Origin: Octopus sinensis
Lineage: Eukaryota
Assembly (NCBI RefSeq): GCF_006345805.1
Contig: NW_021833118.1
Span: forward strand, 19,155 to 83,154
DNA: 64,000 nucleotides
Direction: 5' to 3'
The number at the start of each line of letters is the position of its first letter. Positions within the stretch are counted from its first letter, which is position 1. Position numbers and translations under genes: made by a program. Below are positions 1-64,000 of this stretch, in pieces. The notes below the pieces were generated by a model. It made no database searches. It worked only from the letters and a program-made list of their open reading frames with translations, and was not told where the DNA came from.

Positions 1-646
1 GAATAACCTATTCTGGTAGTAACCCTTCATTAGTCGGATCTTACCATTTTTGTTTTCTTTGCAACGAGGCGCTGCTTCAGTTCCTCCATCACCACTTTCA
101 AGCCCTTTCTTTCAATATTATACTTCCTTTTCAGCGCCCTGTATTTTTTGTTCACTTTTAAGCTCCCCTTTCTCTGCTGCTATTTTCCAAGACCCGTCTT
201 TTGATAGTTTCGAGCTCTACTTCTGTGAGCCGACAATTTTTTCTTATTGCTCTAGCTTGATCACATAGTGTCTGTTCCGTGAGTTGAAGCAATCCCTTTT
301 CTCTCCAATGATCATACATATGTTGTCGGTAACCCCTAATTTGAGCACCATTTTCTTCTACCGGGCTGCTCAAGTAGTAACGCTCCATGACCACAGCATT
401 TATTTGCTTGCTCCATCTACGCCATATGTGGTGGTCCCTTTCTGGATATCGACAGGCTGGAGCCGGACCAGAATCTCTGAGCCTGCCGGGTGGAACACAA
501 TCACCATCATTTGCTTTTGTTTAATTACTACCGTTATTCACAATATTTTTTATTGTTACTCATGAGGTAGCGATTATCAGGTTGCGCATTTACCAGTGTT
601 TTTATTGTGACACCATCAGTCCATGGGAGATTCCACCTGTTTCCTT

Positions 647-650
<4 letters not shown>
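1..650 (-). mobile_element. 5' end of R4/Dong-like non-LTR retrotransposon (inverted counterpart of 45364-46479), with internal ~460 bp deletion
   Basis: ORF 158-394 (VMERYYLSS..IRGYRQHMYDHWREKGL..) matches ORF 45541-46242. The element begins at an (AAT)n tract. Confidence 0.85.
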
Positions 651-707
<57 letters not shown>

Positions 708-1527
708 CATCATCATCATCATCACTGATATCAATGACATTATCGCTTTCATGTGTAGTGGTTGCAGCAACAGCATCAGTAGCATAGTGGTAAGGGTGGT
801 AGTTGGGCCTCAGTTGGGCGATCATAATAGTAGTAGTTGTAGTATTAGCAGCTGCAGAATATTATTATTTTTATTATTTTTATCATTGTCACCGTCACCA
901 CCACTACCACTGTTATAAACTTTATTACTAATTCCACTTATTATCAAAAGATTTCATTAAATGTTCTTTATTTTCAACTTTTGTCTTGTACTTGAGATAA
1001 TCATAAAAATGTGGTTGTTGGAGGAAATAGTTGAGTAGCAGCTTGGTGAAAAGATCATATTCTACAGGTCTATAAATAGATTCTGCAGATGGTGGGGAGG
1101 GGTCTATAAATAGATTCTGCAGATGGTGGCGAATCTTCCCACCCTTTGGGTCAGCAGAGGTGAAATGTGTTTAGTACTACCAGTTACCATTGAGTGCGTT
1201 GCCTTGAAAGAAGCAATTCAACCTGTTCTATTTGTAATTACTGGTAGAAAAAACAATAATATATATACACATACACACACACAGACACACACGCACACAC
1301 ACATACACATATATATATATACTGATATTCACGTCGTTGAATTTTTGAAATTCTGAATTCAATTGTGTTGTTGCAATAAAAGGTATGTTTACGTATTTGG
1401 GTAATATCAAATATCAGGCCATCCGATAAGATCTGTCCGAATTTTGAATAAAGGAAACAAGAGATCAAATGTTATATTTATTTGAAATTTAATCATCATC
1501 ATCATCATCATTATCATCATCATGATG

Positions 1528-1577
<50 letters not shown>

Positions 1578-1611
1578 TATTATTATTATTAATTATAATA
1601 ATAATAATAAT

Positions 1612-1951
1612 AATGGGGGAGCATCATAGCCATGTGTTGAGAAGGATTCTTTGGGGTTTGAATAATTCACCTCTGGAAACATGGGTGTTTTGTTCAACGT
1701 CCTTAAACAACCCTTATTCAGGGACCTTTTGAGCGGGATGGGTTACTCGATCTGAAGAAAATTCTAACTGGGCTCCACCTGCAAGGTCATGTGCTGTTTA
1801 TGTTGATATGAGATCACCATGTCGCGCACATATGGTTGTGATGCATGTGCCTGGTGTACCCATATCAGACGAGTAGTCATGATGGGTATACTGGGCTTCG
1901 TATATTTTACCCCAGTGTCACTTTGATGGCATGCTCCGCTCGCTCACTCAG
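1612..1951 (+). mobile_element. 5'-truncated copy of a non-coding interspersed repeat inserted in (AAT)n
   Basis: Same sequence as the 3' part of 44860-45322 and 43454-43792 (inverted). AAT repeats on both sides. Confidence 0.8.
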
Positions 1952-1989
1952 TAATAATAATAATAATAATAATGTTAATAATAATAATT

Positions 1990-2020
<31 letters not shown>

Positions 2021-2061
2021 CATTATTATTTTTATTATAATTATTATGATAATTATTATTA

Positions 2062-2141
<80 letters not shown>

Positions 2142-2161
2142 TAGTAGTAGTAGTAGTAGTA

Positions 2162-2213
<52 letters not shown>

Positions 2214-2717
2214 TCAAATTTTGAAACAAGGCCAGCAATTTTGGGGAAGACCTTAGTGTTCAAATGGTACTTAACTTAACGACTCCGAAAGGATGGAAGG
2301 CAAAGTCAGCATAAGCAGAATTTGGACACAAAATGTTAAGACAGACGAAATGTCGCTCGCATAATAAATGTTCCTTAAGTTGTACCGATGTCCTGTTGAT
2401 CTTTGATGCCATTGTTTTTTTGCTCGCGTATGTGTATATGTATGTATGTATGTATGCATGTATGTATGTATGTATGTATGTATGTATGTATGTTTGAATG
2501 TATGTATGTATGTATGCATGTATGTACGTACGTATGCGGGTAGGTATGTACATATCTGTCTGTATATCTGCCTGTTTGCCTGTCTTCTGTCTCTGTATGA
2601 TAGACTTTATATGTTAGACGTTTAATTGAAATACATAACATATGACATACACACATATGTATGTACTTATTCATATATGTATGCTATATATATATATATA
2701 TTATATATATATATATT

Positions 2718-2754
<37 letters not shown>

Positions 2755-2764
2755 ATGCATGTAC

Positions 2765-2797
<33 letters not shown>

Positions 2798-2823
2798 TAT
2801 ATATATATGTATGTATGTATGTA

Positions 2824-3193
2824 TCTCTCTATATATAAACGGCAGTTTGTCTGTGTGTGTTTCTGTGTGTCTGTTAGGTTGTACCCTCACCCTGACCACG
2901 GCTTTCAACCGATTCTGATGAAACTTGACACACACATAGCCCAATGTCATAATTCAAAACTAACGCAGCGAAAATTTTGAAAAGTTCCCCCAGTTCTGAA
3001 AAAAATCGATAAATTCGACATGGGGTCGAGAATCAGAAACACAAACCACAGACTGTCTAGGGGACGCAACTCGACCTTTTTAACTAAAAAAAATTTACCA
3101 TCATTTTTTTTCCATTTTTTGGCTATAACTCTCTAAAAATGCTTTATAGTTATTTCCCTTACAAACCCGAGCAACGCCGGGCGATACTGCTAG
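2824..3193 (+). mobile_element. Non-autonomous Helitron
   Basis: 5' TC, 3' CCCG..CGGG hairpin then CTAG|T, internal (GT)n. Near-identical copy at 61031-61414. Absent from the right arm. Confidence 0.85.
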
Positions 3194-3204
3194 TATTTAT
3201 ATAT

Positions 3205-3570
3205 TTGTGAACAAACCGGATGTTACGGAGAACAGCGACACACATAGGTCTTTTTAAATAGTAACTGTAATTATATATTATTCATATAATAATATATGTT
3301 CCATTTAGAGCGACTATACCTAAGCAATTGACCCAAAAAAGATGGGCCGAACCACTGCGAATTGAACACATCAATGCTTACACGGTTCCGGACGCAACCA
3401 ATTCAGCCACAAAGCCCACATTGCCCTTTTTTCGGTCGCTTGTTTAGGTTTAATCTCTCTAAATGGAGCATATATTATTATATAAATGATATATAATTAC
3501 AGTTATTATTAAAAAGGACCCATGTGTGTCTCTCTTCTCCGTAATTTACAGCCTTCGGGTTTATTTACAA
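3205..3570. mobile_element. Nested MITE-like elements: outer inverted repeats ~3205-3280/3485-3570, inner element ~3293-3473 with its own inverted termini; related partial copy ~3620-3752
   Basis: TTACGGAGAACAGCGACACACATAGGTC.. is inverted relative to ..GGACCCATGTGTGTCTCTCTTCTCCGTAA. CCATTTAGAG.. is inverted relative to ..CTCTAAATGG. Confidence 0.6.
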
Positions 3571-3787
3571 AGGCTAACATTATCTATACATTAAATTGAT
3601 GAAATTGATGAAATTGATGAGTGGGCTATGTGATTGAATTGGGTGTGTACGGAGCCATGTAAGCATTGATGTCATTTTCAAATCGCAGTGGTTCGGCGGT
3701 CCCTCTTTTTTCAGTTAATTGTTTAGATTTAATCGCTCTAAACGGAGAGTATATTATTATATAAATAATACATACATACATACATAT

Positions 3788-3861
<74 letters not shown>

Positions 3862-4113
3862 TACTACATATACCCAACTAATAAACTGTCACCTGCAAAT
3901 ATATTTTACTTAGTAAACGATAGCCGCAAGAATAAAGCGAACAAACTAGTACCAGATTATGTAACCAATCTCAGGCATCCATATTTATTGATTTACTAAG
4001 ATCCTTGGACCACACCGTATCACACAGTCACACTCACTGGATTAATTCTTCATCCGGTAGTTCTGCTTTGGCAGGTATACTTGAGATATTCCCAGCGTTA
4101 ATTCCTGAGGGTA

Positions 4114-4200
4114 GTCACCAACTGTTGACAAAGATCATCTCGTAAGCTATAAAGGACAGAGAAACAAAAGACTCTAACCAGAAATTGTTAAGTTTCCAAC
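4114..4200 (+). promoter_or_regulatory. Putative TATA-box core promoter of laccase gene A
   Basis: TATAAA at 4148-4153, 300 bp upstream of the ATG, within a block conserved in gene B (37580-37666). Confidence 0.5.
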
Positions 4201-4447
4201 AATTTCTGATTAAAATTTGTTCCAGCTGAAATGTCCTAATAACAAAACAATATCGATCTCCCTGTCGTCTGCCTGTCACAGAGTTTTATTTTCATTTCTT
4301 CTCTTTGATATGTTGGTGTTCTTTCGTCTTTAAACATACACATATTTCATGATTTAATTGTCACATCGTCCTTGATGATTTGATGATTTCAGTGTTTCTC
4401 ATATTTATATTTTGTTATTTCAGATATCTGTTCACACTGGTTCAACT

Positions 4448-6443
4448 ATGATTCACTTCAACGTAATTGTATTCCTCCTGGGGCTCTTATCACCATTAGT
4501 TTATTCTCATGGTTGTCGTATGGAAGACGACGTATGTGAGTTTAAGCTGGTAATTTCCTATAAATTAACTATGCTATACAATAAGATCTTGGTACTACCC
4601 CATAATGGAAAACTCTACAAATATGACGTCACTAATTTTACAAATGCTCAACCGATACCAACTGATAAAGTCATTACGATGGATGGTTTCTCTGAGTCAG
4701 TTAAGGTGATTACAGTAAATGGTACAGTTCCTGGACCAACGATAGAAGTTTATAAAGGACAAAGAGTCATCATTGAAGTAGAAAACCAATTATTTTCAGA
4801 AGGTACAACAATACATTGGCACGGCTTGCATCAAAGAGAAACATCACATATGGATGGTGTACCTTGGGTTACACAGTGTCCAATTCAACCAGGTCAGTCG
4901 TTCAGATATGAATTTAATATTACACAAATTGGAACTTATTGGTACCATTCTCATATTGGAACACAACGTACCATGGGAGTATTTGGTGCTTTGATACTAC
5001 ACGAAAAGACAAAACGTAAAATGGAAGAACATGTAATGGTAATCTCAGACTACAATCATGACTGGGATTCCGATATGAGTTTTTTAAAAGTTGGCATGGG
5101 ACTTTATATGCATAAAAAAAAGGTTGATATTACCAGATCTGTTGAAGGAGGGCTTTTTAGTCTCTTTCAGTTCAATTCCGGAACTGTGAATGGTCGGGGC
5201 CGTTATTATGATGAGTCAGGGAAACATAATGAGGCTCCACTGACTGTCTTTGAAGTAGAATCAGGTAAAGAATATCGTTTTAGAGTGATCGCTGCAGGGG
5301 CTCTGTACCCATTTGAAGTATCTGTTGATGGTCACCAGATGGTAGTCATTGCCTCTGATGGTTATGACATAACACCAACACCTGTTGATTACTTTATCAT
5401 CAACCCCGGTGAGAGATTTGACTTCACAATACATGCAAATAACTCTGTCGGAAATTACTGGATCCGCGGACAGACACTGCAAATGGGCAAAAATAATACA
5501 TTTGAAGCAATTCTTCGATATAAAGGTGCACCGGTCGAAGAACCTAACTCCACAGTTTCTGACTGCATTCAACAAAAGAACTGCACTTTACTCAACTGTC
5601 CCTTTCTTTATAATCCCCATAAAAGTGATAAACCATGTTTAACTTTTGGTGACTTAGAATCTAATTATCGAGATGTACCGCCTTTCCGGTCTGGAAAGTT
5701 TAAGGAACATTTTTTAAATTTTGCTTTTCCTGGTGAACCTGGGAACACACCTGCATCAATAAATGGTCGGGTGTTCGTGGAACCCACGGTAAACCCTTTA
5801 ACACAACCAAATGAAATAGATAGTCCGTGTGATAAAGCCAACTGCGGTGTTGATAAAGTGTGTCGGTGTACTCATTCCATAAACCTGAAATTTGGTGATA
5901 CAATTCAAGTTGTAATGACAAATCTGGGAAAAGGTAAAGGGTTCTCCCACCCTATACACATGCATGGACATTCATTTTATGTAGTTAAAATGGGATTTCC
6001 AAAATACAATGAAACAACGGGAAGAATAATAAATGATAGTACAGATATTGATTGCAGAGGTGATCCGAAAATGAACTATTGTAATGATGCGGCTTGGTCA
6101 AACAGTAAATGGGAGGGAGACAACATCCCCGGAATGAATTTACGAAACCCTCCTCGAAAGGATGTAGTTATGGTCCCTACAGGTGGATACGTTGTAGTGA
6201 GAATACGGGCCGATAATCCTGGAATGTGGTTTGTGCACTGCCACATTGAATTACACAGCAAGGAGGGAATGGCTCTTATTCTTAACGAATCTTTCGCTCG
6301 GTTGCCAGAAATGCCGGACAATCTCCCCGGGTGTCGTAGCTTCAAGAGAAGCGTTTACAACATAAGGAAAGATACTGGAAAGGATGACTGTAAGGACAGA
6401 AATGGTGAAGATGATAAGGATGATAAAGGTGATAATCATGGCG
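4448..6443 (+). CDS. Multicopper oxidase / laccase-like gene A, main coding exon (signal peptide + three cupredoxin domains)
   Basis: ATG 4448 starts a signal peptide (MIHFNVIVFLLGLLSPLVYS). All four copper motifs are present: HWHG, WYHSH, HPIHMHGHSF, HCHIELHSKEGM. Upstream acceptor-like TTTCAG ends at 4423; phase-1 donor G|GTAAGG after 6443. Confidence 0.96.
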
Positions 6444-6879
6444 GTAAGGGATGTTATATTTTTATTGTTCTTTAATCTTTTCCTCGAGTTTCATCTCTTA
6501 TTTTATAAATATTTTGAGAAGGCAAGACAGATGGGGTACTATCAGATAGGTGGTGGAATAAAAGCAGTACTGTTCTTGAGAACGAGGTAGATTATGATTT
6601 CGTGATTTTAGAGATCGTGAGAAATGGCTGGAGAGAGAAGATGGATGGAGGGAGTGAGAGATTGAATCGTTTGGCGATTATCATTTTGTTCAATGTCGTC
6701 GATCTGTTGTTGAAGACCTGAGTTGCTGCAGTTGTCGTTGTCGCTGTTGTATTCATCACCATGTTAACCATTGAGCTGACATGTCCAGAAATATATTTCA
6801 GCTTTTGTCATCACTTTTAAAAAAACTTTCTACACCACCCAACACTACAATATCAAATGCATCCATTTCTAAATCGTTA

Positions 6880-6915
<36 letters not shown>

Positions 6916-8140
6916 GTCTACTCTTTATAGAGGGCAAGTAACAGCACACGATCTTCTCTTGTTGGTTGGTCAGTGAACGAAGTTCATGTGGGTAACAAAT
7001 ACAGTTTAATTGGATCAGACTGAATTGTATCCTATTATCATTAAAAGCCAACTGCACCAGAGAACAAAATGACATTGATTATCAATAGATTAGGATACCT
7101 TCATCTATGATAAATCCTCGACTACCAATGACATCAGCTGATGCAATAAATCAGTTTTGTTTTCTGCTATCAACTGCAAACGAAGATGAGATTCTCCGGG
7201 AATTTTAAAGGTGATTACTTTTTCCAGGTATTTCTTTAGTTTTGCCATCAGGACACGGACGCACATACAATAAAGGAAACAACGTAAGTTCATTTCGTAA
7301 ATTAGGATGAATACCTGTTCGTAAAGAGTTGCAGTCCTTTACTCTTGACCAATTTAGAAAATGATTGTGTGGAGAGAAAAGAATCCTGATGTTCGAGCAA
7401 TGTTTTCCATCGTGGCAGTGCTGGTGGTGGTGATTGTGGTGGTGGTTGATCATCGTTGTTGCTAAAACTATATTTCGTATTACTATGTTATTATTCAAAC
7501 TGTATACGTAAATCTATTGTGGATTTCCTAGCAGATTACGTGAATGAAAAACGAAAATCAATGACAAACTAATGTGTTACTAGTTGTTCTCTTTGGATTA
7601 AGTGAATTAATTTTGTTTCTGGAGGATTCTCAGTGTAATGTGTTGTATTAGTTTGGCAACAAGGAAGTTATTCGTTGTAGGAACGCAATTCAATATTGAC
7701 TGATGTATATCGCAGATGTACGGCTATGTTTCATGAGTGACGTCCTTAACTTGGAAAGCAAAACTACTACAAACGTTGCAAATAATAAACGAATAAACTC
7801 TTACTAGTGATCATTGGAATGGAAGTCATCACAATTATGGAGTGATACACTGAGAACAAACACGTATTGAAATTAAAATGGTACCAGTAGCTGCGTGTGC
7901 ATGAATTATTTTTTGTCAGATGATGTGGAAACTGAAGAAACAAATGTATTTTTTACAGCAATAGGCTTATGGATAGAGTGCTAAATATTTAGAGAGTCTT
8001 AGTGGCATTTTTTGCTATTAGATCTTCCGTAATAGAGATATATTATTTAATTATATTGTTACATAAGTGAGAGGGAAATGACTTCTTGAAATGCAACTGC
8101 CATTGAAGTTTTATATATTTTTATCTTCTGGTCACACATG

Positions 8141-8392
8141 TGGAGGTGCGTGGTTTAGTGGTTAGGGTGTTGGCCTCATGATCGTAAGATTGTAGTACCG
8201 ATTCCTGGACCAGGTCACGCGTTGTTTTCTTGAGTAAAACACTTCGTTTAACTTTGCTCCACTTCACACTCAGCTGGGAAAAATGAGTAATCCTGCGACG
8301 GACCGGTGTCCTGTCAAAGCGGGGAATATATACGCCACAGAAACCGGAAAATCGTCCCTATGAGTTTATAGGACTCGAGAAGTAGATTTACT
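8141..8392 (+). mobile_element. tRNA-derived SINE in gene A intron (mirror copy ~32392-32643, minus)
   Basis: GGAGGTGCGTGGTTTAGTGGTTAGGG A-box, degenerate B-box GATTCCTGGACC; related to 56812-57155. Confidence 0.75.
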
Positions 8393-8811
8393 ACTATTTT
8401 TTACTACATATACCTAAAGTAGGGATCGGCAAACTATTTCAGATGTGGACTAGGTTGGGAATGTTTCGCTTTCTGAGGCAATACAAATAAAATGAAATGA
8501 AAATTAGACCATAGAGGGGTTTGCAAGTTCTAGCCATGACTGTACATGTTTATATTCAGATACAGTAAATCAAGCGCATTATTTTTTAATGTACCCATTT
8601 TTTTTAACGTGGCACAGAGTAATTCAAGGAGATTTGGTTGCTATTTCAGAAAATATATCTTTGTTCTTATTCCTAACAGGTGAAGTTCGTAGGTTACTTT
8701 TGGGGTGTTTAATGCGCAGTTCGAATTCGTTCCTCGCAAGAAAATGCATTATTGAAATAAATAAATAAACTTATGAAATATTTCATTATATAATAATGAG
8801 CGAAGTGTATC

Positions 8812-8850
<39 letters not shown>

Positions 8851-9529
8851 CAAAATCCCTCAGAAGGGAGTGGGAGAAAGAATAATATAAGTGAAGGGAG
8901 AGGAGAGAAAATAGTAATTCAGTGAAGGAGAAATAGGGAGAGTAATAGCCATAACTGAGAGGGAGTGAGAAAAAATAACAGCAATGTAAGAGAGGAAGTG
9001 GTAAAGAGAGTGTTGTGTATCTTATCTTCTACTATAATAATACTCTTGTGTATTTCTCCGTCACAACATATGAATAAGAAGGGAAGGGGTGATAGATGAT
9101 TAAGGAAAGAAGGGGTGAGGGCAAACTTGGTAGTGGGATGATAGAAGTCCTATGGTGAAGAAAAAATCAAACAGCGTTTCAACTTTGCGTGAGTATGTGT
9201 GTGTGTATATAAAAGGAAGTCATGGAAATGTGTGTGTGTGTGTGTGCGTGTGTGTGTGTGTGAGAGTGCAATGAAAGTGGGATGGTAAACATTCAACGCT
9301 GAAAAGAAAAATCAAACAGCGTTTCAACTCTGTGTGAATATATTTGTGTAAGCGTCTGCGTGGACAAGGAAAGTGTGTGAATGTATGTATCTGTGATTAT
9401 TATGTACCTTATTTATATAAAAAATACTAATTTTTGACGGCACGGGGCCGGCTAGTCTTTTTTTTTTTATTTTTTGCTATTTGTATATCTACCTAATAAA
9501 CTCAATATTGTATTTCTTTTCCTTTACAG

Positions 9530-9645
9530 TTGCAGACGACTACACAGTACGAGTGGCACTTGGAGTTCTAATCGCTGTCGTCTGTATCCTGGCCATTCTT
9601 GTTGTTGTTCTTGTGTTCCTTGTTATAAGGAAGCAAAAGAATTAA
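9530..9645 (+). CDS. Gene A terminal exon: transmembrane helix + basic cytoplasmic tail
   Basis: Polypyrimidine tract and acceptor TTTCTTTTCCTTTACAG|. Splicing in phase with the 6443 donor gives VADDYTVRVALGVLIAVVCILAILVVVLVFLVIRKQKN*. Confidence 0.88.
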
Positions 9646-10150
9646 CTTTGAAAATCACCTGAAATCAATACGATCATAGATAGCAGTGGGGGAGAGTGGG
9701 GTGGGGGCGAATCTAAGATGTGCTAGAGTAATTTTGTGGGGTCTGTAAGTGCATAGTGTAAGGTTCGAGTGGGGTTTGGTAACTGATGTGTGTCGTGGGT
9801 CATGTATGTACTTGGTGGTATATAGTACATATAGTGTATTAGTAATAGTATATAGTGTGATACAACACAATTACGACGGCATTATTAATTTTACATTATT
9901 ACTACACTATTATTAATGTGGTGTGTGTGTGTGTGTATTTGTGTGTGTGTCTGTGTGTGTTGAGTGGGGTTTGGTAACTGATGTGTGTCGTGGGTTATGG
10001 ATGTACTTGCTGGTATATAGTACAGATAGTGTATTAGTGATACAACACCATTACGACGGCATTATTAATTTTGCATTATTACTACACTATTATTAATGTG
10101 TGTGTGTGTGTGAGCGTGTGTGTCTGATAGTGTAGTAATAATGGTATTTG

Positions 10151-10540
10151 TGGAGGCGCAATGGCCCAGTGGTTAGGGCAGCGGACTCGCGGTTATAGGA
10201 TCGCGGTTTCGATTCCCAGACCGGGCGTTCTTAGTGTTTATTGAGCGAAAACACCTAAAAAAGCTCCACGAGGCTCCGGTAGGGGATGGTGGTGATCCCT
10301 GCTGTACTCTTTCACCACAACTTTCTCTCACTCTTACTTCCTGTTTCTGTTGTACCTGTATTTCAAGGGGCCGGCCTTGTCACTCTCTGTGTCACGCTGA
10401 ATATCCCCGAGAACTACGTTAAAGGTGCACGTGTCTGTGGAGTGCTCAGCCACTTACACGTTAATTTCACGAGCAGGCTGTTCCGTTGATTCGGATCAAC
10501 CGGAACCCTCATCGTCGTAACCGACGGAGTACTTCCATCC
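10151..10540 (+). mobile_element. tRNA-derived SINE (tRNA-Arg-like head); mirror copy ~30233-30621 minus
   Basis: GGAGGCGCAATGGCCCAGTGGTTAGGGCAGCGGACTCGCGG...GTTTCGATTCCCAGACCGGGCG; same head at 50405 and 51537. Confidence 0.85.
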
Positions 10541-11484
10541 AATAATGGTATTTATTCATAATTAGTGAAAGCTGTCTTCATTGACGTTTAACTCTAGGTT
10601 CGAACCTATTGAATAGCCACGACCATCCCGTCTGGTATGTAAATAATTCTTCTAGGATTACGTTATCTATCATGTCCAGTTTTTGCTTTAGAACGGAGGT
10701 AGATTTTTGACATCTAATTTTATCAACTCGAGTTGACGCGTAAATATCCACTCGTTGAGATCGTATAACCATTGAAGTAAATTGTGGGTTTCTTTATGTT
10801 AATCTAACAATTATAAACGCTGTTTTGTCCAGAGCATTGGTATTTAATAGTTGTAGACAGCAGAAGTGAAGCGTATATACTAAAAGAGTTAATGAGTGAT
10901 ACTGAAAGGGTAGAAGTATGATTCGAACCATTATCCTCAAGCTTATAACTAATACAATGTTTTAATAAAAGCGCGTTTGTATAAGATGTATATGTGTGTG
11001 TGTGTGTGTTCTTATTTCACAAAACAGTTGAAATAAATTTCTAGTATCAACTTCTCTATTGATATATTCAAATACACCTTTTATGATAACAAATATATGC
11101 AATGTCACTAATAATCTCATGTCCAAAAATTTCTTGAAGGCTGTTTATATTATTGGTTGCTATTAAAAGTCTTCGGTATTCAGCCTTATCTGGATTTTAA
11201 AATACAGTGATCATGTTTTGGTTTAAATCTGCCGCCTGTTCCGATATGTAAGTTCGTACATCAGATATTCGGTTCAGCCTAAATTTAAATTACTTACGTG
11301 ACATAACTCTCCATTTTTCCAGTTTTAGTTATCTCTCTTGTTACTTCGAACTGTTGATTTCTGTTCATAGTTGGTTTCTTGTTTTATGGCTTCACTTGAT
11401 GGTTTCGGACACTTATTTCGCTGCGAGGGTGAAGCCCATATCAGTCACGTGATATCTTAAAACCTTCCAGAATCGTTAGTATGC

Positions 11485-11675
11485 CGGACAAAATGCTAAG
11501 CGGCTTTTCGTCTGCCTTTATGTTCTAAAATCAAATTCCGCCGAGATTAACTTTGCCGTGCCATTCATCCTTTCAGAGTCGATAAAATAAGTACGGGTTG
11601 AGTACTGGTATAAACGTAACAGATTTAGCCCTACCCCTTAAATTGCAGGCGTTGTGCCAATATTTGAAACCATTC
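11485..11675 (+). mobile_element. SINE fragment with conserved central core (copies also near 2210-2380, 18240-18420, 22095-22270, 29095-29290, 34805-35025, 40000-40150, 59445-59590, 59750-59970)
   Basis: Recurring motif TTCATCCTTTCGGGGTCGATAAA(A/T)TAAGTACCAG, resembling from memory the MESC/Meta-type SINE core. Confidence 0.65.
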
Positions 11676-12299
11676 TCCAAATCCTTACTTTTCGCTGATT
11701 AAACAGTTTAAAACATACCGCGTAAAAAACTATTTTCGGAAGTAAGGACAATAATGGATTTCCCCTTAAGGCTACATGGCGGTGTAAACCATAGTATATT
11801 GCCATTGTTATTGCAGTCTTATTGTTTTAGACAGCAGGAAGATAGTGATAACTGTAAAAATAAAAAAAAGTTATGTCAATGCTCCCCAAACCGAATCGCT
11901 GGCATACTAAACTACAGTCTAGGTAGAAAAAGAAGTATTTAGGCTGAACAAAGAATACATAGGCAATACTTTTTTTCCTTTTGCTTCATCAGAATGTGCT
12001 AATTGCTTTTTGAATACAAATATATACATAGTTGAGGTGTGAACGAATCTAGATGTAAAACGGCGAAAAGACGTGTAAAAGAAATGTGAGAGAGGATGAA
12101 TAGGATACCCAGCAAGGAGAAGGTTAGATTAAACTAGTGATGTCCTGTTACCTGGATAGCTAAGATTATAATTACAAAATTAGAAAATACTGAGGTGATT
12201 CAATTGTTTTAATTGACATAGAAACATATTTAATGGGTTTAAAAATTGAATATGAATAATAGCTTCATAACGATTTTAATAGTGTATTAAGATATTTCA

Positions 12300-12524
12300 A
12301 AGAGAGAGAGAGAGAGAGAGACAGACAGAGAGAGACAGAGAACTTAAATCAGAAAATGAATCGCAGACTAAAAGGTCAGATATATAGCATATGACATGTT
12401 CTAGAAATAACGTTAATTTGGGTGAGAGAGTGAGTGAATGAGAGAGAGGGAGAGAGAGAGACACAGAGAGAGAGAGACAGACAGACAGGCATACAGACAG
12501 ACAAATAAATGGATAGACAGATAT

Positions 12525-12555
<31 letters not shown>

Positions 12556-12560
12556 TATAT

Positions 12561-12603
<43 letters not shown>

Positions 12604-12861
12604 TTAAATCAGTAAATGAATCGTAGACTAAAAGGTCAGATAGATAGCATATAACAGATGTTTTAGAAATAGCGTTAAATTGGGTAAGAGAGTGAGTGAA
12701 TGAGAGAGAGGGAGAAGGAGAGACAGACAGACAGACAGGGAGAGACAGACAGACAGGGAGAGACAGACAGACAGGGAGAGACAGGGTGAGAGAGACAAAA
12801 AGAGACAGACAGAGAAGGCAGACAGAAGAGACAGACAGGCATACAGACAGACAAATAATGA

Positions 12862-12930
<69 letters not shown>

Positions 12931-12953
12931 TAGACAGATATATAGATAGATAG

Positions 12954-12992
<39 letters not shown>
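12300..12992. repeat. Compound (GA)n/(GACA)n/(GATA)n microsatellite with an internal direct duplication (mirror 27783-28465)
   Basis: AACTTAAATCAG..GACTAAAAGGTCAGATA..TTCTAGAAATA unit at ~12341 and ~12601. Confidence 0.9.
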
Positions 12993-12993
<1 letters not shown>

Positions 12994-14189
12994 TAAAATA
13001 AAAAAGATATACGCTTTATAAATGGATTGTTTTCTGTAATCTTTGTATTCTATTCGCCCCGTCGACGGCGGGTTATCGTAAATATTTTATGATTCATCTT
13101 AACTTCCACAGAAATTGAAGAGTAATATGATGCTTTTTAAGCTGCTAACTTGTAATTCTCAGTGCATTACTTTTCCTTTTAATGATAATCATTGTAGAGG
13201 CGCATAACTATATTATTGTAGTCACTAATATTGAATCTACAAGTTTCTATGGTGATTAAAACAACTGCATCCCATCATAAATTTAATTATTAGTCTTAGT
13301 GGCTGAACTACAAGAAAGCGCTCAAATAACTTACCTTCCCACACCATTGAACAGCGGTATTTTCTGCTTTCAACTTCATTCCTCCCAGCATTTTTCATCT
13401 TATTACAACAACTTCATACAAAGTTCCATTATTTAAAAATTGTAACTAATTCTCAAGTACCGAAAGGGGAAATCTGCGATCACTGTAAATTTGGGAAAAT
13501 CTTAAAAATATATATTTGTATTATTATGCAGACCGTCATTTGTTGTTTGTACCAAAACACAATACACATTATTGTATTGAAAACACGACTGTGTTCTAGT
13601 TTCATTTTTTGTAGAGAGACTATTATTTTTAATATTTTCGTATAAAATACATGTTGCTCGTATGAAAAAAGTAAATACCCCAAATCCACCATAAAAGTTT
13701 CCATATCTTACATTCATAGTCTCATTTACATCTTGAGTTAAGGCTGGTACACAACACATTGGCGATTATTCATATTAGGATGGATACTATGGTAATGTAA
13801 ATATTATCACCCGTAGTGATAATTTTAGTGTTGGATTTATATGTTATCAGTCAAGTATTCTTATGTTGCTTGTCATGCATGTACATGGCATGCAAGACCA
13901 GTTTGGCATTGTGCTGTTAAGAAGAATGATTCCATAATTTCTCCAAATGCAAATATATTAAAACGCGTTCATAAAAGAGAAAGGAGAAAAGAAAAAAGAT
14001 GTATTTTGAACACTAATGTGTTCTGAAAATCGCGTTGAAAACGATAAAGCTTTTCCTCAATTTGAACAATGACAAATATATATTTTTATACATGAATTTT
14101 TGTAATACCCGTTGCGAGTTCCTGATATATTAATAATCTGATTTTCATTTCTGTTTTATAATACTAAAAACTATATATATATACCATGT

Positions 14190-14220
<31 letters not shown>

Positions 14221-14798
14221 GTATGTATGTATGTATGTATATATGAATATATATATATAGGTGTTAAATGACCACCTAAGGATATTAAATATTCAAAGAA
14301 TTTACTGTCTTTTTGCCGATATAAATAACAATGTTATGACCTATTGCTCTTAACAAATAGGTAAATAAATAAATAAAATAAACATACAGAAATATATATT
14401 AGAAATGGAAACCAAAATAATAAATTCAACAATAAAATAATTCAATCTTTAAATGATAAATTCAGTTCAATTTTATTTTGTGATACAAACAAATAACTCA
14501 TGTAGTAAATTAGCTGATGCCACACCATTGATAAAAGCAAGTTTTTCAAGAATAATGAAACATCGTTTGAAATATAATGAGATTTCATCAGATAGATATA
14601 TCTTCTTAAATGCCTTACGAAAAATAGCGCATGAAAATTTTTCTAACTGCTAACGCTTTTAAAAAAAAAAAACCTTTTAAAGAGCGAGTCCAATCGTAAA
14701 TAAATAATCTAACTGAAAGTTCGTAAATTCCTAAATTTAAATCTATTAGTATCTAGTTCTATAACCGATTTTGTTGCATAATACATACATTCATATAG

Positions 14799-14840
<42 letters not shown>

Positions 14841-15231
14841 GCACAAATACGTACACCACTCTATTTTTGTATATATACATACACATACACGTACGTCTAC
14901 ATACATGCATATTCATATGTACAAGTTTACTTATTCATACACACACACACTCATATATATATACATACATACATACATACATACATACATACACACACAC
15001 ACAGACGCACATATATATATATATATATATTATTTTAAGCAGCAGAAAATTCAACAAAATCTGTTACTCTGAGTTTCTCGTTGCCGTTCATCAGACAGAT
15101 GAACGGCAACGAGAAACTCAGAGTAACAGATTTTGCTGAATTTTCTGCTGCTTAAAATAAAGCATATTACTCTACCACTGGTATTTGAGTACTCTTTTTT
15201 CCACCTTGTTTCACATTTATGTGTTTACTCC

Positions 15232-15275
<44 letters not shown>

Positions 15276-15844
15276 ATTATATATATATATATTTAAATGT
15301 ATACATATGCAAGTCCATACACACATGTATATATATTTATGGTAAAACATTAGTTTATATTTTAATTCAAATCTAAATAAAGAGATTTATAATATAAATT
15401 AAACTTACAACTTATTCAAGTCATACTTTAAAGTAAATAGAGGGGAAATAACTATTTTTCCATTTTCAGAAACAAAACGAACGAAATTAACATTTTTACA
15501 TATGATGTTTTGTAATACTTATTATGATTTGTTGTTAAATAAAATATTTACATTTTAATATTACTTGTTAGTTTTTATTACTGAAATAAACAGTTTACAT
15601 TTGTGTCTCAAGTCCCAGATATGGTTAACTTATCTTGTGGTTTTTCTCTTATCCATATGCCGGAAGGACGTATGCACGCTACGCACCATAAGATCATCGT
15701 GGAACGATTCATTCCATGCGTTAATAGACAAAGGAAATGCAGACTTTGTTTAGCCGAAAGATCTATCCTTTTTAGATCTGAGATATTTATTAAAAATTCA
15801 CAAGTTTCTTTTGTTGAACGGGAGGACACCATCCTCTTCGGTTT

Positions 15845-16257
15845 AAGCATACAGTCTCACAAACTATGACTTTCTCCCTGTTACATTAATTTATACACAA
15901 ACCGTTTTAGAATTGATTCGAATGGGCACAAAGGACGCAACTTTTAAATTTCTGGGGTTTTTTTCTCATCCACTTTTATTTGACCCTCTCCCTCTAGTCG
16001 TTTCTCATGTTCTTTCTGTTTTCATCAGATCTATAAGAGATTAGGGTGGGATACCAATCAGGAGTTCAGATTGCCGAGGAAGATTATATGAGCGTTTAAC
16101 GGCCTTTCGTGTGCAAAAAATGACCTTGAATTTTAAATGGACATTCACTTCCTTCATCAGCTTGATTGCACCCCTTTTGCTTACTCGAATAAATTATTAT
16201 ATGGTTTGTGTAAATTGCTTCACAGGGAGAAGCTAAAGTTTGTGAGACTGCATACTT
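15845..16257. mobile_element. MITE-like element with ~100 bp imperfect inverted termini (mirror ~24733-25150)
   Basis: CAGTCTCACAAACT..TTCTCCCTGT at 15852 is inverted relative to ACAGGGAGAAG..AGTTTGTGAGACTG at 16222-16250. Confidence 0.55.
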
Positions 16258-16429
16258 AATTCAGAGAGGGTGGTATTCTCCAGTTCAACAAAATAAATTT
16301 GTCCATGTTTACATTTACTAAAAATCTCAGATCTGGAATTCTTGTCTCAATTACGAAAGTACATATAAACTCTTTATACTTATGCATGCATACATGTGTG
16401 TGTGTGTGTGTTTGTAGAAAACAAAAACG

Positions 16430-16590
16430 AAGGATTGGCTGTGTTGTAAGTAGCTTGCTTACCAACCACATAGTTCCAGGTTCAGTCCCACTGCGTGGCA
16501 CCTTGGGCAAGTGTCTTCTACTATAGCCTCGGGCCGACCAAGGCCTTGTGAGTGGATTTGGTAGACGGAAAGTGAAAGAAGGCCGTCGTA

Positions 16591-16673
<83 letters not shown>

Positions 16674-16900
16674 GTGTGTGTGTGAGTTTTTGTATGTTTG
16701 TGTGTCTGTGTTTGTCCCCCCAACATCGCTTAGCAACCGATGCTGGTGTGTTTACGTCCCCGTAACTTAGCGGTTCGGCAAAACAGACCGATTGAATAAG
16801 TACTAGGCTTTCAAAGAATAAGTCCTGGGGTCGATTTGCTCGACTAAAGGCGGTGCTCCAGCATGGCCACAGTCACATGACTGAAACAAATAAAAGAGTA
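16430..16900 (+). mobile_element. tRNA-related SINE with central (TA)n/(GT)n; copies ~24150-24553 (minus) and ~54950-55360
   Basis: GTAAGTAGCTTGCTTACCAACCAC..GGTTCAGTCCCACTGCGTG..CCTTGGGCAAGTGTCTTCTACTATAGCC shared by three copies. Confidence 0.85.
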
Positions 16901-17339
16901 AATATTTCGTTTACATAATATTTAGTATAATGTAGTTTAGTATAATATATGATATTTGCCATATTATGCGATATAAGTAAAATTAAATAGAAAAAAGCTG
17001 GAAAAATCAGAAACATCGAAAACGAAACAGTGTATATGTATGAATAAATGAGTAAATAAGAAAATAAAAAATATATCATGAGGAGAATAACGGTGGTGAT
17101 GCAGGAAGATAGAAAGAGAGTATATAAAGAAGCAATAAAGGTTGTATTTAAATATGTTTATGGGTAACAGTTTGGGCAGCAATAATAACGGTGCTTGAAG
17201 AAAGAAAATGAAAAGACTCGTAATAATAGTTAGAATTCATGAAATAACAGTAAAAATAATAATAATGTTGATGATGATGATGATGATGACGATGCCGATG
17301 ATGATGATAACGATAATAATAATAATAATAATAATAATA

Positions 17340-17413
<74 letters not shown>

Positions 17414-17872
17414 TTATATTATTATTATTATTATATTATTATTATTATCATTATTATTATTATTATTATTATCATATTGACAAATTATATAAATATAAGG
17501 ACCTGAAAATTGAAATACAAAAGATATGACATCCTAAAGCGAGAAGTGTTCCTGTTATTGTGGGTGCTTTTACCTCCCTAAGATTTCAGTCATACTATAA
17601 CATCTCTTATCCTTCGCTTGCCCTAGATCGCTGGGTGCGTTCTCGGCAAGTGATTGTAACAAACATGCAGATTAAAAGTAGAGTATTGCTCATATACTAC
17701 GGAAAGCACTCTCCATCTAAAGTGAAATAAATATGGTGGTAATTTTAGCATGCATAGCAAAACAAAAGTGCCCTTGCTACTCTTGGCCTCCGGAGGCTGC
17801 ACAGAACTAATGCAGCTGAAATAAAGTTATAATGGAAAGAAACTATAAATGATGATGATGATGATGATAACG

Positions 17873-17934
<62 letters not shown>

Positions 17935-17964
17935 GATGATGATGATGACGATGATAATGATGAC

Positions 17965-18013
<49 letters not shown>

Positions 18014-19131
18014 TTGATAATGATGATGACGATGATGATGATATAAACAAGTTTTTATGCATAGCTGAATAAAAGAATGCTTGGAGATGTTCACAGTTTT
18101 ATCAGTAAACAATACATTTGTATGTCACATCATGAAACTCTGAGTTTTCGTGGACATCTTTGTCTATTTACCCTAAATAAGACACAGCTATATCGTATTA
18201 CACAGTAAGACGACGAGTCGGTTGAATCGTTCTTACGCACAGCAAAATGCTTAGCAACATTTTGTCTGTCTTTACGTTCTGAGTTCAAATTCCGTCGAGG
18301 TTGAGTTGCTGTTCATCTTTTCGGAGTCGATAAAGCGAGTACCAATTGAGTACTGAGGTCGATGTTATCGAGTTACTCATTCCCCCGAAATTGCTGGCCT
18401 CGTGCCAAAGTTTGAAACAAATATCACATTACACAGAGGATATAAATTATGCGTCTATCCATTTTGATAACATAAGAGACTATTAATAGATGCAAAAAAA
18501 TATGTTATATTCACCTATCATTTTTATGTTTATTTATATAATTGTTTCATCCAGTCAAATGGATTTTATACAAAAACCTGATGAGTCGATGATTAATCGA
18601 TATCGCTGCAATGTGTTGTTACACATCTTTGGCTACCTTCGGTCATCGCTGACCATGGGTATCACGTCCGTCCATTTATTGTCCAGGTTGGGCCCCTCGA
18701 CTTGAGCCATGGAGACCAATGCGAGAATGGCAGTCTCGGTCGCATCTGTATGTAGATTCCGGTCTGTCGGCTTTCGATCCCTTACATCGGGCTCGCTTTT
18801 CTGCAGCTACAGCTGACAGCATCACTTCACCGATCCGTAGCTGTTTGAGAAGTGTGCTTTTTTACCTAGCGTGGTCTGCTGTCAGGTCCTCCCAGGAGTT
18901 GATGTCGATGTTGAGCGCCTCCCTGTCCCAAAATAACTCCTTATACTGAAGTCTAATATTTCCCTCCATTTAACTATATCACATCATCTCTGCTGAAGGA
19001 ATGTTCCTAATATCCCAGAAACAGCTGTAAAACTAAATTTCTCTTTATAGATATCCTGAAAATTCCACACAAGCTTGGCTTTGCTGTCTAATTTTATTTA
19101 ACACACACACACATACACACACACACACATG

Positions 19132-19186
<55 letters not shown>

Positions 19187-19571
19187 ATTTATGTATCTAT
19201 CTATCTATCTATCTATATATATATATATACATGTGTGTGTATTCGGTATTGCTGGTCAATTTGTAGTAAACAACAAAATATCTACTAATGATGTACCTCC
19301 TTGAGTAAATGTTATTTTTATTACTGAGCTGATCGAGGCACAAGTTTCGCCGTCATGGCTTGGTTAACCAGTTGCCATGGTAATCGCGTTGTTTCAGCTG
19401 AGATAGCACTAGCTGGAGTAAAAGAATGAGTAATTTCCCTTGAATTATTATCTATGCGGTGTGAGCGAGTTATTTCCTCCTTGTTGATTACGATGTCGAA
19501 ATTTAGATTTTACTTTAAATTACAATTGTCAGAGTGTGTGTGTGTGTGGTCACATACATACATACATATTA

Positions 19572-19621
<50 letters not shown>

Positions 19622-19622
19622 G

Positions 19623-19678
<56 letters not shown>

Positions 19679-19764
19679 TAAATAAGGGTAGAAATTGATA
19701 TTAATCAATTAAAACCAGTGGCCTAGCATATTTTTTAAAAATCCGAAGATTAAAAGTTTCTTAC

Positions 19765-19978
19765 ATACAAAATTTATAGGACTGATCACTAAAAGTGGAC
19801 AGTCTATGTGCTAGATATAGACGTCAAAATCGCTATTTTCCACGAAGAATGTGTTCTCAAGAAAAGCTCTTTTTGATGAGTTTTTTCTTGAGAACACATT
19901 CTTCGTGGAAAATAGCGATTTTGACGTCTATATCTAGCATATAGACTGTCCACTTTTAGTGATCACTCCTATAAATTT

Positions 19979-19983
<5 letters not shown>
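19765..19983. repeat. Near-perfect hairpin, ~100 bp arms (probable fold-back MITE)
   Basis: ATACAAAATTTATAGG..GTGTTCTCAAGAAAA is inverted relative to TTTTCTTGAGAACAC..CCTATAAATTTTGTAT; next to (TA)n. Confidence 0.92.
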
Positions 19984-20040
<57 letters not shown>

Positions 20041-20287
20041 TATAGTTCGGATAAAAGCATAAAAATAATGTTACATTAATCTGATGCGTCACGCTATACT
20101 TTTGTAGGGTATAAATATCATTATCCTTAAACAAGAATGTTGTTGACAGTGACTTCGAAGCTTCGGCCAGCGAATACATATTTACAGGGACAATGGAGTG
20201 AACAATTCGTTTTATTACATAACTTTGCAATTGTTTTCAACGATATTTTATTACAATAGTATTGCTGTATTATTATTGTATAATATG

Positions 20288-21865
20288 TGTAACAGTCGCT
20301 TATTTCGCCCTTGTTCTTGTACAGAGTAACAATCTTTTCATCTCTCATGTCTTGCGGTACAGCTCCCTCTCTCCTGCATTGGCAGAGGACTTTGTGCAAA
20401 GAGCGCGGTAGGGTAATCTTGCAGCGCTTGATGAGATGTGGTGGGATGCTGTCGCTGCCTTGAGCTTTGCCCGCAACTAGGCTGTCGATGGTCTTGCTGA
20501 GCTGATGAATACATGTTGCATTCATCGACCTCACCAAGGCTTTCGATCTTGTCAGCAGAGACGGCTTCTTCAAGGCGATCCATATGATTGGCTGTCCTCC
20601 AACACTGCACAGCTTAATCGAGTTCTTTCACTCAAACATGTAGGGGACTGAGCAGTTCAACGGCAACCTCTCTGAGCCCTTCGACATACGCAACGGAGCC
20701 AAGCAGGGCTGTGTGCTCGCCCCAAAGATCTTTGTGATCTTTTTCTCTCTCCTTCTGAGATGCGCATTCGGCACAGCACCAGAAGGGATCTACATGCGGA
20801 CCAGATCAGATGGCAGACCCTTCAATCTCGCCTGTCTAAAAGCGAGGACAAAGGTCTGTGAAGCTGTCATCAGAAACATTCTATTTGCTGACCACGCTGC
20901 AGTTACGGCCCACTCCCAACGGGAGCTGCAGCTGCTAATGGACCGCTTCTCTCAGGCCTGTAAGGATTTTGAGCTGACCATCAGCCTGAAGAATACAAAC
21001 GCCCTGGCGCAAGGCACACCAGCACAACCTGCCGTCACCATCAATGACTACGAACTTGAAGTTGTTCATCTGTTCACCTACCTTGAGTCCATAACTGACA
21101 ACCTCTCTTTCGATGCCGTGATTGACAAGAGAATTGGGAAGGCAAGCACTACGCTCACGCGCCTCACATCAAGAATGTGGACAAACCCACAGTTGACAGC
21201 GAAAACTAAGATGGCTGTGTACAACGCCTGTGTCCTCAGCACCCTGTTGTATGGCTGCGAGACATGGACCACATACATCGTCAGAAAAAAATAGCTGAAC
21301 AGCTTCCATCTCAGAAGCCTACGACGCATACTGGGCATCTCTTGCCAGGACGAGATGACCAACACCGACGTTCTGACTTGTGGTGGCTTCCCTTCCATGT
21401 ACACCTTGCTGAGACAACGTCGACTACGCTGGCTAGGCCATGTTCGCCGTATGGAGGACGGCCAAATCTCAAAAGACATTCTCTACAGAGAATTCGCAGC
21501 AGGACAGAGAAACAAGAGCCGCCCGCAGCTGAGGTACAAGAACGTGTGCAAGAGGGACAGGGAGGCGCTCAACATCGACATCAACTCCTGGGAGGACCTA
21601 GCAGCAGACCACACTAGGTAAAAAAGCACACTTCTCAAACAGTTACGGATCGGTGAAGTGAAGCTGTCAGCTGTAGCTGCAGAAAAGCGAGCCCGATGTA
21701 AGGGATCGAAAGCCGACAGACCGGAATCTACATACAGATGCGACCGAGACTGCCATTCTCGCATTGGTCTCCATGGCCACAAGAGGCGCTGCTCAAGCCC
21801 AGTGGCCCAACCTGGACAATAAATGGACGGACGTGATACCCATGGTCAGCGATGACCGAAGGTAT
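20288..21865 (+). mobile_element. RTE-clade LINE, 5'-truncated and decayed, with inverted 5' segment (~20288-20505 on minus)
   Basis: Plus strand: AFIDLTKAFDLVSRDG, KQGCVLAP, LFADHA, LLYGCETW, RRLRWLGHVRRMEDG. Minus strand: GKAQGSDSIP..GAVPQDMRDEKIVTLYKNKGEISDC. The 3' end is duplicated inverted at ~18635-18929. Confidence 0.92.
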
Positions 21866-22496
21866 CCAAAGATGTGTAACAACACGTTGCAGCGATACTA
21901 TTATGGTGATATCGATTAATCATCGACTCATCAGGTTTTTGTATAAAATCCATTTGACTGGATGAAACAATTAAATAAATAAACATAAAAATGATAGGTG
22001 AATATAACATATTTTTTTGCATCTATTAATAGTCTCTTATGTTATCAAAATGGATAGACGCATAATTTATATCCTCTGTGTAATGTGATATTTGTTTCAA
22101 ACTTTGGCACGAGGCCAGCAATTTCGGGGGAGTGAGTAACTCGATAATATCGACCTAAGTACTCAATTGGTACTCATTTTATCGACTCCGAAAAGATGAA
22201 CAGCAACTCGACCTCGACGGAATTTGAACTCAGAACGTAAAGACAGACAAAATGTTGCTAAGCATTTTGCTGTGCGTAAGAACGATTCAACCGACTCGTC
22301 GTCTTACTGTGTAATACGATATAGCTGTGTCTTATTTAGGGTAAATAGACAAAGATGTCCACGAAAATTTAGAGTTTCATGATGTGACATACAAAAGTAT
22401 TGTTTACTGATAAAACTGTGAACATCTCTAAGCATTCTTTTATTCAGCTATGCCTAAAAACCTGCTTATATCATCATCATCGTCATCATCATCATC

Positions 22497-22538
<42 letters not shown>

Positions 22539-22554
22539 CATCATCATCATCATC

Positions 22555-22611
<57 letters not shown>

Positions 22612-22639
22612 ATTATTATTATTATCATTATTATTATTA

Positions 22640-22670
<31 letters not shown>

Positions 22671-22964
22671 CATTATTATTATTATATTATTATTATTATT
22701 ATTATCATCATCATCTTCATCATCATTTATGGTTTCCTTCCATTAAAACTTTATTTCAGCTTCATTAGTTCTGTGCAACCTTCGGAGGCCAAGAGTAGCA
22801 AGGGCACTTTTGTTTTGCTATGCATGCTAAAATTACCACCATATATATTTCACTTTAGATGGAGAGTGCTTTCCGTAGTATATGAGCAATACCCATTATT
22901 ATTATTATTACTACTTTTTACTTTTAATCTGCATGTTTGTTACAATCACTTGCCGAGAACGCAC

Positions 22965-23295
22965 CCAGCGATCTAGGGCAAGCGAAGTATAAGAGATGTT
23001 ATAGTATGACTGAAATCTTAGGGAGGTAAAATGGCAGGGACAGTAGCGAAATATCTTCATGTAATACAACGCAAACATTTAAGTGGATAGGGTTTTTCTA
23101 AGGATGTGGATAGCACATGACAGCTCAATTTTTGGATTTCTCTGAGACATGGATCTTCTGGGATGTTATCTAGATGTTTCTGACATCCCTTTTTTTATCA
23201 TACCTAAAGCACCCACAATAACAGGAACAGTTCTCGCTTTAAGATGTCATATCTTTTGTATTTCAATTTTCAGGTCCTTATATTTATATAATTTG
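22965..23295 (-). mobile_element. Short 3' fragment of an R4/Dong-like LINE beside (AAT)n (deleted mirror copy ~17480-17630)
   Basis: Degenerate KYKDLKIEIQK...VPVIVGALGMIKKG, homologous to 42618-42857. Confidence 0.7.
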
Positions 23296-23350
23296 ACAAT
23301 ATGATAATAATAATAATAATAATGATAATAATAATAATAATATAATAATA

Positions 23351-23404
<54 letters not shown>

Positions 23405-23421
23405 ATGATAATAAAAATAAA

Positions 23422-23472
<51 letters not shown>

Positions 23473-23519
23473 TAATAATAATAATATATAATAATAATAA
23501 TGATAATAATAATAATATA

Positions 23520-23565
<46 letters not shown>

Positions 23566-23595
23566 TATTATTATTATAATGATAATAAAAATAAA

Positions 23596-23641
<46 letters not shown>

Positions 23642-23661
23642 TAATAATAATAATAATTATA

Positions 23662-23711
<50 letters not shown>

Positions 23712-24327
23712 CGATATCATCATCATCATCATCATCATCATCATCGTCATCATCATCATCATCAACATTATTATTATTTTAACCATTATTTCATGAATTC
23801 TAACTATTATTACGAGTCTTTTCATTTTCTTTCTTCAAGCACCGTTATTATTGCTGCCCAAACTGTTACCCATAAACATATTTAAATACAACCTTTATTG
23901 CTTCTTTATATACTCTCTTTCTATCTTCCTGCATCACCACCGTTATTCTCCTCATGATATATTTTTTCATTTTCTTATTTACTCATTTATTCATACATAT
24001 ACACTGTTTCGTTTTCGATGTTTCTGATTTTTCCAGCTTTTTTCTATTTAATTTTACTTATATCGCATAATATGGCAAATATCATATATTATACTAAACT
24101 ACATTATACTAAATATTATGTAAACGAACTCTTTACTCTTTTACTCTTTTATTTGTTTCAGTCATGTGACTGTGACCATGCTGGAGCACAGCCTTTAGTC
24201 GAGCAAAGGACTTATTCTTTGTAAGCCTAGTACTTATTCTATCGGTCTCTTTTGCCGAACCGCTAAGTTACGGGAACGTAAACACACCAGCATCGGTTGT
24301 TAAGCTATGTTGGGGGGGACAAACATA

Positions 24328-24382
<55 letters not shown>

Positions 24383-25716
24383 GTACATACATATATACGA
24401 CGGCCTTCTTTCAGTTTCCGTCTACCAAGTCCACTGACAAGGCCTTGGTCGGCCCGAGGCTATAGTAGAAGACACTTGCCCAAGGTGCCACGCAGTGGGA
24501 CTGAACCTGGAACCATGTAGTTGGTAAGCAAGCTACTTACCACACAGCCACTCCTTCGTTTTTGTTTTACTTTCTACAAACACAGACACACACACATGTA
24601 TGCATGCATAAGTATAAAGAGTTTATATGTACTTTCGTAATTGAGACAAGAATTCCAGATCTGAGATTTTTAGTAAATGTAAACATGGACAAATTTATTT
24701 TGTTGAACTGGAGAATACCACCCTCTCTGAATTAAGTATGCAGTCTCACAAACTTTAGCCTTCTCCCTGTGAAGCAATTTACACAAACCATATAATAATT
24801 TATTCGAGTAAGCAAAAGGGGTGCAATCAAGCTGATGAAGGAAGTGAATGTCCATTTAAAATTCAAGGTCATTTTTTGCACACGAAAGGCCCTGTTAAAC
24901 GCTCATATAATCTTCCTCGGCAATCTGAACTCCTGATTGGTATCCCACCCTAATCTCTTATAGATCTGATGAAAACAGAAGGAACATGAGAAACGACTAG
25001 AGGGAGAGGGTCAAATAAAAGTGGATGAGAAAAAAACCCCAGAAATTTAAAAGTTGCGTCCTTTGTGCCCATTCGAATCAATTCTAAAACGGTTTGTGTA
25101 TAAATTAATGTAACAGGGAGAAAGTCATAGTTTGTGAGACTGTATGCTTAAACCGAAGAGGATGGTGTCCTCCCGTTCAACAAAAGAAACTTGTGAATTT
25201 TTAATAAATATCTCAGATCTAAAAAGGATAGATCTTTCGGCTAAACAAAGTCTGCATTTCCTTTGTCTATTAACGCATGGAATGAATCGTTCCACGATGA
25301 TCTTAATGGTGCGTAGCGTGCATACGTCCTTCCGACATATGGATAAGAGAAAAACCACAAGATAAGTTAACCATATCTGGACTTGAGACACAAATGTAAA
25401 CTGTTTATTTCAGTAATAAAAACTAACAAGTAATATTAAAATGTAAATATTTTATTTAACAACAAATCATAATAAGTATTACAAAACATCATATGTAAAA
25501 ATGTTAATTTCGTTCTTCGTTTTGTTTCTAAAAATGGAAAAATAGTTATTTCCCCTATATTTACTTTAAAGTATGACTTGAATAAGTTGTAAGTTTAATT
25601 TATATTATAAATCTCTTTATTTAGATTTGAATTAAAATATAAACTAATGTTTTACCATAAATATATATACATGTGTGTATGGTATTGCATATGTATACAT
25701 GAAAATATAAATATAT

Positions 25717-25752
<36 letters not shown>

Positions 25753-27782
25753 TTGTGTGTGTATGTTGTATGTATGTATGTATATATATATGTGTGTGTG
25801 CGTATGTGTGCGTATGTGTGCGTATGTGTGTGTATGAATAAGTAAACTTGTACATATGAATATGCATGTATGTAGACGTACGTGTATGTGTATGTATATA
25901 TACAAAAATAGAGTGGTGTACGTACTTGTGCATATATATGTGTGTGTGTGTGTGTATGTGTTTGTGTGTGTGTGTGTCTATATGAATGTATGTATTATGC
26001 AACAAAATCGGTTATAGAACTAGATACTAATAGATTTAAATTTAAGGAATTTACAAACTTTCAGTTAGACTATTTATTTACGATTGAACTCGCTCTTAAA
26101 AGAGTTTTTTTTTTAAAGCGTTAGCAGTTAGAAAAATTTTCATTTGCTATTTTTCGTAAGGTTTTTAAGAAGATATATCTATCTGATGAAACCTCATTAT
26201 ATTTCAAACGATATTTCATTATTCTTGAAAAACTTGCTTTTATCAATGGTGTGGCATCAGCTAAGTTACTACATGAGTTATTTGTTTGTATCACAAAATA
26301 AAATTGAACTGAATTTATCATTTAAAGATTGAATTATTTTATTGTTGAATTTATTATTTTGGTTTCCATTTCTAATATATATTTCTGTATGTTTATTTTA
26401 TTTATTTATTTATTTACCTATTTGTTAAGAGCAATAGGTCATAACATTGTTATTTATATCGGCAAAAAGACAGTAAATTCTTTGAATATTTAATATCCCT
26501 TAGGTGGTCATTTAACACCTATATATATATATTCATATATACATACATACATACATACATAATATATATATATACACACACACACATACATGGTATATAT
26601 ATATAGTTTTTAGTATTATAAAACAGAAATGAAAATCAGATTATTAATATATCAGGAACTCGCAACGGGTATTACAAAAATTCATGTATAAAAATATATA
26701 TTTGTCATTGTTCAAATTGAGGAAAAGCTTTATCGTTTTCAACGCGATTTTCAGAACACATTAGTGTTCAAAATACATCTTTTTTCTTTTCTCCTTTCTC
26801 TTTTATGAACGCGTTTTAATATATTTGCATTTGGAGAAATTATGGAATCATTCTTCTTAACAGCACAATGCCAAACTGGTCTTGCATGCCATGTACATGC
26901 ATGACAAGCAACATAAGAATACTTGACTGATAACATATAAATCCAACACTAAAATTATCACTACGGGTGATAATATTTACATTACCATAGTATCCATCCT
27001 AATATGAATAATCGCCAATGTGTTGTGTACCAGCCTTAACTCAAGATGTAAATGAGACTATGAATGTAAGATATGGAAACTTTTATGGTGGATTTGGGGT
27101 ATTTACTTTTTTCATACGAGCAACATGTATTTTATACGAAAATATTAAAAATAATAGTCTCTCTACAAAAAATGAAACTAGAACACAGTCGTGTTTTCAA
27201 TACAATAATGTGTATTGTGTTTTGGTACAAACAACAAATGACGGTCTGCATAATAATACAAATATATATTTTTAAGATTTTCCCAAATTTACAGTGATCG
27301 CAGATTTCCCCTTTCGGTACTTGAGAATTAGTTACAATTTTTAAATAATGGAACTTTGTATGAAGTTGTTGTAATAAGATGAAAAATGCTGGGAGGAATG
27401 AAGTTGAAAGCAGAAAATACCGCTGTTCAATGGTGTGGGAAGGTAAGTTATTGAGCGCTTTCTTGTAGTTCAGCCACTAAGACTAATAATTAAATTTATG
27501 ATGGGATGCAGTTGTTTTAATCACCATAGAAACTTGTAGATTCAATATTAGTGACTACAATAATATAGTTATGCGCCTCTACAATGATTATCATTAAAAG
27601 GAAAAGTAATGCACTGAGAATTACAAGTTAGCAGCTTAAAAAGCATCATATTACTCTTCAATTTCTGTGGAAGTTAAGATGAATCATAAAATATTTACGA
27701 TAACCCGCCGTCGACGGGGCGAATAGAATACAAAGATTACAGAAAACAATCCATTTATAAAGCGTATATCTTTTTTATTTTA

Positions 27783-27825
<43 letters not shown>

Positions 27826-27842
27826 ATCTATCTATATATCTG

Positions 27843-27907
<65 letters not shown>

Positions 27908-28161
27908 TCATTATTTGTCTGTCTGTATGCCTGTCTGTCTCTTCTGTCTGCCTTCTCTGTCTGTCTCTTTTTGTCTCTCTCACCCTGTCTCTCCCTGTCT
28001 GTCTGTCTCTCCCTGTCTGTCTGTCTCTCCCTGTCTGTCTGTCTGTCTCTCCTTCTCCCTCTCATTCACTCACTCTCTTACCCAATTTAACGCTATTTCT
28101 AAAACATCTGTTATATGCTATCTATCTGACCTTTTAGTCTACGATTCATTTACTGATTTAA

Positions 28162-28198
<37 letters not shown>

Positions 28199-28207
28199 AT
28201 ATATATA

Positions 28208-28238
<31 letters not shown>

Positions 28239-28427
28239 ATATCTGTCTATCCATTTATTTGTCTGTCTGTATGCCTGTCTGTCTGTCTCTCTCTCTCTGT
28301 GTCTCTCTCTCTCCCTCTCTCTCATTCACTCACTCTCTCACCCAAATTAACGTTATTTCTAGAACATGTCATATGCTATATATCTGAGCTTTTAGTCTGC
28401 GATTCATTTTCTGATTTAAGTTCTCTG

Positions 28428-28464
<37 letters not shown>

Positions 28465-31144
28465 TTGAAATATCTTAATACACTATTAAAATCGTTATGA
28501 AGCTATTATTCATATTCAATTTTTAAACCCATTAAATATGTTTCTATGTCAATTAAAACAATTGAATCACCTCAGTATTTTCTAATTTTGTAATTATAAT
28601 CTTAGCTATCCAGGTAACAGGACATCACTAGTTTAATCTAACCTTCTCCTTGCTGGGTATCCTATTCATCCTCTCTCACATTTCTTTTACACGTCTTTTC
28701 GCCGTTTTACATCTAGATTCGTTCACACCTCAACTATGTATATATTTGTATTCAAAAAGCAATTAGCACATTCTGATGAAGCAAAAGGAAAAAAAGTATT
28801 GCCTATGTATTCTTTGTTCAGCCTAAATACTTCTTTTTCTACCTAGACTGTAGTTTAGTATGCCAGCGATTCGGTTTGGGGAGCATTGACATAACTTTTT
28901 TTTATTTTTACAGTTATCACTATCTTCCTGCTGTCTAAAACAATAAGACTGCAATAACAATGGCAATATACTATGGTTTACACCGCCATGTAGCCTTAAG
29001 GGGAAATCCATTATTGTCCTTACTTCCGAAAATAGTTTTTTACGCGGTATGTTTTAAACTGTTTAATCAGCGAAAAGTAAGGATTTGGAGAATGGTTTCA
29101 AATATTGGCACAACGCCTGCAATTTAAGGGGTAGGGCTAAATCTGTTACGTTTATACCAGTACTCAACCCGTACTTATTTTATCGACTCTGAAAGGATGA
29201 ATGGCACGGCAAAGTTAATCTCGGCGGAATTTGAATTTAGAACATAAAGGCAGACGAAAAGCCGCTTAGCATTTTGTCCGGCATACTAACGATTCTGGAA
29301 GGTTTTAAGATATCACGTGACTGATATGGGCTTCACCCTCGCAGCGAAATAAGTGTCCGAAACCATCAAGTGAAGCCATAAAACAAGAAACCAACTATGA
29401 ACAGAAATCAACAGTTCGAAGTAACAAGAGAGATAACTAAAACTGGAAAAATGGAGAGTTATGTCACGTAAGTAATTTAAATTTAGGCTGAACCGAATAT
29501 CTGATGTACGAACTTACATATCGGAACAGGCGGCAGATTTAAACCAAAACATGATCACTGTATTTTAAAATCCAGATAAGGCTGAATACCGAAGACTTTT
29601 AATAGCAACCAATAATATAAACAGCCTTCAAGAAATTTTTGGACATGAGATTATTAGTGACATTGCATATATTTGTTATCATAAAAGGTGTATTTGAATA
29701 TATCAATAGAGAAGTTGATACTAGAAATTTATTTCAACTGTTTTGTGAAATAAGAACACACACACACACACATATACATCTTATACAAACGCGCTTTTAT
29801 TAAAGCATTGTATTAGTTATAAGCTTGAGGATAATGGTTCGAATCATACTTCTACCCTTTCAGTATCACTCATTAACTCTTTTAGTATATACGCTTCACT
29901 TCTGCTGTCTACAACTATTAAATACCAATGCTCTGGACAAAACAGCGTTTATAATTGTTAGATTAACATAAAGAAACCCACAATTTACTTCAATGGTTAT
30001 ACGATCTCAACGAGTGGATATTTACGCGTCAACTCGAGTTGATAAAATTAGAAGTCAAAAATCTACCTCCGTTCTAAAGCAAAAACTGGACATGATAGAT
30101 AACGTAATCCTAGAAAAATTATTTACATACCAGACGGGATGGTCGTGGCTATTCAATAGGTTCGAACCTAGAGTTAAACAATAATAACGTCAATGAAGAC
30201 AGCTTTCACTAATTATGAATAAATACCATTATTGGATGGAAGTACTCCGTCGGTTACGACGATGAGGGTTCCGGTTGATCCGAATCAACGGAACAGCCTG
30301 CTCGTGAAATTAACGTGTAAGTGGCTGAGCACTCCACAGACACGTGCACCTTAACGTAGTTCTCGGGGATATTCAGCGTGACACAGAGAGTGACAAGGCC
30401 GGCCCCTTGAAATACAGGTACAACAGAAACAGGAAGTAAGAGTGAGAGAAAGTTGTGGTGAAAGAGTACAGCAGGGATCACCACCATCCCCTACCGGAGC
30501 CTCGTGGAGCTTTTTTAGGTGTTTTCGCTCAATAAACACTAAGAACGCCCGGTCTGGGAATCGAAACCGCGATCCTATAACCGCGAGTCCGCTGCCCTAA
30601 CCACTGGGCCATTGCGCCTCCACAAATACCATTATTACTACACTATCAGACACACACGCTCACACACACACACACATTAATAATAGTGTAGTAATAATGC
30701 AAAATTAATAATGCCGTCGTAATGGTGTTGTATCACTAATACACTATCTGTACTATATACCAGCAAGTACATCCATAACCCACGACACACATCAGTTACC
30801 AAACCCCACTCAACACACACAGACACACACACAAATACACACACACACACACACACATTAATAATAGTGTCGTAATAATGTAAAATTAATAATGCCGTCG
30901 TTATGGTGTTCTATCACACCATATACTGTTACTAATACACTATCTGTACTATATACCACCAAGTACATACATGACCCACGACACACATCAGTTACCAAAC
31001 GCCACTCGAACCTTACACTATGCACTTACAGACCCCACAAAATTACCTTAGCAAATCTTAGATTCGCCCCACCCCACTCTCCCCCACTTCTATCTATGAT
31101 CGTATTGATTTCAGGTGATTTTCAAAGTTAATTCTTTTGCTTCC

Positions 31145-31242
31145 TTATAACAAGGAACACCAGAACAACAACAACAAGACCAGGATACAGACGACAGCGA
31201 TTAGAACTCCAAGTGCCACTCGTACCATGTAGTCGCCTGCAG
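31145..31242 (-). CDS. Gene B terminal exon: hydrophobic C-terminus without cytoplasmic tail
   Basis: Acceptor TTTCTTTTCATTTACAG|. In phase with the 35389 donor it gives AAGDYMVRVALGVLIAVVCILVLLLLFWCSLL*. There are 26 nt versus 27 nt in gene A between ATCCTG and CTTGTTATA. Confidence 0.72.
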
Positions 31243-31933
31243 CTGTAAATGAAAAGAAATACAATATTGAGTTTATTAGGTAGATACACAAATAGCAAAT
31301 AATTTAAAAAAAAGACTAGCTGGCCCTGTGCCGTCAAAAATGACGCCTAATTGTAGTATTTTATATATAAATAAGGTACATAATAATCAGAGATACATAT
31401 ATTCACACACTTTCCTTGTTCACGCAGACGCTTACACAAATATATTCACACAGAGTTGAAACGGTGTTTGATTTTTCTTTTCAGCGTTGAATGTTTACCA
31501 TCGCACTTTCATTGCATTCACACACACACACACATACACAAACATACACACACACTTCCATGACTTCCTTTTATATACACACACACACATACTCACGCAA
31601 AGATGAAACGCTGTTTGATTTTTCTTCACCGTAGGACTTCTATCATCCCACTACCAAGTTTGCCCTCACCCCTTCTTTCCTTAATCATCTATCACCCCTT
31701 CCCTTCTTATTCATATGTTGCGGCGGAGAAATACACAAGAGTATTATTATAGTAGAAGATAAGATACACAACACTCTCTTTACCACTTCCTCTCTTACAT
31801 TGCTGTTATTTTTTCTCACTCCCTCTCAGTCATGGCTATTACTCTCCCTATTTCTCCTTCACTGAATTACTATTTTCTCTCCTCTCCCTTCACTTATATT
31901 ATTCTTTCTCCCACTCCCTTCTGAGGGATTTTG

Positions 31934-31972
<39 letters not shown>

Positions 31973-33624
31973 GATACACTTCGCTCATTATTATATAATG
32001 AAATATTTCATAAGTTTATTTATTTATTTCAATAATGCATTTTCTTGCGAGGAACGAATTCGAACTGCGCATTAAACACCCCAAAAGTAACCTACGAACT
32101 TCACCTGTTAGGAATAAGAACAAAGATATATTTTCTGAAATAGCAACCAAATCTCCTTGAATTACTCTGTGCCACGTTAAAAAAAATGGGTACATTAAAA
32201 AATAATGCGCTTGATTTACTGTATCTGAATATAAACATGTACAGTCATGGCTAGAACTTGCAAACCCCTCTATGGTCTAATTTTCATTTCATTTTATTTG
32301 TATTGCCTCAGAAAGCGAAACATTCCCAACCTAGTCCACATCTGAAATAGTTTGCCGATCCCTACTTTAGGTATATGTAGTAAAAAATAGTAGTAAATCT
32401 ACTTCTCGAGTCCTATAAACTCATAGGGACGATTTTCCGGTTTCTGTGGCGTATATATTCCCCGCTTTGACAGGACACCGGTCCGTCGCAGGATTACTCA
32501 TTTTTCCCAGCTGAGTGTGAAGTGGAGCAAAGTTAAACGAAGTGTTTTACTCAAGAAAACAACGCGTGACCTGGTCCAGGAATCGGTACTACAATCTTAC
32601 GATCATGAGGCCAACACCCTAACCACTAAACCACGCACCTCCACATGTGTGACCAGAAGATAAAAATATATAAAACTTCAATGGCAGTTGCATTTCAAGA
32701 AGTCATTTCCCTCTCACTTATGTAACAATATAATTAAATAATATATCTCTATTACGGAAGATCTAATAGCAAAAAATGCCACTAAGACTCTCTAAATATT
32801 TAGCACTCTATCCATAAGCCTATTGCTGTAAAAAATACATTTGTTTCTTCAGTTTCCACATCATCTGACAAAAAATAATTCATGCACACGCAGCTACTGG
32901 TACCATTTTAATTTCAATACGTGTTTGTTCTCAGTGTATCACTCCATAATTGTGATGACTTCCATTCCAATGATCACTAGTAAGAGTTTATTCGTTTATT
33001 ATTTGCAACGTTTGTAGTAGTTTTGCTTTCCAAGTTAAGGACGTCACTCATGAAACATAGCCGTACATCTGCGATATACATCAGTCAATATTGAATTGCG
33101 TTCCTACAACGAATAACTTCCTTGTTGCCAAACTAATACAACACATTACACTGAGAATCCTCCAGAAACAAAATTAATTCACTTAATCCAAAGAGAACAA
33201 CTAGTAACACATTAGTTTGTCATTGATTTTCGTTTTTCATTCACGTAATCTGCTAGGAAATCCACAATAGATTTACGTATACAGTTTGAATAATAACATA
33301 GTAATACGAAATATAGTTTTAGCAACAACGATGATCAACCACCACCACAATCACCACCACCAGCACTGCCACGATGGAAAACATTGCTCGAACATCAGGA
33401 TTCTTTTCTCTCCACACAATCATTTTCTAAATTGGTCAAGAGTAAAGGACTGCAACTCTTTACGAACAGGTATTCATCCTAATTTACGAAATGAACTTAC
33501 GTTGTTTCCTTTATTGTATGTGCGTCCGTGTCCTGATGGCAAAACTAAAGAAATACCTGGAAAAAGTAATCACCTTTAAAATTCCCGGAGAATCTCATCT
33601 TCGTTTGCAGTTGATAGCAGAAAA

Positions 33625-34603
33625 CAAAATTTAAAAACTGTTCCTCAAACTTTCCAGACCGGAAAGGCGGTACATCCTGATAATTAGATTCTAAGTCACC
33701 AAAAGTTAAACATGGTTTATCACTTCTATAGGGATCATAAAGAAAGGGACAGTTGAGTAAAGTGCAGTTCTTTTGTTGTATGCAGTCAGAAACTGTGGAG
33801 TTAGGTTCTTCGACCGGTGCACCCTTATATCGAAGAATTGCTTCAAATGTATTATTTTTGTCTATTTGCATTGTCTGTCCGCGGATCCAGTAATTTCTGA
33901 CAGAGTTATTTGCATGTATTGTGAAGTCAAATCTCTCACCGGGGTTGATGATAAAGTAATCAACAGGTGTTTTGTTTTTATGTCAAAACCATCAGAGGCA
34001 ATGACTACCATCTGGTGACCATCAATAGATACTTCAAATGGATACAGAGCCCCTGCAGCGATCACTCTAAAACGATATTCTTTACCTGTTTCTACTTCAA
34101 AGACAGTCAGTGGAGCCCCATTATGTTTCCCTGACTCATCATAATAACGGCCCCGACCATTCACAGTTCCGGAATTGAACTGAAAGAGACTAAAAAGCCC
34201 TCCTTCAAGAGAACTGGTAATACCAACCTTTTGGTTATTCACATAAAGTCCCATGCTAACTTTTAAAAAACTCATATCGGAATCCCAGTCATGATTGTAG
34301 TCTGAGATTACCATTACATGTTCTTCCATTTTACGTTTTGTCTTTTCGTGTAGTATCAAACCGCCAAATAGTCCCATCGTACGTTGTGTCCCAAGATGAG
34401 AATGGTACCAAAATGTTCCAGTTTGTGTAACATTAAATTCATATCTGAACGTCTGACCTAGTTGAATTGGACACTGTGTAACCCAAGGTACACCATCCAT
34501 ATGTGATGTTTCTCTTTGATGCAAGCCGTGCCAATGTATTGTTATAGATTCTGAAAATAATTGGTTTTCTACTTCAATGATGACTCTTTGTTCTTTATAA
34601 ACT
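33625..34603 (-). pseudogene. Internal laccase fragment (third paralog) inside gene B intron
   Basis: Spans VYKEQRVIIEVENQ..HWHG..WYHSH..KFEEQFLNF. It has a +2 frameshift near 33970, no signal peptide and no C-terminal copper motifs. Confidence 0.93.
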
Positions 34604-35388
34604 GGATCTCGAAGCACGTAAATGCTATAAATAACAAAATTTCGATATTGTGTTCAAAAATACATTTGGATACAAAAATTCGAAAGCTGTCTGTGGGATC
34701 CGAACCCACATCTCCATTTATGTCTTTCGAGGTCAAGTTCGCAAAAAAGAATTATTTCACGTTCTTTCGAAATTTTATCGAATTCTTACATGAAAAATAT
34801 ATATATTTCTTTACTGCCCACAAGGGGCTAAACACAGAGGGGACAAACAAGGACAGACAAAGGGATTAAGTCGACTACATCGACCCCAGTGCGTAACTGG
34901 TACTTAATTTATCGACCCCGAAAGGATGAAAGGCAAAGTCGACCTCGGCGGAATTTGAACTCGGAACGTAACGACAGACGAATTTCGCCCGGCGTGCTAA
35001 CGTTTCTATCAGCTCGCCGCCTTAACATGAACAATATATAAATTTATGTGTAGGTGTAAGTGTATGTGTGTCTGTATATGCGCCTTAGCATTTGTCTCCT
35101 ATCAGACAACCGGAGTTGGTTTGTTTATGTTCCTTTAACTCAGTGGTTCAACAAAGCCGACAGATAGAATTAGTACCAGGATTAAAAATGAGTGCTAGTA
35201 TTGATTTGTTTGACTAAATCCTTCAAAGCGGTGATTCAGCATGGCTGTATTCCAATGAATGAAACATGAAAAAGATAAAAGACAACGATATAAAAAAAAG
35301 ACAAAAAAAGAAAGAAAAGAAAGAAAGAAAGAAAAGAAACGAGATTGCTGAGAAACGATAAAATAAGTTATTGAAAACTATTCCTTAC

Positions 35389-37348
35389 CGTGTTCTGAAG
35401 TATTTTTATCACCAACACCTTTTGTTTCTTCATTATAAACTCCTTTCTCGAAACTTCGACATGCAGGGAAATTGACAGGGATTTTTGGTAAGTGGGCAAA
35501 AGATTCATTTAGAACCATTGCCATTCCGTCCTTACTGTGTAATTCAATATGGCAGTGCATGATCCATACTCCAGGATTATCGGCCACTATTCTCACTACA
35601 ACGTATCCACCTGTAGGGACCATAATTGTATCCTTTTGAGGGGGGGTTCGTAAATTCATTCCGGGGATGTTGTCTCCTTCCCAGTTGCTATTTGACCAAA
35701 CCGCATCATTACAATAGTTCATTTTCGGATCACCTCTGCAATCAATATCTACAGTATCATTTATTATTTCTCCCGTTGTTTCATTGTATTTTGGAAACCC
35801 CATTTTAACTACATAAAATGAATGTCCATGCATGTGTATAGGGTGGGAGAACCCTTTACCTTTTCCAAGATTTGTCATTACAACTTGAATTGTATCACGA
35901 TATTTCAGGTTTATAGAATAAGTACACCGACACACTTTATCAACACCGCAGTTGGCATTATCACACAGACTATCTATTTCTTTTGGTTGTGTTAAAGGGT
36001 TTACCGTGGGTTCCACGAACACACGACCATTTACTGATGCTGGTGTGTATCCTGGCTCGCCAGGAAAAGCAAAATTTAAAAAATATTCCTCAAACCTCCC
36101 AGACTTGTATGGAGGTACAACAACAGGGTAATCAAGTTCCAAGTCATTAAACTGTAAACACCGTTTATTACTTTTCTCGGGATAATAAAGAAAGGGGCAG
36201 TTGAGTAAAGTGCAGTCCTTTTGTTGAACGCAGTCAGAAACCGTGGAGTTGGGTTCTTCGTCCAGTGCACCCTTATAACGAAGAATTGCTTCAAATGTAT
36301 TATTTTTTTCAATTTCCATTGTTTTTCCACGAATCCAATAATTTCCGACAGAGTTATTTGCCTTCAATATAAAGTCAAATCTCTCACCCGGACTGAGGAT
36401 GAAATAATCAACAGCTGTTGGTTTTAGGTCAAAACCATCAGAGGCAACGACTACCATCTGGTGACCATCAACAGACACTTCAAACGGGTAAAGGTACCCT
36501 GCAGCGATCACTCTAAAACGATACTCTTTACCTTGTTCTACTTCAAAGACAGTCAGTGGAGCCCCATTATGTTTCCCTGTTTCATCATAATAACGGCCTC
36601 GACCATTCACAATACCAGAATGGAAATTAAAAAGACTAAAATGTGCCCCATCTAGAGATTTGGAACTGCCAATGTTTTTACGGTTCCAATAGAATCCGAA
36701 TTTCATTTTTAAGTAACTCACATCGGAGTCCCAGTTATGGTTGTAGTCTTTTATTAACATCACATGTTCTTCCATTTTACGTTTTGTCTTTTCGTGTATT
36801 ATAAAACCACCAAATAGTCCCATCGTACGTTGTGTCCCAAGATGAGAATGGTACCAATAAGTTCCAGTTTGTGTAACATTAAATTCATATCTGAACGACT
36901 GACCTGGTTGAACTGGACACTGTGAAACCCAAGGTACGCCATCCATATGAGGTGTTCCTTTTTGATGAATGCCGTGCCAATGTATTGTTGTAGATTCTGA
37001 AAATAATCGGTTTTCTACTTCAATGATGACTCTTTGTCCTTTATAAACTTCTATTGTTGGTCCAGGAACTGTGCCATTAACTGCAATCACCTTAACTGAC
37101 TCAGAGAAACCATCCATCGTAATGACTTTATCAGTTGGTATCGGTTGAGCATTTGTAAAATTAGTGACGTCATATTTGTAGAGTTTTCCATTATGGGGTA
37201 GTACCAAGATCTTATTGTATAGCATAGTTAATTTATAGGAAATTACCAGCTTAAACTCACACACGTCGTCTTCCATACGACAACCATGAGAATAAACTAA
37301 TGGTGATAAGAGCCCTAGGAGGAATACAATTATGTTGAAGTGAATCAT
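35389..37348 (-). CDS. Multicopper oxidase / laccase-like gene B, main coding exon
   Basis: ATG 37348 starts MIHFNIIVFLLGLLSPLVYS. Motifs HWHG, WYHSH, HPIHMHGHSF and HCHIELHSKDGM are intact. Same phase-1 donor G|GTAAGG at 35389. Confidence 0.96.
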
Positions 37349-37579
37349 AGTTGAACCAGTGTGTGCTGATATCTGAAATAACAAAATGAGAAACAATGAA
37401 ATCAAAGACGATGTGACAATTAAATCACGAAATATTTGTAAATTTTCAAGACAAAGGAATACAGACATATCAAAGAGAAGAAATGAAAATAAAACTCTGT
37501 GTGACAGGCAGACGACAGGGAGATCAAAATTGTTTTGTTAGTAGGACATTTCAGCTGGAACAAATTTTTATCAGAAATT

Positions 37580-37666
37580 GTTAGAAACTTAACAATTTCT
37601 GGTTACAGTCGTTTTTTCCTCTGTCCTTTATAGCTTACGAGATGATCTTTGTCAACAGTTGGTGAC
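37580..37666 (-). promoter_or_regulatory. Putative TATA-box core promoter of gene B
   Basis: GTCACCAACTGTTGACAAAGATCATCTCGTAAGCTATAAAGGACAGAG identical to the gene A upstream block. Confidence 0.5.
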
Positions 37667-38410
37667 ATAGTATCATAAGTTAGAAGTGGGGAATATTTTA
37701 AGCGTGTCTGTCAAACCAGAAGTGCTGCTTCAAGTACTTTATCGCCTAAACGTGATCAGTATGGTCCAGAGGATACTAGTTTGTACATAATAGTGTTCTT
37801 ATTCATTCGTTTTATAGTACTTGTCATGCTTACGTTACACAATATTCTATTGGTTGGCAATATACAAGTTAGTTAAAGATACATCGGAGTGGTTGTGTGG
37901 TGATTGTAGATAGAACTAAATTTGATGTTTCTCACAGATATTTACTAATTAGAAGACTAGTAAATACAGTAAATAACTTACTAAATGTAGAGTGTAATAG
38001 AGTTAAGAAATATCTTCCAACACATGAATCATTAATCAAAGCCAAGTGTTTCCTACAAAAGTCTTAATATGATGTAACCTCTATCCTGTTCCCGATTAAC
38101 AAGAAACAATAGCAGCTCAGTCTAAACTTAAAGTCATTGTACACATTAAATATTGCAGCTGATGTAATACTTGTTGTTAAAGACAATAAAGATGCGATAG
38201 GCATGCCTGTGATATCATTGATTATATCGGCAGAACCAAAAGTGAGAAAACATCCTATACTGATAATGTGAGCGGGGGGCTAGCATTAGATAACATTAGA
38301 TACATAAATTCCCTATCTTTTCTCAATAAAATCTGTGATTCTACACGCAAATGTACGTTTAAAAGTGTAGAAATGTGCGTATGCGTGAGAGTTTGTATTT
38401 GCAAGTGTAT

Positions 38411-38488
<78 letters not shown>

Positions 38489-38864
38489 ATGTATGTATGT
38501 ATGTATATATGTATGTATGTATATATGTATGTATGTATATATGTATGTATGTATATATGTATGTATGTATATATGTATTATTTATATAATAATATACTCT
38601 CCGTTTAGACCGATGAAACCTAAACAATTAACCGAAAAAAGAGGGACCGCCGAACCACTGCGATTTGAAAACGACATCAATGCTTACATGGCTCCGTACA
38701 CACCCAATTCAGTCACATAGCCCACTCATCAATTTCATCAATTTAATGTATAGATAATGTTAGCCTTTGTAAACAAACCCGAAGGCTGTAAATTACGGAG
38801 AAGAGAGACACACATGGGTCCTTTTTAATAATAACTGTAATTATATATCATTTATATAATAATA

Positions 38865-39259
38865 CTAGCAGTATCGCCCGGCTTTGCCGGGGTTTGTAAG
38901 GGAAATAACTATATAAGCATTTTTAGAGATGTAAAGTATAATAGCCATCTCAATATGGCTAATCACAAAGGGGGGTGTTACTGTAGCTTTTTACAATCTG
39001 AGATTTAATAATACATTTTTAAAGAGTTATTTCCCTTATATAATAGCAAAAAATGCATTAAAAATGGGAAAAAAGGATGGTAAATTGTTTTTAAAAATCG
39101 TACACTCATCGTAGACGCGCGCTAATACCCAGAAGGGCTCGATATGAATCACGACTATAAGATACCCGCTTTTAGTTACACTGCATCACAAAATGTGGGA
39201 GTAGTTAGGAATCTAAATCGTAGGAGAGAGACACACAACTTCACTTTTATATATAAAGA
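38865..39259 (-). mobile_element. Non-autonomous Helitron (second subfamily)
   Basis: Minus strand GGAGCATA|TCTTT...hairpin..CTAG|TATTATT. The empty site GGAGCATA|TATTATT is in the left arm (~3472). No target-site duplication. Confidence 0.9.
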
Positions 39260-39517
39260 TATGCTCCATTTAGAGATATTAAACCTAAACAAGCGACCGA
39301 AAAAAGGGCAATGTGGGCTTTGTGGCTGAATTGGGTGCGTCCGGAACCGTGTAAGCATTGATGTGTTCAATTCGCAGTGGTTCGGCCCATCTTTTTTTTG
39401 GTCAATTGCTTAGGTATAGTCGCACTAAATGGACCATATATGAATAATATATAATTACAGTTACTATTTAAAAAGACCTATGTGTGTCGCTGTTCTCCGT
39501 AACATCGGGTTTGTTCA

Positions 39518-39551
<34 letters not shown>

Positions 39552-40198
39552 CATACATATATGAATAAGTACATGCATATGTGTGTATGTCTCAGACAAA
39601 TGAAATTTTATGTATTTCAATTAAACGTCTAACATATAAAGTCTATCATACAGAGACAGAAGACAGGCAAACAGGCAGATATACAGACAGATATGTACAT
39701 ACCTACCCGCCCACATACATACATGCAGGCATACATACATACATACATGCATACATGCATACATACATGCATACATACATACATACATACATACATGCAT
39801 ACATGCATACATACATACATACATACATACATACATACATACATACATACATACATACATGCATACATACATACATACATACATGCATGCATACATACAT
39901 ACACACATACATACATACATACATACATACGCGAGCAAAAAAAACAATGGCATCAAAGATCAACAGGACATCGGTACAACTTAGGGAACATTTATTATGC
40001 GAGCGACATTTCGTCTGTCTTAACATTTTGAGTCCAAATACTGCTTATGTTGACTTTGCCTTCCATCCTTTCGGAGTCGTTAAATTAAGTACCATTTGAA
40101 CACTGAGGTCTTCCCCAAAATTGCTGGCCTTGTTTCAAAATTCGAAATAATAATAATAATGATAATAATAATAATAATAATAATAATTATTATTATTA

Positions 40199-40273
<75 letters not shown>

Positions 40274-40471
40274 TAATAATAATAATAATAATGATGATAA
40301 TAATAATATTGATAATAATCATAATAATAATAATAAGAAGAAGAAGAAGAAGAATGATAATAATAATAATATAATAATAATAATTAATAATAATAAATAA
40401 TAATAATGATAATAATAATAATAATAATAATAAGAAGAAGAAGAAGAGGAAGACGAAGAAGAATGATAAAA

Positions 40472-40514
<43 letters not shown>

Positions 40515-40523
40515 TTAATAATG

Positions 40524-40554
<31 letters not shown>

Positions 40555-40780
40555 TAATAATAATAATAATGATAATAATAATATAATAATAATAATAAGA
40601 AGAAGAAGAAGAAGAAGAAGAAGAGAATGATAAAAATAATAATAATAATAATAATGATAATAATAATAATAATAATGATGATAATAATAATAATAATATT
40701 AATGATAATAATAATGATAATAATAATATAATCTAATAATAATAATAATAATAATAATAATGATAATAATAATAATAATG

Positions 40781-40811
<31 letters not shown>

Positions 40812-40901
40812 TAATAATAATAATAATAATAATAATGATAATAATAATAATAATAATAATAATGATATTAATAATAATAATAATAATAATGATAATAATG
40901 A

Positions 40902-40938
<37 letters not shown>

Positions 40939-41010
40939 GATAATAATAATAATAATATAATAATAATATGATAATAATAAAATAATAATAATATAATAAT
41001 AATAATAATG

Positions 41011-41064
<54 letters not shown>

Positions 41065-41077
41065 TATAATAATAATA

Positions 41078-41119
<42 letters not shown>

Positions 41120-41120
<1 letters not shown>

Positions 41121-41403
41121 CCTGGCTTACCATCCCTGCAAGAAGTGCACCCTGGCTTACCATCCCTGCAAGAAGTGCAAAAGATTGTCTTAACTGGTAC
41201 ATCACACGTATTGAGAAGAGCATTGTCGATGTGAGAACTGTTGCTGCTCATGTATTTTAATTTAACTTAAATAAAAAAAAAAATTAACGAACTACTGTGT
41301 TTGGTTTAATGGCCTACCAATGTATTCTATGAGTTTCTTTGCCCTAGGAGTCGGGAAGACACTCGGCAAGAAATCGAAGCAAATTTGAAAGAAGAAAAAA
41401 AAA
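41120..41403 (+). mobile_element. Very short 3' end of an R4/Dong-like LINE with ~30 bp 5' tandem duplication
   Basis: PGLPSLQEVQKIVLTGTSHVLRRALSM*, homologous to PGLTNTYNIQKIALLGTAHILRRTLSIQ*. ACCCTGGCTTACCATCCCTGCAAGAAGTGC occurs twice. Confidence 0.75.
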
Positions 41404-41584
41404 GTAATAATAATAATAATAATAATAATGATAATAATAAAATAATAATAATAATAATAATAATATAATAATAATAATAATGAATAATATTAATAATATA
41501 TAATAATAATAATAATATAATAATAATAATAATAATAATAATATAATAATAATGATAATAATGATAATAATAATAATAATAATG

Positions 41585-41615
<31 letters not shown>

Positions 41616-41660
41616 TAATAATATTAATAATATAATAATAATAATAATGATAATAATAAT

Positions 41661-41697
<37 letters not shown>

Positions 41698-41780
41698 TAA
41701 TAATAACAACAATGGCAATAATAATAATAATAATAATGATAATAATAATAATAATAAGAAGAAGAAGAAGAACAATAATG

Positions 41781-41825
<45 letters not shown>

Positions 41826-41884
41826 TAATATTAATAATAATAATAATAAAATAATAATAATAATAATAATAATGATAATAATAA

Positions 41885-41931
<47 letters not shown>

Positions 41932-42042
41932 TAATAATAACAATAATAATACTAATCATAATAATAATAATAATGATAATAATAATAATAATAATAATGA
42001 TAATAATAATAAATAATAATAATAATATTAATAATAATAATG

Positions 42043-42073
<31 letters not shown>

Positions 42074-42125
42074 TAATATAATAATAATAATAATGATAAT
42101 AATAAAATAATAATAATAATAAGAA

Positions 42126-42157
<32 letters not shown>

Positions 42158-42172
42158 CTAATAATAATAATG

Positions 42173-42205
<33 letters not shown>

Positions 42206-42230
42206 TATAATAATAATAATAATAATAAAT

Positions 42231-42960
42231 AAAGCCTCCCCACCAGAAATTACCAAAAACATGTAATGAAAGAAATATTACAAGTAACTGCAGAATATGT
42301 GGAGATGGACAAGAAACAATAAATCATATTATCTCTAGCTGCCCAGTCCTGGCTAAGAAGGAATATATTCACAGACATGACAGAGTTGGAACCTACATAC
42401 ATTGGAAGCTATGCCAACATTATGGAATAACAACAGAAAAAAGATGGTATAGGCACACACCAGAAAAGGTCACAGAAAACGAGAAAGCAACCATACTCTG
42501 GGATATGCCGATACACACAGATAGAGAAATTAAGGCCAACAGACCAGATATAGTTGTCAGAGATCATGAAGAAAAAAATGCTTTTTAATTGATGTATCAA
42601 TACCGGCAGATGTCAACGTGTCTCTAAAAGAAATGGAGAAACTCTCAAAATACAAAGACCTGGAAATAGAGGTAACTAGAATGTGGAATCTGAAAACAGA
42701 AACAATTCCTATCATAGTAGGTGCATTAGGCATGATAAAAAAATATTCAGACAAATACATAACAAAAACACCAGGACTTACAAACACATATAACATACAG
42801 AAAATTGCACTACTAGGCACTGCCCACATCCTACGCAGAACACTTTCCATACAATAACCATCAGAGCATCACAACAAATCACAGCACATACCCAAGGCAC
42901 ACAGAGCTGCGCTCGGTAGTGAAGTGAAAGCACGCTATAAAATAAAAATAAAACTACTGA
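42231..42960 (+). mobile_element. 5'-truncated R4/Dong-like LINE (CCHC + restriction-like endonuclease)
   Basis: CRICGDGQETINHIISSC, RHD, RPDIV..IDVSIP..EKLSKYKDL; flanked by (AAT)n. Confidence 0.9.
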
Positions 42961-43112
42961 ATAATAATAATAATAATAAATAATAATATAATATAATAAT
43001 AAGATATAATAATATAATAAATAATAATAATAATATAATAATATAAAATAATAATATAATATAATAATAATATGATAATAATAATAATAATGATAATATA
43101 ATAATAATAATG

Positions 43113-43193
<81 letters not shown>

Positions 43194-43382
43194 GTAATAA
43201 TAATGATAATAATTTATAATAATAATAATAATTATTATTATTATTATTATTATAATACTACTACTACTACTACTAATAATAATATAATAAATGATTAATA
43301 ATAATAATAATAATAATAATAAAAATAATAATAATAATAATATAATAATAATTATCATAATAATTATAATAAAAATAATATG

Positions 43383-43415
<33 letters not shown>

Positions 43416-43453
43416 AAATTATTATTATTAACATTATTATTATATTATTATTA

Positions 43454-43792
43454 CTGAGTGAGCGAGCGGAGCATGCCATCAAAGTGACACTGGGGTAAAA
43501 TATACGAAGCCCAGTATACCCATCATGACTACTCGTCTGATATGGGTACACCAGGCACATGCATCACAACCATATGTGCGCGACATGGTGATCTCATATC
43601 AACATAAACAGCACATGACCTTGCAGGTGGAGCCCAGTTAGAATTTTCTTCAGATCGAGTAACCCATCCCGCTCAAAAGGTCCCTGAATAAGGGTTGTTT
43701 AAGGACGTTGAACAAAACACCCATGTTTCCAGAGGTGAATTATTCAAACCCCAAAGAATCCTTCTCAACACATGGCTATGATGCTCCCCCAT
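43454..43792 (-). mobile_element. Mirror copy of the (AAT)n-inserted non-coding repeat at 1612-1951
   Basis: Reverse complement of 1612-1951. Confidence 0.8.
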
Positions 43793-43829
43793 TATTATTA
43801 TTATTATTATTATAATAATAATAATAATA

Positions 43830-43866
<37 letters not shown>

Positions 43867-44859
43867 TATTATTATCATCATCATCATGATGATAATGATA
43901 ATGATGATGATGATGATGATGATGATATGATGGTGATGATGATGATTAAATTTCAATTATATATAACATTTGATCTCTTGTTTCCTTTATTCAAAATTCG
44001 GACAGATCTTATCGGATGGCCTGATATTTGATATTACCCAAATACGTAAACATACCTTTTATTGCAACAACACAATTGAATTCAGAAGTTCAAAAATTCA
44101 ACGACATGAGTATAAGTATATATATGTGTATGTGTGTGTGTGTGTGCGTGTGTGCCTGTGTGTGTGTATGTGTATATATATTATTGTTTTTTCTGCCAGT
44201 AATTACAAATAGAACTGGTTGAATTGCTTCTTTCAAGGCAACGCTCTCAATGGTAACTGGTAGTACTAAACACATTTGATCTCTGCTGACCAAAGGATGC
44301 AAAGATTCTTTTGTCCCTATGGCTGACCTCCCCACCATCTGCAGAATCTATTTATAGACCTGTAGAATATGATCTATTCATCAAGCTGCTACTCAACTAT
44401 TTCCTCCAACAACTACATTTTTATGATTATCTCAAGTACAAGACAAAAGTTGAAAATAAAGAACATTTAATGAAATCTTTTGATAATAAGTGGAATTAGT
44501 AATAAAGTTAATAACAGTGGTAGTGGTGGTGACGGTGACAATGATAAAAATAATAAAATAATAATATTCTGCAGCTGCTAATACTACAACTACTACTATT
44601 ATGATCGCCCAACTGAGGCCCAACTACCACCCTTACCACTATGCTACTGATGCTGTTGCTGCAGCCACTACACATGAAAGCGATAATGTCATTGATATCA
44701 GTGATGATGATGATGATGATAATAATAATAATAAATAATAATAATAATATATAATATAATAATATAATAATAATAAATAATAATAATAATAATATAATAA
44801 TAATAAAATAATAATAATAATAATAATAATATAATAATAATAATAGTAATAATAATAAA

Positions 44860-45321
44860 AGATGGGCTGCAGCAAATATTCTGCTCAATACCACAGATTT
44901 GCTTGTCAGTTGTTTGACCTTAACCAGTTGAGCATGTCCCTTAGTGGCTGACGATATGTGCATCTCTGATCACGAGCAGAAGTAGTGGGGGAGCATCATA
45001 GCCATGTGTTGAGAGGGATTCTTTGGGGTTTGAATAATTCACCTCTGGAAACACGGGCGGTTCTTTCAACATCCTTAAACAATCCTTATTCAGGGACCTT
45101 TTGAGCGGGATGGGCTACTCAACCTGAAGAAAATTCTAACTGGGCCCCACCTGGAAGGACATGTGCTGTTTATCTTGATATGAGATCACCATGTCGCGCA
45201 CATATGGTTGTGATGCATGTGCCTGGTGTACCTTTATCAGACGGGTAGTCATGATGGGTATATTGGGCTTCGTATATTTTACCCCAGAGTCACTTTGATG
45301 GCATGAACTGCTCTCTCACTC

Positions 45322-45322
<1 letters not shown>
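44860..45322 (+). mobile_element. Apparently full-length (~460 bp) non-coding repeat inserted in (AAT)n, right arm only
   Basis: Starts AAGATGGGCTGCAGCAAATATTCTGCTCAATA, as does the copy ending ~56012 (minus). Ends CTCTCTCACTC(AAT)n. The left-arm site (~650-700) is plain (ATT)n. Confidence 0.8.
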
Positions 45323-45352
<30 letters not shown>

Positions 45353-45363
45353 TAATAATAATA

Positions 45364-48300
45364 ATGAAAGGAAACAGGTGGAACCTCCCATGGACTGATG
45401 GTGTCACAATAAAAACACTGGTAAATGCGCAACCTGATAATCACTACCTCATGAGTGACAATAAATAATATTGTGAATAACGGTAGTAATTAAACAAAAG
45501 CAAATGATGGTGATAGTGTTCCACCCGGCAGGCTCAGAGATTGTGGTCCGGCTCCAGCCTGTCGATATCCAGAAGGGACTACCACATATGGCGTAGATGG
45601 AGCAAGCAAATTAATGCTGTGGTCATGGAGCGTTACTACCTGAGCAGCCTGGTAGAAGAAAATGGTGCTCAAATTAGGGGTTACCGACAACATATGTATG
45701 ATCATTGGAGAGAAAAGGGATTGTTTCAACTCACGGAACAGACACTATGTGATCAAGCTAGAACAATAAAAAAAAATTGTCGGCTCACAGAAGTAGAGCT
45801 CGAAACTATCAAAAGACGGGTCTTGGAAAATAGCAGCAGAGATAACGATGAAAATACAGCTCTTACTATTAGAAGTAATTTCATATCACAGGAAAGGAGC
45901 AGTGGTAGTCTACTTGATGAGAGACATATAGATGATCTAAAAGAAGACAGTAAAACAAATGGCGACATGACAGATGAACAAAAAGCAATCTACAACAGAA
46001 TAAAGGCAACACTACAGGAGAACGATAACATTATTTGCAAATTAAAAAAGGTTGATCGGTGGAAGTTGAACCAAGAAACGAAAAATATCAATGAAATTCT
46101 GAAATACATCAGAATAAACAACATCACAGAAACAAATAATTTGATCAAGGCAGCAAGTATTGTTGTAGTAGAAAACGTGGGTGTTGATGTCAAGAAAAAG
46201 AAACATAATGGGAGTGATAAAAGAAAAGATCCATGGTGGTAAAGATGAATACAGGCTGGGTTAGACATGATCTCGAAGGAAATCTCTGTGTTAGACCGAA
46301 AAGAGAAAGGGGAGCTTAAAAGCGAACAAAAATACAGGGCTCTGAACAGGAAGTATAATATTGAAAGAAAGGGCTTGAAAGTGGTGATGGAGGAACTGAA
46401 GCAGCGCCTCGTTGCAAAGAAAACAAAAATGGTAAGATCCGACCAAATAATGAAGGGTTACCACCAGAATAGGTTATTCAGAGTAGATCAGAAGAGTTTC
46501 TGTAAAGAAATAAATGGAGAGTGTACAGATGAAAAGTTGATACCACATAACAATGAAAGTCAAAGGCTTTGGAATGACATCTGGAGCAAAGACAAGGAGC
46601 ACAAGAAGGATGCAGAATGGTTGCAAGAACTGAAACAAACAGTAGTCTGTCGAAAACAGGCAGAACTAGTCATTTCAGTTAGGGAAGTGAAGGAAATCAG
46701 CAAGAAAAAATGAGCAACTGGAAAGCACCGGGACCAGATGGAATTCAAGGCTACTGGATCAAGAGATTTGGTGAATGTCATGCACGAATAGCTGCGCAAC
46801 TCGACACCTTGTTAAATGCCGACCAAGTAACACCAGAGTGGTTGACATTGGGCAAGACAGTGCTGTGCCTGAAAAACATCGAAAAAGGCAACAAGGTTGA
46901 CAATTACAGGCCAATATCCTGTTTGCCACTTATGTGGAAATTATTGACTGGAATTCTTGCAGAGTCAATGTACGAATATCTGGAAGAAAATGGAGTCCTG
47001 CTACATGAGCAGAAGGATTGCAAGCGTAAGTGCAGATGTACCAAGGATCAGCTCCTGATAGACAAACCTGTACTTAGAGACTGCAAGAAGAGGAAAAGTA
47101 ACTTAGACCTGTCACGGATCGACTATCGCAAGGCGTACGATATGATCCCACATTCTTGGATTATGGAATGTATGAACCTATTTGGTATTGCATCGAATGT
47201 TGAGCGATTGCTTGGAAAAAGTGTGGCCAAATGGAGGACGGACCTGACAGCATACGGAAGAGGTTTAGGGACAGTAGAAATAAAAAAGGGGCATCTGCCT
47301 GTCCCCACTGATATTTATACTGTGCTTGATATCACTGACACTGATTCCGAGGAAAGCAAGAGCTGAATATGTATTCAAAAGCCGCCAACAAAAAGTCAAC
47401 CATTTGCTATTCGTGGATGACCTCAAACTTTATGGTAAAGATGAAGCCCAAGTTAGTTCCCTCGTCGATGCGGTGTATACCTTCAGTATTGATATCAGAA
47501 TGGAGTTCGGACTGAGAAAGTGTGATGTGTTAGCCTTGAAGAGAGGCGCAATCAAATGTATGGACGGGCTAACGAAACTATAGGAAGAGGTTATGAAAGA
47601 GATAGAAGAGACAGGCTATAAGTACTTGGGAATTTTGGAAATGGATAAATTGATGGAGAAAGAAATAACAGAAAAATTTAAGGTGGAATGCTTACGCAGA
47701 CTGAGACTGATCCTTAAGTCAAAATTAAACGGACGGAATAAGATTTGAAGCTATCAAAACCTGGGCGGTTTCACACCTTAGATATGGAGCAGGGATAATC
47801 GCATGGACAGCAGACGAACTAAACAGCTTCGACAGAAAGACAAGGAAGTTGCTAAATAGATATGGGACACTCGACCCAAAAAGTGACACAGACAGACTGT
47901 ATGTACGAAGAAAAAGGGGGAGAAGAGGACTTATTGGATGCATTAGCGCAGAAGAAAACAACATAGCATGGTATGTAAAAAAAACCCCCACAGAACCGAT
48001 ATTATAAGTAAGAAGGTCAGGCTTGTGTAGGATGAAAGATTGCGAAGATAAAGCACTGTACAAGAAATTGAAAACGAATGAAACTGAAAAAGAAAGAATG
48101 CATGGTCAATTTCATAAGGATGTTGAAGATAGGACAGACAAAGAAAAAAGAAGGCTGTGGATGATAAAAAGTGATTTAGAAACGGAGGCGCTAATCTGTG
48201 CTGCCCAAATGCAAGTACTAAGAACAAACTACATAAAATACAGAATAGACAACACATCAGATAGTGATAAATGCAGAATCTGTGGACAAAATGGTAAAAC

Positions 48301-48766
48301 TGTATGGCATATTACCAACCAATGTACGCCACTAGCCCTGAAGGAATATAAGAAACGCCACGACAATATAGCCAGGCTTCTCCATTGGACGCTTTGTAAA
48401 AAGTATGGACTTTACAGAGAAAAAATTTGGTACGACCACAAACTCGAAGGCATCGTCGAAAATAAAAATGTAAAGATCCTATAGGATTTTATGATTCAGT
48501 GCGACCATAAGATAAAGAATAAGAAGTCAGACATAGTCTTAATTTAGAAAGTAAACAAACTATGCTGGATCATAGACATAGCATGTCTAGCTGACAAGAA
48601 GGTATGCGATAAGGAAGAAAGAAAAGATGAGAGGTATGACAGGTTAACATGGGAATTTAAGCAGTTGTGGTCGATGAAAAAGGTAGCAGTAGTACCAATA
48701 ATTGTCGGAGCCCTGGGAACATTGAGCAAGCATCTCGAGAAGTAAGTGGAACAAATAGGGGATGCA
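45364..48766 (+). mobile_element. Near full-length decayed R4/Dong-clade non-LTR retrotransposon (RT + CCHC + restriction-like endonuclease)
   Basis: NWKAPGPDGIQGYWIK, NYRPISCLP, IDYRKAYDMIPH, HLLFVDDLKLY, CRICGQNGKTVWHITNQC, RHD, VPIIVGALG. Many stops and frameshifts; 5' flank is (AAT)n. Confidence 0.9.
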
Positions 48767-49064
48767 CCTAGAAAGTTACCCTCCGAGGCACAAGTCCGGG
48801 TACGGTTGTTTGTGGAAGACCAGCAGTCTCCCATGCATACCAGCCTCCCCTCTCCACACCACCAATGTTATCCAAGCGAAAGGCAAAGGCGGATACAGCT
48901 TGGCACCAGAGATGTTGCAACTCATTTCTACAGATGAGTGAACTGGAGCAACGTGAAATAAAGTGTCTTGCTCAAGAGCACGACACGCAACCTGGTCCGG
49001 GAATCAAAGTCACCACCTCACGATCGTAAGCTCGACGCTCTAACCACTAAGCCATGCGCCTTCA
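48767..49064 (-). mobile_element. tRNA-derived SINE truncating the LINE 3' end
   Basis: Minus strand GAAGGCGCATGGCTTAGTGGTTAGAGCGTCGAGCTTACGATCGTGAGG; same family as 56812. Confidence 0.85.
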
Positions 49065-49147
49065 CAAATATATAAACATACATACATACATACATACATA
49101 CATTACATACATACATACATACATACATGTATATATATTATATATAT

Positions 49148-49232
<85 letters not shown>

Positions 49233-49330
49233 TCATATATATACATATATATATATGCATTTGTAAAGAAAGAGAGAGAGGGAGAGAAAGAGACATACAC
49301 ACATATAAATATGTATATACATATAATATA

Positions 49331-49422
<92 letters not shown>

Positions 49423-50404
49423 CAAATAAACAAATATGAATGCTCACCTCTTGTTTTTTTTTTTTTCACAAACCCTTCTACTGCAAACTCCGTATTAAGG
49501 TGCACCAATTATTCATAAACAGCATTTCACGTTAAAGATCGCTTTGAAAAGTGACTCGCATTCAGGAAACATGCGCTATTTATATGTGTCACACGCCTTA
49601 AATTTTCCTTTATTTAGTTACTTGACTTGTTTTCCGCTTGGTGTTACTTTTCTTTCATTGTATGTTTATACGCAATGCAGATACATACACAAGTTATTGA
49701 AATATATAAGAATTAAACTTCTCATATATTTTAACAATTTGTTTCCTCCGTTTTAAAATAAATCTATGAGCTTTATGGGACTTCTTTCCATAAATTCACC
49801 AAACATTATATACAAGTATTACTTTCATATGTTTGCAAATTTACGCCTGTTAATTAATAGCAAAGTAGGAAAAATCAACTTTAGAAATCTTTATATATAT
49901 AGTTGTAAAATGGTTGAACGTAGATTCGTCCTTTAATTTAGAGTATTTCAAAAAAGATTTCTAAATTTGATTTTTGATTTTGATTTTGATCTATATATAT
50001 ATCGTAAATATGAGGGTGATAAAATAATTTATTACCGGTGGTTAGCATGCATAAATAAAAGTCATAAGACATAACATATTTTTTAAAATATGTGTATAAA
50101 ATATTTTAATACACAGAGAGGAGACCTTTGACAGGACTGCTTACATGATATAAAGGGCAGTTTAAACCCAAACCTCGAAAAACAACGAATTAATAAGGCA
50201 CGCTGTTATAACACTAGAACGAACAAAAAAATTAATTAGTTAATACCAGGCTCGAGTTCATATGTATGTATGTATGGATGCATGCATGCATGCATGGATG
50301 CATACATGCATGTATATATGTATGCATATATATTATATATATATATTATATATACATAAATATATATATATATATAACCGTATATATATACGTATAAATA
50401 TATA

Positions 50405-50690
50405 TGGAGGCGCAATGGCAGAGGACTCGCGGTCGGAGGATCGTGGTTTCGACTCCCAGACAGGGCGTTGTGTGTGTTTATTGAGCGAAAACACCTAAAG
50501 TTCCACGAGGCTCTGGCAGGGGGTGGTGGCGAACCCCTGTTGTAATCTTTCGTCCCAACTTTCTTTCACTCTCTCTTCCTGTTTCTTGAGTAACGCTGCG
50601 ATGCACTGGCATCCCGTCCAGCCGGAGGGAACACATACGCCACAGAAACTGGGAAACCTGTCCCATGAGCCTGGCTAGTCTTAAGAATGA
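50405..50690 (+). mobile_element. tRNA-derived SINE
   Basis: GGAGGCGCAATGGC..GGACTCGCGG..GTTTCGACTCCCAGAC, as at 10151 but with a deletion in the head. Confidence 0.8.
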
Positions 50691-51042
50691 ACTAACCGAT
50701 TTTCTTACGCACCAAATTTGACAGTCGCTAGCTCTGTTGTTTTATCTAAACAATTCTTTGATTTACAACATTGATGAGTTACATCATCGTTTTTCGAAAT
50801 GCAATTCATCTAAGTAAGGAAAAAGTGAAAAAAAGGACAAAAAAAAAGGACAAATAGCGTGCGTGATTGTGCATGTGTGCCTCTGTGTGTCGAGTTTGTG
50901 GCATTGTTGTTTTTTGTCCTTTATTTTCCTATAACAACGCTGAGAATAACGCTTTCGTTAACAATGTGTGTGTGTGTTTTTTATATTTATATATATATAC
51001 GTATATATATACGTATATATATATATATATATTATATATATA

Positions 51043-51082
<40 letters not shown>

Positions 51083-51180
51083 AGATATATACGTATATAT
51101 GTACGTATATACGTATATATATATACGTATATATATATATATATAGAGGCGCAATATATATATATATATTATATATATTA

Positions 51181-51231
<51 letters not shown>

Positions 51232-51234
51232 ATC

Positions 51235-51534
51235 ACGTGATCACGTGACCGACCAGACCATCAGATGTTGTTACACATCACTGGTCACAATGCGCTTCGT
51301 ATTGTTTTAGCCTTCGAATGACGCCACCCCGCTGGCTAAGCGAGAAGGCCAACAGAAGAAAGAGTGGGAGAAAGAGTGGTGAAAGAGTACAGCAGGGATC
51401 ACCACCCCCTGCCGGAGCGTCGTGGAGCTTTTAGGTGTTTTCGCTCAATAAACACTCACAACGCCCGGTCTGGGAATCGAAATCGCGATCCTGCTACCGC
51501 GAGTCTCCTGCCCTAAACACTGGGCCATTGCGCC

Positions 51535-51537
<3 letters not shown>
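51235..51537 (-). mobile_element. tRNA-derived SINE
   Basis: Minus strand GAAGGCGCAATGGCCCAGTGTTTAGGGCAGGAGACTCGCGG..TTTCGATTCCCAGACCGGGCG. Confidence 0.8.
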
Positions 51538-51570
<33 letters not shown>

Positions 51571-51579
51571 ACACACACA

Positions 51580-51624
<45 letters not shown>

Positions 51625-51628
51625 TATA

Positions 51629-51771
51629 CTGTGGTGTCTGGGGGAGAGTCATTCTCTTTTAGCGCCTTATTATTTAACACACTCACCGGTAAAATTTCCG
51701 TGGTAATTTTACCGGTGATTGTGTTAAATAATAAGGCGCTAAACGAGAATGACTCTCCCCAGACACAACAG
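51629..51771. repeat. ~140 bp hairpin element (fold-back MITE-like)
   Basis: TGTCTGGGGGAGAGTCATTCTC..CACCGGTAAAATT is inverted relative to AATTTTACCGGTG..GAGAATGACTCTCCCCAGACA. Confidence 0.85.
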
Positions 51772-52018
51772 AATATGCTTCAACACACGAACCCATATAA
51801 AGAATCTTGCAAACCAAATCCAAAAACGAAATACATATATATAGTTTATCCAAACATGAACAAAGAGAAAACACAGTAACGCGAGGGCGTGGAACAAGTA
51901 TAGTGTTATTGGACGTTCAGGAAGGAAAGAAAGGATATTTAATGTTTCGAGCGGATCTCTTCGTGAAGTATGCACATTTATAAATACATTATATATATAC
52001 ATATATATATATATATAC

Positions 52019-52080
<62 letters not shown>

Positions 52081-52162
52081 ATATATATATAATATGTATG
52101 TGTGTGTGTATGTGTGTATATAAGTATAATATAGTATATATATATTATATATATATATATAT

Positions 52163-54935
52163 ATAGGAATAAAAAATGGAGTCAACGCAGGTTTAAACAA
52201 GTATTTTTTCTTTCTACATATGTTTCAAAAATTCCACTGATACTTATTCAAAAGAATAAAAGGTATAAACAATGCAATCTTCTCTTCGGGAAGTGAAAAA
52301 ACGAAACTTGTCAATACGACATTTTAGCAAAAAATGATGGATTCGTATAGCGATAGACAGAACGCTATTAATATTGTTTAAAAAAACGTTATATGATATA
52401 ACGTCATAAGTAGCTAACAGAAAGAGTAGGGATATTAATAGTGAATGTTAAATATAAAGGAAATTAAAGTCTAAACTATATAATGATAGAGACTACTTAT
52501 ATGCACTAAAAGTATGCTTTTGCCAATGCTTACATCTGTATGCTCGTTCTATAACCGTGTTTACTAGAGTATTTTTAGAAAAAATAATGAAAAATAGCTC
52601 AGAATTGCAGAGAAGACAGAATTTCTTGCCTTGTCATATGGTATCGAAATTGAGAGGATCAACCATTCCAAATGAAATTGTTCATTGTGGTCTTTTAAAT
52701 TCCAAATCAGTTTGCTGAGACCGGTACTATTCCGTTTATTCTATCTCTAAATGTTGAGTAATGGATAGAATTTCTCTTAGATAACTCTAACGATGTGCTT
52801 CCAATGTAAAATCGTACTTTATTACGAGTACTGATTATACACTGGTATATAGAATTTTTAATCTTAGAGTTACTTGACATAATTTAATTCTATTGGGATT
52901 GACTTCAGATACAATAACCTTGTTATTAATATTTCTAGAGGGTTGGATGGTAGTAGCTAAATTAATGTTAGTATTAGTAAATGTATTAATATTTAACAGT
53001 TTGTTATTATGAGAAGATATAATTTGCAAGAGATTTTTTGTGTTTGAAAAACCTATCCTAACCTTATGTGAATTAATTATAGAGTAATATCTAGAATTAT
53101 TTGGAAAATTCCTAGCAATAGCTTGACGAAACAGCAGTGGGAGATTAGATTTAATTTGTCTCCCGTAAGGAATTATTAACCAAATATTTTTACTAGTATT
53201 CATAGCGTAATTACTTTTGAAGGTGTTATATTTACTTTTAGATCGGTAATAGGGGAATAAATAAGGGTTATCTGCCTTCATTCGCTTTGTATCGGTGCGT
53301 AAGTTATGTTTGTTATCAATAATTCTTTTACGACTAGAAATCTTATCTACATTATTGAATTTACAATTAGACTGAGCAGAATCAATGTAGAAATTTTTTC
53401 TGTATAACCTGCTTTGATTAAGAATTTAGTTAAGAATATTTCATTTAGATTATCTAAATTATCTGCTAATGTTGATATTTTCAATAATAACGCTGAATTC
53501 TATAACTCTGCCTTAATCAAAGCAGGTTATACAGAAAAAATTTTCTACATTGATTCTGCTCAGTCTAATTGTAAATTCATAATGTAGATAAGATTTCTAG
53601 TCGTAAAAGAATTATTGATAACAAACATAACTTACGCACCGATACAAAGCGAATGAAGGCAGATAACCCTTATTTATTCCCCTATTACCGATCTAAAAGT
53701 AAATATAACACCTTCAAAAGTAATTACGCTATGAATACTAGTAAAAATTTGGTTAATAATTCCTTACGGGAGACAAATTAAATCTAATCTCCCACTGCTG
53801 TTTCGTCAAGCTATTGCTAGGAATTTTCCAAATAATTCTAGATATTACTCTATAATTAATTCACATAAGGTTAGGATAGGTTTTTCAAACACAAAAAATC
53901 TCTTGCAAATTAATCTTTCTCATAATAACAACTGTTAAATATTAATACATTTACTAATACTAACATAATTTAGCTACTACCATCCAACCCTCTAGAAATA
54001 TTAATAACAAGGTTATTGTATCTGAAGTCAATCCCAATAGAATTAAATTTATGTCAAGTAACTCTAAGATTAAAAATTCTATATACCAGTGTATAATCAG
54101 TACTCGTAATAAAGTACGATTTACATTGGAAGCACATCGTTAGAGTTATCTAAGAGAATTTCATCCCATTACTCAACAGATATTTAGAATAGAAATAAAC
54201 GGATAGTACCGGTCTCAGCAACTGATTTGGAATTTAAAAGACCACAATGAACATTTCATTTGGAATGGTTGATCCTCTCAATTTCGATACCATATGACAA
54301 AGGCAAGAAATTCTGTCTTCTCTGCAATTCTGAGCTATTTTTCATTATTTTTTCTAAAAATACTCTAGTAAACACGGTTATAGAACGAGCATACAGATGT
54401 AAGCATTGGCAAAAGCATACTTTTAGTTGCATATAAGTAGTCTCATCATTATATATAGTTTAGACTTTAATTTCCTTTATATTTAACATTCACTATTAAT
54501 ATCCCTACTCTTTCTGTTAGCTACTTATGACGTTATATCATATAACGTTTTTTTAAACAATATTAATAGCGTTCTGTCTATCGCTATACGAATCCATCTT
54601 TTTTGCTAAAATGTCGTATTGACAAGTTTCGTTTTTTCACTTTCCCGAAGAGAAGATTGCATTGTTTATACCTTTTATTCTTTTGAATAAGTATCAGTGG
54701 AATTTTTGAAACATATGTAGAAAGAAAAAATACTTGTTTAAACTGCGTTGACTCCATTTTTTTATCCTATTATTCAATATTCAACGTAAACACGAAGTTT
54801 CACAACCTTTATAAACAAGGAGTTCAAACATCTTTACTTGTGAGATTTTTCTGCCCTGGTAACTATTCATTCATTTATCCGTGTTAATTGTTAACAAGGT
54901 AAAATACACTCATCTATTTATAATACTAATATATA
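52163..54935. mobile_element. Penelope-like element 3' fragment (RT thumb, linker, GIY-YIG) in fold-back arrangement: minus copy 52163-53422, plus copy 53423-54935
   Basis: Peptides NLVKNISFRLSKLSANVDIFNNNAEFYNSALIKAGY, KNIWLIIPY..KVRIGFSNTKNLLQIISSHN and SIYQCIIS..FYIGST. Arms are ~1.26 kb with an 89 bp spacer (53423-53511). Confidence 0.85.
54640..54724 (+). ncRNA. Degenerate type I hammerhead ribozyme motif in Penelope 3' region (mirror ~52208-52293)
   Basis: CTTTC-CCGAAGA-GAAGATT...AATTTTT-GAAAC-ATAT-GTA-GAAAG: stems I, II and III can pair. The core has C in place of U4. Confidence 0.55.
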
Positions 54936-55654
54936 TATATATCTATATATAGGCGTAGGAGTGGCTTGTGGTAAGTAGCTTGCTTACCAACCACATGGTT
55001 CCAGTTTCAGTCCCACTGCGTGTCACCTTGGGCAAGTGTCTTCTACTATAGCCTCGGGCCGACCAAAACCTTGTGAGTGGATGTGGTAGACGGAAACTGA
55101 AAGAAGCCCGTCGTATACATGTATATATATATATATGTATATGTGTGTGTGTGTCGTTGTGTGTCTGTCTTTGTCCCCCCCCCCCAACATCACTTGACAT
55201 CGATGCTGGTGTGTTTACGTCCCCGTAACTTAGCGGTTCGGCAAAAAGAGAACGATAGAGAAGTACTAAGCTTCCAAAAAATGATTCTTGGGTCGATTTG
55301 CTCGACTAAAGGCGGTGCTCCAGCATGGCTACAGTCAAATGACTGAAATAATTAAAAGAGTATATATATGCTTTCGGTGAAAATGTTTTGTTATTCGGAG
55401 CGAAGTTTTACAATCCTGTAAATATAAATGTCATTTATATAAGCTTATAGTTTATAGCGATCACCTTGCAATGACTAAGGAAATAGTATAATAATGTGGC
55501 ATATAAGCCCTCGAAAGAAAAAAGTAAGCTTCCCCAGCCGCATCGGACTCGAACCCCACATACCTTTGCTAACGCGACTAAGTGTAATATATAGTTTTTT
55601 TTGTTTTTTTATTTTTAAACAAACTTCTATATGCTTTCTGTGCGAATGGTTTTG

Positions 55655-56012
55655 TACGCGACATGGTGAACCATACGTGCATGACGTATAATCTCTACGT
55701 GGTTAAATCATATCAAGATAAACAGCACATGACCTTGCAGGTGGGGCCTAATTAAAATTTTCTTCAGATCAAGTAACCGAAACCGTTCGAAAGGTCCTTC
55801 AACAGGGGTTGTTTAAGTATATTGAACGAAACATCTATGTTCCTAGAGGTGAATTATCCAAACCCCAAAGAATTCCTCTCAACATATGATGCTCTCTACT
55901 ACTCTGGTAGTGATCTGAGATACGCATATCGTCAGCCACTAAAGGACACGTTCAACTGGTTATGGTCAAACGACTGTAGTATTGAGCAGAATATTTGCAG
56001 TAGCCCATCTTC
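55655..56012 (-). mobile_element. Diverged copy of the 44860-45322 repeat family
   Basis: AACAGCACATGACCTTGCAGGTGGGGCC..GAGCAGAATATTTGCAGTAGCCCATCTT. Confidence 0.75.
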
Positions 56013-56039
56013 TTCTTATTATTCTTTTTATTATTATGG

Positions 56040-56800
56040 AGGACTTTTCGGTCGAGAACTATCATAGATAATTTCCAGATATCCTTGGCCTGCAGTGCTA
56101 CTTGGGAGGGGGCGCTACCGGCTCGGGACAAGTTCTGCAGGCACGGATGTACTGACAGACGGACTTGTCCGAATTGCGCGCAGAGTGATGAAACCGTTCT
56201 GCACGCCCACGTTTAGTGTCCGGGCATTGCTGACTTGTAGGGTATATCTTGAACAGCTGCTGTCACGTGTGGAACGGATCCGTCTATTGGCCGAGTCTGT
56301 ACTGATAATTGTACCGCCGCCCTCCTACGATCGGGCAGACAAGGCAGTTTTCCTTTGCCTGGTGACGGGCGAAAGAGACTATTTGGTGAACAATGCTGAA
56401 AGGTATGAGGACAAATACATTCCTCTTTGGTAGAGTTCTCATTGACTTCTTCAAGTTTCACTTGAAAAAGAAATTGAAAGTGTAGATGCAAGAGCTGTCC
56501 TCAAGTGAGTTTATTGAAAGGTGGGAAAAGGTTGCGAAAATGGCAAGAGTGGAAGGTAACTCTCTAAGTGTAGACCTGTGAGTGGAAGAGAAGGAATTGG
56601 AGAGGGCACTTACTCATAGGGTTTCAGAAAAATCTCGGACGGTGGGGTTCCTCGATTATCCCTAGAAACGTTCCTGTATCAGGAGGACCACATCTCTATC
56701 ATCCCCTCCATCATCACCATTTCTCTTTGTACCTCTGTATGCTATGCATGTCTCCTATTTCCCAGTGTATACCGTATATACCTTTTTTCTTTTATTATTT
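56040..56800 (+). mobile_element. Decayed 3' fragment of an L1/Tx1-type LINE
   Basis: VYLEQLLSRVERIRLLAESV..AVFLCLV is homologous to VYVEQLLSRVGRIRLSAESI..AVFLCLVAVAK at 62850-63000. Confidence 0.8.
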
Positions 56801-56811
56801 CTCTGTTATAT

Positions 56812-57155
56812 GTGAAGGCGCATGGCTCAGTGGTTAGAGCGTCGAGCTTACGATCGTGAGGTTGGGAGCTCGAATCCCGGACCGGGCTGAGTGTTGTGTT
56901 CTTGAGCAAGGCACTTTATTTCACGTTGCTCCAGTTCACTCAGCTGTAGAAATGAGTTGCGACGTCACTGGTGTCAAGCTGTATCGACCTTTGTCTTTCC
57001 CTTGGATAACACTGGTGGCGTGGAGAGGGGAGGCTGGTATGCATGGGCGACTGCTGGTCTTCCATAAACAACCTTGCCCGGACTTGTGTCTAGGAGGGTA
57101 ACTTTCTAGGTGCAATCCCATGGTCATTCATGACCGAAGTGGGTCTTTACCCTTT
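56812..57155 (+). mobile_element. tRNA-derived SINE
   Basis: GAAGGCGCATGGCTCAGTGGTTAGAGCG A-box; GCTCGAATCCCGG B-box. Confidence 0.85.
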
Positions 57156-57203
57156 ATATGTAAACCCCAACACTTTATGTCTGTCTCTGTATGTTTATTA
57201 GTA

Positions 57204-57239
<36 letters not shown>

Positions 57240-57274
57240 TATTATTATTATTACTATTATTATTATTATCATCA

Positions 57275-57334
<60 letters not shown>

Positions 57335-57338
<4 letters not shown>

Positions 57339-58255
57339 TTAGTATATTTTTTATATCGTGCTTTCACTTCACTACCGAGCTCAGCTCTGTGTGCCTTTGT
57401 TGTGATGCTCTGATGGTTATTGTATTGAAAGTGTTCTGCATAGGATGTGTGCAGTGCCTAGTAGTGCAATTTTCTGTATGTTATATGTGTTTGTAAGTCC
57501 TGGTGTTTTTGCTATGTATTTGTCTGAATATTTTTTTTATCATGCGTAATGCACCTACTATGATAGGAATTGTTTCTGCTTTTAGATTCCACATTCTGCT
57601 TACCTCTATTTCCAGGTCTTTGTATTTTGAAAGTTTCTCCATTTCTTTTAGAGACACGTTGTCATCCGCTGGTATTGATACATCAATTAGAAAGCATTTT
57701 TTCCCTTCATGATCTCTGACAACTATATCTGGCCTATTGGCCTTAATTTCTCTATCCGTGTGTATTGGCATATCCCAGAGTATGGTTGCTTTCTCGTTTT
57801 CTGTGACCTTTTCTGGTGTGTGCCTATACCATCGTTTTTCTGTTGATATTCCATAATGTTGGCATAGTTTCCAGTGTATATAGGTCTCAACTCTGTCGTG
57901 TCTGTGAATATATTCCTTCTTAGCCAGGACTGGGCAGCCAGAGATAATATGATTTATTGTTTCTTGTCCATCTCCGCATATTCTGCATTTACTTGTTATA
58001 TTTCTTTTCATTACATGTTTTTGGTAATTTCTGGTGGGGAGGCTTTGGTCTTGTGCTGCAATTAAAAATCCTTCTGTCTCTGCTTTGAGTCCTGAGCTTC
58101 TCAACCATTGTTGGGATTTTTCTTTGTCTATTTCTTTAGCATTTAGTTTAGTCCAGTATTTGTCATGAAGGGCTTTTCTTGCCATCGTTTTATCATGTTT
58201 CGTTGCTGTTCTATTTTTAGTTTGGATTTCATTTGTTTTATAGCTTTTGTTGTTT
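57335..58255 (-). mobile_element. 5'-truncated R4/Dong-like LINE
   Basis: ORF 57481-58185: LKAETEGFLIAAQDQSL, CRICG..H....C, RHD, RPDIV. The 3' end abuts (AAT)n. Confidence 0.92.
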
Positions 58256-58818
58256 CTTCTTCTCTTCTTCTTCTCTTCTTCTTCTTCTCTTCTTCTTCTT
58301 CTTCTTCTCTTCTTCTTCTTCTTCTTCTTCTTCTTCTTCTTCTTCTTCTCTCTTCTTCTTCTCTTCTCTTCTCCTTCGTCTAGGGTACCGGTCCGTTCAT
58401 TTCTGTTGTCACATTGTTTTGAACGTGTAGTTTTTCGTACATTTTATGTTGTAAGTTTACAGTACGTACTTCCCGATTGTTATTCTTGGGTTGAATAATA
58501 CCGGTATTGTTTCATTTATTCGTAGTTTTTTTGTACATGGTGTTTGGGGCCGGATATGATCTGGTGTTGATGGATCGCAATGTATCAAGCATGTTTACAT
58601 GTGTTGTGTTAGAGGTGGAGATGATATCGAGTTAAAATACATCATTTCGTTTTGAAAATAGTAATAAATTTCAATGAGTATTACTTACTCGGATATAGTC
58701 CAATACTTTGTCAGTTATTTTTTAGCTCCATGCGATGTCTCTGTTTCCGATGTTTGTGGATAGATTTCGGAGCACTGTTTTATCGCTCTCACATGTTTAA
58801 CGTCCCCGGTGTAATCTC

Positions 58819-58884
<66 letters not shown>

Positions 58885-58889
<5 letters not shown>

Positions 58890-59315
58890 TAGTTTTATTT
58901 TTATAGCGTGCTTTCACTTCACTAACGAGCGCAGCTCTGTGTGCCTTGGGTATGTGCTGTGATTTGTTGTGATGCTCTGATGGTTATTGTATGGAAAGTG
59001 TACTGCGTAGGATGTGTGCAGTGCCTAGTAGTGCAATTTTCTGTATGATATATGTGTTTGTAAGTCCTGGTGTTTTTGTTATGTATTTGTCTGAATATTT
59101 TTTTATCATGCGTAATGCACCTACTATGATAGGAATTGTTTCTGTTTTCAGATTCCACATTCTGGTTACCTCTATTTCCAGGTCTTTGTATTTTGAGAGT
59201 TTCTCCATTTCTTTTAGAGACACGTTGTCATCTGCCGGTATTGATACATCAATTAGCATTTTTTTTCTTCATGATCTCTGACAACTATATCTGGTTTGTT
59301 GGCCTTAATTTCTAT
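58885..59315 (-). mobile_element. 5'-truncated R4/Dong-like LINE, same family as 42231 and 57335
   Basis: IDVSIPADDNVSLKEMEKLSKYKDL..; (AAT)n on both sides. Confidence 0.9.
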
Positions 59316-59346
59316 CTGTTATTATTGTTATTATTATTATTATTAT

Positions 59347-59378
<32 letters not shown>

Positions 59379-59379
59379 T

Positions 59380-59415
<36 letters not shown>

Positions 59416-60725
59416 TATTATTATTACCATTATTATTATTATTATTAGTTCAAATTCTGCAGCGGTCGATTTTGCCTTTCATCCTTTCGGGGGTCGATAA
59501 ATTAAGTACCAGTGAGACCCTGGGGTCGATGCAATCGACTATCCCCATCCTCAAACTTTCAGGCCTTGTGCCTATAGTAGAAGGATTATCATCATCATCT
59601 TCATCATCATCATCATCATCATCATTATTATTATTATTATTATTATTATTGGCTTTGTACTTTGGACGAAATTGACGGAGACTTGACATTTGAATGTCTG
59701 TATTTGAGTTCAAGTCGAACATAAGTGCAAAGCTGAAATTGCTTTAAGGTGCCAGAGTCGTTAGCACGCTGGACGAAATGCTTAGTGGTATTTCGCCGTT
59801 ACATTCTTATTTCAAATTCCGCCGTGTTTGACTTTGCCTTTCATCCTTTCGGGGTCGATAAATTAAGTACCAGTTACGCACTGGGGTCGATGTAATCGAC
59901 TTAATACCTATGTCTGTCCTTGTTTGTTCCCTCTGTGTTTAGCCCCTTGTGGGTAATAAAGAAATAGGTATTTCGCCGTCCGTCTTAACGTTTTGAACTC
60001 ATATCTCACTGGGGTAGACTTTGCCTTTTGTCCTTTCGAAGACCCATAAAGTGAGTACCAGTTGAGCCCTAGGGTCGCCAAAATTGGAAAACATTGTTAT
60101 TGTTGTAATTTTGGAAGCGAGTCGGACTGGATATATTGTCTTCGTGGTCAAGACAAATAAAAGACATGAAACCCTGATCAGAAGGCTATAGAAGCAGCTT
60201 TCTTTTTTATATCAAAGCTTTCTATTCGACATTATATACCACCTATTATAATCGCTACACTTTCAATGACCTGAAAATCAGAGTGTGTCGTACATGACCT
60301 AGTTCGTTACCCTGAATAGACGTGATTGTGGCTTCAAATTCAATGTGGTATTAACTGCTTTGCTTTCTTTCGCCCACGAACAAACATTTTTTACCACACC
60401 CTACTTTTAAAGAATTGTCGTTTTATTTTTAACTGAAACGTATGAGCATAAATTTTGTTAGGGTTTGTTGCCCCGTTTGTTTAGGATAGTAAAAAACTTG
60501 CTGTTGAATATCTCACAACTATGGGGTCTCTTTAATTTTTTTTTACCAAGGCCGGAGATCTCACCAGTTTTTATATTTAAAGCCATTAGGAAAACGAAAC
60601 TTTTGCATTATTCCCGAGATTGTATTTCATTGTTCATTGACCAGACAGATAATTAAAACTAAGAATGTTTGTATGTGTTGTCACTTATTCAACAAATGTC
60701 AACATGACCGTAATTCATTCATATA

Positions 60726-60767
<42 letters not shown>

Positions 60768-61030
60768 ATGTATGTATTTGTATATGTATGTATATTAGCT
60801 AAGCTGGTTCTGCTTGTGTAGCAAGCATTGCTTTGCTATGAAATGCTCGTAGTCCATGTTTTACTTGTTACATTCCTTGCTGCCTTGAATCTTTTATTCG
60901 CCTATTTATGCAACTTTAGTTGCTAAACTGTGTGTTGCAAGGTAATCGTCAGCTTATCGAAATTACTTTTGATTTCAATATGGGACAAAGTGTGCAACTT
61001 ACGTTGTTACTAAATTCGATTTATTGTATA

Positions 61031-61414
61031 CTAGCAGTATCACCCGGCGTTGGTCGGGTTTGTAAGGGAAATAACTATAAAGCATTTTTAGAGAGTTATA
61101 GCCAAAAAATAGCAAAAAAATGGAAAAAAAAATGATGGTAAATTTTTTTTGAGAGTTAAAAGGTCGAGTTGCGTCCCCTAGACAGTCTGTGGTTTGTGTT
61201 TCTGATTCTCGCCCCCATGTCGAATTTATCGATTTTTTTCAGAACTGGGGGAACTTTTCAAAATTTTCTCTGCGTTAGTTTTGAATTATGACATTGGGCT
61301 ATGTGTGTATCAAGTTTCATCAGAATCGGTTGAAAGCCGTGGTCAGGGTGAGGGTACAACCTAACAGACACACAGACACACACACAGACAAACTGCCGTT
61401 TATATAGAGAGAGA
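61031..61414 (-). mobile_element. Non-autonomous Helitron, same family as 2824-3193
   Basis: Minus strand A|TCTC...hairpin..CTAG|T; inserted at AT with no target-site duplication. Confidence 0.88.
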
Positions 61415-61633
61415 TTCTCTACATTTTCTCATCTGTACTAGCTGCATACATCCATACTAACATCCTTCGCCACGATTTTTGAATTATACTAACCTCTTAC
61501 TATACATACATGCATATACATAATATATAGATATGCATATATATATATATGTGTATATTTATATATATATCACCATTCACAAAGAGCAAATCCGCCACCC
61601 CACAATAGAGACAGTTCGTTTCAGTCTCTTACC

Positions 61634-61687
<54 letters not shown>

Positions 61688-62289
61688 TCTTATAATCATC
61701 AATAATAATGACCTTTTTGACTAGTAATACTCTAAATGTATATATTTGTCTCTACCTGTCATAAATAGCCTTTTTATATCTACAATATGCACTTTGGTTG
61801 ATTTTTCATATTCTACCCTTACATTTCCACGTGTATTTTATATTTTTTTTCAAAACATATTTCTATTATATTTCACTACATTGCAAGAAGAGTTATTTTT
61901 ATGCATTTTACAACATTTCATTAAAATCTAGGTGTTGTTCTTATCACACACACACACACACACTGACAAAATAGACGATTGACCACGCATTTTTTCATTG
62001 GCTCTTTTCACACGACCATATATAGACTGCATTATTTTCATTGACACTTTTGATTTGACACAACCTATTTACGTAAATACAGAGATTTGGAACGCTCTGA
62101 AAAAGATTTGGTGGCCACGGTTGGAAATCTCCTAAAATGGGTTATCATATCTGGGATGTTGGTGGCGCTTTCCACAAATAAGTTCATTTTTTAATAAGAT
62201 TGAAATTTAAATTAGAAAACAAAATTTGTGAAATTATGTTATTATCAATTAGGTTTTTTCTTATATATATATATATATATAAAGGGAGG

Positions 62290-64000
62290 AAATAATTGTA
62301 TAAAATAGAAAGAAAACATGTAAAAGAAAAATAGAAAAAAAACAAAAACTACCGATAGTTTTCTGTTTTTCTTGGACGGATCACCAAGAATAATTAATTC
62401 TTTTTTATTGGCCACAAGGGCTGACACACATGATTTGAAAACATAAAGGAACAAAACAGGACGAAAGGTTACAAAGGGTTTTGTCCGTTTTTGAAAAATC
62501 CGTGTAAACAACAGTGTAACAATGAAAATATTTAACAACGAAAAACTCCCAATAGGGGGAGGCGTTACGAAAGGTTCCTGGTGGAAAAAACCCATAAAAG
62601 CCAACGGGAGCCTAGTCAAAAAGGGGGGTAGAGAGCCCCTTTTCTCCTTTTATAGTACCTTTTTGAATTACAGGCGAAACCTGAGAACTGGTCCATTTAT
62701 ACTGGCCATTCTCGCACAATTCACCCACCTTTCAGTAAACTTGCTATCGGACAGCACTCTCCTCTCTAACCTCATCTTCCTTTTCAAGTGAAACTTGAAA
62801 AAGTTGATGAGGTCTTGACCAAAGAGGAAAGTGTCTGACTTTAGCCCTTTCAAACGGGTCCACCATACAACCTCTTTCGCTACAGCCACTAGGCACAAGA
62901 AAACTGCTTCGCCCTCCTTCTTAAAGGGCAATCTTCACTATGGATTCGGCCGATAGCCGGATCCGTCCTACACGTGACAGTAGCTGTTCGACATAAACCC
63001 ATAGTTCAGCAATACTCGGGCACTGGACGAGTGCATGCAGAACGGTTTCGTCGTCCTGGCAACACCTCGGACAGGCCCGACTGACGGCACTTCCGTGCCG
63101 GTAGAGTTTATCCCGAACAGGCAGAGCCCCTCGGTAGCACTGCCAGGCGAGCGACCTCTGGAAATTGTCCATTGGCCCCGGCCCGAAAGTCCTCCCGAAC
63201 AGACCGCTCAGTTCGTTATCGTCAACGCCTAGAGTTTCCCCGAGAACGTCGTCGCATTTTTCCTCCACTAACCCTCTATAGAACGCTAGAGTGGAGCTGA
63301 AACCGATCGCATTGCCCGCCTGGCGGAGGGCGGAGAGAGCTTGAGGGCACTCGAGGTGCCAAGCGTCCTTTCTCGGTCTACGTTTGATCCAGGTCTGCAG
63401 CTCTGTCAAAGAGACGAGCTGCGGAAAGTCGCGTCTGACAAAAGACGACCACACCTGATCACCGTCTAGGAAACGCTTGAGATGTCGCAGCCTGAGCGCA
63501 TGTCTGCGCATCAGTAACCACGGCATGCCAAGGCCTCCGTTCAGCGGTCGTTGACAGCAGATGGATCGCCTGACCAGTGGCACCTGACCCTTCCACAAAA
63601 AGTCGAAGAGCAGGCGTACCAGCTTGGCCAACCAGCAGTCGGGACAAGGGACGACGGTCAAGCGGTAATAGATGACGGATGCGATGTACGCATTCGCCAT
63701 CTCCGCTCGACCTTTCAGGGACAGCTTCCTCTCGGCCCATTTCTGGGTGAGACGTGCCACCCTGCTCGTCACCTCTTCCCAGTTTTTATCCACCTGGAGG
63801 TCCGGACCGAACCAGACCCCGAGCAGTTTAACGGGTCCATCTGTCCAGCGCCCTACGACGCTGTTGGACGGCATGGGCTTGCCTCTCCAGGTGCCCAGTT
63901 GCAAGCCCACAGACTTTTCCGCGTTAATCTTTGCCCCTGTCACCGCTTCGTACTCGTTGAGTGTGTCGCCAATCAGGCCAATGTGCCTGTGGCTCGACAC
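62290..64000 (-). mobile_element. L1/Tx1-type LINE: ORF2 C-terminus (RT end, zf-RVT) and 3' UTR; runs off window end
   Basis: YEAVTGAKINAEKS, VKLLGVWF, LSLKGRA, GGLGMP, GALPVRDKL..CPRC...ETVLHALVQC; frameshift near 62930. Confidence 0.9.

What the first reader, a model, noticed from the sequence alone, without database searches (positions are those of the whole stretch)
31145..31242. One-base frameshift converts a transmembrane anchor into a GPI-signal-like tail in the mirror paralog
Seen: gene A ends ..VCILAILVVVLVFLVIRKQKN* (TM helix plus stop-transfer tail). Gene B's exon is net 1 nt shorter, so the (GTT)n Val run is read as (TTG)n Leu and ends ..EHAAGDYMVRVALGVLIAVVCILVLLLLFWCSLL*. Substitutions also change VADD to AAGD, supplying small residues. 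Known: GPI signals are small omega residues, a short polar spacer and a terminal hydrophobic run with no tail; ceruloplasmin and hephaestin show GPI and TM anchoring among multicopper oxidases. Inference: the paralogs differ in anchor mode through a frameshift-tolerant repeat.
Basis: partly seen in the sequence, partly recalled or inferred. Interest (0 to 1): 0.85.

Follow-up and report, generated by a model that had tools for sequence, protein, structure and literature searches.

The report
Octopus laccase loses its cytoplasmic tail
A real one-base deletion strips the short charged tail from an octopus copper-oxidase's membrane anchor, in an exon the gene seems to have borrowed from a decayed neighbour, but the new end looks too hydrophobic to be a good lipid-anchor (GPI) signal.

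Summary
The exon at 31242-31145 (-) is one base shorter than gene A's exon (9530-9645), and read from donor 35389 it ends in 24 uncharged residues with no basic tail. The deletion is not an assembly slip: public contigs from 2 of 3 non-RNA-labelled runs laid (two studies) bridge it in the shifted frame. RefSeq holds the same 685-aa spliced protein on two Octopus sinensis contigs.

Two parts of the reading need changing. First, B is not simply A's mirror copy. Its catalytic exon belongs to another paralog clade, and the last exon is A-type, left by a decayed A duplicate (33621-34603), so B is probably a chimera. Second, GPI anchoring is doubtful. The tail scores 53-63 against a maximum of 43.8 for 130 human GPI signals, the A-A-G site has only a 5-residue spacer, and 55 of 113 possible one-base deletions in this exon give a similar end. 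The splice junction was neither seen nor excluded in RNA. Most likely B is a tail-less single-pass laccase; GPI about 0.2. The mechanism has precedents (MICA*008, CEACAMs).

The parts
31145..31242 (-). Terminal coding exon of gene B (A-type, frameshifted): 32 residues ending in a 24-residue uncharged hydrophobic run, stop at 31147-31145
   Evidence: equals the end of RefSeq protein P0121
31177..31178 (-). Site of the 1-nt deletion relative to gene A
   Evidence: alignment; bridged in the shifted frame by contigs of X1 and X7, in-frame letters in the listed contigs of X2 and X10
35389..37348 (-). Gene B main coding exon: hydrophobic N-terminus read as a signal peptide (by eye), three Cu-oxidase domains, copper motifs intact; C-clade sequence with a 15-residue stalk deletion; donor 35389|GT
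35381..35388 (-). Read-through end if B is not spliced (three more residues, then stop): a soluble 656-aa form
   Evidence: the O. vulgaris B-type models P0122 and P0124 end this way
33621..34603 (-). A-prime: decayed fragment of an A-type main exon (95% to 4747-5727); 5' part missing; a deletion equivalent to 5728-7154 removed its donor
   Evidence: same truncated end in O. vulgaris P0132
25710..33629 (-). A-type intron, terminal exon and 3' region of the A-prime duplicate, mirror of 7155-15031 (97.8% identical)
4448..6443 (+). Gene A main coding exon, donor 6443|GT
   Evidence: identical to P0128 over 665 of 665 residues
9530..9645 (+). Gene A terminal exon: TM helix plus basic tail (the ancestral frame)

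Best explanation
Gene B is a young chimeric laccase of the Octopus vulgaris/sinensis lineage. SHOWN: its catalytic exon derives from paralog C and keeps the copper motifs; no C-type terminal exon lies in the window; downstream sits a decayed inverted copy of gene A that lost its own donor but kept its terminal exon; that exon carries a real 1-nt deletion that removes the basic tail and leaves 24 uncharged residues at the C-terminus. INFERRED: B's donor (35389) splices to this orphaned acceptor (31242), as RefSeq models it. Because U-rich TM-coding DNA stays hydrophobic when shifted, the new end is still a full-strength membrane helix. It stops transfer in the ER membrane like A's anchor, so the protein is most likely a tail-less single-pass (type I) laccase, with little or no GPI exchange.
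For: Indel in independent contigs: X1 record 1 and X7 record 25. RefSeq 685-aa model on 2 contigs, not flagged low quality. Tree: B groups with O. vulgaris P0122 and P0124 (99/97) inside the C clade (97/96), apart from A. Paralog tails hit only the two A-type exons strongly (output partly cut). Donor and acceptor match A's. Tail hydrophobicity: Kyte-Doolittle sum 52.6-63.2 for omega candidates 649-657 against a top value of 43.8 among 130 human GPI signals. Best 19-mer is -6.1 on the Hessa scale (values recalled), and only 15 of 77 TM-plus-tail homologues are more hydrophobic. PMC10491789 states 15-20 hydrophobic residues and an 8-12 residue spacer, and that a membrane-crossing helix would sit out of reach of PIGT Arg549.
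Against: No RNA junction seen; the only X10 contig listed over the indel is A-type and accounts for all depth at 31161 and 31179. Both O. vulgaris B-type models are annotated unspliced. By a crude pyrimidine score the acceptor is not unique: 2 of 104 YAG sites score higher and 7 tie. The hydrophobicity reference is human, and no GPI predictor could be run. N649-T-S has a 10-residue spacer that fits the pattern. MICA*008 shows that frameshifted TM ends can be GPI-anchored by a non-standard route.
Confidence: 0.45

Rival explanations
1. One reading: B splices to this exon and the tail-less hydrophobic end is cleaved and replaced by GPI (omega at N649 or A654), giving a GPI-anchored laccase beside TM-anchored paralogs.
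For: No charged residue in the last 24 positions; two small-residue triplets upstream (N-T-S with a 10-residue spacer, A-A-G with 5) after a polar stalk. Precedents for TM-to-GPI change by a single mutation in the TM exon: MICA A5.1, CEACAM60. The shifted frame is present in two studies.
Against: Hydrophobic run of 24 against 15-20; propeptide of 31-36 residues; score above all 130 human signals. A contig in X7 has Val rather than Ala at the first exon position together with the Gly change, which would remove A-A-G if it is the shifted copy (inferred from equal depth, 53.1 and 53.5). No excess of change in the exon.
Confidence: 0.18
2. B does not use this exon. It ends three residues after the unused donor as a secreted 656-aa laccase (or is little expressed), and the frameshifted exon is simply a decaying piece of the A-prime pseudogene.
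For: The unspliced frame closes cleanly at 35381. O. vulgaris P0122 and P0124 are annotated so. The exon lies in the duplicate that carries the broken A-prime fragment and has diverged at the rate of flanking non-coding DNA. X10 shows only the A-type exon.
Against: RefSeq splices B to this exon on two contigs. The donor is a good consensus like A's. No AATAAA or ATTAAA lies in the 1080 bases after the unspliced stop. Gene A, which has spliced models, also has an unspliced model (P0126), so unspliced annotations are weak evidence.
Confidence: 0.27
3. B splices to the exon, but the tail-less product is unstable or retained in the ER and degraded, so the frameshift is a mild loss-of-function change in a redundant young copy.
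For: 13 of 21 octopus proteins fetched end in a TM helix plus a basic tail, and P0121 is the only one with a tail-less helix; the other 7 are unspliced, partial or divergent models. B's main exon differs more between the two species (643/653) than C does (705/706), though A differs as much (686/703).
Against: The main exon is open and keeps the copper motifs in both species. No direct test was possible.
Confidence: 0.08
4. The deletion is an assembly error and B has an ordinary TM anchor with tail.
For: One extra C or T in a short run would restore the frame. The assembly probably has a 1-nt error elsewhere, at 33124. X2's listed contig is in frame over a B-type UTR.
Against: X1 matches the window letter for letter across the site at depth 57.6, and X7 has the same frame. 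X2's contig carries the A-type substitutions around the site, so it is an A-type path, a mosaic or another allele, not a corrected B.
Confidence: 0.02

Closest known systems
MICA*008 / MICA A5.1 (human; PMC8044845 and PMC10316631, passages read)
   Same: A one-base indel in a trinucleotide-repeat TM exon shifts the frame, causes an early stop and removes the cytoplasmic tail.
   Different: MICA*008 is shown to be GPI-anchored and is first made as a truncated soluble protein. Here the shifted end remains a 24-residue, strongly hydrophobic helix, anchoring is untested, and the change sits in a paralog's borrowed exon rather than in an allele.
GPI-anchored CEACAMs (CEACAM5-8, pig CEACAM60; PMC13212111, passages read)
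   Same: Paralogs of one family differ in anchor after a small mutation in the TM exon.
   Different: There a stop codon shortens the TM segment below membrane-spanning length and PI-PLC release was shown. Here the hydrophobic run is hardly shortened. Pig CEACAM62, with a stop near the TM end and still spanning the membrane, is the closer analogue of my best reading.
Molluscan three-domain laccases (Pfam PF07732, PF00394, PF07731) with a C-terminal TM anchor
   Same: Domain set and copper motifs; 77 of 136 fetched homologues end in a TM helix plus tail.
   Different: B is the only one of 21 octopus proteins fetched with a tail-less helix. 4 non-octopus homologues also end hydrophobic without a charged tail but are far less hydrophobic and may be partial models.
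Frameshift robustness of hydrophobicity (Bartonek et al. 2020, PMC7084103, passages read)
   Same: TM segments keep their hydrophobic profile after a one-base shift.
   Different: That is a proteome-wide statistical result; this is a natural single case.

Membership tests
GPI-anchored protein | N-terminal signal peptide | tested here: inconclusive
   Hydrophobic N-terminus nearly identical to the other paralogs'; judged by eye, no predictor available
GPI-anchored protein | No cytoplasmic or charged tail after the hydrophobic run | tested here: met
   Last 24 residues uncharged, provided the splice is used
GPI-anchored protein | Small omega, non-Pro omega+1, small omega+2 | tested here: met
   N649-T-S and A654-A-G, pattern from PMC10491789
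GPI-anchored protein | Hydrophilic spacer of 8-12 residues | tested here: inconclusive
   5 residues for A654 (not met); 10 for N649 (met, but the propeptide is 36 residues)
GPI-anchored protein | Hydrophobic stretch of 15-20 residues, moderate hydrophobicity | tested here: not met
   24 residues; score 52.6-63.2 against a top of 43.8 in 130 human signals; my scoring follows the paper's description and may differ at window edges
GPI-anchored protein | PI-PLC release or GPI remnant on the omega residue | not testable with these tools
   Needs expressed protein
Three-domain multicopper oxidase (laccase-like) | Cu-oxidase_3, Cu-oxidase and Cu-oxidase_2 domains | tested here: met
   E 2.8e-44, 2e-29 and 3.4e-38 for B
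Three-domain multicopper oxidase (laccase-like) | Four copper-binding His/Cys motifs | tested here: met
   All four found in P0121 (motif patterns recalled)
Single-pass type I membrane protein | C-terminal helix hydrophobic enough to integrate | tested here: met
   Best 19-mer -6.1 (A: -7.0) on the recalled Hessa scale, mean KD 3.43
Chimeric gene by terminal-exon capture | Exons of different paralog origin joined in one mRNA | tested here: inconclusive
   Different origins shown; the join rests on the RefSeq model and was not seen in RNA contigs

The most novel reading that the evidence does not exclude
A young octopus laccase was assembled from one paralog's catalytic exon and the orphaned anchor exon of a neighbouring pseudogene, and a single-base deletion in that exon switched it from transmembrane to GPI anchoring (omega N649 or A654). 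That would be a MICA*008-like switch caught soon after origin in a mollusc, with the TM-anchored parent still intact 22 kb away.
Probability: 0.18. Interest if true: 0.55.

Novelty: new member of a known kind. Interest (0 to 1): 0.33.

Why it matters
If GPI-anchored, B would be an invertebrate, enzyme-family example of an anchor switch that the papers I read describe for vertebrate receptors (MICA, CEACAM). It would give a near-isogenic natural pair for asking how hydrophobic a signal the transamidase accepts. If it stays transmembrane, it is a tidy but modest case of exon capture and frameshift tolerance in a young gene cluster. The protein is already in RefSeq as 'laccase-like'. One search (laccase + cephalopod + GPI) found 0 papers, and two others listed none on octopus laccase anchors by title; subscription journals are mostly not covered.

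Tried and rejected
No whole genome is held, so B's lost C-type exon could be sought only in the window. One search listed no run on record as RNA; X10 is RNA by guess only. Junction 35389>31242: not among the 15 joints shown (471 hidden, repeat-dominated), so no verdict. A search for shorter proteins carrying the shifted tail: 0 of 28 candidates passed. Galian et al. 2012 (marginal hydrophobicity) is not held; I saw only its title and how PMC10491789 cites it. The scan's earlier findings: nothing by sequence, place or words. Rejected: assembly error. Rejected: that the whole mirror is a false duplication, because O. vulgaris annotation holds separate A, A-prime-like and B-like models with consecutive accessions. 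Rejected: that the (GTT)n repeat is required. Rejected: excess change in the exon as a sign of selection. A possible cryptic acceptor in front of A-prime (34624) scores lower, 12 against 15 of 20 pyrimidines; not followed further. No structure prediction was run, as it cannot tell anchor modes apart.

Full report
Setting. The first 46.5 kb of the window form a large inverted duplication centred near 20 kb. Each arm holds a laccase-like gene whose catalytic part lies in one long exon: gene A (ATG 4448, donor 6443|GT, + strand) and gene B (ATG 37348, donor 35389|GT, - strand). Both have the three Cu-oxidase Pfam domains and intact copper motifs. The closest named proteins are from Octopus vulgaris, O. 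sinensis and O. bimaculoides.

The observation. Gene A's terminal exon (9530-9645) encodes a TM helix followed by RKQKN. The mirrored exon (31242-31145) differs by 7 substitutions and one missing base behind 31177. The in-frame form is ancestral: 13 of 21 octopus proteins fetched end in this helix plus a basic tail, 7 are unspliced, partial or divergent models, and 1 is B itself.

Is the indel real? One extra C or T in a short run would restore the frame, so an error was a fair worry. I laid 4 of the 24 runs listed on 30950-35620. X1 record 1 (255 letters, depth 57.6) matches 30971-31225 with no difference and no gap. X7 record 25, from another study, spans 30950-31222 with 7 other letters and a single gap, at 31066 in the UTR, so it has the shifted frame too. 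X1 differs from the window at 9 of 1014 letters elsewhere (record 4), so it may not be the source sample, though I cannot be sure. Against: the contig listed for X2 carries the A-type letters at 31161, 31177 and 31179 on a B-type UTR. That may be a mosaic of two near-identical copies or an in-frame allele; it accounts for 68.6 of 160-170 depth at those places. RefSeq also holds the exact spliced 685-aa protein (P0121) under two accessions on two contigs, the longer 59 Mb, without a low-quality flag; one may be this window's contig. The deletion is real DNA.

What B is. B's main exon is not a copy of A's. It is 612/651 identical to paralog C (P0125) but 525/638 to A. In a tree of 17 rows it groups with two O. 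vulgaris proteins (99/97) inside the C clade (97/96), with the O. bimaculoides C protein outside, while A groups elsewhere. It lacks 15 stalk residues of C. Between B's donor and the shifted exon lies A-prime (34603-33621), 95% identical to A's 4747-5727, without its 5' part and with a deletion equivalent to 5728-7154 that removed its donor. O. vulgaris P0132 ends with the same truncation, so this predates the split of the two species. From there on the arm is A-type (97.8% over 7.9 kb). Paralog tails hit only the two A-type exons strongly in the window (output partly cut). So the shifted exon belongs by descent to the decayed A duplicate, and a spliced B would be a chimera of a C-type enzyme and an A-type anchor exon.

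Is it spliced? For: the RefSeq model; a donor and acceptor like A's; no canonical poly(A) hexamer in the 1080 bases after the unspliced stop. Against or open: both O. vulgaris B-type models end unspliced. In the guessed-RNA run X10 the one contig listed over the indel is A-type and makes up all depth at 31161 and 31179, and the joints table was swamped by a repeat, so the junction was neither shown nor excluded. A search for short proteins with the shifted tail found 0 of 28 candidates. I put use of the splice at about 0.7.

Is it a GPI signal? PMC10491789 (introduction and passages read) gives the pattern: small omega, non-Pro omega+1, small omega+2, a hydrophilic spacer of 8-12 and 15-20 hydrophobic residues; it adds that a membrane-crossing helix would lie out of reach of PIGT Arg549. 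B's run is 24 residues. A654-A-G leaves a spacer of 5; N649-T-S leaves 10 but a 36-residue propeptide. Scored as in PMC9520029 (Kyte-Doolittle, window 9, summed from omega), B gives 52.6-63.2 for omega 649-657. The top value in that paper's table of 130 human GPI proteins is 43.8 (rows 1-120 seen, sorted downwards). Even the far candidate G644, with a 41-residue propeptide, gives 44.9-51.3. On the Hessa scale (values recalled) the best 19-mer is -6.1, against -7.0 for A, and only 15 of 77 TM-plus-tail homologues are more hydrophobic. The end is thus a full-strength TM helix without a tail. The reference set is human and no predictor could be run, so GPI is lowered, not excluded.

Is it special? 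55 of 113 single-base deletions simulated in A's exon give an end of at least 24 residues with no charge in the last 15 and mean hydropathy above 1.5; nearly all positions from base 40 to 96 do so. This agrees with the general retention of hydrophobicity under frameshift (PMC7084103, passages). The exon has diverged from A at 7/116, the adjoining intron and UTR at 34/794 (p=0.35), so there is no sign of either constraint or acceleration. The first exon residue is Ala in most paralog types, and one X7 contig has Val there with the Gly change, so A-A-G may not travel with the deletion.

Comparison and verdict. A one-base indel in a repeat-coded TM exon that yields a GPI anchor is known from MICA A5.1/*008 (PMC8044845, PMC10316631; passages), and a stop in the TM exon does so in CEACAMs (PMC13212111; passages). 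The proposed mechanism is therefore a known kind. The best reading is a chimeric, tail-less single-pass laccase (0.45); then unspliced and secreted or little expressed (0.27), GPI-anchored (0.18), unstable product (0.08), assembly error (0.02). Interest 0.33: real, testable and with an unnoticed chimeric origin, but precedented and probably not the anchor switch proposed.

Noticed in passing
window 33124 and its mirror in the left arm: All 4 runs put a T in behind 33124 at full depth, a probable 1-nt assembly error. The arms are identical over 7155-8950 (0 differences in 1796 bases), so both carry it; part of the arm identity may come from assembly or polishing rather than gene conversion.
   Followed up: partly
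window 8951-10060 against 31830-30730 (approximate): A 1.1-kb patch around the terminal exon differs by about 4% between the arms while the flanks differ by 0-0.2%: a patchwork that suggests gene conversion sparing the exon, or collapse of the flanks in assembly.
   Followed up: partly
window 4448-4750 and 37348-37050: The first 100 or so codons of A and B are 95-99% identical, while the rest of the exon is 69-96% and the last 200 bases 54-77%; the N-termini of the other octopus paralogs are also nearly the same, as if the 5' ends are homogenised.
   Followed up: no
window about 33973: A-prime has a 2-base insertion relative to A. The listed contigs do not confirm it and O. vulgaris P0132 appears to read through, so it may be private or an error.
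   Followed up: partly
window about 6428 (donor inferred, not mapped): RefSeq isoform P0130 of gene A lacks 5 stalk residues, implying an alternative donor 15 bases upstream of 6443.
   Followed up: no
proteins P0124 and P0129 (O. vulgaris): O. vulgaris has a second B-type gene and a second A-type fragment with neighbouring accessions, so the B plus A-prime unit may be duplicated there.
   Followed up: no
proteins P0018, P0057, P0104, P0111, P0114: Some non-octopus homologues end in moderately hydrophobic, short-tailed or tail-less stretches after small residues, which look more like ordinary GPI signals than B does; some may be partial models.
   Followed up: no
window 20644-21618, 45517-47580, 57484-58443: Broken open frames that look like LINE reverse-transcriptase pieces (family recalled, not searched).
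   Followed up: no
window about 34800-34990: A very high-copy repeat in B's intron (summed depth in the tens of millions, also present in X10).
   Followed up: no
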